Source: Lepidodermella squamata (lineage: Eukaryota; Animalia; Gastrotricha). Taken from it: a DNA stretch of 64,000 bases. The stretch is from NCBI GenBank assembly GCA_047495785.1, contig JBLDXI010000061.1:1-64000 (forward strand), in the 5' to 3' direction. The translations under genes were made by a program, and so were the position numbers. Under the pieces are notes generated by a model, which saw nothing but the letters and a program-made list of their open reading frames with translations, had not been told where the DNA came from and did no database searches. Every line of letters begins with the position of its first letter. The stretch's first letter is position 1. This document shows positions 1-64,000 of the stretch, piece by piece.

Positions 1-342
1 ACACATCTCGTGAGAGTGTGACTAATTTTCCCGAATTTTTGCATCATTCTAAATAATTCTAAAAAATATTTCATACCTTCAAAACCCGTAAAACGTTAAG
101 AGTTAAAAAATGAGAAAACTCCGAGTTTGAGTATTGTGAAATCACTTCTTTGTCTTAATTAATGACGCACATATTAATTAAACTTCATACTTACGCCCTC
201 GTGTAAAAGCGGCTAATATCTGCCCGCGTTCAAAAATTAGTCGGCCATTGTTCGCGGATTAAGTCAGACGGGCGACGGGCGGATTTTTTAAATAACCGCC
301 CGTCTGATTTTTGTCTTAACTCGAGCAACGGTCAACTCAGTG

Positions 343-1816
343 AAGTAACTTCAAATCATCGGAACAATAATTACTTTCATCGTACCATTTTTATCTGAAA
401 CCATCGGAACCATCGGAATTAATATTTAGCTATTAAAAATGCATTATTTCATCGGAAAAGTTTCATTTCAATAACAGTATATTCCGACACTTTAAGATAC
501 TGATTTCTGACGAATAATTATAAAGCTGTTTCAAAATTCAAACCCCGGCGCTTATTTCGAGTTGTTAGCCCTCCCTTTTTTCCTACTTCGACAGAAACAG
601 AGCTGGTTAGTTTGCCACGACCTCGACCTCGGCTACAGACAGTTTTGTCAACAGATGTCGATGTTAACCGACTACGACCACCACTTGGTTCAGAAACCAC
701 AGGTTCAGCTTGGGCTGGAACAAAAGCCGTACTACGACCACACCCGCGACCACGCATAGGCTCAGCAACCAACGCTTTCAGAAACCCAGTGATTGATGAG
801 ATCGTCGGTTTTCGAGAGAAATGCAGTGAGGGCGGGACAGTCCTATCAGTTCCTTCAGCCTTTAGCCGATTACTCAGCGATTCATTTGCACTATTAGTTA
901 TAGTGCGTCATTATTATAAAATCAGAGGCGCCTTCATACCAACCCGACAGCGGACCATAGATATAAATTGGCTCGAATTACTTAATGAAGTCTTCGTAAA
1001 CGTAAGGCGTTAGTAGCATTGGGAATAGCCCTTAGCTCATCCTTCGTCGATAGCCATAACACTAGGTATTGCAAAGAGAAATGAATTAATTATCGTCTGA
1101 AACCGTCGGAAATCGCCTCGTTGTAATCTTTCGCCTGTTGGACGACGGCTTCGTGGACCGCGTACCAAAGCATAATTCCACCCGCTGTACCAGCAAATTA
1201 CTGACTGAAACCATCGGAAAAACAAATAAAGCACTTACTTCCGAACCGTTTTCGGCAGTTAACTCATATGAAAGTAACACATATAGCCTTAAATCTCAAG
1301 CACGAAACACGGGATAATAGCCGCTTTGATGTAACCCCCTTGGATGGCCTTATTGTGGATCGCATCGACTTGAAAGCAATTTGAAAAGAAAATTGCAAGA
1401 AATCACCACGGTCCAAAAAGGCTTTTCTCCTTTTTCGCTGGCTGCTCGTCAAATTCATAATTGATCACTTATAAGGCGACTTATCAACGATTTCGAGGTC
1501 TTCCTATCCCATCAGCGGGTTCGAAAAAGAATTGACCGGCTCCTACCTTCTGCCTCATCATATGAGGCGTAATTTCGCAAAAATGCCATTTATTGTCAAT
1601 AAAGCAATCTTGAAATATGACCACTAAACCCATAGAACCCCTTTCCGATGAATTAATGGCGTGTTCCGATGAAATAATCGTATATTCCGATAGAATAATG
1701 CACGTTTTCGATTCCGATGGTTTAATGCGAAATTTTCTGAAAAATTGTATTTCCGATGGTTTAATAAAAAGAGTACGATGAAAGTTTTTATTGTTCCGAT
1801 GAAAAGATGTGGGTCC
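343..1816 (-). mobile_element. Decayed Mutator-like (MULE) transposon, mirror copy of 2799-4272
   Basis: Reverse complement of 2799-4272, including the TSD. Confidence 0.7.
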
Positions 1817-2798
1817 AACTCAGTGGCCATCTGTTCCGGACAAAAATTAAGACAAACCAAAAATAGACAAAAATTTAGCAACAGCAAAACTAGGTTTAAT
1901 ACAGAACGTAATTTTTACATTGGCCGCCAATATTTGAAAGAAAAATTCCTTGAGGGTTTGATTTTTACGTTGAGTTTTTTTCTCTGCTAACGTCAAAACA
2001 ATGCTAGTTCGGCTAGTTATCGAATTTGTCCCAATTGAATCGTTTTACCCTCAAAATTATACGGAGCTAATATTAATAATTTTAGCGGAACCAAATTTGC
2101 TGTAGTAGAACCAAATTTGGAATATACCAAGAGGAAAATTTGGAATATTTTTGCATAATTCGGGGCAGAATTCGAGGCTAAGCATTAATTGTGAATTGAA
2201 CACTCTGTATTATATAGAGAATGTTGCGCTGAATTTACTGGTAAATTGTCTAGATTTATTGTGGCCAATCTTGACCCTCAAGAAATATCCGCAAAACGAT
2301 TTCAGGCCACTAGAAAATTCCTAAATTTGGTTCCGTTAGAAGGAGGGCCCAATTTATATGTTTTAGCCACGGTTTTCCAAATCCTGTCTAACGGTGTGAA
2401 AATTGGCAAATTTTCCCGAAATCTCATGTAAAAAACATCAACTAAAATGTATATTTGTTCGCATTTCTGCCGCGAATTTGGTGAATTTGAAAATTACTTT
2501 CCGGTGAACCGTGAAAACCGCGAACCTTCAACCCTGGGCTACTAAATTATAATGGGCGACGATTAGCGACTGGGCTACTATTGGGACAAATTCGATAACT
2601 AGCCGAACTAGCATTGTTTTGACGTTAGCAGAGAAAAAAACTCAACGTAAAAATCAAACCCTCAAGGAATTTTTCTTTCAAATATTGGCGGCCAATGTAA
2701 AAATTACGTTCTGTATTAAACCTAGTTTTGCTGTTGCTAAATTTTTGTCTATTTTTGGTTTGTCTTAATTTTTGTCCGGAACAGATGGCCACTGAGTT

Positions 2799-4272
2799 GG
2801 ACCCACATCTTTTCATCGGAACAATAAAAACTTTCATCGTACTCTTTTTATTAAACCATCGGAAATACAATTTTTCAGAAAATTTCGCATTAAACCATCG
2901 GAATCGAAAACGTGCATTATTCTATCGGAATATACGATTATTTCATCGGAACACGCCATTAATTCATCGGAAAGGGGTTCTATGGGTTTAGTGGTCATAT
3001 TTCAAGATTGCTTTATTGACAATAAATGGCATTTTTGCGAAATTACGCCTCATATGATGAGGCAGAAGGTAGGAGCCGGTCAATTCTTTTTCGAACCCGC
3101 TGATGGGATAGGAAGACCTCGAAATCGTTGATAAGTCGCCTTATAAGTGATCAATTATGAATTTGACGAGCAGCCAGCGAAAAAGGAGAAAAGCCTTTTT
3201 GGACCGTGGTGATTTCTTGCAATTTTCTTTTCAAATTGCTTTCAAGTCGATGCGATCCACAATAAGGCCATCCAAGGGGGTTACATCAAAGCGGCTATTA
3301 TCCCGTGTTTCGTGCTTGAGATTTAAGGCTATATGTGTTACTTTCATATGAGTTAACTGCCGAAAACGGTTCGGAAGTAAGTGCTTTATTTGTTTTTCCG
3401 ATGGTTTCAGTCAGTAATTTGCTGGTACAGCGGGTGGAATTATGCTTTGGTACGCGGTCCACGAAGCCGTCGTCCAACAGGCGAAAGATTACAACGAGGC
3501 GATTTCCGACGGTTTCAGACGATAATTAATTCATTTCTCTTTGCAATACCTAGTGTTATGGCTATCGACGAAGGATGAGCTAAGGGCTATTCCCAATGCT
3601 ACTAACGCCTTACGTTTACGAAGACTTCATTAAGTAATTCGAGCCAATTTATATCTATGGTCCGCTGTCGGGTTGGTATGAAGGCGCCTCTGATTTTATA
3701 ATAATGACGCACTATAACTAATAGTGCAAATGAATCGCTGAGTAATCGGCTAAAGGCTGAAGGAACTGATAGGACTGTCCCGCCCTCACTGCATTTCTCT
3801 CGAAAACCGACGATCTCATCAATCACTGGGTTTCTGAAAGCGTTGGTTGCTGAGCCTATGCGTGGTCGCGGGTGTGGTCGTAGTACGGCTTTTGTTCCAG
3901 CCCAAGCTGAACCTGTGGTTTCTGAACCAAGTGGTGGTCGTAGTCGGTTAACATCGACATCTGTTGACAAAACTGTCTGTAGCCGAGGTCGAGGTCGTGG
4001 CAAACTAACCAGCTCTGTTTCTGTCGAAGTAGGAAAAAAGGGAGGGCTAACAACTCGAAATAAGCGCCGGGGTTTGAATTTTGAAACAGCTTTATAATTA
4101 TTCGTCAGAAATCAGTATCTTAAAGTGTCGGAATATACTGTTATTGAAATGAAACTTTTCCGATGAAATAATGCATTTTTAATAGCTAAATATTAATTCC
4201 GATGGTTCCGATGGTTTCAGATAAAAATGGTACGATGAAAGTAATTATTGTTCCGATGATTTGAAGTTACTT
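2799..4272 (+). mobile_element. Decayed Mutator-like (MULE) transposon with transposase pseudogene
   Basis: 9-bp direct repeat CACTGAGTT at 2790-2798 and 4273-4281. Inverted subterminal arrays of (TTT/AAC)CATCGGAA. Broken frames contain MCYFHM (3333-3350), GWYEGA (3671-3688) and TNSANESLSNRLK (from 3717), matching MULE CxxH and WYEG...TNN.LES.N..IK motifs, with stops and frameshifts. Confidence 0.7.
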
Positions 4273-5989
4273 CACTGAGTTGACCGTTGCTCGAGTTAAG
4301 ACAAAAATCAGACGGGCGGTTATTTAAAAAATCCGCCCGTCGCCCGTCTGACTTAATCCGCGAACAATGGCCGACTAATTTTTGAACGCGGGCAGATATT
4401 AGCCGCTTTTACACGAGGGCGTAAGTATGAAGTTTAATTAATATGTGCGTCATTAATTAAGACAAAGAAGTGATTTCACAATACTCAAACTCGGAGTTTT
4501 CTCATTTTTTAACTCTTAACGTTTTACGGGTTTTGAAGGTATGAAATATTTTTTAGAATTATTTAGAATGATGCAAAAATTCGGGAAAATTAGTCACTAT
4601 GCCTCTTGATGGCTTCTCCATCTCTCGGGAAAATAAATTGCCAATAATTGCAGTGATTTTGGTAGAAAAGTGAAAAATACCTACCTTTGATACAAAAAAA
4701 TGAGATTGATACAAATTTCTATTTTTTGAGCCATGAGCCATGTGATCAAATGTTCCATAAATAGCGCATACACCTTGAAAATGAGATGAATGACAAAGAA
4801 ATTTATTCAAACTAGTCAGTGAGGTTAGCACCAGAAGATTGCTGTGGCATTCGAAATTAAAAATTAAAAAAAAATTAGCAGCTTAATAAGACGCTTGTTC
4901 GGCCGGAAATAATCGATTTTTTCCGCGGGTTATCCACCTTAATTTCTTCAGCTTGGAACCACAGACCCAAAAATAATAAATTCAACTGATCATTCTCATT
5001 AACAAAATTCAAAGCCGAAATAGTAATCAAATCAGACAAATAATTCAATAATAATAATTTTCTTCGAGCAGGAAAGGGATCTTTTTATTTGGCTTAGCTG
5101 CGAATTCATGCTAGAAATTTATTTCAAATGCTGCGTCTAATCTCATGAAGCGATAAGGGGAGCCATGATCACTATAGCTGATAATATATTTGATTGATAT
5201 ATTAGGAATTGTTTTATAATTTTTGGGTCCAAATTTAGCGCTGCGGCCAACTTAATTATTTTAGTGACAAAAATGACAGAAATTTCTCACCGCCATTATC
5301 TTAATTTTCATGACTGTCAATACTTACGCAATATACCTTTAACACCTCAATAATTACCTCAAAAATTACCAAATTACCAATTACCAAAAATTACCAAAAA
5401 AATTAAAATTTAATGTGGCATTTTCATCTCTTGCGGCGATTGCGCAACACGTAATACTACTGTGTAGACTTAATTACTATGAACAGTCAGAAATACATAT
5501 GTGTTTGTAGTGTAAAAGCGGCTATTACTACAAGTGGGTAATAATACGCATTAGCAGGTCAAAATTTTCCATGTCGCAAATGCTAAAACATAGTACGAAT
5601 TGCATGTACACGGGAGCTTTTTCATAGGAGGATTGAAACCGGTGAAAGACGACTGATGACGCCATGTCGCGAGAGTCAGCATGTCATCCGATGTTGTGCG
5701 GCATCGAGTGGCGACACTGCACAGAGCACATTTTTAACTGGCACACCCTAATCCTTCTGTGAATGGGATTCATTTCTTAACGCTCCCTATTGATGCTTTT
5801 TGACGACCGACGGCCCGACAGAACACGACAGACACAACCCGCGACAACGGAGCTCCCCGTCACCAACGATTAAATAGTATAAAATACATGTAATCGTTCT
5901 TATTTCACGCCTTCCTAACAGCAAACGAATTTTTATTATTCATAATTGCACCAGGGTTTGCAAAAGATGATATTTTCGTATAAGTATAC

Positions 5990-6340
5990 ACTTCTCGTAA
6001 CAACAAAAACAAAGCAAATTCATGATATTCCTTATGCCCTTAATGGCCGCTTGTCAACATGACTTCTCGGGTGGCCTCGGTGGCAACGTGCGCAAATGCT
6101 CTAATGGCTACACAAAACGTTCTCAGATAGCATTCTAACAATAGCCTATATTTGACGGCCGTTACCATATGCCATATGTAACAATTTTTCTCAGCGCAGC
6201 CGCTTGCATACAGAGCTGTGTACAAACTCAAATCCAATATTACCTTCAATAAATTTACTCGGATGGAGGATCGAACAAGAGCAGCAGCGGTGATCAATGA
6301 ACCGGGATTGATTGTGGCATACGTAAGTCTAGAACTAGCC
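5990..6340 (+). pseudogene. Decayed relic of EGF exons of the long-form EGF-lectin gene
   Basis: GCCTCGGTGGCAACGTGCGCAAATGC and GATTGTGGCATACGTAAGT resemble the EGF exons at 31117 and 31576. Frames are broken. Similar to 24030-24660. Confidence 0.6.
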
Positions 6341-6529
6341 ATTTCAATCATCTGAAGTGCGAGTATCACTTTCGGTTTATTTCAAGTTAATGTACTCTTA
6401 AGGCCACAAAAATAGGACCTTAAGGGACGGTACAGATTCCGGTGTGGTTTTAACTGTTGACTATTCGGAATATTAACTTAGCTTTAAGTTATAACCAGAT
6501 TTTAAATTTCATCGCGAAAAATGAACAAA

Positions 6530-6655
6530 TTAGTTTGAATTGTTAAAGTTCGTTTCAATTTATTCTCGTTTGAATTCACAGTTGATTAATTAGGTCCGAA
6601 TTTTTTCTCAGGTTGCGCTGCATTTTTAGTTTAAGAAAGTAGGAGGACGATTGGG
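6530..6655 (+). repeat. ~125-bp direct repeat, second copy at ~8127-8246
   Basis: TTGAATT.TTAAAGTTC.TTTCAATTTATTCT...GGTTGCGCTGCATTTTTAGTTTAAGAAAGTAG.AGGACGATT is present twice. Confidence 0.85.
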
Positions 6656-8260
6656 AACATCAGTAGTAGAGCTAATCATGAGTTGCTCGGATAATTTCAA
6701 GACGGCTACAAATGTGGGTATGATGGAATTTGAAATTGTGGGTAAAAATGGAATTTGAGGGCCGATTGAAAATTCCTGAGGGGTTTTGACTCAGTTCATT
6801 CGGAATTCTGAGTTCACGGTATAGCCAGGATATCAACAACAATGATCATTTTATTTTATAAAAACGATGGTCTGCAGGTAGCGCATAGGCCCCTGTTGCC
6901 CGAAGACACAGAAAGAGGATCTAGATTTTGTTTATAACAATAGCAGAATTAGGAAAAAAACAACGAGTAGGTAAATCTAGCTGTATAGGTGTCGCTGGAC
7001 AATCACTTTGTTGTCCCTAATTATACAATTATCTTGTCCCTAAGAATAATGGCAATCAATTAAAAAGCAGCGTGTGAAGTAGAGGGGGAGGTGGGGATCA
7101 TCCAGCATCCAGGTCTCTGACCTAGCAAGATTCTTCTTATATTCCCTGCCCGATTTCTTTCAATTGTTCACAATTATTTTGACTTGGAATTTGTTGAAAA
7201 TTGCAACATCCTGAGGAGGGGCGGCGGGAGCTACTGCCCGATTTTGTGACGGCATGATTTCTCTAGTTCGGCCATCTGACGACGGATGGATATAACTCAA
7301 CTCAGTAAATTTCTACAAATTTATTATATTAGGATGGCAGCCTGGAAGGCAGCTCGTAATTGAAGAGTAGCTTGGGTCGACGAGTGAATTAGCCGCGCAT
7401 TATCGGCTGAAATAGATCAAAGACCTTGCGGCTGAAGAGATTTGCTAGGCTGTGACGTGGTTTTGGACTTGCTTCTAGTGCATTGCCGTTGACTGTTGAC
7501 GAATTTGTATACCACGCGGCCTGGTAAAAATCGCGTTTCCTCGCGCAACTCGAAATAGGTAGCCAGCTCAGTTTCTTCATCAATCAGGGTTTGGGGTTGT
7601 AATAAGTGATCCTTCTTTGAGCTCCGACAAAACCTGAGACCTTGGGCTCGCGCCTTTGACGGGTGTAAATTTTGGATGGATAAATCATCATTTTGAAGCC
7701 ATGAGCAATAGATGATCTCTATGTTTGAAGCTAATTTTTGCTACTACAGTGTTAATCGCAGAATTCATTTATTTTTCCAAATTTCAGCAAAATGACACAG
7801 TGTACCCCAGTACATGTAAACCAAATGTTGCCCAATTCAGAAAGATGGAATATGCTAATAAGTTGGCTGCTAGCTATGGCGCGTTGCAAGTCCTAAGACC
7901 TGATCATCCAAGATCCAATAAGCAATACTGTCATTTCGGGTAGAATCAAAGTCGCAGAAACTGAGGGTCACTAGTGTAGTTGATATGAGCATGGGCGACA
8001 GCGGAGAACCCTGTGTCACGCCGCACTGCAGCTGGAACTGTCTGCTCAAAAAAACCTACCAGGCGAGCTTGTAACTTCCGATCTCGGAGATGGTCGGCGA
8101 GCCATCCGATCGGGTTGAGCAAATTACTTTGAATTTTTAAAGTTCATTTCAATTTATTCTGGTTTAAATGCACAGTGGATTAATTAGGTCCAAATTTTTT
8201 CTCGGGTTGCGCTGCATTTTTAGTTTAAGAAAGTAGTAGGACGATTTGAGACCATTGATA

Positions 8261-8478
8261 CAAGGTTTTGAGACCAGGACACCGTTATCTTGCATGGTCA
8301 GGACATACTAGCAATTTGAAAATAGTCAACCTGAGATTGCAATTTCGAATTTTTTCAACTTGAAATTTCATAGGGTTCCCGATCATTAATTGATCCCACA
8401 AAAAATATCACCGTGTCCACCGTAGTCTCATTGACCTCTGTGTCATCAAGATAACGGTGTCCTGATCTCAAAACCTTG
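8261..8478. mobile_element. MITE, Tc1/mariner-type (TA TSD)
   Basis: ~32-bp TIR CAAGGTTTTGAGA(C/T)CAGGACACCGTTATCTTG, flanked by TA on both sides. Confidence 0.8.
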
Positions 8479-9157
8479 TAGCCAACATCGACAAGCAATA
8501 TTTCTTAAAAGGGCGATCAAAAATTCATCAAATTCAATTTCTGCTAATTTTCAAAGTCGAAATTCCGAAATCGTCCTTCCGGCCGGGAAAGGGATAAGGA
8601 TAAGGGTCCCCATTTGGTCTGTGAATGAGCCCACCGTGCGGACCGATGGAACTGGTAGGGATGATCCCTACCATCCATAGCGGTACTTCGCTCGCGGTAT
8701 AGCGGTATAGCGGCTCGTTTTCAAGGTTAAATCAACACAAATTATTTTAACTCAAATTTCGAGGATTCGAAAACCATTCTTGAAACTAACGAAACATCGA
8801 AGCTAACGAAACACGGCCCAATTTCCGCTTCAAGAGACTTTCCGCATTAGATGAGCTCAATTTTAGTAATCAAATTTGAATTATTAAAGGATTTTCGGAG
8901 GTTTGAAGAAGACGACCTCATACAAAATGTTGCGTGAATCTTTTGTTAAAACAGTAAACGTGATCTCGCTCCGCTCGTTACGTTGTTTTTTATGACTTAA
9001 TTATGTTATCACTTAAGCTTCGCATAGGGTAAAATGCGCGTTTGGATAATGCCAGTGATGATACTCACAGCGCAATTTTCGTGAAAGTAGTCAATTATCC
9101 GCACTGAACATATATGCTACGGCGAACAAGCGACAGAGGGAGGGCATCCACGCAACC

Positions 9158-9176
9158 TGAAGCTAACCACTTGGTG
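9158..9176 (+). promoter_or_regulatory. Conserved upstream motif of the EGF-lectin genes (TGAAGCTAACYACTTGGTG), also at 26173-26191 and 29426-29444
   Basis: Same 19-mer starts ~80 nt upstream of the ATG in all three intact paralogs, while the flanks are more diverged. Confidence 0.55.
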
Positions 9177-9241
9177 ATTATAGTGTGGTTTCATTATCAC
9201 TGAAGCTTTATTGTTTTTCTCGAGAAAATCCTCTGCATAAA

Positions 9242-12130
9242 ATGGCCTTGTTACTGATTGTCCTAGGTAAATTTTGAATATTTCCGCTAGTTACTTCCCA
9301 TCGCTCGATTATCGTCTTTAAATTACTTACACGGTTTTTGAAGCCTGCCTAAAATTGATACCTCTTTTTAAACGGAAATTGTCGCCTTAAATTGACTAAA
9401 ACAAGCTTGAATACGAGTTACAGTGCTTCTTGGATGTTTGCAGAAGCCAGGCCATCGCATTTATTCCGGGTTATTTATTAACGCTAACTCCTATCTTTCA
9501 TCAACAAAGGGCTGGCAAGCATCGGATATTCCTCTGGCTGCTCTCCGACCCTGCAAAAGACCGCCCTAGTAAGTTTCTAACCAACTTCTCTATAATCAGT
9601 GTACCAATGGTATTCCAGGCATGTAAGAATGGTGGTACGTACGATTCTTCTTCTGATACATGTCGCTGCTCGTATGGCTACAACGGCACGCAGTGCGAAA
9701 ATTGTAAGTTCTACTTGCGAGCTAATAATCGATATAAAATGTAACCTAATCTTTACAGATTGGTGTGCGGGCTGCAAAAACGGAGGGACCTGTAGTGGTC
9801 CTAACACCTGCACCTGCGCAAGTGGCTGGCGTGGATCGACCTGCGACGAATGTGAGTTGAAGCCTCCGACGAGAAAATCAATTGCTCATTTTTTCTGGGT
9901 AGATAACTGCCTCCAGTCCTGGTGCTGGAACGGTGGCGTGTGCACTGGCTCAAACACTTGCCTCTGTCTGCCTGCATGGACTGGGCCGAATTGCAACATA
10001 TGTAAGCTCATCGAAGTCGAAAAATTACATAACTATTGACATTTTCACTGTATTCTAATTTCAGCTTCGTGTACGCCACTATGCGCAAACAACGGCGTTT
10101 GCCTCTCCGGCAATCAATGTAACTGCAGGGACGGCTTTACCGGCTCGAGATGCACTGAATGTAAGACTGGCAAGAAATTAATCCCAACTGACTCATCTGT
10201 TTTAATTTCCAGTTGCCTGCCCTAAACCCTGCCAGAATGGCGGTACCTGCTCAGCCCCGAACACTTGCACTTGCGCATTTGGATATTTAGATGCTGACTG
10301 CTCCAGGGGTAAGGAGTTTCGCCATGGAATACAACCATGATAACCGATTTAATTATTCAGCCAAGTACTATCTAGCTGGGACCACGTCTGATTTCCGCAC
10401 AGCTACAACTATATGTGAGAAAGCAAACAGCCGTGCTGTTGTGATTTCTACGCAAGCTGAGCTGGACAAGGCAAAAGCCAGCTTAGGGGCAAGGGCCGCA
10501 GTTTGGATTGCGCTATCGGCCGGTTTTCGCTGGGCCTATGACAACTCGGCAGTTGGCCTGACAAATATTTGGGGACCTGGCGAGCCGAGTGGTGATGGCA
10601 GCTGTAAGAGCAATAGCGCAAAGTAGTGCGCAACCTCGGTCCTCAAAGCCCAGTAACATTTAGATTTAGGCTAAATGCTACTGAGCTTTAGAGATTAAGG
10701 GCAACCGGTCGAGGCTTTCGCCTGAAAACTGTTGATGTTTGTACGAGAGGTAACGGGTAATGTATTCTCTATCTCAAAAGAAGAGAAAGCGCATTGGCAG
10801 AGAACTCTTATTCACTTTATTTAAACGTGACGTTTCGGCTCTTTCGTGAGCCATCATCAGACTAGAAAGCAAAACAAGATAAAGAACAAGGTAAGGGGAA
10901 ATCACAACAAAGAAAGTCCACAACAAAAAAGTATGAAGAGCACTAAAATAGCTTCAATTTGATAGAATCTGTTTGCACGTTTAGGCTCATTGCTAGTTTA
11001 CGGTGTTACGCAAATGCAGAAACAGATGGGACTGCTTATTGCACGAAAGCTTGTTGATAAAGAAAATCGAACTAGCAATGAGCCTAAACGTGCAAACAGA
11101 TTCTATCAAATTGAAGCTATTTTAGTGCTCTTCATACTTTTTTGTTGTGGACTTTCTTTGTTGTGATTTCCCCTTACCTTGTTCTTTATCTTGTTTTGCT
11201 TTCTAGTCTGATGATGGCTCACGAAAGAGCCGAAACGTCACGTTTAAATAAAGTGAATAAGAGTTCTCTGCCAATGCGCTTTCTCTTCAAATTATACCCT
11301 ACACGGGTGTTTATATCAAGTATGAAACGCGGCAACTATCTCAAAAGGTGGTAAGTAAAATCCCAAAAACCAAAAGGGGCCCTTTTGTCAGATTAAGTCG
11401 GGGCTGAAAATTCCCAAACGTACCCCCACCTCGAGAATACTGCCTCAACCACCGGTACAGCAGAAAAAATTGGACATCTTATGCAGATTTAGGTTACCTT
11501 ACCCTACGGGAGTGGAAAACTTGGGATCGTGCAATTAAGATTTTTACTGCGCTAGTCTCGCTGACTAATTGCGTATAACATTTCAGGTGTCGTTCTGTAT
11601 GGCCCGGTCAATGGGCTTAACGATGGATCTTGTTCCTCTGTCCTTACAGTGCTTTGCCAAAGTTTAACCGATGTAAGCTCGTTTAATACCGTTTTAATAC
11701 TGTGACTTAATTCATTCCAACCAACTGTGAAATAGGATACTGATGTTCAAATCGTCAAGCCCGATGCTAATTGGGCGACTGCTAAAAGCAATTGCGAAGC
11801 AAAAGGACTCAGACTAGCCGTCCTGAAGACGCGAACAATCGTTCAGTCTATGCTTGACCAAAGTAAAACTGGATGGGTCGCCGCGAAACGTCCCGATGGG
11901 AACAATTTCTACTGGTCAACGGGCGCAGTTGTCACTTCGAGCAATACCATTCCACCATGGGCAACAGGCCAGCCAGAAATGAGCGATAGCAAGCAATGTA
12001 ACCCCCTTAAAAATAACATTATTTTAATTCGATTTCCTGTAATTCAGGCGTTACGATGGATACGTCGGGTCAAATGACAGTTACAAAGTGCAGTGATAGC
12101 TACGATGCGCTATGCGAGTATACATCCTAG
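9242..12130 (+). CDS. Secreted EGF-repeat / double C-type lectin protein, copy A (signal peptide + 5 EGF + 2 CTLD; 11 exons)
   Basis: GT-AG exons join in frame: MALLLIVLG|LASIGYS..., five one-exon EGF modules (C.NGG.C...C.C..GW.G..C), CTLD1 (WIAL...[12 protein letters not shown]...LND), CTLD2 (WVAA...WATGQPE...C...ALCEYTS*). Stop TAG at 12128-12130. Confidence 0.9.
10827..10862 (-). ncRNA. Mirror copy of the minimal hammerhead motif
   Basis: Reverse complement of 11206-11241 within the inverted pLTR. Confidence 0.6.
11206..11241 (+). ncRNA. Minimal hammerhead ribozyme motif in the pLTR
   Basis: CTGATGA (11208-14), T, stem II GGCTC-ACGAAA-GAGCC, GAAAC (11232-36), GTC. Palindromic ACGT in stem III and only a 2-bp stem I, as in minimal dimer-type PLE hammerheads. 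Confidence 0.65.
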
Positions 12131-12336
12131 AGTGGAAATCAACAAGACGCGTTGTAGATTTTATAAATTTCACAATTATTGTGGCGGTTGCGAGATGAGC
12201 ATTATAGATGCTTTCGGAATCCTGTATTCTCCATTATTCCCTAGCAACCGATAAATTGCTTTTAAGATACATTTCGTTTATAAATAAAGTTAATTTCGAA
12301 GACGGCATTGTATTTTTATTGTTATTATTTTCTTTG

Positions 12337-12756
12337 TATATGTCGTATATAATGTGGACTTTTATCTAAAGTCAACTTTACATAGCAAAAATGCCCTATG
12401 TAATGTTGATTTTCATCCCGATTTTTGAAAGCCCTTGGAATCCCAAGTTGACCACAAATTAGAGTCGGCATCGAGGAATTCGAATCTGATATTTTGAAAG
12501 AAATACCGATCACCCAAACCCCCAAAATGATCGATTTTCGAAAATCGATTCCGATCGATTTTTCGAATATAGTCGATATCATCGGCCATGTGAATAAATA
12601 AATTCATTTTCGAATTCCTCGATGCCGACTCTAATTTGTGGTCAACTTGGGATTCCAAGGGCTTTCAAAAATCGGGATGAAAATCAACATTACATAGGGC
12701 ATTTTTGCTATGTAAAGTTGACTTTAGATAAAAGTCCACATTATATACGACATATA
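12337..12756. mobile_element. Long-TIR MITE / foldback element (148-bp arms)
   Basis: Arms 12337-12484 and 12609-12756 are reverse complements with TATA ends. A related terminus lies at ~23430-23508. Confidence 0.85.
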
Positions 12757-12938
12757 TATGTACTCATGTATAATGTATATGGAAATAATTTAAGTTCAGA
12801 CTTCTGCAACTGGTTGTGTTTGATCAAATCCGAACGACTATAGTTTTCTAAAATTTATAAAATTGCCTGATAAATTTCGAATCTTTCAATTCCACGCCTC
12901 ATAACAACAGCACAAGGATTTTCTCTTTTCGTAACAAC

Positions 12939-13513
12939 CATAGAGCTAGTTTTAAGATAGAGGTCCTACTCCTGACTAAGGCTGTAAACGCCATGGGCAC
13001 CAGATGTTGTGATGAATCAGCATCGAGTGGTTGGAAAAGTAAACAAATCAGGTGATTTTCGATCGCTCATTATTCTTGAACGATTAGTCATAGTAAACAA
13101 TTCCCGGCAGATCCAGGTAGCTGTTGAAACGATGAACAGATTGATTATTTTTTCGAAATTTTAACTATTTTTGAAATGGGGGAAAATCGCAAATAATGAG
13201 ATTGATCAATTAATAAAATATGACAACTGCCAATAAGAAGGTGAAATTGAAGGGTATTTTTAATGGACCAGGTAATTCTGATCACGCTCTACAATTCGAT
13301 GCTTGGAGCGAGCTTGGAAGATTTTTTTCAGATTTTCTAGAATTTTGTATTCATTGAATGAATGGTTTTTCACTACATTTTGACTCTGATCCAGCTCCGG
13401 ACTCAATCCAGCCCCACCATGTGCACATGGCGCACGTGCTGTCAACAAAGATTCTGGATAGAATCCAACCGCCTAGTCAGGAGTAGGACCTCTATCTTAA
13501 AACTAGCTCTATG
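12939..13513. mobile_element. Non-autonomous DNA transposon with 8-bp TSD (hAT/P-like)
   Basis: ~40-bp TIR CATAGAGCTAGTTTTAAGATAGAGGTCCTACTCCTGACTA. TSD GTAACAAC at 12931-38 and 13514-21. It interrupts an EGF-exon relic (12890-13625). Confidence 0.9.
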
Positions 13514-13625
13514 GTAACAACACCATGGTTTACATAAGGTGATACTTTCGCTCGTAATAACGTGTGATTATCATGTGTAAAGCCAACAACACGCCGGCTT
13601 GACAATTAGCTGGCAACATAGACAA

Positions 13626-14040
13626 CACTGTAACAGATAGCCCATATAGAATGATCGTTTGCTTCCTAACTGAGATAGGAAGCAAACGATCATTCGATAT
13701 TGAATTTATTCGAACTGAATTAGGTGCTTCAAGCTAAGAGTGCGGCACGCGACCAATTTTTATGCCACCTATAATAATGTTAATTAATTTTGAAAATCGA
13801 CAGACCAAGTAAGCATTTTCAAATTTTTTGAGTTTTAGAAGAAAAATACCAACCCAGGTACATCTTGTAGGCTCGCATGGTTGCCGCCGAAAGTTTGCCA
13901 TTTTTCTGCCGCGGTTGGCTCATCCAGAATAACTTTGAAAATTCTAAGAAAAATATTTTGTCCATATTGAGAATGTCCTCTATATCCAACGATATAAAAT
14001 TTGTCCGGTAACTATTTTATTTTGATTTTCCGATATTGTA
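13626..14040. mobile_element. CACTG-terminated (CMC/EnSpm-like) element fragment with an internal hairpin; related fragment at ~29010-29413
   Basis: Begins CACTGTAACAGATAG, while 29413 ends ...CTATCCGTTACAGTG. Shared internal block TTGTAGGCTCGCATG...TTGGCTCATCC.GAA. 20-bp-stem hairpin at 13649-13695. Confidence 0.5.
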
Positions 14041-14060
14041 TGGTTGTATTGTCAACATCG

Positions 14061-14250
14061 TTAGCGACGTTGAATAACTCGGATTTCGGCTGGTTTACAT
14101 CCGTTTCATGTTTCATGAAGGGAGGTGACAGGTAAAAAGGCCTTTGTTTTACCTCTTCATTCATGTCAAAAAACGCCGCCTTTTACTTGTAACCCGCCAC
14201 CTTGAAACAGATGTAAACAAGCCTAAATCCGAGTTATTCAAGGACGCTAA
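14061..14250. mobile_element. MITE (PIF/Harbinger-like), same family as 49805-49988
   Basis: TIR AGCG(A/T)CGTTGAATAACTCGGATT with TTA/TAA-type flanks. Confidence 0.7.
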
Positions 14251-15840
14251 CAATGTCTCAACAAAGTCAACTCGGACTTTGAATTCGCGTTTCTCGGTGC
14301 GTTGCTTTATTCAGAGATGTTGACAGCAAAAAGTAATTTTTCGAGCCCTAAAATATCGGATAATCGAAATAAAATTTGATTAAAATTTCCTGACCCCCGA
14401 CCAGCCGTTGATTGCAACGAGCATTGAGAGTTAGGGAAATCGGATCCTTTACCTTCTACGTCTATGTCATCATAACGAGGTCGAAAACGGGGCGCAAGCA
14501 CTGGGAGAGCGGCACCGAGCCCATCGAAGCTGTAAACCTTTTCAGCTGCAAAGGCCAATATGCGCAGGAAGAAAGTTGGTATTCCAGATTCCAGTTGTTG
14601 GTATTCGAACCATCCGGCTTCGAATGCGACATCTGAGATGTTTTCAGCTAAATATCTTCATATTGCTCTTGTTAATAATTTCTTTCCGGTACCGATTGTG
14701 TTTCAAGTAGTAACTTAATCTTTTACCCGCGTGCTGATTGGTCAATTTATCGTTGCTATGACTCCGGGATGAAACAATTAAGTCGTGCGATCCACTAATA
14801 AATTAGTTTATATTCATACAAAAATGACCTTGAAAATATACATTTTAGCTTACAATTCTACGGTCCGGAGAAAATGAAAAACTCCAAAGGCAGCGCAATT
14901 AATTTCTAAATTTAGTAATAGTATTGTGCAATTCATGACTGATCCCGTAGGGGCGGCAACCTTAATAGAACTTACCGCAGTCTATGAATTTGGGTTTCTT
15001 TAGTCGACCTTCTCGGAACAGTTCGGGGAACAGCAGCTATTAGACTGAATATCGATACACAAACCAAATCTGTTATGCGAAGCACTCTCGGATTTTTTAT
15101 TATAATTCTTTGAGGCTTATATAGCCAAGAGGACGCCAAATTAGAGAAGTTATAATGATGTGTGTCACGTGATATTGCTGTCACGAGCGCTAGCTAACAT
15201 TGAGAATGAACTAATGATAATAATTGGGACAGGTAACATAGCGATCATCTCAATGGCCGTGGTTATTAGCCGTAAAGGTTCAGCAGAAAAGATTAAGGCG
15301 GGGAAATTCGGTACAAGACGAACACCGATAATCAATCATAAGATTATCTTGACTTTCCTCTATGAATTCCTATTGCTTGAAACCGCAAAAAACATTATGC
15401 TACTGCTATAGCTACGAAATTAAAAAGCTACAAAATATTAAAATAAAATTTTTAAACGGATGTGTCAAATTCGAATTTTAAGCTGATTGGGTAATTTTGG
15501 CCCGCATGGAACTACGATGGGCTCGGCATTGTCGTTGCTTGGTTCATCCCTTGGGTTCATCCCAGGTCTACGCAATGGTGAATGAGGAGCAGTTAACAGG
15601 CACCGAATTGCAGCCTATGCTGACTACAATTCACCTGCCTGAAAAAAACATCAACAGCACATGTAGCAAACACGTATTAGCCATCGCCTTTATACTCATA
15701 TACAAGCGTAGGAGCATAAACGCGTATATGCCAATATGCCAGAATCTGCTTTCTACATATAAAAGTGAACAAAAACACATAGTAGACGTATAGCTCAAGG
15801 CATTGGCATCTACTGCTATTATGGTGCTATGAAAGCCAGA

Positions 15841-18800
15841 ATGGTGCAGAGATTTGAATCGTTTGCAGAGTTCACCAAAATCAAACGCTTGGGCAGTGGC
15901 GCTTTTGGATCAGTTTGGCATTGCCAAGCTAAAGACGATTTCGCGGACTACGCTGTTAAGGTGGTAAATCTCAGCGCGACTCGACGCAAGTACCGACAAA
16001 ATCCGGATATGGCTGAGAGCTACGTCAAATTAGGCCGCACTGAGGTTTTTAGTCAGCGATATTTTCAATACTGATCTTACTGATTCTGCCCAACAGCATG
16101 TCAAACTGCTAAGTTTGAGGCACGCCAACATAGTGTCATTTTACGATGCTTTTGAAGGTTGGGTAAAACTCTAATTGTAAATTTTAATATGAAGTACGTT
16201 CTACCAATTTTTTCCAGAACCTTTGGTTGAACTAGATGATTCAAACCAACATGACTGGCATCTGGACGATGAGATGTACTACCTCGTCATGGAGTTTTGT
16301 CCCGGCGGAGATTTAGAAGAATACATAAAACGAACTAATGAGGCAAATGCGAAAATTCCAGAAGATTTGCTTCGCGAGTGGGCTGGGCAACTTGTTTCGG
16401 CAATAAATTGTCTGCATAAATGTTTCGCGCTCCATCGCGATATCAAGCCGAAGAATATTTTCCTCACAGCCGATGGTAAAACAGTCAAGCTGGGCGATTT
16501 TGGATTCGCCAAAATCTACCAAGGGTTAGCCTTTTCTACTGTGGTGCACATCTAACGCTCTTCTGTTTCAGATCGAGTAGCACTACAACTCTGGGCCTCG
16601 GAACCCCTATCTACGCCGCGCCTGAAATTTTTAACAATGAGCAGCACTCGCCGGCCAGTGATTGGTGGTCTCTTGGAGTCACGCTGTTTGAGCTAGCTAA
16701 TTTCCGCCTACCTGTAAATGATTATATATTTAAAGGTTTTGTCATGAAGTTACTTTGTTTCGTCTTGCAGTTCAAAACAACATACGAGATCATTTTGTAA
16801 GTTCAAGACCTTTTACTCCTTGTCCAAATGTCTGCTAGAACCATGGCTAAACATACAATGCGTTTCAGAATTATGTGCCTAGTACAGTGCTCCCTCGATA
16901 TAAGCAAGGGGGCGGGGTCCACGCGATTGCTCTTATCGAGGGTTGCTCTTATAGAGGGCTGTTAAAGAGCTAGCAATGAATCATAAGTGCGTCGCCAGGT
17001 TTTTTTCTCAGTTGCTAGGGCGACGTTGATTTTACTGGTTAGCCATATCCAAGATAATCTGGTGTAGATTAATTCAATGATTTTAGATGTGGTCGATAGT
17101 ATTATTTGATATGCAAAGTTTGGTCATTTGAATTCCAATCATTTTAAGCTGGCTGAAAATTTTTCAAAATTTTCCAAACCATTTCTGAAACATATTTCAT
17201 TGAATAATTCCTTCATTTATGATCATGACCATTCGGATGTGTGAATGTACCCAGCCATATTTGATAGCCATTAATTATCTGAATTTAATTTATTTGATCC
17301 AATTCTGAAATTTGAAGGTTAACAAAGCTTAAAAGCCTTCATTTGTATTCAATGTAGCAATTAAATTTGATTCAAAGACAAACCATGAATCCACTAGCAG
17401 ATAAGCGAACAATTTTTGGTAAAATTCGGCTAGAAGGCTGTGATGCCCACAACCCATCCAAAGTTGAAATTAATCTTTTCTCATAAATCCGTGACAAAAA
17501 AAACTGAAGGAGTCGGAGGCGAACCTTGCTTGGGAATCCTGTCCAAAGTTTGCTTGAATCTTCAGTCGAAGATGCATCCTTACTTTATTTTTTCAGAATT
17601 CTATTTCAGAAATTCTAATGAATTAACACAGATTCACGGCAATTCCTCGTGATGTGTTTTTGATGGAATCGAAAAAGCTTGAATGCCACCTTCATCTGCT
17701 CTCAGCACTGCAGTCAAACATTAGATAATTAGCGGTGTGCTTTTTATCGCTCATTTCAATCATTTTTCCTGACACGTAATCACTACCATTCTCTAAATCA
17801 TCTCATCAATTACTAGTAGTATTGTTTGTGAATGAAAAAATACGAGAGACCAAACGCGCGCGCACGATCTCAATCTTGAAGTGCTGAGATAAAAAACATC
17901 GATCTGTAAAGATCAAAGATGAAGAGATCACGGCGCGCCGCTGTCAAACTCAAAAATTGGAAACGCCAGGAGCAGCGTTACAATTTTGTTGCTAACGTAA
18001 ACAAATTTTTCACGTAAATTAAAAATTATCATGTAAAAAATTTTAATTTGTCGAAAAATAATTTTTCAACAAATAAAATTAACGGAATTCAAAAAAAGTT
18101 GCTAGTAGCGAGGGATTGCTCTTATCGGGGTTGCTTATATCGAGGGAGCACTGTACTTCCTTGTTTGTGTATTTTTTTTCTTATGTTGTGAATATTCACA
18201 CATTCACAAAGCTGTTGCTATCATTATTACCAGGTCACCAATGCGCATATAAGCAAAACGTGGAGAATGGAGCGATTTTTGCGATAATATCGCGAGGACT
18301 AACTCTCTTGACCAGCCAATGCATTCATATGAGAGCTAGAAGCCACAATCCGAATCAGCAATTAATATTAGGTTTCAATTAAGTTAATTACCATCTTTTA
18401 AAATTAATTTAAAACCGCTTAAATTGAAAGTAAGCACTCCCATATCCCACAGCTGATTAAGTTGATTTTATGGAATAAAAAAGAAATCACCTATGGTTCC
18501 TACATCTCCTCATTCATTTCTCGAAATTGCAAGAACATTTTAATTTCATGATGAAATATCGCATTAAAAATTAGTTAAATTAAATGCTCACTGACATTCT
18601 TATTCGCATCACTTTCTTAATGAAGAAGAAAAAAATGCTAATGAGCCCCCCGCTAAACATCGTTAAGGGATAGCAATGATGCCATTTTTATGAGGCTGCA
18701 ATAAAAAAGGTATGTTCGTATTCCAGTGCGCGGAAACATAGAAGTGTCGGGCAGATAATTTTGAAACGCACGGTAGAAGTTTGCTCATTGATTTATGTCT

Positions 18801-20065
18801 CTCGTGTTCAGAGACTCGACGGAGCCAACATTTGACGATGATTGTCGATTGTCTCCAGAGTTTCGTGACTTCGTTTTATCCATGCTTCGGAAAGAGAAAC
18901 TACTACGAGCCACAGGAGATGATTTGCTCAAGAGACCCTTTTTGACGCTGAAACCGGGGGTCAGCATCGTAACTACAACCATTCCAACGCAAGATACCAA
19001 CGCTGTAATTGCTGCAAGAGAAGCTTTAGAGGCAAGTGCATAAGCAGTACACTGATCAATACTCTATATCTTTTTTTACAGTTGCTTTTCAAATACTCGA
19101 TGCAACGAACAATGTTGCCCGATATTGAAAAATTGCTGGAGGATCAGCGCTTAAATGTGGACGTGAATAGCCGAAACGATGACGGCTTCACGCCGCTGAT
19201 GATTGCAGCTCAAATGGGATTCCATGAATTTATGACGCCACTGGTGGTTAAGCATGGAGCCAACGTGGAATTGAGGGACAATTACGGCAAAACAGCAATT
19301 TACATGGCGGCTAAAAATGGGCACCACAAAGTAGTGGAAGTTCTTGCCAAAGCATTGGGCGCTAATGTTGAAGCAGCTAGTGATAGCGGAGCGACGCCTT
19401 TATTAGTCGCTGCTAAAAATGGCCACTTGGAAATTGTGAAGCTACTCGCTGGAGAGTTCAAAGCAGATGTGAATGCAGCGACGAATGATGGTGCTTCGCC
19501 ACTATTAGCTGCTGCTCATAAAGGCCACTTGGAAATTGTGAAGCTACTTGCTGGAGAGTTCAAAGCAGATGTGAATGCAGCAATGAAACATGGTGCTTCA
19601 CCGCTATTAGCTGCTGTTCATAAAGGCCACTTGGAAATTGTGAAGCTACTCGCTGGAGAGTTCAAAGCAGATGTGAATGCAACGATGAATGATGGTGATT
19701 CACCGCTATATATCGCTGCTCGAAAAGGCCACTTGGAAATTGTGAAGCTACTCGCTGGAGAGTTCAAAGCAGATGTGAATGCCGCGACGAAAGAGGGTGT
19801 TTCACCGCTATATATCGCAGCTCAAAATGGCCACTCGGAAATTGTAAAAGTTTTAGTTTATGAATTCCATGCAGATGTTTGGTCAGATGATGGGTCGTCG
19901 TTGGTGCTCGCATCCGAAAAGGGTTATCGCCGCGTTATTGAATCTTTATTGAAGGTGCCTGACATAAAAGTTGATTCCGAAATGCATGTAATGGGAGTTT
20001 CGGCTCTATCACCAGTCTATCATCCTATTTCGAAAAATATACAAAAAACGAATAATTTACATTAG
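15841..20065 (+). CDS. NEK-like Ser/Thr kinase-ankyrin repeat protein, copy K1 (8 ANK plus a truncated cap; possibly decaying)
   Basis: GSGAFGSV, AVK, HRDIKPKN, DFG, GTPIYAAPE and SDWWSLG motifs over six exons. Intron 5 (16797-18811) is enlarged by TEs. Ankyrin exon 19082-20065. Homology to K2 stops at ~20011. Confidence 0.8.
16856..18773. mobile_element. Tc1/mariner-type non-autonomous element in K1 intron 5
   Basis: Imperfect ~24-bp TIR CAATGCGTTTCAGAATTATGTGCC / CCGTGCGTTTCAAAATTATCTGCC. TA duplicated. The empty site ACATAGAAGT is seen in K2 (43291-43300). Confidence 0.8.
16885..18153. mobile_element. Nested pogo/Tigger-like element
   Basis: Perfect 23-bp TIR CAGTGCTCCCTCGATATAAGCAA, TA TSD, subterminal TTGCTCTTAT repeats. 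Confidence 0.88.
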
Positions 20066-20125
20066 TTTAGGGCTGAGTCTCCTAATGATGCATAAATGAG
20101 GGGTCAACATTTTGAAAAGTTGTTT

Positions 20126-20128
<3 letters not shown>

Positions 20129-20209
<81 letters not shown>
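20129..20209. repeat. (ATT)27 microsatellite
   Basis: Read directly from the sequence. Confidence 0.97.
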
Positions 20210-20279
20210 TCTATTCTAAGTTATGTCTACCGATGTCCCGTTTCGGGCGATTTGATCGAAAACGGGGTTTCTGTAAATT

Positions 20280-20705
20280 TCTACTGCATTCAAATTGATA
20301 AAAATCTGAATTTCGAAAGCCACTGTGCTATCTTTAGAAGCAAATGCGCTCAATTAATTGGTTATATTTTTAAAGCTTTCACATCTGAATCTATGCGCTT
20401 ACAAGCCTATAAGACCTATGTGCTACCTATATTGTTTTCGCTATATTGTAAAAAATCCTAATGATACGTTCCGAAATGCTACCAAACCAGCGTATAAAAA
20501 TTTCTTTCTTAATCGTAACATTGATATATGGAATAATCTGATTCTCTCCCTGTTGAAATACGTAATGAAATCTCCAAAAGAAATATTTTCCGCGTGGATC
20601 TTAACTCCTATATAAAATGTGAACTATTACTGGGTTAGTGTTAGTGGCCTGCCCTTCTAATCCTGAAAGTAATTTCGAAATACAAGTATTATTATTATTA
20701 TTATT
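20280..20705 (+). mobile_element. Decayed LINE (CR1/L2-like) ORF2 3' fragment
   Basis: IQIDKNLNFESHC...KCAQLIGYIFKAF...LQAYKTYVLPIL and NFFLNRNIDIWNNL resemble the post-RT C-terminal motifs of CR1/L2-group LINEs. Ends in (ATT)n at 20688-20705. Confidence 0.7.
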
Positions 20706-20717
20706 AGACTACAAAAG

Positions 20718-21613
20718 GGTGTGCCGACAAATGAGTACCGCAACACTTAAGCCCCGTCACTTGCGCCCCGACAAATGAGCCCAAAAACACTTGCGCCCCG
20801 TTTTAAAAATGACACTTGAGTACGCGACTTTTGAGCCCAAATTAAAATATTCAGGGGCGACATTTGCACACACGACAGATGCGCCCAGCGACACTTGAGT
20901 TCAGCCCGCGACATTTGCGCCCTATTTATCTGCGACATTTGCGCCCAGATATACCGTATTTGTGCCTATAGCAGCCCGGGCTACTAAAATTTCAACCTAG
21001 AAATTTTGAAATTTTTTTGATATCTTTGATATTATTTGTTTGCCTTCGCATAATTTAAAATAGCTCCTGAACCAAGAGGAAAAATGTGATGCGGTTTTTA
21101 CCAGGCGATAGATCTGAGAGCGCGGTAAACTTAAGAGCTTTGGATTCGTGAGAGAAAACAGGTGAAAACGACTTTGGTTGAAAATTTCCATTTTTGAATG
21201 CTATTTTGGGGTCCACAACACGCAGAACCCAATCGCTGGTTATTTCCCCAACTTCCATTGAGGGTAACGCTAACGAAAACCGCTATGATAGAGATAGAGA
21301 TAGCATAACTTAATGGAAGTTGGGAAAATAACCAGCGATTGGGTTCTGCGGGTTGTGGACCCCAAAATAGCATTCAAAAATGAAAATGGTCATTACATTT
21401 GCGACCTGTACTCCTTTCCCGTTATTTCTATCTATTTATTTAACTTCGGCGACAGTTGAGCCCTGGGCGCAAGTGTTCCAGGACGCAAGTTGAAATAAAT
21501 TTATTATTTTTATAAATGGGCGCAAGTTAAAGCTGGGCGCAAATGTCGGTACTCAATTGTCGGGGCGCAAGTGTCGCGGCGCAAGTGTCGCGGTACTCAA
21601 ATGTTAGGCGACC
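20718..21613. mobile_element. Foldback/MULE-like non-autonomous element with modular subterminal repeats; contains an inner IR at 21189-21382
   Basis: Direct repeat (C)TACAAAAG(G) at both ends. Inverted arrays of CGACA(C/T)TTGCGCC. Inner ~70-bp inverted repeat. Confidence 0.75.
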
Positions 21614-22129
21614 TACAAAAGGCGTGCCTACCCACTAACAAACAAAAATGACAATAAAAATTGAAAAATCTATAAACTTGTGTGAAAAAAAATATATATA
21701 AAAAAAATTCTGAAAAATACTCAAAAAAAATGAAAAAATGAAAGAAAATTATAATGAAACTATGCTGTGTGATTGTATACGTTCTAATTCATTGTACGAA
21801 CCAACTCTTATATATATTTTTTGTGCATATATGTGCCTATGTAATCAGTGTGTGCATAATATTACTAAAAGATATTAGATATGATTGAATAGTAATAAAG
21901 CAGAAAAAAAAAATTTACGCAACAACTCTCTAACTAAATATACGGAACGAAATATAACCAATTCTCATTCACGTTTATTGCTAATTAAAAATTTTGTAAA
22001 TGCTTGGCGCCTTCGGGCTGGCATATTATATCGAAATAATGAGAAAATAAAATAATCATGTTGTTGTTGTTGTTGTTATTATTATTATTGTTGATGTTGA
22101 GTTTTCAAATTTCTTTATTTTTTTCTACA

Positions 22130-22411
22130 AAGTATGCTCCTTTTCATAGTTTACAACAAACCTAATGCCGTCGTGACTGCAAAAAGTTTTCCTTAGGAGG
22201 ATTGTTAATTTCTGGAATAACCTGAATTTTAACACTATTAATGCTAGCTTGAACATGTTTAAAAACACCATAATGTCAAGTGATTGTTCGAAATTTCTTA
22301 CCTCATCAGTGAGGCGCCAGCTCTAATATTTCTTTGTTTTCTTATCATTTTGCTATAATTGCCTCGGCGATGGTTGCAAGTAACATTAAAATAAAAATAA
22401 AATAAATAAAA
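22130..22411 (+). mobile_element. Second LINE 3'-end relic
   Basis: Reads KVFLRRIVNFWNNL...NASLNMFKNHI, followed by an (AAAAT)n tail at ~22388-22411. Confidence 0.6.
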
Positions 22412-22771
22412 TTCTGACATCGGAATCGTGATCTACGTGGTCGATTTACCCTATCCAGCCAGGACAAAATCATGAGACGCAGTATAACTGAATGAACACA
22501 GCTTTACTGTTGGCTACGCTTTTAGGCCCTGTAATATTTTCCAGAGTAATTCGCTTTTGTCGGATCGGAGCGCAGGTGCCCGCATAACAGGAAAAATAGC
22601 CAGCTTTTGAGGTGGTAGTAGTGACGTCACTGCTTCCTCATTTCGTCAGTTCGTTACTCTGTTATTCCCGAAAAAGCTAACACACTTCAAAAAATAAGAG
22701 AGACAGTTGCAGCCGAACTCAAAAACTATTGGTTCAGTTTTGAGACCCACGATGCGATGCCGCTATACAAT

Positions 22772-22918
22772 CAGGGTGCGAAGTACAGGGGTGCCTAACC
22801 GGGACTTTAATCAGAGGAAGGCTGAATAAAACCACAGGGGGACCCTTTGGTTTCGTCGGCTGGGTCGTAGAAAACAAGTAAAAAATACCTTAGCTCCCGG
22901 ATCCTACTTCGCACACTG
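22772..22918. mobile_element. hAT-type MITE; family members at 50889-51044 and a fragment at 28851
   Basis: TIR CAG(G/T)GTGCGAAGTA with perfect 8-bp TSD TATACAAT. Confidence 0.9.
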
Positions 22919-24029
22919 TATACAATGGGTGGTTTCGATCAAATGTTCGTAGCTACCGAATCTTCCTTACTAAAGATGACATACAGGTAGGTTCAGGATC
23001 AGTTTCATCAAATTACTCACTTCTTTTGCTCAGGGGCCTTCTTATCGGAAGCATCAGCAGCTTTCACCTGTTCCATTAACGCCAACATAGCCTCATCGTT
23101 ATGCCAGATCGAGCTCGGCGTGTCGACTTTAGGGTTGAACTGATTTCGAAACTTTTCTTTGAGCTTGGCCTTTCAGTTGCTCAATATCGATCTTGGGTGC
23201 TTCGACGGCATCGCCGACAGCAGCCTCTTGGTTAACAACTACTGGATCAACTTCCTCCATTTAAAAATGAATTATGACTCTAAGGGACTACTTTGCGCCT
23301 TGACTTGTTATTTTCAGAAACATCTGTTAAGCGTAATCACTCAAAAACACCATCTGGCTCACATTACATAGCTGTTTTCATTTAAATGCCATTAAAAGTT
23401 AACTCTAAATATCTAATGTCAACATCAAACGTGTTAAGTCGACATTACATAGGCTGGGTCTATGTAAAGTTAACATTACATAAAAATCGACATTATATAC
23501 GACATATACGAATTAATCACGGCTGCGTGATTAAACAACGTGTTAAATTAAATTGAATTGTATACTGGTTGAACTTTGAATGATGGACTGCCTAAGGAAT
23601 TGCGCCTGTAAAAAAAACGAATGAAACATAATTTGAAAAAGCAGGATCTTGAACCGTGGAGGTAGGTAAGGATTAATCTTTGTCAGCCTTCACCCTTTTC
23701 AAAACCGGAAACGGTAAATGACGGCAGTCTAGGAGGGGTTAATTAAAAACTATTGTTATTTTAATTTATCTGCCTAGACACCATGGATATGCTTTTTCTC
23801 ATCCAGATTTTAAGTAGAGAATGTGTTTTTCTTCAGGAAATAACCAAACATATAGGAACAGGAATCCTGAACTTGTGCTTCGTGCGAAAACTCGATTTCA
23901 GCGCTTGAATCTCGTTTCAGCCCTTATCATCGTTAGGGATTCCATTTCGCATTGTTTTCTGAACACTAGTGTATCCATCTGTCCATTTATCTGACCATTT
24001 GTCCCAAAGTAACATAGACATCTTTCAAG

Positions 24030-24660
24030 TCCTTGCCTCCATAACAACAAAAGGATTTACATTTTTCGTAAATACACCATGGTTTACATACGGTTTTACT
24101 TTTGCTGGTAATAACGTGTATTCATGATGTTTAAAGCTACCAACACACACCGGCTTGTCAAAATGGTTACACACTACACACAACGTGCTCGGATAGCATT
24201 ATAACAAAAGCCATTAGCTTGCAGCTTTCACTATCAATTTTCGATCACGTAGCTACGAACTACGAGCACACCAAACGAGACAATTGTTTTGCGACGACTG
24301 TGTTGCCTTGCGACTCCAGATAGACTAAACCTCTCACATCAACTTCAACCTTCAATCAATTTTGCAGTTGTCTTGACCTGAAGAGGCCTGTTCCTCGCCT
24401 TGCAAGGGCTCTAGCGTTGGAGGATCGATCAAAAGCAGCGGCCGGGATTGACTGTGGCATACGTAAGTCTAGGAATAAAATGTTGATTAAATTCAGACCT
24501 AATCCCGCGTTTATATCATGGTAATGTACCTATAAGGGCCACGAAATCAGGACTCTAAGGGACGAGTTCAAATTCCATTGTGGTTCTGGCTATTGATTAT
24601 TTGAAATGTCCTCGAAGATTACCAGGGTATATTTCATCTCGCGGAAAATTGATTTTCAAT
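24030..24660 (+). pseudogene. Decayed relic of long-form EGF-lectin exons
   Basis: ACACCGGCTTGTCAAAATGG and GACTGTGGCATACGTAAGT match the exons at 31117 and 31576. Frames are broken. Confidence 0.6.
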
Positions 24661-24810
24661 TGTGAAAATTCTGCTTTATTTTTTGTAATTGGATGGGATT
24701 AGCTACTTAGGTCGCAATACATCTTTAGTTAAAATCCCATGTGTCATTCTGACCATTAACCATTCTGAGAGAAAATTCAATTTTTATCCGCGATTTAACC
24801 GAAGAAATAC

Positions 24811-24864
<54 letters not shown>
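24811..24864. repeat. (ATA)18 microsatellite
   Basis: Read directly from the sequence. Confidence 0.95.
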
Positions 24865-25245
24865 GTTTTATTTTTCCTCTTCGAAACTGAGCGTCGTTCT
24901 TTAATCTTTACCCTTATTTTTTATCATTGGTTTTCTTTTTCCAGCGAATTTCCTTAGTAAGACCTACTTTAATTTGGTTTCTATGCACTCCGTTGATCCA
25001 TCTGGCTCGAGGTCTACCCCTGGGTGCGAACCACCCAATCAGAGGCCTCCAAATATATATTTTGTGTATTAGTCCTTCTACATCGATTTTCGAATTCTAA
25101 GACATTTTTAGATCTTGTTTTTACTTTTTCTAACTTTGAAACTATAAAAAATGTACCGAAGAAAACCCGGAAAACCCAGACTCATTCTAATATCTCAACC
25201 AAATATCCCCAGACTCATTCGATCCCTTTAACAAGTGACATACTT

Positions 25246-25583
25246 CATTGTGTGACCACTTAAAAGTCCAATCTAATGCGCACGTTGATTGGTCAATCGA
25301 TCGTTGCTATGACTCCCGGATGAAACGTTCTGTCGTGCGATCCATAAGATTTTTTGCAACAAGTGTTTTTTTCCGCAGCAATTTACCACAATTTATATGG
25401 AGTTTACGCTCGTTGTCAATGGAAACCGGGCAGAGGGTGTGGCAAGGTCATTTTTGTCATAAATATAAAATAATTTATTAGTGGATCGCACGACGGAAAT
25501 GTTTCATTTCGGAGTCATTAGCAACGATAAATTGACCAATCAGCGCGCGCGCCAAGGTTCAACTTACCAGTGGTTCCACAATG
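25246..25583. mobile_element. MITE with CA...TG ends and apparent 2-bp TSD (CMC-like); inverted copy at 45370-45708, older partial copy at ~14695-14830
   Basis: TIR CATTGTG(TG/GA)ACCACT plus long internal IRs. Flanks are TT/TT here and AT/AT in the second copy. Confidence 0.8.
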
Positions 25584-26251
25584 TTGATTATTCTTCTCGT
25601 GACTTTTGTATTTTTTCTGATTTTTTCTTGCCATCAGATTTAAGAGTTCTGAATTCTCATCTCTATACTTATGGGACGCGCTGTAGCTTCATTTCATGTC
25701 CTCCGTTCAATCAGCTAGCTAGTAATTTATAACTGTTGATAGCTAAGTGAATGAGGGCGACTTTATAGATAATTTCGGCGACAGGCGAGCAGACCTGTTA
25801 CTTGCAAACTGTTAATCGCACAAGAGTCCTCTGTCGAATGGATGTAACCCCGTAGAAAAAGTCCTCGAATTTACGAAATTGCAGGCCAAAAACTTTAATC
25901 ATAATTTATTTGACACTCATGCATGTTTTAAATAAAAGATGCGCGCATACACACACAAAAGTTCTTGTCTCAAGAAAAAAACGTGCGCATGCAGATCATT
26001 ACGTTATTATTTTATTTTTTATAAGCTTCGCCCGAGGTAGGTAGATTTTTCGGTAAGCTGTAATAATAATGAAGATATTGACAGCGCCAACTATCGTGGA
26101 AGCTTCCAATTAAATTTGCCACACAAGTACTAGAACTGGCAGAGAGAAAGCGATGCATCCATCTACATTAGCTGAAGCTAACTACTTGGTGTACAGTGGG
26201 TGTTTTCATTATCACTGACGTCTTTGTTTTCGAGAATATCATTTCCACAAA

Positions 26252-28630
26252 ATGAGCCTGTTCTTGATAGTCATAGGTAAATTTTGATCATATCGTCTTT
26301 GAATAACTTGGATTCAAGTTTTTCAAAGCAAATTGCTTCCTCCTCTTTGTTAACAGAAGTTAGTTCCCTAAACTGACTAAATCCCAGTTGCTGAGCATCA
26401 TTGCCGAGGGATTAGAGCCTAGATCCGGGTTAGTAATCCGGCCAGCAATAGGAATTCCTTTACCCTCTTTATTTATATGGTGCCAATAATTACTGTCGCC
26501 ATAAACTGATTGAAAACAGCTGAACTTCCAGTTGCTCAATGACGCTAATTATATGTTCTTTTTCGCCATGAAAGGCCTGGCCAGCATCGGCTATTCCTCT
26601 TGCTGCTCTCCGACCCTGCAAAAGACCGCCCTTGTATGTTTCTTCCAACTGGCTTCTCTCGAATCAGTGTACCAATGGTTTTCCAGGCATGTAAGAATGG
26701 TGGTACGTACGATTCTTCTTCTGATGCATGTCGATGCCCGTATGGTTACAACGGCACGCAGTGTGAAAATTGTAAGTTCTACTTGCGAGCTCATAATCGA
26801 TGTCAAATGTAACCTAATCTTTACAGATTGGTGTGCGGGCTGCAAAAACGGAGGGACCTGCAGTGGTCCTAACACCTGCACCTGCGCAAGTGGCTGGCGT
26901 GGATCGACCTGCGACGAATGTGAGTTGTTGGCCTCCGACGAGAAAAATCAAATGCTTATTTTCGCTGGTTAGATTATTGTCAGTCGGGCTGCTGGAACGG
27001 TGGCGTATGCACTGGCTCCAACGCCTGCCAATGCCTGCCTGCGTGGACTGGGCCGAATTGCAACATATGTAAGCTCATCGAAGTCGAAAAATTACATAAC
27101 TATTGACATTTTCACTGTGTTCTAATTTCAGCCTCGTGTACGCCACCATGTTCAAACAATGGCGTTTGCCTCTCCGGCAATCAATGTAGTTGCGTGAACG
27201 GTTATACCGGCTCGCGGTGCGCGGATAGTAAGACTAGCACTGGATTAATCCCAGTTGACTCATAATTTATTTTTCCAGTTCCCTGCCCTACACCCTGCCA
27301 GAATGGCGGTACCTGCTCAGCCCCGAACACTTGCACTTGCGCATTTGGATATTTAGATGCTGACTGCTCCAGGGGTAAGGAGTTTCGCCATGGAATACAA
27401 CCATGATAACCGATTTCATTATTCAGCCAAGTACTATCTAGCTGGGACCACGTCTGATTTCCGCACAGCTACAACTATATGTGAGAAAGCAAACAGCCGT
27501 GCTGTTGTGATTTATACGCAAGGTGAGTTGGACAAGGCAAAAGCCAGCTTAGGGGCAAGGGCCGCAGTTTGGATTGCGCTATCGGCCGGTTTTCGCTGGG
27601 CCTATGACAACTCGGCAGTTGGACTAACAAATATTTGGGGACCTGGCGAGCCGAGTGGTGATGGCAGCTGTAAGTTTTGAGCAATAGCGTAAAGTAGGCT
27701 TTACTGAGTTTTGAGGACCGAGGGCCGAGGATTTAGGGCGACCGGTCGAGGCTTTCGCAGGAAATCCTTTGATGTTTTTCCGAGAGGTATCGAGTATGTA
27801 TCCTCCATCCTAAATGGTGTTAAGAAAACCCCAACAATTAAAGGGGGCCCTTTCCTTAAATAAATTCGGGGCTGAAAATTCCTCACCCTGAGGATACTAC
27901 TTTGCCCACTGTTACAGCTGGTTGACCACCTTGCTGGTTGATATTGCCGCCGATTAGGGACATTTCCGGCAGCCAAAATCACCCGTAGCCGGGAAAGTTT
28001 CAGCATTCTTTCAATTAAGATTTGAATTTGGTTATAAATGACGATTTTTGTTTGCGCTGTTCTCGCTGACTAATTGCGTTTACTTTTCAGGTGTCACTCT
28101 GTATGGCCCGATCAGTGGGCTTAACGACGAACCATGTACCTCTGTTAACAAAGTGCTTTGCCAAAGTTTAACCGATGTGAGTCTTTTTATTACCGTGACT
28201 TATTTCCCTAAAACTGTTCTGTATTTTAGGATACTGATGTTCAAAACGTCGCGCCTGATGCTAATTGGGCGACTGCTAAAAGCAATTTCGAAGGAAGAGG
28301 ACTCAGACTGGCCGTCCTGAAGACGCGAACAATCGTTCAGTCGATGCTTGACGGTAGTAAAACTGGATGGATCGCCGCGAAACGTCCTGATGGAAGTAAT
28401 TTCTACTGGTCGACGGGCGTCGCTGTCACGCCGAGCAATACCATTCCACCATGGGCAACAGGCCAGCCTGAAATAAGCGATAGCAAGCAATGTAACCTTC
28501 TAGAAAATGTTGTTCTCATTGTTTAAATTCGATTTCCTGTAATTCAGGCGTCACGATGGACACATCGGGTCAAATGACGGTTACAAAGTGCAGCGATAGC
28601 TACGATGCGCTATGCGAGTATACATCCTAA
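26252..28630 (+). CDS. Secreted EGF-repeat / double C-type lectin protein, copy B (5 EGF + 2 CTLD)
   Basis: Same 11-exon structure as copy A with open frames. TAA at 28628-30. The first CTLD2 Cys is changed to Phe (28287-89). Confidence 0.88.
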
Positions 28631-29505
28631 AGCGGAAATCAACAAGATGCATTGTAGATTTAATAACTTTCCCAATTATTTGAATCCAGTAAGATAAAAT
28701 GTATGAAAAATGATAAATATATCATCAAATTTATCAATATCTTCGGCAACCCTGAATTGCTTTCATGATGAATTTCGTTCGTAAATTGATATGATTTCGA
28801 AGACAGTATTATATTGGAGATTTTATTGGAAAAGTTCTAATCACAATGCCCAGGGTGCGAAGTACAGGGTGCTGGGGCAGCCAAGCTGCGATTTGCAAAC
28901 TACAGCAAGAAGAGGCGCAAGAAGGTTGGCTGAAAAAGCCACAGGGGGCTCTCTTTTCTTCCCTGGACTGGGCTTGGGAAAACATGCCTCCAGAATCCAA
29001 CTTCCTACCTTGTGTTGTAGGCTCGCATGAATAAACATCTAGAATTTGGTGATAACAGTTCTTCGGCAAATCTGCTATTCTTCTGCCGGGATTGGCTCAT
29101 CCGGAAATTTTTGAAAATTCCAAGAAAATTAGTTTATCAATGTGGAGAATTTTCTCATTCCAACAATATCAAAAGTGTGCGGTAATGATTTTATTTTGAT
29201 TTTCCGATATTTTTTGCTATTAATTATGCTGCGTATGAGCCAACCGCGGCAGAAGAACGGCAGATTTGCCGAAAAAGGACTAGTTGGTCAGTCGATTTAT
29301 GGGCGGATAGGGCGTTCGGTGGCATAATAAATGGTCGCGTGCCGCGCTTCATGCAATAACAGCTCAAATAAATTCACTATAGGAAGATCGTTTGCTTCCT
29401 ATCCGTTACAGTGATGTATATGAAGTGAAGCTAACCACTTGGTGTATAGAGTGCGCTTTTACTCTCATTGACACGTTTTATGTTTGAAAATATCATTAAG
29501 ACTAA

Positions 29506-32500
29506 ATGACCACGTTACTGATTGTTATAGGTAAATTCAACATTTCCGCTTCCTGTTGCTTCGAATCCTTTCGCCATTGACCTTGTATAACTTGAATTCA
29601 CGTTTTTCAAACTCAGTTTAATGTGAGACCAGTAACAGGAATTCGTTTGAGCCTCGTTCCTTTTTAAAATTCTGAATGAGGATGCGATTCACGATCGCCT
29701 TAAACTGAATGATACAAACTTAAATCTGAGTTTACAACGCTAATGATATACTTATTGCCATCAAAGGATTCGCAAGCATCGGATTTGCCACTGGCTGCTC
29801 TCCGAGCCCGCAAAAAAGCGCTCTTGTACGCTTCTTCTCATTAGCCTTTCCATAATTAAGCGTACCAACAAACCTTCAGGCGTGTAAGAATGGTGCGACG
29901 TACGATTCTTCGGCTGATGCCTGTCGATGTGCGTATGGTTACTACGGAACACTATGCGAAGCATGTGAGTTCTAACACTTGAGAGCTCATAGCTAGATTT
30001 TGGTGAATTGGGCCTAGATTGGTGTTCGGGCTGCAAAAACGGAGGGACTTGTAGCGGTCCTAATAATTGCAATTGCACGAGTGGCTGGCGTGGATCGACT
30101 TGCGAAGAATGTGAGTTGATGGCCTCCGATGGGTAAAATCAACTGCTCATTTTCTCTGGATAGATTACTGCCCCGAGCTGAGGTGCCGGAACGGTGGTTT
30201 GTGCAACGGCCCTAATTCTTGCTTCTGCCTGCCTCCCTGGCGAGGGTTGAGCTGCAATATATGTATGTTCGTCAAATTTATCATTCATTTTGACAAATCC
30301 CGTAATAACTGCCTGTCACCCGAGGACAGACGTTGTCGTAGACCGTCATTGTGCATTGGGCCAAGTGGAATATCACTCTTATTGCACCGCTGCGCATCAT
30401 AATCGCGGCCTCATATTTTAGTGCTTTTTCCAACTACCCGCTTCGCTATTTCGAGTGTTCTTGATTAAACAAGCTCTCTTTGATTTATGATTTCAGCCTT
30501 GTGTACGTTACGATGCGCAAACAACGGCATTTGTTTCTACGGCAATCAATGTACCTGCGTGAACGGCTACTTCGGCTCGCTCTGCACAGATTGTTAGACC
30601 ATGACAATAAATTAATCTCAGTTCAATTATCTGTTTTGTTCTCCAGTTACTTGCGTTAAACCCTGCCAGAATGGCGGATCCTGCATCGCTCCGGACACGT
30701 GCAAGTGCGATGTTGGATGGAGGGGGCCTACTTGTTCAGAGAGTAAGGAGTTTCTTTAATACCAAACCACATTGAGGACGGAGTTACACGGGCCTGACCT
30801 GATGCGTTCGTACTGATTAAGTCGTTTTTGTATCATTTATAGTATACTCGCATTTGAATCTCCTTTGAAATTCGAATTGTCTTCCCCTTGAGAATGTTAA
30901 CATTTTCTTGTAGTCACCTGTTATCCGACTTGTGCGAATGGGGGTCGATGCTCCGGGCCGAATACTTGCACGTGTGCCGATGGCTGGACTGGAAAAAATT
31001 GTACCACACGTAATTTTTATTCCCAATCATTGTCATCGATTCGAAATGTTGTTTTTGGCTTGGTTTATTATGTTATTATCTAACTCTCGTTATAACGTGT
31101 ATCGTGAATTTTACAGCTACCTGCACACCGGCTTGTCAAAATGGCGGCACCTGCCTCGGCGGCAACGTGTGCAAATGCGCGAATGGCTACGCAGGCTCAA
31201 CGTGCTCAGATGGTATAGCAATAACAGTCGCTACAAGTTGGCAGCTCTTTTTGATAATTTTCTTATGACGCAGCTGTTTGCTCACCAACTTGCAAAAAGG
31301 GCCAATGCGCTGCTTCAAATGTGTGTTCTTGCGACTCAGGATGGACTGGATCGGATTGCTCAATTTGTAAAGCCATATCTAATGTTTTGTCTATTCAATT
31401 TACTATTTATTTTATTCTGTAGCGGCCTGCTCATCGCCTTGTCTGAATGGAGGAACTTGTACAGGAACGAACAAGTGTATTTGCGTTAACGGATACACTG
31501 GAGCAACTTGCGCTGAATGTGAGTTTTCTTTCCTCGATACTATCCCTGTAGCTAGTGAATTTTCGATCATCCTAGATACTTGCTCACAAACGTGCAAAAA
31601 TGGAGGTTCCTGTATATCACCGGACAAGTGCAGCTGCGGCGATCAATGGGCTGGCACAGACTGCAGCATACGTAAGTTGGAATAATTCACCGTGATCTGT
31701 AGTACATGCTTTTGGTCTGTAGCATTTGCACATCCTTTTCGAATATGCTGAGTGTAAATTTCTATTGTAATTTCAGCCAAGTGTACTCCGGACTGTGCAA
31801 ATAGCGGCATTTGCTCCTCCGGCAATCTGTGTACCTGTGTGAACAACTACTCCGGCTCGCGGTGCTCGCAATGTGAGATTAGCAATCTTTCAATTCCATT
31901 TCAAACCTATGATTTGTTCTTCAGTTTCCTGCATTAAAACTTGCCAGAATGGCGGTACCTGTACAGCCCCAAACACTTGCACTTGCGCTGCCGGATGGAA
32001 AGGAGAGGACTGCGCTACTCGTAAAGAGCTCATTTTGATGCTGGGCTAATTAACTGACGTTTCCATATTTCCCTAGCAATTTGTAATTCTCTGTGCCAGA
32101 ATGGAGGGACTTGTATCGCTCCGAACACGTGCAAGTGTGATGGTGGATGGAGATGGCCTACTTGTTCTCAGAGTAAGAAGCTTCTTCAATGAAATGCAAA
32201 ACTGATAAATGATTTTATTTGTCAGCAAAATACTATTTATCCTCTAGCCCAGCTAATTTTCGAGACGCCACTAATTACTGCGAGACATCGAGCAGTCGCG
32301 CTGCTGTGATTAACTCGCAAGGTGAATGGGAAAAGGCGAAGATCAGTTTGGGGAGTCAAAGCAAAGTTTGGCTTTCGCTATCGGCCGGCTTTCTCTGGAT
32401 CTACGACAATTCGCCAGTTGGGTTGTCTAATATATGGGGAAGTGGCGAGCCGAGTGGCGACGGCAGTTGTAAGTTTTGATCAGCAGCTCTAGCTAGTCTA

Positions 32501-33062
32501 CTTGCTTTTACTCTCTCAACTTCAGGCATGGAAGTTTTAGGTGGCGTGCAAGGCATAAACGATGAATCTTGCACCTCAAGTCGAAGTTCACTGTGCCAAG
32601 ATCCAAGCAATGTGATGACTTTCTTGTTAATGAAAGTCCTCAAATTTTGCTTTATTTTCTTAGGAAAATGACGTCACAGTTGTCGGCCCGGCTGGTATTT
32701 GGGATTCAGCCAAAGCAAAATGTGAAGCAGTGGGTCGAAAATTGGCAGTCTTGAGGACGAGAGCACTTGTTGATGCAATGTTGAGCTCATCAAGGAATGG
32801 GTGGATAGCCGGTAAGCGTTCCGATGGCAATAATTTCTACTGGTCCACGGGCGTCGCTGTCTCGCCGAGCAACGTCATTCCGCCGTGGGCTCCAGGCCAG
32901 CCTGAAATAAGCAATAACAAGCAATGTAAGTTGGCATCGTGGCCTTGCATTAATGTTGCGTTAATTCTGTTTTTTTCAGGCGTAACGATGGACACAACGG
33001 GTCAAATGACGGTAGAAAGGTGCAGCAACAGTAACTATGCGCTATGCGAGTATACAAATTAA
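29506..33062 (+). CDS. Secreted EGF-repeat / double C-type lectin protein, copy C (13 EGF + 2 CTLD; 19 exons)
   Basis: MTTLLIVIG signal exon. Thirteen one-exon EGF modules between ~29880 and ~32172, joined by phase-1 introns. CTLD1 [16 protein letters not shown]2 WAPGQPE. Ends ALCEYTN*. Confidence 0.9.
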
Positions 33063-33909
33063 CGAGAGAAGCAGAGGCAGCTGTGATGAGCCTTTGATAA
33101 ATCCAAAAAGACAGGCTTTCAGCTTATTTCATTTTTTTACCACACTTTACCCGCAATATTCTGTCAATATCTTCCAGCTCGTTTAGTATACTTTGAACGC
33201 ACCGCTCATTTTAACAGTAAAAACATTAACGTTACTGGCAGAATTGGTTTTCAATCATGTTCTCAAAATAACCAGAATTGCAAATTTGCATGAAAATATT
33301 TCATGCAAATTGACATTTTAAAGGAAGCATGTTGCTTTTTATGTGTAAAAAATGCATTTTTTCATGCGATTTTTTCGCATCAAAATTATTGATTTTTTTC
33401 CTGTCCAGCAGAAAAGTGGCTAGTGTCGAGTCCACACAGTATTAGTCCCGAGGCATCGGCCCATGCAACATGCAATTCAACTCCAGAACAGGTTCATCAT
33501 CCAATTTGGCCAGACAAAAAATTGTTCATTCTTCGTGTGTAACAAGAATTTTGGTTTGCAATTTGGGCTCAATTGTCATTGAAGCAATCGATTCTTTGGA
33601 GAGTTGAACCTTCCGTAAGACATTGAACATTGAAGGCTTCCGTAAGCACGTTCTTGGTAATGTGATCTTGTGCGAGCGCTCCTCCCGGCATCCGTGGCAA
33701 GCTGAGCTGGAAATCGGTCTTCAAATGCAAAAGAAGAATCAGCTTCATTAGTAGCTACTATTCTAAGATTTTTGATATTCATTAGTACAGCAATGTACTT
33801 TTTAGTTCAATTTGCGGATAAAACCTAATAATGCACGTCTCAACCGCGTGTCTCACTGCGAAGCATATAAATTCACCTTTCGATATACTAAAACATCAGA
33901 AAATTATAA

Positions 33910-36315
33910 ATGTCAATTTCGCTAATAATTTTGATACTCGCCTCCTCTCTCGTTGTTAACGGCGAGCTTTCGAAATTGAGAATAGCCAATTTTATGCCAT
34001 TTACTGGGTTGGAACCCAACCAGTACCAAACATGCAAGGTTATGGCTGAACTAGTCATAGGGTTGGTCAACAATCGCAGCGACATTCTACCAAATTACAA
34101 AATCGAGCCTCAATTCATTGATGACAACAACGGACCAATGTTAGTTCGCCGTTTTCTCGAATTCGACAACCAGTTTAATGGGAACAAACTCGGTGAGAAT
34201 ACCTTCAAAGCTCCTGTTGTTGTTGGCCCAGTTAATTCTTGCGAGATGATAGCTTCGTTTGTTAACAAGCTTGGATATGTTGAGATTGCTCAATGCGCAT
34301 CAGATGGATTGAACAACCGAGCCCGTTTCTCGAATTTGTACCTAATTCGACCTTTAGCAGCTCAAGCTTGGATATCTAGACTTCGTTTCATCGTCGATAT
34401 TGGGAAATGGAGCTACTTCGCGCTGATTGTCAACGCGAACCAAGAGTATTCCGGGGCTAAACTCATGCAGAGGCTGGCGATTCTAAACGGTGTTCAAGTC
34501 TATCTCAACGCAGTCCCGGAATTCGATGACGACGCGGCCTTGGCCTTGAAGAAATCTGAAGCCCGCATAATCGCTCTTTATGCTGCGGGTTCGATGAATT
34601 ATCAAGTCCTGTGTCGATGTTTCAATCTCGGAATGACTGGTCCGAGGTACGTTTTCATCCTATCCGGGAGCTCATTTGCAGATCCAAGGACTTTGCCAGC
34701 TGTAATCTACCCTGGATGTACAAGGGAGATGATTTTCACTCAGAGCCTCTACTCAATCATGGTTATGTCTCAAAGCATAACAGACGAGCCTTTCGTCAAG
34801 TCTGAGTTGGGCTTCAACCTGTTTGAAATGGATAAAATGTTGGATTTATACATGAATAACTCGCGGCTTCCCGATTACGGGAACCGATACATATGCCATG
34901 ATGCTACCCTTCAAAGCCTGCTATTGCTGAATCGGACGGAATATCGACTGGAAAGGATCGGGTTGAGCTTGCAGAATATCACCACTCACCCTGATTTGAT
35001 TTCTAGAATAATTAATGAGTCGGCGGTGCGAATGAGTTACGTAGGCCTGAGAAAGAGCGGCCCGAGCTTTTACAGCCAGGATAGGGGTGAGATGATGGGC
35101 TCGAAATGGCCTGTGCTTCAATGGAACCCAACCGATGGCCTGAGGACTATTTGGATGGTAGTTCAGTCCGAAACCAACGATTCCTGCAACGAACTCGCAA
35201 TGTATTCAACTTATAGCGTTCTCAAATCGAAATGGCCAACATTGGATGGGAAACCGCCATCGGACAGAGCTAAGATAAAACATGAAGTTCAGGAAGTTCA
35301 CCTCGCGCTAAAAATCTCTATTTTCGTGCTAAGTGCAGGCTTAATCACGGTTAAATTCGGTATTTTTATAATAATTTCGCGCTACAAATCTCCAGACAAG
35401 TTCAGACGGATGCCATTTCTCTCGACATTGCAAATCGCTTTCCTTTGCCTCGCCGATATCTCAGCCATCATTTTCGCATCGGATGTTGATGAATCACGAA
35501 GTATAGCAACCCACGTAGCTAGAGTTTTGACCCTCATGATCGGTCTAAGCCTATCGAACTTCTGCATGATTTTCCGGACAATGGCTACATGTTCATTAGT
35601 GGCTAATATCAAGCAGAAGGCTGTAAAGGAGCGGGTTAAAACAAGCCCCAAAAAGTCAAACCCGAGCCTTGGGAGAGCTAGTAGTGGTACTTTGGTCACT
35701 TTTCCCCAACTCAGTAACGACGACTTTTTTGCGAAAAAATTAAGCCAAAGAAAGTTCGTGCAACTCCAGAAGATATGTGCGCTGTTAACAGGGATAGGAT
35801 TTGCTATTCTAGCTGCTTATGGAGCGATTTGGGAAAGTGTTGCCCCTACCAAGTGTGAAGGCATCACAATAACGCCTAGCCCGGTATATTTCGACGAAAT
35901 CGATACTTACATATTCACCTCAGCCGTAAATTGTCACGGGGATTCTCAAGATATTTGGTCTCTTGTGATTCTCGGGGTTAATGTAGTGCTACTAGTTATC
36001 GGATGCTACTATGCCAGAAAAATGACTCGAGATACAAGGTTCATTTTGCACCATTGGGACTTCACGTATTTGCTCTATGGGATGACGAATTGTATCATAA
36101 CTATGTTAGCTTCCTGTCTGGTTTTGCTGGCTGTTCCCAAGAATCCGGTAACGATCAGGATTGTCGTGGCATTTTCTGCGATTTGGATATCAGCTACAAC
36201 ATCAGCTATTTGTTACTTGCCGTATCGAAGGAAACCAGCTCCAGTCAGTGGCGTAGCTGGCCTTTCGCGGATAGGAGGACCTGTGTCTCGGAATTTAAAC
36301 CAGCCAAGAACGTGA
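33910..36315 (+). CDS. Intronless class C GPCR, GABA-B-receptor-like (801 aa)
   Basis: Signal peptide, Venus-flytrap-like ectodomain (VNNRSDILPNYKI, LGMTGPRYVFIL, W...GKPPSD), no Cys-rich linker, seven hydrophobic segments ending CYLPY. Confidence 0.88.
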   Translation: MSISLIILILASSLVVNGELSKLRIANFMPFTGLEPNQYQTCKVMAELVIGLVNNRSDILPNYKIEPQFIDDNNGPMLVRRFLEFDNQFNGNKLGENTFKAPVVVGPVNSCEMIASFVNKLGYVEIAQCASDGLNNRARFSNLYLIRPLAAQAWISRLRFIVDIGKWSYFALIVNANQEYSGAKLMQRLAILNGVQVYLNAVPEFDDDAALALKKSEARIIALYAAGSMNYQVLCRCFNLGMTGPRYVFILSGSSFADPRTLPAVIYPGCTREMIFTQSLYSIMVMSQSITDEPFVKSELGFNLFEMDKMLDLYMNNSRLPDYGNRYICHDATLQSLLLLNRTEYRLERIGLSLQNITTHPDLISRIINESAVRMSYVGLRKSGPSFYSQDRGEMMGSKWPVLQWNPTDGLRTIWMVVQSETNDSCNELAMYSTYSVLKSKWPTLDGKPPSDRAKIKHEVQEVHLALKISIFVLSAGLITVKFGIFIIISRYKSPDKFRRMPFLSTLQIAFLCLADISAIIFASDVDESRSIATHVARVLTLMIGLSLSNFCMIFRTMATCSLVANIKQKAVKERVKTSPKKSNPSLGRASSGTLVTFPQLSNDDFFAKKLSQRKFVQLQKICALLTGIGFAILAAYGAIWESVAPTKCEGITITPSPVYFDEIDTYIFTSAVNCHGDSQDIWSLVILGVNVVLLVIGCYYARKMTRDTRFILHHWDFTYLLYGMTNCIITMLASCLVLLAVPKNPVTIRIVVAFSAIWISATTSAICYLPYRRKPAPVSGVAGLSRIGGPVSRNLNQPRT

Positions 36316-36854
36316 TACCAGGCCCCGGCTAGTTACGCCCCTGCTATACGCTATAATACATACTGAATAATTTAAAGAAAAGCGTCTGCGCTTCACGGAG
36401 CGACACTTTTCCATTTTCTAACGCTTGAGCCGGGCTTTCGTCATTCGTTATTTCCTCTCAATCTATGAATGGGTTTGAAATTCCGATGGAAATCTGAACC
36501 GTTTATTGTTTTCCTGGTAGTCGTCCAATAAATTCAAAGTCCAAGTGAAAGTCTAAACCATGAGGCATTGGCAGGAACATCAATTAGAGATTTTACTAAT
36601 TCGTAACGCAGAAAAGAAGATCCGTTTTCACCCAATAAATCAGAAGCGTCTTCACGAACAACAAATGCTTATCGTCACGAACAGACAGCCGTAATTAGCA
36701 TTCATTCAGAAATAGGATCTAGGATCAATTAACCGCCATTCTGAATAGTAAAAGCGGCTATTCAACAGCACACACGTACAAATAAGTATTCGCTCTACAT
36801 CTATTCAGCATTCATCTGCTCAATTTCTACTCGCACTTTTTCAGTCTACATAAA

Positions 36855-37550
36855 ATGCAGCCAATAAACAGAATCGTTCCCCTCACAGCGGAGGAGGAAG
36901 AAGATATAAGGAGAAGAGAGCGAATTTCCATCCAATATTCACCCCGGTTATTGCTCACCCCTCAGAGACGAGGTAACTGCCGATTTTCATTTCAAACCTA
37001 ACCGAAGATTTACTTTCATTCAGTGAAATCTGCGACTCCGAGATCGAACAAAGAAGTCCAGCTGACTAGAGCGAGGCTCAACATGTTCGACCCGTGGCAC
37101 TCTCAGGGTTTCTACAGACATGCAACTGAATGGCTCGAAAGTACACTGACAATCACTGGAATGAGCACACCCGGCAATCCGCGAGCTTCAACCCCAAGAC
37201 CGGGCGGTAAGCCAAAAACTATCCAGGAAAAAGGCCCCTTTACAAATGGCAGGACCCCTCCGACCAGTCCGAGAAGGCCGTGGTCGAGCCAGTCGCCTTA
37301 TCGTACCAATTCTGTGGTAATTTGGATGCCTCAAAACAGTCAATTGTCTCCACTGCAAATCGCAGCGATTCAACGCCCGGCTGAGTTGGATGATGTGCCG
37401 AAACAGAGATGGCGCCCTCAAACTGCTACGTCGATGTATTCGTTGACAGAGCGCTTGCCGTCTGATTTTATGGAAAAGTACGTCGCTCCACGGCCGAAGC
37501 TAATTGAAATAGTAACAAGGCCGATTCCTATTCCTGAATATTCTGACTAA
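36855..37550 (+). CDS. Two-exon orphan gene, ~214-aa basic Pro/Ser/Thr-rich protein
   Basis: ATG at 36855. Exon 1 ends at 36972 and a 51-nt GT-AG intron (36973-37023) joins it in frame to ORF 37023..37550. AATAAA at ~37622. Confidence 0.7.
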
Positions 37551-38092
37551 TTTATTGTTTGATAAAAAATAGACCGGTAGTCGTAGATCTTTCACATCAG
37601 TCCGCGTGAAAAAGTAACCAAATAAAACTTGAATTTTGAATCTGTTGCATAAATTTTCGCTTTCCTTTGAAATTCGAGAAATTCGAGTACCAGCAAAGGT
37701 TGAGATTGAGGAACCCCTCCTATATAGCAAAGCTGGTCAAATTTGGTTTCGCTACAGCCTATTTGATTCCGCTACAGCAAATTAGGTTCCGCTCACCGTT
37801 GAATTGTTTCATGTAAAAGGTCTGAAAATCTGGAATACGTGACCGGCTCATAAACTGGTAAAAAGACTAAAGATTGGAAATCAGTGATCGAAAATGAAGG
37901 AACATTTTAGCTCACGGGTAGTCTCAAACATATAAATTCACAATACCTAATTCAATTAAATTGTAAATTTTATTAAATTTCATTAAAATAACTAAATTTC
38001 AATGCCAAAACATGAAAATAAGCAACTGCTGGAACCTAAACACTTAAGATGTGTTTGCTTATTATTGATGACTAATTGATCATACCTTTCAG

Positions 38093-38624
38093 GTGTCACC
38101 ATGTATGTGGGAATCGGGCTTAACGATGAAGCTTGTTCCACGATTAATAAAGTACTATGCCAAAGTTTAACCGATGTGAGCCCTTTCATTACCGCGACTT
38201 ATTCCCTTCTAACTTTCATCAAATAGGAAAATGACATTCAAAACTTCGCGCCCGATTCTAATTGGGCGAACGCAAAAAGCAATTGCGACGGAAGAGGACT
38301 CAGACTAGCAGTCCTGAAGACGCGAACAATCGTTGACTTGATGATTAGCCAAAGTAAAGCTGGATGGATCGCCGCGAAACGTCCCGATGGCAGTAATTTC
38401 TACTGGTCGACGGGCGTCGCTGTCACGCCCAGCAACACCATTCCGCCATGGGCCTCAGGCCAGCCTGAAATAAGCGATAGCAAGCAATGTAATTTCCTAA
38501 AAAAAGGCGCAGTGTTTTAACTAAATTTCATGTTGATTCAGGCGTTACGATGGACACGACTGGTAAAATGACGGTTGCAAGGTGCAACGACAACAACGAT
38601 GCGCTATGCGAGTATACCTCCTAA
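38093..38624 (+). CDS. Orphan last three exons of an EGF-lectin gene (copy D: end of CTLD1 plus CTLD2)
   Basis: Three open exons with intact AG/GT sites, homologous to 28091-28630. No dedicated 5' exons are visible between 33062 and 38093. Confidence 0.7.
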
Positions 38625-39454
38625 AGCGGAAATCAACAAGATGCATATTAGATTTGATGGTTGATTGGATAACTTTACAAATATTGTGGTGGTTGCGTGA
38701 TAAATATTATCGACGCATTTGGAATCCTGTAAGGTTTTGTTGATCAAAAATGAGATTATGAGAATACAAAATACAATATAAAGTTATACATTTTATATAA
38801 ATATATTTGATACTTTAGCGACATAATCTTGCAGAGTTTTCCAGTTTCTTAAACTGCTTGTATGATAAATTTCGTGAATAAATGAAGATGCCAGCATTAT
38901 ATATATTGGGGAAATTAATCCTGAAAATCGTCTTCATTTTCGGCTATAGTATTACCCACGAATCACCTGATCTCGATTCTTCGTTATAATATGCTGTCTT
39001 TATTTTCAGCGACATTTAGGAGGGGGACAGACCAAACACGAAAATGAGAATTTAGCCCTCTGCTTCGTCAATTTTGAGAGGTTTTGGAGCTTGTTTTAGT
39101 GGAAAATCTTCGCTCGCTTTTCTGGTTGAAATCACTAGTCATTTCGACAAATACAGCAACAAATGTTTTTCCATCCCTTGCAGCTCCAGGATCCAAGATC
39201 GCACCCTGCAGTTTGACTTACACAGTTCGCAGGTCCGGTACCGGTCTGCAAAACCTTACCTGTTTCCAACATTGCAAACAGCCGTCAATGAGGTCTGGCC
39301 AACTCTCCTTCTAACGCCAATCGACTGCGGTAGCAGCGACGCATTGAACGTAATTTTTTGTGACATTTTAGAAAAAAATCTTCAAATCTGATTTTATTTA
39401 AATTGCTTTAAATAAAATCCTAAAGCATTAAAAAATAATTCAACCCTAATTAAA

Positions 39455-41017
39455 GAGGAGTGTGATCGAAAAAGTTATACATTTTTTGTAATTTATATCA
39501 ACGTTATAGCAGCATTATAATTTTTTGTTCCTGTTTTACGTTGATTGGTGTCATTCATTAATATTATGAGCACCGACAGTAATAAAACATTGAACCTAGT
39601 AAAGAAGTGTTATCCCTGGTTTGATTTATATTATATTATGTTCTCTTCTTCCTTGAAAGGCAAATTTTTTCGACACTAGAAAGGTACCGTCAACTGGGGT
39701 GACTTCGCCGTACCGAAATGGGGTGACTTTGGCGTGCCAAAAATCTAAGATGGCAAGGTAAATACCCCTCAAGCGGGTTACCGTTGGATAGCCTGTAGGA
39801 AATGAAGTCTAAAAATGGCATGCGATTTCAATTTTGATCAGACGGCTTCAGTTGGGCAGTCGCCAAAGTTTTAATAAAAAAATGAATTTATCGAATTTTT
39901 TTCAAAACTTCACCTGCTATAATATTTCCTTAGGTGCGTTGCATTGATGTGCATTGTACACATCCAGGCTGGCCTTTCCTTGGGCTATCCAATGGTACCC
40001 CACTTGCGGGGTATTTACCTTGCCATCTTAGATTTTTGGCACGCCAAAGTCACCCCATTTCGGTACGGCGAAGTCACCCCAGTTGACGGTATTGATATGA
40101 GCTGTTGTATTCAGAGGTATTATTTTGGCAAATAGCGCGTTAATGCGATTTTCTTATACCTTCCAAATATATAGGTCAGCTATATATTCTTTCACGAACA
40201 TCTTTGGAGCGAAATATTCTACTTGTTTCAAGAACACATTGGCTAGTTTAGAAAATGAGTAAAGATAAAAAAGGCAAAAAGAGGAGCCGCCGCAGTCCTT
40301 CGAGCTCATCAAGCTCTTCTTCCTCTTCCTCGTCCTCAACTGCCGATTCGAAATCGCAATCCTCGTAAAGATCACGATGCGAAAATTGGTCACCCACCGA
40401 CGTGGCCACCCTTGTCAGCGTGTTAAAACTCCCCTACAGCAATCAGATCGGTGATAGCTTCATAGCAGTGCTTTGTTCAAAAGATCCATCTGCCATCCGC
40501 GATCGTGGCCTTGCCGTGGAACAGAACAGTTGAAGGACATTTTCAACCTAGAAGCTGTCGATCAGCGATCTATAAAACAAATTTCCATCCTAGTCATCCT
40601 AGTCATTCCTGTCATTTGGGTAATTGTTGTTATTGCTGTTTCCGTTGTTTTTGCTACGCGTTACTAATGCACAGGTAAAATAAAATGAAAGATATGCTAT
40701 TCGATAAATTGTTTAGCAATTAATGCCAATATAATTTACAATTATTCCAAATTGCCAAAGGGAATTTTGAGGTGAGTAAGATGAAAGTAGCTGTATCTGA
40801 TTGTAAGGGGCGGGAATTTATTTAATTATTTATTTATTTATTTAATATTCTGAATACTTGGTCATTCTACCCTAGACCTGACTCTATTTATTGCCTATAC
40901 GCATAGTTATGTATGTTCATTGTAATAAATAGATGCATCGCTTATTTTTTTCTGACTGCATTTATAACAACTTTATAATGTTGTTATAAAAAATTGTTAT
41001 GTACGATCACACTCCTC
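39455..41017. mobile_element. Putative non-autonomous DNA transposon (GAG-starting TIR, possibly Sola2-like)
   Basis: Perfect 14-bp TIR GAGGAGTGTGATCG. TSD is unclear. Confidence 0.45.
39687..40089. mobile_element. pogo/Tc1-type MITE with ~100-bp TIRs
   Basis: TIR CCGTCAACTGGGGTGACTTCGCCGTACCGAAATGGGGTGACTTT..., TA TSD. Confidence 0.9.
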
Positions 41018-42068
41018 AAAGTTTCTTAATATTTTTAGAGCTCGAAATGCGCCACGATGACTGTGACTCCATCGCCCGGTTGGTCACTAAATTCAAACTC
41101 TAAATCAAGGCAAGTTATTTCCAAGAAATTGCGGTTCAGGAAAAATTGAAATTATTATTTAATTTCAATTTTCGGAATTTTAATAAATTATTAATCTAAT
41201 TCTATTTTTGAATTTATAGGTCGATGGTTCGATGGTAATGCCGTGCCAATGGCTGCCAATGCGAAGGGCTCTCGGCTCTCGTGGCTATTCAACTCTGATC
41301 GGCTTCAGGACGGTTTCGAAAATTTGCATCTCGAACAATTTTAAACTATTAATTAATACATCCGATAATTAACTCTGCCATGATTATCTGAATTTTACCT
41401 TGAATAAAAATTGCTACAATAAAATGCGAATAACTGAGTTCTGACTTGAGTAACTTGAGGAACCAAGTGACATGGAGCCGGGCAGTTGAATGTTACAGGA
41501 TTATAGTCTATTTGAATGAAGAGCAAAGGTGGTTTTGGCCTAATTTTTAACTCCGAAAGCAGTTTCGCCGAAAGTTTCATCTATAAGTTTGGCCGAAATT
41601 TGGTGATTTCAGCAAATGATTTAGCTGAAATTTTGACCGAGAATGTTTTTCGCTGACTGTTTGGTCGAAGTGTTTCGCCTATTTGGGGGTATCAGAAAGA
41701 TGAGCTAAGTTTTAGGCCGAGATTATCGCGGTAAATTTTCATCTGGGTAACAGGAACCGAATTGCAGTCTATGCTGACTACAATTCACCTGCCCGAAAAA
41801 ACATCAACAGCACATGTAGCAAACACGTATTAGCCATCGCCTTTATACTCATATAAAAGCGTAGGAGCATAAACGCGTATATGCCAATATGCCAGAATCT
41901 GCTTTCTACATATAAAAGTGAACAAAAACACATAGTAGACGTATAGCTCAAGGTATTGGCATCTACTGCTATTATGAAAAGCCAGTTTACAACTGTGCTA
42001 CAACTGAATAGATAATATACCTCGAGTTTTCTAGATACTTATAACATTGTTCAAGCTTAATGATCAAT

Positions 42069-42216
42069 CATAGAGCGAAGTAGGACCGCGGAACTGGTTG
42101 AGATTACAAAAATCGACATAAGGGTCCCCCCTTTGGTCTTTCGCTGAACTCAACTTAGGGACCGATGGAACTGGTAGAGATGATCCCTACCATCCCTAGC
42201 GGCGCTTCGCTCTCTG
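42069..42216. mobile_element. 148-bp MITE with 8-bp TSD just upstream of kinase K2; related pieces at ~8598-8700 and ~51672-51720
   Basis: TIR CA(T/G)AGAGCGAAG. TSD TGATCAAT (42061-68 and 42217-24). The empty site is present upstream of K3 (62060-67). Internal hairpin TGGTAG.GAT-G-ATCCCTACCA. Confidence 0.88.
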
Positions 42217-42281
42217 TGATCAATTCTGAACGAGTCTCCATTCTCGCTGCTCTGCTAGATTCGCAGTTTTTCTCGACCAGA

Positions 42282-45165
42282 ATGGTGCAGAGATTTGAAT
42301 CGTTTGCAGAGTTCACCAAAATCAAACGCTTGGGCAGTGGCGCTTTTGGATCAGTTTGGCATTGCCAAGCTAAAGACGATTTCGCGGACTACGCTGTTAA
42401 GGTGGTAAATCTCAGCGCGACTCGACGCAAGTATCAACAAGATCCGAATATGGCTGAGAGCTACGTCAAATTAGGCCGCACTGAGGTTTTTAGTCAGCGC
42501 TATTTTCAATACTGATCTTATTGATTCTGCCCAACAGCATGTCAAACTGCTAAGTTTGAGGCACGCCAACATAGTGTCATTTTACGATGCTTTTGAAGGT
42601 TGGGTAAAACTCTATTTGTAAATTGTAATATAAAGTACATTCTACCAATTTTATCTAGAACTTTTGGTTGAACTAGATGATTCAAACCAACATGACTGGC
42701 ATCGGGACGATGAGATGTACTACCTCGTCATGGAATTTTGTCCCGGCGGAGATTTAGAAGAATACATAAAACGAACTAATGAGGCAAATGCGAAAATTCC
42801 AGAAGAATTGCTTCACGAGTGGGCGCGGCAACTTGTTTCGGCAATAAATTGTCTGCATAAATGTTCCGCGCTCCATCGCGATATCAAGCCGAAGAATATT
42901 TTCCTCTCAGCCGATGGAAAAACAATTAAGCTGGGTGATTTTGGATTCGCCAAAATCTACCAAGGGTTTGCCTTTTCTACTGTGGTGCACGGCTGACGCT
43001 CTTCGATTTCAGAACGAGTAGCGCTACAACTCTGGGACTCGGGACCCCTATCTACGCCGCGCCTGAAATTTTTAACAATGAGCAGCACTCGCCAGCCAGT
43101 GATTGGTGGTCTCTTGGAGTCACGCTGTTTGAGCTAGCTAATTTTCGGCTGCCTGTAAATAATTATATATTCAAAGGTTTTTTCATAAGCTGCTTCTTTA
43201 CGTCTTGCAGTTCAAAACAACATACGAGATCATTTTGTAAGTTCAAGACATTTTGCTCCTTGTCCAAATGTCTGCTAGAACCTTGGCTAAACATAGAAGT
43301 TTGCTCATTGATTTATGTCTCTCGTGTTCAGAGACTCAACGGAGCCACAATTTGACGATGATCGTCGATTTTCTCCAGAGTTTCATGACTTCGTTTTATC
43401 TATGCTTCGGAAAAAGAAAGATCTACGAGCCACAGGAGATGATTTGCTCAAGAAACCCTTTTTGACGCTGAAACCGGGGGCCAGCATCGTAACTATTCCA
43501 ACGCAGGATACCAACGCTGCAATCGATGCAAGAGAAGCTTTAGAGGCAAGCACATAAGCAGTACACTTATCAATACTCTATATCATTGTTTTACAGTTGC
43601 TTTTTAGTTACTCGAGGCAACGAGCAATGTTGCCCGATATCGAAAAATTGCTGGAGAATCAGCGCTTAAATGTGGACGTGAACAGCCGGAACGATGAAGA
43701 CCTCACGCCGCTGATGATTGCAGCTCTAAGTGGATTCGATGAATTTATGACGCCACTGGTGGTTAAGCATGGAGCCGACGTTGAATTGAGGGACAATTAC
43801 GGCAGAACAGCAATTTACATGGCAGCTAAAGATGGGCACCACAAAGTTGTGGAAGTTCTTGCTAAATCATTGGGCGCAAATGTTGAAGCAGCTGATAACA
43901 GCGGGGCAACGCCTTTATCAGTCGCTGCCGAGAATGGCCGCTTCGAAACAGTTAATCTCCTTTCGGGAGAGTTCAAAGTCGATGTGAATGCAGCGAGTAG
44001 TGATGGTGTTTCACCGCTGTGGAGGGCTGCTCAGAATGGCCACATCGAAATCGTGAAGATACTCGTTAGAGAGTTCAATGCCAAAGTAAATGCAGCGAGG
44101 AATGATGGTGTTACACCGTTCTGGATTGCTGCTTATTATGGCCACATCGAAATCGTGAAGCTACTCGCTGGTGAGTTCAAAGCAGATGTGAATGTAGCGA
44201 GGAAGAATGATGTCACACCGCTGTGGGTCGCTGCTCAGAATGGCCACAACGAAATCGTGAAGCTAATCGCTGGAGACTTCAAAGCAGATGTGAATATAGC
44301 GAGAAAGGATGGTGTTACACCACTGTGGGTCGCTGCTCAGAATGGCCACAACGAAATCGTGAAGCTACTCGCTGGAGAGTTCAAAGCAGATGTGAATATA
44401 GCGAGAAAGGATGGTGTTACACCACTGTGGGTCGCTGCTCAGAATGGCCACACCGAAATCGTGAAGCTTCTCGCTGGAGAGTTCAAAGCAGATGTGAATG
44501 CAGCGATGAATGATGGTGCCACGCCGATACATTTCGCTGCTCAGAATGGCCACATCGAAATCGTGAAGCTAATCGCTGGGGAGTTTAAAGCTGATGTGAA
44601 TGTAGCGATGAATGATGGTATTACACCGCTACATATCGCTGCTCATAAAGGCCACATCGAAATCGTGAAGCTACTCGCTGGAGAGTTTAAAGCTGATGTG
44701 AATGTAGCGAAGAATTATGGTGCTACACCGCTATTCATTGCTGCTCAGAATGGCCATTTGGAAATCGTGAAGCTACTCGCAGGAGAGTTCAAAGCCGATG
44801 TGAATGCACCGGCGAAAAATGGTGTTTCTCCGCTGTTTATCGCTGCTCGGAATGGCCACGTGGAGATTGTAAATATGCTGGTTCATGTATTTCATGCAGA
44901 TGTTAACAAGGCGGCAGAAGATGGTTGGTCGCCGTTGATGGTCGCTGCCAAAAATGGTTGTCACTGTGTTGTTGAATCTTTATTGAAGATGCCTGACATA
45001 AAAGTTAATGCCAAAATGCGTTTAACGCGGATTTCGGCTCTATCAGCAGCCATGAATAGTAAGGGAGTGGCTATTGAAGCTAAGCAAAGATGCATCGAAC
45101 TGTTGCTGAGGGCTGGAGCTGAGCCACCGGGAATGTTTGAAAGCTTCATTCATTCTTTTATGTGA
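42282..45165 (+). CDS. NEK-like Ser/Thr kinase-ankyrin repeat protein, copy K2 (full length, ~840 aa, 13 ANK + cap)
   Basis: Exons 42282-42485, 42538-42598, 42659-42965, 43013-43154, 43211-43236, 43332-43545 and 43597-45165 sum to 2523 nt in frame, assuming a GC-AG last intron. All catalytic motifs are intact. Confidence 0.88.
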
Positions 45166-45369
45166 TTTTCAATCAGAACTCAAATAAAATTAAAATGAGC
45201 CGCGGCAAGTGAAAACCGTAGCTTACGCACTTGTGAGAAATGTTCGCAAGAGCGCGAAGAAAGCTTGATAGGTGAATATTGTCAAAATCGACAATCGATC
45301 CATGATTTACTAGGGCAGTTTTATATGAGGAATCTGGCGGTGCAATCCTTTCCTTTCTTTGCGATGCAT

Positions 45370-45708
45370 CATTGTGGAACCACTGGTAAGTTGAACCTTC
45401 GCGCGCACGCTGATTGGTCAATTTATCGTTGCTAATGACTCCGGAATGAAACATTTTCGTCGTGCGATCCACTAATAAATTATTTTATATTTATGTAAAA
45501 AATGACCTTGCCACACCCTCTGCCCGGTTTGACATTGACCACGAGCGTAAACTCCATATTAATCGTGGTAAATTGCTGTGGCAAAAAACACTTGTTGCAA
45601 AAAATGTTATGGATCGCACGACAGAACGTTTCATCCGGGAGTCATAGCAACGATCGATTGACCAATCAGCGTGCGCATTGGATTGGACTTTTAAGTGGTC
45701 ACACAATG
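45370..45708. mobile_element. MITE, inverted copy of 25246-25583
   Basis: Reverse-complement match to 25246-25583, with AT/AT flanks. Confidence 0.8.
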
Positions 45709-46125
45709 ATAGTTTTTATGCTATGACCTAAAAATGCGAGTGCGTCAAAGCATGAAATTCACGCACTTTTCCTAGTTTTTGTGGTGAATTTGGGGCGCGC
45801 GTAAACAATTTTCCCATTGCATTTTTCGAGCGAGAATCCTATATTTTTAGACATAAAAACCGCCCATAAATTCGAAACTTGACCTTTGACGAAACTTGAC
45901 GAATTCAGCTGACTTCAAATAAAACTTATAAATTCGCATATTTATTGCGATTTTTCCATTAAACTTTGAAATCAATGGAGTTTTTGATGATATATACCGG
46001 CATTACTAAGAATAGTGTTAGGTTTCTATAGCTTTGATAACCACTGAGTTTGTCACAAAATGGAAAATTGCTGCTAAAATTATGGTTCGTTTGAAATGTT
46101 CAGAAGACTGTTTGTATGTGATGAC

Positions 46126-46848
46126 TGTTAAGATATGGTGTTCATTCAAAACCGAACGCCTGCTCATGGAGTGACGGTCAAAGTTGACGGCTCTGTGACC
46201 TGTCGGTTAAGCGACTGTTGTATGTTGTCGCTTTTCCCCTCTAGAGTTTCATGGCAGCTCTCTGGGGGATCATTCTTCCCCCTTAGCCCCGGTCTCGGAA
46301 CACTGATCGTCGGAAAATTCAACAATTAATTACCTCTGTCGGCCTGCGGCCTTTGACAGTTGACGGAGAACTCCGTGACTTTGTCAAGAACGTGGGCACG
46401 TGTGACTTCGAACATGCATAACCTAAGACTAAGGCCTAAGAGCCTAAGTATAAAGGTTTCAGGCACATCCTTGCTGCGCAGCTTTGCGCATAACCATGTA
46501 AAGCATAACCCACGCGCGAAGACGGCGTAATTCCGGGGTGAAACCGCCGCGGGTACCACTGGTCATCCTGGTAGTGGCAAGTTGTCGCCTGTGGTGCCGG
46601 GTCGCAGTTTTTCCCACGCTACTGCCCCGCCGTCGCCGCTGATCACTCCGTCTCGTCCCGCTCCCTCAGTGTCCTCGCCGGCCCCCGACCAGCAATCAAC
46701 TGCTCAACTCAGTGCTGCTTTTGCCGGTATGTCTACCGTTCTTGAGCGGATCGATACACAACTGCAGTGGCTGTCCGCTGCCGTGACGTCTGACCGCGCC
46801 CATCAGGAGCGATGGCGAGATAGATTTGAGTCGTCGCTCAAACGATGA
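46126..46848 (+). mobile_element. Possible LTR-retrotransposon 5' relic (LTR + PBS + gag-like start)
   Basis: TGT...CA segment (46126-46558) followed after one base by TGG (46560), then a Pro/Ser-rich ORF with a coiled-coil-like end. No second LTR or pol was seen. Confidence 0.3.
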
Positions 46849-48626
46849 ACAATGCTCGAACCAAGGGAAGGAAGCGAAACTGGATTAAAGAACAATGGTC
46901 CTTATCCCACGCCTAGTTCGACATTTTCGACATTTTTCAAAAAGTGTGTTCCTTTTTTTTGGCAAAACCCCAAATTGAACAACAGCCCCTGCATACTTAC
47001 ATGCAAAACGTTTTTGGGGTAAACTCATCACCTATTCACTTTTCTTTGACGCTGAAAAAGGCATCGGAATCGGCTCGACGACTAGAAGGCGTTAGGCTAT
47101 TAAAATTTGAAAAAATAATTATTTTTCGATTTTTAACGTAAATTCGAAAATTTTCTGCTCAAAACACTGTGTGACGTCATCGGGAGCAGAGTACAAAATC
47201 TGTTCGACAGTGCTTTTATACATGCAAAAAATTTGAAATTTGTTATGTGTCAAGGTCGAATTTAGGAAAAATAGCCTAACGCCATGATAATCACCTGTAT
47301 AGGTGAACTGGAGTCGGTCAAGCCACAGGTAATTAAGGTGTACGAGATTACCCAAAAACCAAGAGTAAAAATTGCTAAATTTTTCGGCACATGATTTTGG
47401 CGTTTTTCGCTCAAAAGCTAAACAAAACAGATGGCGCACACAAACAATGAGCTTCCCTTCCTTCCCTTGGCTCGAACGTGTCTTTATTGATGCGTGAAAT
47501 GGCGAAAAAGGGACGGACTGAGAAGACATAGGGATAATACACAATAAGAAGTCAACAATGATGCTCTTTCGTTTTTACAAATTTAATTCTGAAAGATAGC
47601 AGCCATTATTAATTTTTGGTTTTGTTTGATTTTCAACGAATGAAAGTGTCGAATACTGCGAATTGTCAGGTATTTTTATTATTTCACAGTTTCAGTTAAA
47701 TTCTGTTTACCCGAGACACGAATCGAAGTTAGAAGGTGTCATCACCGGAATCGCAAATTGCTGCTGAAACTATTATTTAGGTCTTAAATATATTTATTTC
47801 CAATAAAATTGATGATTTAGTCACTAAATCCCATGTAATAAAGGCCAAATCGGGGGTATCTATCGCCTAAGCAAGCAGCCTCGAATTCTATCGAATATCG
47901 TTCGTGTTGCGACGTAAGAGACCTCGTTTGGCAGTACTTTCATGCTGTTGGTAATAAAATACTTGGTACTGGTATAAGCTACTTTGTATTCGTCGGTAAT
48001 AGCATCATTATTGCGGCGCATCCGATACCGTGCGTTTGCAACGCCTATACCAGAATGCGTGCTGAGCACAAACGCTTCAGACAATTTCTCCGTTATATCA
48101 TGGCTAAATTCTTAAGATCAACCAAATTTATCCTATTCTTCCTTATTTCACCTTCGTTTCCTTTAAGCGTAGTCTAGGATAATTCTATCTATTTTTCTCA
48201 ATATCCATAGGGTAAACTCATATGGTAAAACAGTTGATTCTCAAGTATACTTTTCTGTACCTCTGTATAGTCTAGTTGAATCATGACTATCACCATTTGT
48301 TGAAACACTGGTTGCACAGAGGTCCTGGGTTCTAAACAGAATTTTCTCAGAAGAGAAAGTTTACGGCCGCAAGCCTCGGTTCACGTGGACAGCATGCAGG
48401 CAAAAATAGGGGTTAGTCATACCGTGATTGGTCAGAGGGGTGCCTGATAAAATCTGTTTTTTGGTTCCTTCTCCATTCGCAGATATTTTGATATCCTTCT
48501 TAAATTTTGTTACATGAAAAAGCGATCACATATTTTTCTGTTTCGATCACAGCTTTATCAACTTTTGATAAACATGAGCCGTTTAGCTGTTGTACCAAAC
48601 TGAACTACAAGCGGAATCGCTTGACG

Positions 48627-49194
48627 CAGTGGTTCTCAAACCCCGTTTTTCCGGCCGCATGCGGCCGGAAGAGGTGCGCCTATCTCTTGCATTGTGTGCG
48701 GCCGGACGGCTCTTTCGAGGGGAATAGTCCAGGGTTTCACATAATTTGTGAGCAAAATTCGATGTATCCGAATGATAAATAGCCACAATTTTCTTAAAGG
48801 TTTCTCGCTCCGCTCGCAGATTCACTTTCAAATGTTTTAATATCTTGATTCGAATTCGATAATTTATATTATGAAATATTAATTGGCCAAAATATTACAT
48901 AATTTTTTTTTCACGTTTTGACTTTTTGAGAGTGGTCGGTCGCGACTTCAGTTGAATGACCAATCAGGGGTCGCGTAATAATTCAGTCAAGAACCACTGC
49001 TCAAAACCCTAATTTTATAACCAATCCGCTTAAAAGTGCACTCGAAAACTTCAATTATCGAGAGAATAGAGGCGCGCGGCCGGGACGGTCCTATTTTATC
49101 ATTACAAGCGGCCGGTTGAGGGTTCAAGAGGCCGGAAAGGTCGACAGCCGGCCGCCATTTTTGACCGGGAGCGAAAATAGCTTGAGAACCACTG
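48627..49194. mobile_element. hAT (Charlie-like) MITE
   Basis: TIR CAGTGGTTCTCAA, 8-bp TSD GCTTGACG/GGTTGACG, subterminal CGGCCG repeats. Confidence 0.85.
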
Positions 49195-49804
49195 GGTTGA
49201 CGTATTTCGCAGTAATTCGAGTAATGCTTGATATGCAACTCGATTGGCTTGATTCGTATACGACAAAACCTGACCCACCATTCAAGTTTGGGCATTTGGG
49301 ATGGGGATTGGGATGGCATTTCACGATTTTTGCGTTAACTTCCTAATGAAATACTACGTCAAGAGCAAATTGCCACGGACTAATAGTTATCAAAGAAAAC
49401 AATCATGCGCAGAAGTATAATTTCCAAAGCGCATCCACTTGGTCATTTTGGCTGGAATCTTATCTGTAATTAGGGCTATCAGGAATGCTTCGGGCACTTC
49501 AAACCGATCTATTGGCGAGAATGCAAAATAATTCTCTGAGTTTCAGAGTAAGTGAAGGCAAAAAAGTGGCGCCTACTTCAAGATGAGTTACGGGTAGATT
49601 TCTGAAGCAACTGGAGCGATTTGTTCTGCTTGGCAAGCGCAGCTTTTAAGAGGCAAATCTGATCTGCTCTGGGGTTTAAAATGTAACGCTTAAGGAGCTT
49701 AATTAGTCTCCAATAGATGTAGACATTCTTTGTTTTGAAAGGGAAGAAAACAGCTAAACCAAAGCAGTCAAAGCAGGATGCATCGCCTCACTACTCCGTA
49801 GTTG

Positions 49805-49988
49805 TGAGCGTCGTTGAATAACTCGGATTCGGGCTTGTTCACGTCAGTTACAGACAGTGACAGTTGGGTGACAAGTGACAAGTTCCCCTTTTCATTCACA
49901 TAAAAACGTTCCAGTTACCTTTCACTTGTCACTATTCATCTTGTAACTGACATATACAAGCCCAAACCGAGTTATTCAACGACGCTTA
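49805..49988. mobile_element. MITE (PIF/Harbinger-like), family of 14061-14250
   Basis: TIR AGCGTCGTTGAATAACTCGG. Confidence 0.75.
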
Positions 49989-50888
49989 AGCTCCCATTTC
50001 TATGGCTTGTTTATCGTTAGTTACATAGTTAGCTAGATACCCAATGGAGTATCGCCGTCATCTTTTCTTGAAAATTGTTACTTCGGTTAAAAGTGATACA
50101 CTTTCAGAAAACTTTAAATATCGCTTGTTTCCTACTTGCGACACTTCAAAGATCATCCGCTAACTTCCAGGGGCGAGATCTACTTTCAACAAAATTAAGT
50201 GTTCATGAATATCATTTATAATTTTTCGTAGAAATCAGATTAACTTTCTATTTAGAATGGGTAATTTCAAAAGTAGTTGGTAATGATTCATTATCATCTT
50301 ATTGCAATATCTCCGAAGCTATTAAAGTAGAAATAGGGCATCCTATTGGCAACAGCAGCAGCAAAGCTGCCGCAGTAGCGCCGGGGGGAACCTTTGAGAC
50401 TGACGACTGACGAGAACAATGATGGTAGTTCTACCTGTAAACTATCGGGTTAGGCCTGAATCGAGCCTGCTGTAATCTCTATGCATGCCAAGACCAAGAT
50501 TCACCGCAACCTTTCCATAAACTCACGCAACGGCACCACTTAGCGGAAGGCGTTACCTCCCAAGGTTACCTCATAGCAGCGTTGAATGCGCCACACAAAC
50601 TCGCTTGGCAAGCGACAGCAGTGCTTGAGGGCGGAGACTCTGGCGTAGTAGTTGTAGGACGGACTCTCAAGATGGCGTCCTGCGCCGTGCCAAAGGTGCT
50701 GGGCAAACGGAGGAGACCGCAGTTGTGCACATTATGTACAAAAGAGGTGACACCCCTAGCACCATGCATACCGTACCTACAGTACTTTTTGGCTTATTCG
50801 GACTTGCATAGGCCGGACTTCGCCTAATTCGGACGGATTCAGGTGGCTCGTGCCGGAATTGTGGACTAGCCGAGGCTAATCTTGAAAG

Positions 50889-51044
50889 CAGTGCGCGAAG
50901 TAGGATCCTCGAACTAGGGGGTATTTTCGGGCCCCAATTTTATGACCAAAGGGTCCCCCCTGTGGTTTTTTGGCGGTTTTTCCACTTTGGCGTGCCGAAC
51001 TGGGGGGTACGATACCCCTCATTCCCCCCGTACTTCACGCCCTG
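50889..51044. mobile_element. hAT-type MITE, family of 22772-22918, inverted
   Basis: Perfect 8-bp TSD CTTGAAAG, TIR CAG.GCG.GAAGTA. Confidence 0.88.
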
Positions 51045-52179
51045 CTTGAAAGTGAACAATCAATCTATGCGAAGAATTCAGTGCATTCAGTTCGCTCCGT
51101 CCTTGTCCGACTATTGGCTCAGTTCTGCTAGACCGAATCGAAGCTTTGTTAGTGACAGAAACATCGTCTAACGCGAAAGTCCAAACTGACATTAGATCAT
51201 ATTTTAACTAACATAATTTAATCCTTGTAAATAAAATGGTAATTATTATATGGCCCGGACGAGCTGCGGCGCGGTAGTTTAGCAAGGTACCATAGTTTTC
51301 ACTACTAGACTTTCTTCTAGAAATGAAACTTTCCAGAAACTGTCTTGTTTGAAACGAACACAAAAACCACTCAGGGACACCTTAAAAAGACCTTAAATCT
51401 CATTTGCTACTGTCACTTTTCATTTTGTCCACCTACGGTACCGTACTAAACGGCAACGTGTTCACTACGGTAGACGGTATAACTACGGTAAGAACTACGG
51501 TGATGCTACGGTTAGAAAATGGGGCTAATACCATATCTAACCCGGGAGTTGTAGAAAGCCATAGGCGAGTCAAAGTGTATGCTAAATTGAACCAAGCGCT
51601 GACTAACGGAAAACTCAGCGGTACTGGGAGTTGAAGAGGCTCAGTTCGTGGAAGATAGTGAAGTAAGACCGGGGAACTGGTAGGGACGATCCCTACCATC
51701 CCTAGCGGTAGTTCTCTCGCAGAGTGAAGTGTCCGTTTCCTCGCTCGTAGAAAATAGTACTAATAATGCCTCTATCCAGGGAGTCATAGAACGGAGTGAT
51801 CTATGCAGGGAGTTATGAAAGTCTCAATGCGATACGCGGCGGCTGCCACGCACCGGAGAACCGATAACTCGGCGGTTCTGGGAGTTGTAGAGACTCAGTT
51901 CGTCGCAGATCAAGTTCGGACGCATCAAACTGCCGGTGATAGCAGCCCAAGAGCCTAAGAGCAACAGATTCGGTCAACGGCGTAATGAGTTTCAACAACT
52001 GATCGAGTAACCTATGAGCAACATCGACAGACAGCGCAAGGACGCCGCCATCCCCGAGCTTCATAGGACAGGCCGAACGCTTCGGCCAGTACCTTTAAAG
52101 ACTCCTGAGTAGCTGCCACGCTTCATGTTGGCTGTTAGAGCGCCTACCTTCTACAAAAAGAAGGTTAGTAATATCGCAT

Positions 52180-52660
52180 CAGATAGCTGTCTGCTGGGCA
52201 TTGAGCGTCAAGATCGATGGGCATGAGTTCGATCCCCACCCGGGTCGACCACGAATATCAATGACGCCGTGCCCCAACGGTGGCCGACGAATTCATCGTG
52301 TTACAAAAGTCAAAAGTGGTAGATTGGGAATGTCAGCAAGACTGCACCAATCGCTACCTATCTGCCCTCAAGAGACCCCAACAAGCGACCCCAAGAGCGC
52401 TCATTCGGGACCCATGGCCTCGGCCCATCCATTCAACGAATGGGACGTCTCAAAAATCACAAAGAACTTTCATTTCATTTTTTGTCGAATTGCCGAATTG
52501 TCGTTGCTCAATTGTCATATAACCACGCAAGAATATCAGCAATCGCATTTAGACCCAAAAGCCAAAACTATTTGAAATAATTAACAGCGTGCGCGAATGG
52601 CGTGCATAGATTGTGCGCACACTGGCGGCATACAAACAAACAAACAAACAAACAAACAAC
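52180..52660 (+). mobile_element. Putative tRNA-derived SINE
   Basis: B-box-like GAGTTCGATCCCC (~52225-37) at the 5' end and an (AAAC)n tail at 52634-52660. No cloverleaf. Confidence 0.45.
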
Positions 52661-53360
52661 TTGTCAACTCACAAACGGTGACAGTATGGGGGTTCCCCCC
52701 GGCACATCCTATTAGCTGCTGTATTAAATTTTAAATTCTGCATTGCTGATAGGATTATTATACTACAACTTGTACTCGAAGTCTCCTCTTCAGTTATAGC
52801 TGATTGGATATTGGAAATTGTTTGGGAATCGAAACTGGAAAATTGGCGAAATTCCGGTAAAAGGTCGTTACTCTACTATTGCTGAGTGCTGGCTATTTCG
52901 ATATATTCAGCCTGTTATCACCATATTTGTTGAAACTAAGTTTCATGAATTATTCTCATGGTTTCATTTCCTTTTTTTTCATTTTCGAGTATTTCGTTGC
53001 GTTGAAAATAAAGATGCACGGCAACGGCTTACGGCTACCTGTGAAATCTTAAATCGAAGAATTCCAGAAGAGCAGGAGAAAACTTTGAATAGTCATAGAA
53101 AAGATAAGCAAAGAAGCAGCAGAATTTCTCTATTCTCTTCAAGAGTCCAAGAGCGCAAGATAGCAATCGCAGCTAATGGCAATTTTATAGCCCTTGAACC
53201 GAAAGTAGTAATTTGGGATGCAACCGCTCCGCAGTTGTAAACAACCGCCATGTAGCAGTATAATTATATATAGAAATATACGCTAGCACTGGCGGTCCCT
53301 TACGTCGCAACACGAACGATATCCACAGCTAATTTTGCTTAAAAATTGCTCACATTAACT

Positions 53361-54849
53361 GATTCATTCAACTTGCCCAATGCAAGTTTACCAATGTGTA
53401 AAACACGCACCAGGTGTGCACTTAATGCGCGTGCGAGGAGAATCGCGTGAACATGCACAGTCACATGATTTGCTAGTGTATGCGTGCGCTGAAAAACAAG
53501 ACCAGGGGGCAGTTAATCTTTCATTCACCTCTATCGATTCTTTTGTAACACTCTACGTAATCATCGCTGTTGTAAAAAAATGATTCGTAGTAAATCTCGT
53601 AATGAACCGAACATCAAGTGCCAGAAGTGCGGCCGTAAATTTCGTGACGGCCGAGGGATAGCCCAGCACAAGCGTGGTAATAACTGCAAGCCGACGTCGG
53701 CTAAGAAGCGTCGCATGGCATCACCGTTCACAGCAGTCAGGTAATGATATTCTTAGAAGTAATGTTCAGGTAATGAACAATATTCTTAGATATTATCGTA
53801 ATCAGCTTTTTCGTCAAATCTAGGCACCGAATCCGCGTCTTCATCGTCATCATCACCGGCCGCTTCCTCTTCCTCTTCAATCCCCTCGCCGCCTGAATTT
53901 CGACCGCATTCGCCCTCCTTGAAAACAAAGAAGGTGACCTCTATTCGGCCCTCTTCAAGTACCTGACTAATTACATCACCGTTCAAACAGCAAGCTTCGA
54001 GTTGGAGGAGGTGACTTGTGATTTTGAAACCGGTATCTTAGCTACTCTGCGGAAACTGAAGGTAAACGGAAATCACATCCGCATTATAGGGTGTTTTTTC
54101 CATTACGCAAAAGCTGTGCTTACCTGGATTTAGGCGAAGGGGTTGAAGGGTCGGTATCAAAAAACTAAGTCTCGACGCTGGGTTAGGCGCCTAATGGCTC
54201 TTGCTCTACTACCCATTGCTGATATCAAGCTAGTCAGCCCGCACATTATTGAACGGATGAGGCGAATCTTCCGGCGTGATGATAAAATAGTCGAATTTTG
54301 CAAGTACTGGGAGAAGCAGTGGCTGACGACTGTTCCGCCCGAGGAGTGGTGCGTTTATGACGAAGATGTGAGATGTGCGCACGAACAACGGTGTTGAAGG
54401 CAACAACAGCCGATACAACAGAGCCGCGCGTTGTAGCCACCTCGCCTTTTGGCGCTTCTGTCTCCTGATAATCGCGATCGAAGACGAGACTGACAGTGAT
54501 TAAACCTCACGGCAAAATACAAGAAAAAGCGCGCTCCTCTCGTCAATAGTGATGCGGTCAAGAAGCTGGCCCTCAACACGCTGACCAAGTTTGAGTGTTA
54601 CCTTCATGACATGAACCGCCAAATTTGACTTGATTACCTCACTACTCGATTGCTTAAATAGCTTTAATCCATTTGTTTTGTGCGTAATAAATCCTCACCA
54701 TGCAAGGTTACTCAATAAAATTCGGCTTCCTAAACAGTTGTTCTTGGTACACTTGAATAAAACCAGAGGATTAGGGAGCGGATTAGGCATAAACGCGAGC
54801 AAACTGCTTCAAGTGCGTTCAAGTGTGCATTGGCAAAGTTGAAGACACC
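53361..54849 (+). mobile_element. Internally deleted MULE transposon with transposase pseudogene
   Basis: Direct repeat CATTAACT at 53353-60 and 54850-57. Imperfect TIR ...TTCAACTT..CCAATGCA. ATG 53580 begins a CxxC-x12-H-x5-C finger. From ~53907 the frame reads AFALLENK...CDFETG...GCFFHYAKAV...I*AKGL...RRLMALALLP...YWEKQWL...W, with RTNNGVEG in a shifted frame. Confidence 0.85.
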
Positions 54850-55634
54850 CATTAACTAGTTGTAGCCGCCTCCTCAGATAGGCAGTCCGGGTCTCCCGGA
54901 TACGACACTTTAGAGCCCTTGTTTTGCGCGTTACAGCTAAATAGCGGTAACGTTCAAGCTGAAAAGTAAACCCTAAATTACCTTACAGCTGTAACGCGTA
55001 CCTTAAAGGCACTGTATACGGCTTTTTTGGGTGCGACCAAATGATTGCTAACAATTTTGTTGGCCGATTTCGGACGTAACTAACGAAAATTTGGACTACG
55101 AAAATCAACACCGCATTTTTCAATCAGTTAATTTGGGTAAAAAATAACGAACATTTATTCCACGAGAATCAGTATTCTCGCCAATGACGAAAATTAAGTC
55201 ACACCGAAAGTTCAGCCGTATACATTATATTCCATTTTTCCGCATTTTTCTCGCCAATATAACTAATCTCTAGCTTATTTTCTTTTTTGGGGTTGTCTCT
55301 ATTTTTGCTCCGAACTCTGACCATCGCTGTTTTGACCTTTGACCGTCTAAAGACAAATCCATCGGGCGGACTTGAAACATTACACCGGCGGACTTTCATA
55401 TAATCGGACTTTCATAAAATCATAAAATAGTATGAAACATGTAATCGTTCTAATTTCACGCCTTCCTAACAACAAACGAATTATTTGTTGCACGACCCTG
55501 GACCCGGCCCCCATGCAGATAGCGGGGGAGCACTGTAGATTGTATTTTTTGGCGGCTGTTACCATATGTAAAAATGTTTCTTAGCATACGGGCCGAATTC
55601 GGATTCGGGCCCTAACACCTACATTGTTTCTAAA

Positions 55635-55973
55635 ATGTATAACCTTCTTAGATGGGAAGGTTACATGGCCATATCTGCTCATATCGTCAATTTTCAACTT
55701 GATCAAGTTGAAAAGATTAATTACAAAGAGGAACCTGGGCGGTTTGGGTTTGGTTCTTACCAAGTCGAGGTTAGCCGAACGATGGTAGATCGGACCTTGA
55801 CGCACATTGAAAGGGTTGCTTTTCAGAACTACATGGAGCATAGAGCCATTCAAAAAATGATCGAAAGCATCAGCTTCGATGAAAATTTGCTCCGCGCTGA
55901 ATCTGTGCGACATTTGCAGCAACGACAACAAATCGAGCCCGACAGCGCTGAGGAGTCGAGGGCCAACAATTGA
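55635..55973 (+). CDS. Hypothetical 112-aa ORF or terminal exon
   Basis: Protein-like composition, AATAAA ~10 nt after the stop, and a possible acceptor CTTCTTAG at 55644-51. No recognisable domain. Confidence 0.4.
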   Translation: MYNLLRWEGYMAISAHIVNFQLDQVEKINYKEEPGRFGFGSYQVEVSRTMVDRTLTHIERVAFQNYMEHRAIQKMIESISFDENLLRAESVRHLQQRQQIEPDSAEESRANN

Positions 55974-56271
55974 CAGTAAATAATAAACATTGTTTCAAAC
56001 TGTATTTGTGAGGTTGTTAACGTATGCAATTGTGTGTTTTGCCTTGGCTATAATTGTCAAATTATTATTTTTCCTCAACATTAAAATAAATGATTCCCAG
56101 TTTATCAGTCACCGACTAAGTAATTATAATAATTCCCGTGATTTCGCACATCAATAATTAAGGATATTTGTTAAGTTCTCAACAATAAAAGGTCACAAAT
56201 AAAATAACAAACAATGAAATTTGAAATAGTTTAAAATGTGAAGTTAGGGCAGTCGTTCAAATAGCATTTCT

Positions 56272-56997
56272 TTAGAATTCACGATGACATCGCTTTTGAT
56301 CACGAAGTATATGGACCCAATACGCCAAACCAGCCATAATCACCATAACAGCGACAAACACTGAAACGATGCCAATAATCATGAAAATCACAAGTTTTGG
56401 GGTATCTTCCTTATCATTCTTAATTGCATTTTGATTCGAAGTTTGCTGATCGAATCGTTCGCCGAGCACTGCGGCCCTTAAAGGCTGCGTTGTTTCGAAA
56501 TATTCTGTTTGTGTAGCAATACTAGTCGTTGATGAAGCAGTTGTAGTAGAAGCCAACGAGGTTTCAATTTCAGGCCGTTCTGTGGTAGTTGGACGTTTTG
56601 TGGTTGTTGTTGGACGTTCTGTGGTTGCTGTTGGAAGTTCTGTGGTTGTTGTTGGACGTTCTGTGGTTGTTGTTCGAAGTTCTGTGGTTGTTGTACGTTC
56701 TGTGGTTGTTGTTGGACGTTCTGTGGTTGTTGTTCGAAGTTCTGTGGTTGTTGTACGTTCTGTGGTTGTTGTTGGACGTTCTGTGATTGTGGGCCGTTCT
56801 GTGGTTGTTGTACGTTCTTTGGTTGTTGTTGGACGTTCTGTGGTTGTTGTACGTTCGGTGGTTGTTGATGTTGCTTGCGTCGTCGAAGAGGTTAATAACT
56901 GAGTACAGAATGTTTCTTCCAAAATGTCTTTTCCAGCTAGCAGCTGCTCGAGAGGAGCCATCATGGGTTTTGATTGATGATAAGAAATTGCGTTATC
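56272..56997 (-). CDS. Mucin-like single-pass membrane protein, terminal exon (TTTE(R/L)(P/R/T) repeats + TM helix)
   Basis: Thr-rich tandem repeats at 56580-56870, hydrophobic LVIFMIIGIVSVFVAVMVIMAGLAYWV and a short basic tail. In-frame acceptor TTAACAG at 57004-56998. Upstream exons were not identified. Confidence 0.7.
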   Translation of the reverse strand, partial: DNAISYHQSKPMMAPLEQLLAGKDILEETFCTQLLTSSTTQATSTTTERTTTTERPTTTKERTTTTERPTITERPTTTTERTTTTELRTTTTERPTTTTERTTTTELRTTTTERPTTTTELPTATTERPTTTTKRPTTTERPEIETSLASTTTASSTTSIATQTEYFETTQPLRAAVLGERFDQQTSNQNAIKNDKEDTPKLVIFMIIGIVSVFVAVMVIMAGLAYWVHILRDQKRCHREF

Positions 56998-57398
56998 CTG
57001 TTAACAAATTTTTTCAATTAGAGATACAGCATTACCCCCATATACAAAAGCAATAGGGCGGGGGCAGAGGCGGTGCTTGGTTCAAGGTTAGCTAATACAG
57101 CTGTTGCACGCGCGCTCACTAGGTGAGCAGAGCTTGGATGAATCATCAGAGTTAGCCAAGTCGCGTGCCACTATTTTCCTTGACTTATTATTTATAATTG
57201 CTCTTTCGTCGTTCCGCTCTTAACCTGTTGCTCCTATTATGTTTGCTCTTTTCGCACACTACCAAGAAAATAACGGCAAGGCTAAAACTATCCGATGTTT
57301 GAACTATGCGAGATCCGATATTTGGATCCAAAACCTGGGTCTGTCGAAAAGTCCTCTTTTCAGGTCACCGATGCGTCGTAGAGCATAATGTCTGCCAC

Positions 57399-57661
57399 CA
57401 AAATGTAGGCAATGACCCGGCGGTTCTTTTGACACCAAATTTGGGGCCAAAGACTTCAAGGAACGCATAGAAATCAACTTGTAAAAACAGTGAAATTTCG
57501 ATTGTTACGCCATCACCTGGGTCTAATAGTTAGGTCCTATTTTCGGTTCTGCTTTTTGGCTCTAATCCTAAATTTCGACGTTTTTCACTGTCATTTTCAA
57601 AGACCTGTGCAGCCCCCAAATTCGGTGTCAAAAGAACCGCCGGGTCATTGCCTACACTTTG
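57399..57661. mobile_element. MITE with ~48-bp TIRs
   Basis: TGTAGGCAATGACCCGGCGGTTCTTTTGACACC.AATTTGGGG and its reverse complement. Confidence 0.8.
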
Positions 57662-58089
57662 CCGTCGGCCAACCAGTAAAAACCGGTTTAAACCCGTGTG
57701 CGACTATCAGTGGGGTATGGGTGGGGTTGGGGAAAGGCACGCGGATATATTTCCAATAGCTCAGCCGGGCCTGACACCAATAGGAGAAATTATCCCACTG
57801 TTTTCAGAGGTTTTGGCTCATTTTTTTGCAAAAACAGTAAAACAATGTTTCCATCTCTGGCAGCTCTGGGATCCAAGATCGCACCCTGCCGGTACCGGTT
57901 TTTACCGGTATTTATCGGTTTTTCAATAATACAAAAATAATAATATAGAAATAATACATTTCAGTTATTTTAGCATGTATAAAAACCGGTTTTTTCACCG
58001 GTTTATACCGGTGGGTAGTTTTTTCTACCCTGTATTATACCCTGGAAATTATTCCAGTCTATGCGTGTGGAATCGCGGGTTATATGTTG

Positions 58090-59325
58090 TCAATTTACCT
58101 TTGTGACTTTTTGGGCGATGATTACTGCAGAATTGAAGCTAAATGGATAGCCATTTGGATCCGAGTGCAGCCCAGTAACATTCTCACCGCCTTGGTGCCA
58201 ACCGATACGGTAAGAAGCTTTGAACGGTAGCAATGAACTTACTATAGGTTTATAGTAGATGAAAACCGAATTCCATTCTAAAATTGCAGAATCAATGACT
58301 ATGCGCTCTATTCCAACTTTTGTTGCCCGGAAATAGAGCTCCGGCAAGTTTGCATCAATATGCGCTCGGCTGTCAATCCTAGACCAGAATAAAACACCAA
58401 TAGTCAAATCGGTTGCTTTCTTCACAGCTCCCATCTTCGAGCCAAACGCACGTATACAGGCAGGCGTTATGTCATCGCAAACAGAACTATGAATTCTCGA
58501 ATAGAATTTTTCGAGGTTATTGCCGCGGTTGAAGATAACAGCTGTGAAATGGATGTCGGGGAAAATCGGGGTAAACATCGACTCCATTTCCTCGACAATC
58601 GTTCTCGCAGCCTCATGGTAATCATCGGATGTGTCTGCCAATTCCAGTTAACTTTTAAGCTTTGGCGGCAGCTTTTCAGCAAAAGCATTCTCCTAATAGC
58701 CATCTTTCGATTGTTTTAATTTACTCAATAATTCCGTAAATTTTGTGTCGATGCCGATCGCATCCGCCAACCTCAACGCGGGTAGACACAAGTGCAAGGC
58801 TGTTTGATAGCCCTTAATCATTGTTTCAATGCTTTTAAACCAATGCAGCAAGTTGTGCGGGTCGTACTCGATTTGCCCACCTTCAAATTCTCCGGATATT
58901 TTGTTTGCAAAGTCATCGAAGCGTTGCGTAACGCAAAACTCCAAAAAAGTGGAATCACATTGTTTTGCCAGTCGAGTCTGGTTGTAACGAAGAAAAAAGG
59001 TTAATAGCCTGGCTTCTGTTTCGCCAAACCATTTTTTGAAAGATCTTAACTCCATCATAGCCACAGTGCGATCGGGCAATGTTTCGACACTGTTTTGTAG
59101 AGTGGTAAGTTTTTCTGAAATTTCGGCTAACTTCGCCGATACGCCTCCGTCGTCATCGAAAATAGCTTCGATATCGCCTGTTGCGTGGACACGCCGAGCA
59201 GCTCCGATAGCGCCCCAGAAAAACTCGATAGACTCTTTGGCGATAGCAAATATCTCATGGACTGGCACCAAAGTGGCGACATTAACACTGGCAATCAATA
59301 GGAAGGAAATAAGCAGAAGCTTCAT
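58090..59325 (-). CDS. Secreted, mostly helical protein of unknown family (~381 aa if a 90-nt intron 58724-58635 is spliced; otherwise a pseudogene)
   Basis: Signal peptide MKLLLISFLLIASVNVA (ATG 59325). ORFs 58693..59343 and 58090..58641 share one frame, separated by TAG (58693-95) and TAA (58648-50). Confidence 0.6.
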
Positions 59326-62124
59326 TTTGTAATTTAAATCCAAAGTAAAAGCAATTAATTAATATACACCGCAGAATGGCTATGGTGGTTTTATTCAGTA
59401 TTCAAAATTGTTACCAACGCTCTAACATGAGAATTAATTAACCAACAACGATTCCACATCGCGCGGTGAGCGACAAAACTTGATTAGAATACCCTGAGCG
59501 ACAATTTCGGGCCTTTTAACTGCCTAAATCAAAAAAACTAAATATGCAAATTAGCGAGAGTTTCTCTGAGGACAGTTTTCTGCAGAAAGTGTAGTTTTTT
59601 GAGGAGCTGGGGCAGCAGAACCGCGGTGAGAGTTTCGTTGTGAGAAATGGTTCCTACTTCGCAAAAAACTTGCTCATCGCTAATAGAACTTTCACTTCTG
59701 GCCGTTAGCACTTCACTGCACTGCTTCAAAAAAGACAGTTTTTCGGAAATCCTTCAGGTTTCATTTTATTCATCAAAATTAAATCAATTGAAAAAATTGA
59801 AAAATTGTCAAGTTAATAATGGATACTGTTTCACGAAACGCCATGGTCGAACATCGGCTGTGACCGATGCAGAAAACCGCCACTGGAGCAGGCCCGAAGA
59901 ACCTGTAGAAATAAATTGAAATTAATAATTGAAATTAATTGAACACGAAAATACCTTGCTAGTTATTCATCGATACCGTTACGAATTGTTAGCCGACTGG
60001 TTAAGACTGGTTCGACAACAGAATCGATTCGCGGGGCAAACCTGGGCGAAAATTACAGTTAAATTAAAGAAAATGGAATTAATTTCAAAATTACCTTGAA
60101 AATTCGACAAATATCTGACTTGTCCAAATTGCATGGTCGACACACCTGGTAGCAAGGCGGCGGGGTTGATGGATACAATGCGAAATTGAGGCCGATAGAA
60201 AAATTCTTACTAAATAGGGCATGGGACATTGATGTTTTGAAATTGAAAACTAAAATAAGATGATTTGAATGAACCAAAAAGCTACATTTTTGAAGCATGG
60301 CGTGATTACGCAACACCCCGAGGCTTGTGTGCACAACAATCGAACGCCATAATAACAATGATTTTGCCCTATTTCAGCTTTTATTTAGAACGACAATTTT
60401 CAGTCATTAGAAATTTGGCTTTTACGAAATATCTAAATTATCGAATTTTGTTGGTATTCTTATATTTTTGATGTTCAGGCTGAAAACGATAAAAATTCGG
60501 TTATTTTCAGGATCCAGGTAAATAATTAGTAAAAATTAGGAAAAATTGGGAAAAAAACGAGAAATTTTATGATAAATAAAATAAGTTCGATCCAGAAAGG
60601 TAGAAAGCAGTTTTTCGACCCAAGGAATTTTCCGCGAAAAAACTAGAGGTCGAGGCATCGAATTTCGTTCACTTTCGTTCGCTTCTTCTCACTTCGCAGT
60701 GAAAATATAGAAATCGCAAGTTTTTTAACGGCGACGAATTAATATTTCACCTGCAGTTAACTTCGGGTCTCGGGTCGCAAAATGCCGAATTTCCCAAGTT
60801 TTATAAAAAAAACTGTGTCAATTTAGCGAAGTGACTGGTTTCCAGCTTTAACTTCCAGTTTTTTCCAAAAACTGCAGTAAGTTTCGAAAAAAGATGAAAA
60901 ATGACAGTTAACGGCGTTTTTAGGCAGTTTCCTGCAATTCCCACTGGAACTTGGCAGTATTTCGCAAAAAACGTGCACTTGCTGCTCAGGGTAGAAACAA
61001 ATGGCGTAGAATTAACCTTTTGCATTCCGGCATATCACTAGATACTAGAGAGCCAGTTTTTTGGACTGTGTAAGTAATGAAAATAAAATGGGTGTTAAAT
61101 TTATAGATTGCAGTTATTCAATGGACAATGGAAAATCACGAATTAGAGACCAAATCTGGTGAGAAAAATACAGAAGTTGGCCATATTATGGTCCGGCATT
61201 GAAACTGCTTGATTTTCGAAAGAAACAACAGTGAGAGAATAATTTTATTTTTCGAAATAATTCAACTTTTATTGTTCAAGCCTTCACCATAGCCGTAAAA
61301 GCGCTGGACAGCAAACTACCTCTCTGGCTCTATGCGCCACGGGATATGTCCAGTCAAAAGGGAGAAATTTCCTGATTCATGGCCGTGGAATAAAATTTGT
61401 AAACGGATGTGATCAAATTCGAATTGTAAGCTGATTGGGTAATTGTTGACCCTGGTCTATGTCTTGAAGTCAAAGAGACCACCAATCATACGCAACTCAA
61501 CGAATGGTTTTATTCATTGTATTAAATGCCTTATATACGATGCTCCAAGACAACGATATCAAAAGGTGAATAGATAGTCAATAGTTGAATGTCGTTGCTT
61601 GGTGCATCCCAGGTCTACATAATTTTGGCCCGCATGGCGATGGGCTCGGAATTGTCGTTGCTTGGTTCATCCCAGGTCTACGCAATGGTGAATAATGAGT
61701 AGCAGTTAACAGGCACCGAATTGCAGTCTTTGCTAACTACAATTCACCTGCCCAAAAAAACATCAACAGCACATTGTAGCAAACACGTATTAGCCATCGC
61801 CTTTATACTCATATACAAGCGTAGGAGCATAAACGCGTATATGCCAATATGCCAGAAACTGCTTTCTACATATTACTTGTGCTTAAAAGTGAACAAAAAC
61901 TCATATAAGGTGTACGAATAGCTACAAGGTATTGACATCTACTTCTGCTATTACGGTAATATATAAGTCAGTTTACCATTGTGCTACAACAGGTGAGATA
62001 ACATAACTCGATTGCTATATATATTTCTCTAAATATTTTCTAATATTGTTCAAGCTCATTGATCAATTCTGATCAAGTCTCCATTCTCGCTGCTCTGCTA
62101 GATTCGCAGTTTTGCTCGACTAGA

Positions 62125-64000
62125 ATGCTGCAGAGATTTGAATCGTTTGCAGAGTTCACCAAAATCAAACGCTTGGGCAGTGGCGCTTTTGGATCAGTTT
62201 GGCATTGCCAAGCTAAAGACGATTTCGCGGACTACGCTGTTAAGGTGGTAAATCTCAGCGCGACTCGACGCAAGTATCGACAAGATAAGTATCGACCGGA
62301 TATGGCTGAGAGCTACGTCAAGTTAGGCCGCACTGAGGTTTTTAGTCAGCGATATTGTCAATACTGATCTTATTGATTCTGCCTAACAGCATGTCAAACT
62401 GCTAAGTTTGAGGCACGCCAACATAGTGTCATGTTACGAGGCTTTTGAAGGTTAGGTAAAACTCTAATTGTAACTTCAACTCTAATATAAAGTAAATTCT
62501 ACCAATTTTTTCCAGAACCTTTGGTTGAACTAGATGATTCAAACCAACATGACTGGCATCTGGACGATGAGATGTACTACCTCGTCATGGAATTTTGTCC
62601 CGGCGGAGATTTAGAAGAATACATAAAACGAACTAATGAGGCAAATGCGAAAATTACAGAAGATTTGATTCGCGAGTGGGCTCGGCAACTTGTTTCTGCA
62701 ATAATGTGTCTGCATAAATGTTTCGCGCTCCATCGCGATATCAAGCCGAAGAATATTTTCCTCTCAGCCGATGGAAAAACAGTCAAGCTGGGTGATTTTG
62801 GATTCGCCAAAATCTACCAAGGGTTAGCCTTTTCTACTGTAGTGCACATCTAACGCTCTTCTGTTTTAGATCGAGTAGCACTACAACTCTGGGACTCGGG
62901 ACCCCTATCTACGCCGCGCCTGAAATTTTCAACAATAAGCAGCACTCGCCAGCCAGTGATTGGTGGTCTCTTGGAGTCACGCTGTTTGAGCTAGCTAATT
63001 TCCGCCTACCTGTAAATAATTATATATTTAAAGGTTTTGTCATGAAGTTACTTTGTTTCGTCTTGCAGTTCAAAACAACATTCGAGATCATTTTGTAAGT
63101 TCAAGACGTTTTACCGCTTGTCAACATTTCTTTTAGAAGTTAGAATGTCTGTTTGCTCATTGATTTATGTCTCTCGTGTTCAGAGACTCAACGGAGCCAC
63201 AATTTGACGATGATCGTCGATTTTCTCCAGAGTTTCATGACTTCGTTTTATCTATGCTTCGGAAAAAGAAAGATCTACGAGCCACAGGAGATGATTTGCT
63301 CAAGAAACCCTTTTTGACGCTGAAACCGGGGGCCAGCATCGTAACTATTCCAACGCAGGATACCAACGCTGTAATCGATGCAAGAGAAGCTTTAGAGGCA
63401 AGCGCATAAGCAGTACACTTATCAATACTCTATATCATTTTTTTACAGTTGCTTTTTAGTTACTCGAGGCAACGAGCAATGTTGCCCGATATTGAAAAAT
63501 TGCTGGAGGATCAGCGCTTAAATTTGAACGTGAACAGCCGGAACGATGAAGACCTCACGCCGCTGATGATTGCAGCTCAAAGTGGATACGATGAATTTAT
63601 GACGCCATTGGTGGTTAAGCATGGAGCCGACGTTGAATTGAGGGACAATTACGGGAGAACAGCAATTTACATGGCAGCTAAAGATGGGCACCACAAAGTT
63701 GTGGAAGTTCTTGCCAAAGCATTGGGCGCAAATGTTAACGCAGCTCGTAATAGCGGAGCGACGCCTTTATTAGTCGCTGCTAAAAATGGCCACTCGGAAA
63801 TTGTGAAGCTACTCGCTGGAGAGTTCAAAGCAGATGTGAATGCAGCAATGAATAATGGTGTTACACCGCTATTAGTCGCTGCTCGAAATGGCCACATCGA
63901 AATCGTGAAGCTACTCGCTGGAGAGCTCAAAGCAGATGTGAATGCAGCGATGAATGATTGTGTTTCACCGCTATATATCGCTGCTGAAAAAGGTCACACG
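62125..64000 (+). CDS. NEK-like Ser/Thr kinase-ankyrin repeat protein, copy K3 (runs off the window end)
   Basis: Same seven-exon layout with open frames. 3-aa insertion (KYR) in exon 1. Ankyrin exon starts at 63449. Confidence 0.85.

What the first reader, a model, noticed from the sequence alone, without database searches (positions are those of the whole stretch)
43597..45165. Kinase-ankyrin family with DARPin-like hypervariable, shuffling repeat arrays: candidate diversifying intracellular sensor
Seen: three paralogs (15841, 42282, 62125) have near-identical kinase exons. Each ends in one large exon of 102-bp (34-aa) ankyrin repeats, in genes otherwise split by many short introns. Repeat number differs (K1 8 + partial, K2 13 + cap, K3 >4). 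The framework GHxEIVKLLAGEFKADVN is almost invariant, while changes concentrate in xxxGx(T/S)PLxxAAxx (e.g. RKDGVTPLWVAAQN, MNDGITPLHIAAHK, RNDGVTPFWIAAYY, MKHGASPLLAAVHK, MNDGDSPLYIAARK). Two adjacent K2 repeats (44284-44385, 44386-44487) differ by only 2 nt. Repeats carry gene-specific codons (mostly TTG GAA ATT in K1, mostly ATC GAA ATC in K2). Established: the beta-turn and helix-1 positions form the ankyrin binding face randomised in DARPin libraries, and fungal NLRs such as Podospora het-e/HNWD diversify through highly conserved repeats that recombine. Inference: a NEK-like kinase, rather than the TKL kinase of RIPK4/ANKK1, is coupled to a recombining recognition array, possibly for innate immunity or allorecognition.
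Basis: partly seen in the sequence, partly recalled or inferred. Interest (0 to 1): 0.78.

Follow-up and report, generated by a model that had tools for sequence, protein, structure and literature searches.

The report
Kinase genes with unstable ankyrin arrays
Three neighbouring genes of a small invertebrate (probably a gastrotrich) join an active-looking protein kinase to a row of ankyrin repeats that gains and loses units, but I found no sign that the repeats are being driven to diversify, so an immune-sensor role remains a guess.

Summary
The window carries three paralogous seven-exon genes. Each has six short kinase exons and one large exon of 102-bp ankyrin units.

- **K2** (42282-45165) is intact: 840 codons, all catalytic motifs, 13 units plus a cap.
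- **K1** has an open frame, a roughly 1.9-kb transposon-like insertion in intron 5 and a replaced C-terminal cap.
- **K3** runs off the window. Further along the contig it has a 1-nt deletion, an in-frame stop and a truncated array.

The two adjacent K2 units differing by 2 nt and the gene-specific codons are both real. Unit number (7, 13, 15) and order differ between copies, and the paralogs are recombination mosaics (runs test p about 1e-5).

Variation does lean towards the ankyrin binding face (p = 0.02). There, however, dN/dS is about 1: 1.1-1.2 in the window and 0.6-1.0 in 312 units elsewhere in the genome. The framework gives 0.2-0.5. Diversifying selection is therefore not shown. Unit identity (70-78%) is below the 85% used for fungal receptor repeats.

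"NEK-like" is only moderately supported. No RNA evidence was reachable, but a GC-AG intron conserved in all eight paralogs examined supports the kinase-ankyrin junction.

The scan has already reported this family on other DNA of this genome. The closest published parallel is Giardia's Nek-ankyrin expansion.

The parts
42282..42485 (+). K2 exon 1: start codon, Gly-rich loop, beta-3 Lys, alpha-C Glu
   Evidence: Gene model and splice sites; Pkinase match
42538..42598 (+). K2 exon 2
   Evidence: GT-AG boundaries; frame kept
42659..42965 (+). K2 exon 3: kinase core with the HRD and DFG motifs
   Evidence: Pkinase E = 2e-23; best solved relatives are ULK3, NEK1, RAD53 and NEK7
43013..43154 (+). K2 exon 4: activation loop, APE motif, subdomain IX
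43211..43236 (+). K2 exon 5 (26 nt)
   Evidence: boundaries conserved in K1, K3 and K4
43332..43545 (+). K2 exon 6: end of the kinase domain plus linker
   Evidence: ends at a conserved GC donor
43546..43596 (+). K2 intron 6, a 51-nt GC-AG intron joining the kinase and ankyrin parts
   Evidence: The GCAAG donor, a phase-0 junction and a 50-60 nt intron are conserved in K1, K2, K3 and five distant paralogs. Coding conservation runs right up to both splice sites
43597..45165 (+). K2 exon 7: 13 ankyrin units of 34 codons plus a C-terminal cap, then the stop codon
   Evidence: Pfam Ank_2 E = 4e-111; unit table; AlphaFold2 pLDDT 83.6 with helix pairs every 34 residues
15841..20065 (+). K1: the same seven exons (15841-16044, 16097-16157, 16218-16524, 16572-16713, 16771-16796, 18812-19031, 19082-20065). 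The frame is open, with 7 units plus a degenerate eighth. The C-terminal cap is replaced after 20015
   Evidence: A near-identical twin (K4) lies 70,508 nt downstream on the contig
16854..18775 (.). Insertion of about 1.9 kb in K1 intron 5, with terminal inverted repeats and a nested element with perfect 27-nt inverted ends (16881-18157)
   Evidence: BLAST breakpoints at 16858 and 18774; inverted repeats I1 and I2
62125..64000 (+). K3: exons 62125-62337, 62390-62450, 62516-62822, 62870-63011, 63069-63094, 63184-63397, and the ankyrin exon from 63449, which runs off the window. On the contig it has 15 units, a 1-nt deletion near 64293, an in-frame TAG in unit 15 and an abrupt end at 65058

Best explanation
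These are members of a large, lineage-restricted family of soluble Ser/Thr protein kinases whose C-terminal ankyrin solenoid serves as the protein-binding or targeting module.

The family turns over by birth and death: tandem and segmental gene duplication, transposon hits and decay. The kinase halves are kept similar by gene conversion between paralogs. The ankyrin arrays grow, shrink and reorder by duplication and loss of whole 102-bp units (unequal crossing-over).

After a unit is copied, its framework stays under purifying selection. Its beta-turn, inner-helix and helix-2 N-cap residues drift at about the neutral rate. That drift produces the DARPin-like look.

Shown here: the gene structure, the intact catalytic motifs, the unit dynamics, the recombination mosaic and the split in selective constraint between sites. 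Inferred: that the array binds partners and so directs or regulates the kinase.
For: - **Gene model.** K2 is a coherent seven-exon, 840-codon model with all kinase motifs.
- **Splice sites.** They are conserved in four copies.
- **Constraint on the kinase part.** Exons are 95.6-97.1% identical against 87.6-91.7% for introns; kinase dN/dS is 0.40-0.69.
- **Kinase-ankyrin junction.** The GC-AG intron is conserved in 8 of 8 paralogs.
- **Array dynamics.** Units 1-2 are positional orthologues. Internal units include 1-2-nt twins, adjacent (K2 units 7/8, K3 units 9/10) or 3-7 units apart (K3 units 5/8/12), and unit counts are 7, 13 and 15. Codons are gene-specific.
- **Recombination mosaic.** 71 runs against 103 expected, p about 1e-5.
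- **Selection by site class.** Framework dN/dS is 0.13-0.28. Variable positions give about 1.1-1.2, not different from 1. Family-wide values are 0.6-1.0 against 0.4-0.5.
- **Family size.** At least 150 exon-3 matches and 170 ankyrin matches in the genome.
- **Published parallel.** In Giardia, Nek kinases carry 1-26 ankyrin repeats that are gained and lost, and deleting a repeat changes localisation (PMC3218828).
Against: - No transcript, ligand or localisation data exist for these genes. Two searches of the public protein collection found nothing close.
- A dN/dS near 1 at surface sites could also be a blend of positive and negative selection. The counting method is coarse and ignores recombination.
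- Within K2 alone, the a-priori sites gave 1.6, from non-independent pairs with few synonymous changes.
- Earlier scan notes on other loci report ratios of 3-5.
Confidence: 0.6

Rival explanations
1. One reading: a diversifying intracellular sensor. The ankyrin array is a recognition surface kept variable by recombination and positive selection. The kinase signals when non-self or a pathogen product is bound.
For: Variation is enriched at the six positions I recall as randomised in DARPins (p = 0.02). The outer helix is nearly invariant, while the beta-turn and inner helix vary. Arrays change length and order. The family is large and clustered. Fungal NLR ankyrin repeats show the same design (PMC4986451). 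Within-K2 pairs give dN/dS of 1.4-1.6 at variable sites.
Against: Independent nearest pairs give 1.14-1.20, not different from 1 (Fisher p = 0.55-0.72). The 312 family units give 0.58-1.01. The orthologous N-terminal units give 0.32-0.65. Internal identity is 70-78%, below 85%. Sub-unit recombination is equivocal. No NOD, death, TIR or other immune-type domain was seen in the exons scanned. There are no expression or population data.
Confidence: 0.17
2. The kinase and the ankyrin protein are two separate products of an operon-like pair. The kinase ends at the stop codon just after exon 6. The ankyrin ORF starts at the ATG at 43627, after spliced-leader trans-splicing at the acceptor at 43596.
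For: In K1-K3 an in-frame stop lies 3 codons past the proposed donor. The Met at codon 11 of the big exon is present in all eight paralogs (shifted one codon in one of them). Earlier scan notes report spliced-leader trans-splicing and operon-like gene runs in this genome; I did not test this.
Against: The ten codons between the acceptor and that Met are conserved as protein in paralogs whose intron sequence is no longer alignable. The rare GCAAG donor is conserved in 8 of 8. The position of the read-through stop is not conserved, lying 2 to 32 codons downstream. The two products could also coexist through intron retention.
Confidence: 0.08
3. The cluster is decaying duplicated DNA without present function. 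The repeat pattern is then just the residue of recent amplification.
For: K3 has a frameshift, a stop and a truncated array. K1 has a transposon in intron 5 and a lost cap. Surface sites evolve neutrally. Kinase dN/dS is fairly high, at 0.4-0.7.
Against: K2 is fully intact over 840 codons and 12 splice sites. Exons are better conserved than introns. Framework dN/dS is 0.13-0.28. The catalytic motifs are intact in all three copies.
Confidence: 0.08

Closest known systems
Giardia lamblia Nek-ankyrin kinases (Manning et al. 2011, PMC3218828)
   Same: An N-terminal kinase followed by a variable ankyrin array (1-26 repeats in Giardia). A very large family with recent duplicates and fast turnover. 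Repeats are gained and lost between relatives. No signal peptide or membrane span.
   Different: Giardia's repeats are divergent and carry a TALM motif, and 71% of its Neks are catalytically dead. Here the repeats are consensus-like with a TPL-type motif, and the three kinases look active. There is no evidence of common descent: the best outside matches to the kinase core are 50% identical or less. That paper states that the Nek-ankyrin association is seen in no other species.
Fungal NLR repeat domains with high internal conservation (het-e/HNWD WD40; ankyrin and TPR NLRs; Dyrka et al. 2014, PMC4986451)
   Same: Superstructure-forming repeats that are similar to each other, vary in number, exchange sequence, and vary mainly on the binding face.
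   Different: There is no NOD domain here. Unit identity is 70-78%, not 85% or more. Positive selection was not detected. Polymorphism between individuals was not tested.
Animal kinase-ankyrin proteins RIPK4/ANKK1, DAPK1, ILK and TNNI3K (from my own knowledge)
   Same: A protein kinase domain and an ankyrin array in one soluble polypeptide. In RIPK4, ANKK1 and DAPK1 the kinase is N-terminal.
   Different: Those are single, conserved genes with fixed arrays, and their kinases belong to the TKL or CAMK groups. Here the kinase core is closest to NEK and ULK kinases, and the family has well over 100 members.
Designed ankyrin repeat proteins (DARPins)
   Same: A consensus-like framework. DARPin chains are among the best solved-structure matches, after ankyrin-1/2 and NOMPC. 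Four of the eight most variable positions coincide with randomised DARPin positions (the list of randomised positions is from my own memory of the DARPin design).
   Different: The unit has 34 residues, not 33: one extra residue after helix 2. The H of the TPLH motif, its neighbour and the first residue of helix 2 also vary, whereas they are fixed in DARPins.

Membership tests
Eukaryotic protein kinase (Pkinase, PF00069), catalytically competent | Gly-rich loop, beta-3 Lys, alpha-C Glu, HRD...N, DFG, APE and the subdomain XI Arg are all present | tested here: met
   Pfam matches exon by exon. All motifs can be read in the spliced frame of K1, K2 and K3.
NEK (NIMA-related) kinase family | The kinase domain groups with NEKs rather than with other groups | tested here: inconclusive
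   K2 exon 3 scores ULK3 59 bits, NEK1 56, RAD53 56 and NEK7 54. Exon 1 gives weak, mixed hits. Exon 4 matches Greatwall, PKC and RSK. A 199-residue open stretch of a paralog (66% identical to K2 exon 3) scores NEK1 76, NEK2 71 and ULK3 68. No tree of the whole domain was made, because the joined sequence was not searched, by rule.
Ankyrin repeat array | Tandem units of about 33 residues matching the Ank profiles and folding as helix-turn-helix pairs | tested here: met
   Ank_2 E = 4e-111, with 12 Ank stretches. The AlphaFold2 model has pLDDT 83.6 and paired helices every 34 residues. Ankyrin-1 is the top solved-structure hit at E = 5e-125.
Hypervariable or diversifying repeat receptor (fungal HNWD/NLR type) | dN/dS above 1 at binding-face codons | tested here: not met
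   1.14-1.20 in the window (p = 0.55-0.72); 0.58-1.01 in 312 family units; 0.32-0.65 in the orthologous N-terminal units. This is a counting method only.
Hypervariable or diversifying repeat receptor (fungal HNWD/NLR type) | Internal repeat identity of 85% or more over at least 100 residues (PMC4986451) | tested here: not met
   Mean amino-acid identity between units is 0.70 (K1), 0.72-0.77 (K2) and 0.78 (K3).
Hypervariable or diversifying repeat receptor (fungal HNWD/NLR type) | Repeat-number polymorphism between individuals | not testable with these tools
   Only one assembly is available. Between paralogs the counts are 7, 13 and 15. The K1/K4 twins are identical across the array.
Hypervariable or diversifying repeat receptor (fungal HNWD/NLR type) | A NOD (NACHT or NB-ARC) domain between the effector and the repeats | tested here: not met
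   No such Pfam match in the scanned K2 exons 1, 3, 6 and 7. The unscanned exons 2, 4 and 5 are only 61, 142 and 26 nt, and the 840-codon model reads as kinase, short linker and ankyrin array.
Giardia Nek-ankyrin family | An N-terminal kinase plus a variable ankyrin array, in a large and dynamic family | tested here: met
   This is a likeness of design only.
Giardia Nek-ankyrin family | TALM-type ankyrin repeats and common descent | tested here: not met
   The units carry T/S-P-L followed by a variable residue. The best outside kinase matches are 50% identical or less, and none is a Giardia-like relative.
RIPK4/ANKK1 type (TKL kinase plus ankyrin) | A kinase of the TKL group | tested here: not met
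   Apart from one EGFR and one JAK-type tyrosine-kinase entry far down the list, the best 60 solved matches to exon 3 and to the longer paralog stretch are Ser/Thr kinases with NEK and ULK on top, and none is named as a TKL kinase.

The most novel reading that the evidence does not exclude
An animal counterpart of the fungal high-conservation-repeat receptors. It would be a family of more than 100 cytosolic kinases whose ankyrin arrays are reshuffled to create new binding specificities, serving as a kinase-coupled innate recognition repertoire in a phylum with no described immune receptors.
Probability: 0.15. Interest if true: 0.8.

Novelty: new variant of a known kind. Interest (0 to 1): 0.45.

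Why it matters
If the family is expressed, it is a second, independent case of a massive kinase-ankyrin expansion. The only published one I found is in Giardia, whose authors called the association unique. It would also be the first in an animal.

It offers a natural series of consensus-like ankyrin arrays of different lengths on one catalytic scaffold. That is useful for studying how repeat arrays are built and how they retarget an enzyme.

For the scan itself, this report adds a caution. The DARPin-like pattern can arise from unit duplication followed by relaxed constraint on surface residues, without any diversifying selection.

Tried and rejected
- **Outside relatives of the ankyrin exon.** The first 120 residues were searched against 5.8 billion proteins. 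Only generic ankyrin proteins at 50% identity or less came back (best-scoring hit 38%), and the best hit is not from this genome.
- **Short fragments.** The first 127 residues were searched as a short query to catch transcript fragments. Nothing was found, so expression could not be tested.
- **Kinase core.** Exon 3 was scored against 1.84 billion representatives. No relative was above 50% identity. The top scores came from multi-kinase proteins, and only 2 of 150 carry ankyrin repeats, both fused oomycete gene models.
- **Recombination inside the 102-bp unit (PHI test).** p = 0.03 at one window size and not significant at two others. I did not use it as support.
- **Duplicate pairs as a proxy for alleles.** K1/K4 show 3 mismatches in about 13 kb and none in the array. 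L025/L026 show 6 mismatches in 3 kb, spread evenly. Both pairs are too young to be informative.
- **Sequence after K1's array.** The ORF after the array has no Pfam match. K2's tail has no counterpart downstream of K1.
- **Joined protein left out.** Exons were searched by reference, one at a time.
- It held a typed site-pattern string. I did not resend it and recomputed the pattern from files instead.

Full report
**Setting.** The window is the first 64 kb of a 151.6-kb contig (C61) of a 121.2-Mb assembly in 151 contigs. Earlier notes of this scan call the organism a small-intron animal, probably the gastrotrich Lepidodermella squamata. I did not test that. The published assembly of that species is 122 Mb in 157 contigs, made from HiFi reads of amplified DNA, and the paper never mentions ankyrin or kinase (PMC11660948). 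The scan has already reported this kinase-ankyrin family several times on other DNA of the same genome. I treated those notes as leads only.

**Observation.**
- TRF finds 102-bp arrays in three places, and Pfam confirms ankyrin repeats and kinase fragments.
- I built the K2 model from the sequence. It has seven exons, six introns of 47-95 nt, 2,520 coding nt and 840 codons with no internal stop.
- Five introns are GT-AG. The last, between the kinase and ankyrin parts, is GC-AG (43546-43596).
- The same boundaries exist in K1, K3 and a fourth copy, K4, further along the contig.
- All catalytic motifs are present in K1, K2 and K3. There is no signal peptide-like start; the protein begins directly with the kinase domain.
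- The big exon of K2 divides into 14 units of 34 codons.

**State of the three copies.**
- **K2** is intact.
- **K1** has an open frame. Its intron 5 is 2,015 nt instead of 95, because of an insertion bounded by inverted repeats with a nested element. Its similarity to K2 stops at 20015, so the last 38 or so codons of the cap are replaced by 17 unrelated codons and a stop, followed by an (ATT)27 run.
- **K4** is K1's twin. It lies inside a 35-kb segmental duplication (98.5-99.5% identical), within which about 13 kb including the gene are nearly identical: three mismatches in all, one in the gene and none in the ankyrin exon.
- **K3** continues beyond the window. It has 15 units, a 1-nt deletion in a run of A near contig position 64293, an in-frame TAG in unit 15, and an array that breaks off at 65058 into unrelated sequence. 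It is probably a pseudogene.

**Is the kinase really fused to the array?** No RNA evidence was reachable. The comparative evidence is good. In K1, K2, K3 and five distant paralogs (39-58% identical in exon 6), exon 6 ends in phase 0 at a GCAAG donor. An intron of 50-60 nt with otherwise unalignable sequence follows and ends in AG. Protein-level conservation resumes at the very first codon after the acceptor, ten codons (nine in one paralog) before the first Met. The stop reached by reading through the donor lies 2 to 32 codons downstream, so it is not conserved. This favours cis-splicing and a fused protein. A separate, trans-spliced ankyrin product, or a kinase-only isoform made by intron retention, cannot be excluded.

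**How the arrays evolve.**
- Units 1 and 2 are positional orthologues in all copies (3-12 differences per 102 nt). Unit 3 is orthologous between K1 and K3.
- Internal units are not positional orthologues. K3 units 5, 8 and 12 differ by 2 nt; K3 units 9 and 10 by 1 nt; K2 units 7 and 8 by 2 nt. K1 units find their nearest relatives scattered through K3.
- Unit counts are 7, 13 and 15, although the kinase parts differ by only dS 0.04-0.09. Whole-unit duplication and loss has therefore continued after the genes separated.
- Across the kinase exons, the introns and the first three units, the pattern of which two copies agree switches in blocks: 71 runs against 103 expected. This shows gene conversion or recombination between paralogs.
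- Recombination inside single units is not established.

**Is the variation directed?** I mapped the unit onto the 33-residue DARPin consensus, working from my own knowledge of that design. This fixes an a-priori set of six positions: unit codons 6, 8, 9, 11, 19 and 20, counting from the Ala that follows the extra residue.
- These six hold more entropy than random sets of six (p = 0.02).
- The other strongly variable codons are 7, 15, 16 and 23. In the model, codons 13-19 form the inner helix and 23-32 the outer helix. The variable sites therefore lie in the turn, the inner helix and the first residue of the outer helix, while the rest of the outer helix is almost invariant.
- The rates do not show positive selection. 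In ten independent nearest pairs, dN/dS against pooled synonymous change is 1.14 at the a-priori sites, 1.20 at the post-hoc variable sites and 0.28 in the framework. Neither of the first two differs from 1.
- All-pairs values within genes scatter from 0.4 to 1.6.
- In 312 further 34-codon units from 26 other loci of the family, the a-priori sites give 0.58-1.01 and the framework 0.38-0.49.
- The orthologous N-terminal units give 0.32-0.65.
- Synonymous divergence between units of one gene is 0.2-0.25, so most units are not very young. Mean amino-acid identity between units is 70-78%, under the 85% criterion used for fungal receptor repeats.

The simplest reading is a constrained framework plus a nearly unconstrained surface after each unit duplication. 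This disagrees with one earlier scan note that reported three- to five-fold excess on other loci. My method is a counting one and ignores recombination, so a proper site-model analysis remains worthwhile.

**Kinase class.** Searches were done exon by exon, as the rules require. Exon 3 matches ULK3, NEK1, RAD53 and NEK7 within 5 bits of each other. Exon 1 gives weak, mixed hits. Exon 4 prefers AGC-type kinases. A 199-residue open stretch of a paralog puts NEK1 and NEK2 first. The kinase does not look TKL-like; "NEK-like" is a reasonable but unproven label.

**Outside relatives.** None is close. The best matches to the kinase core are 50% identical or less. Only two of the best 150 have ankyrin repeats, and both are long fused gene models from the oomycete Achlya.

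**Comparison and verdict.** In design, the family works like Giardia's Nek-ankyrin kinases, whose arrays are thought to set localisation or partners. It also resembles fungal receptor repeats in its array dynamics, but it fails their criteria for identity and selection and lacks a NOD domain. I therefore file it as a new variant of a known kind: a lineage-specific kinase-ankyrin expansion with unstable arrays. The sensor hypothesis stays open at roughly one chance in six.

Noticed in passing
window 18-2035 and 2580-4597; also C61:74772-76789: A perfect (100%) 2,018-bp inverted repeat at the very start of the contig, with a 544-bp spacer and a third copy further along. The published assembly that this genome resembles was made from multiple-displacement-amplified DNA, which is known to create inverted chimeras. 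It may therefore be an artefact, or it may be a mobile element.
   Followed up: no
window 2023-36733 versus C61:74215-108049: A segmental duplication of about 35 kb at 98.5-99.8% identity. It includes a 13-kb core with only three mismatches that contains K1/K4. It is either a very recent duplication or an assembly duplicate.
   Followed up: partly
window 33910-36315 (+): A single-exon 801-codon ORF with an ANF_receptor ligand-binding domain and a weak class C seven-helix match. It looks like a class C GPCR-like gene inside the duplicated block.
   Followed up: no
window 45367-45710; copies at 25245-25586 and 14710-14832: A roughly 343-bp element just downstream of K2 that matches its own reverse complement and recurs in the window. 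It looks like a miniature inverted-repeat element.
   Followed up: no
window 56588-56867, inside a minus-strand ORF at 56272-56964: A 21-nt tandem repeat of 14 copies (also readable with periods of 39 and 60) within a 230-codon ORF that has no Pfam match.
   Followed up: no
window 42279-42281, 15838-15840, 62122-62124: An AG dinucleotide lies one base upstream of the conserved start ATG in K1, K2 and K3. This would fit a trans-splice acceptor if the species uses spliced leaders, as earlier scan notes claim.
   Followed up: no
L002, L003, L007, L008, L015 (other contigs) and window 43546-43596: All eight family members examined use a GC-AG intron, not GT-AG, at the kinase-ankyrin junction. That is a rare donor type, strictly conserved here, and it might allow regulated intron retention.
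   Followed up: partly
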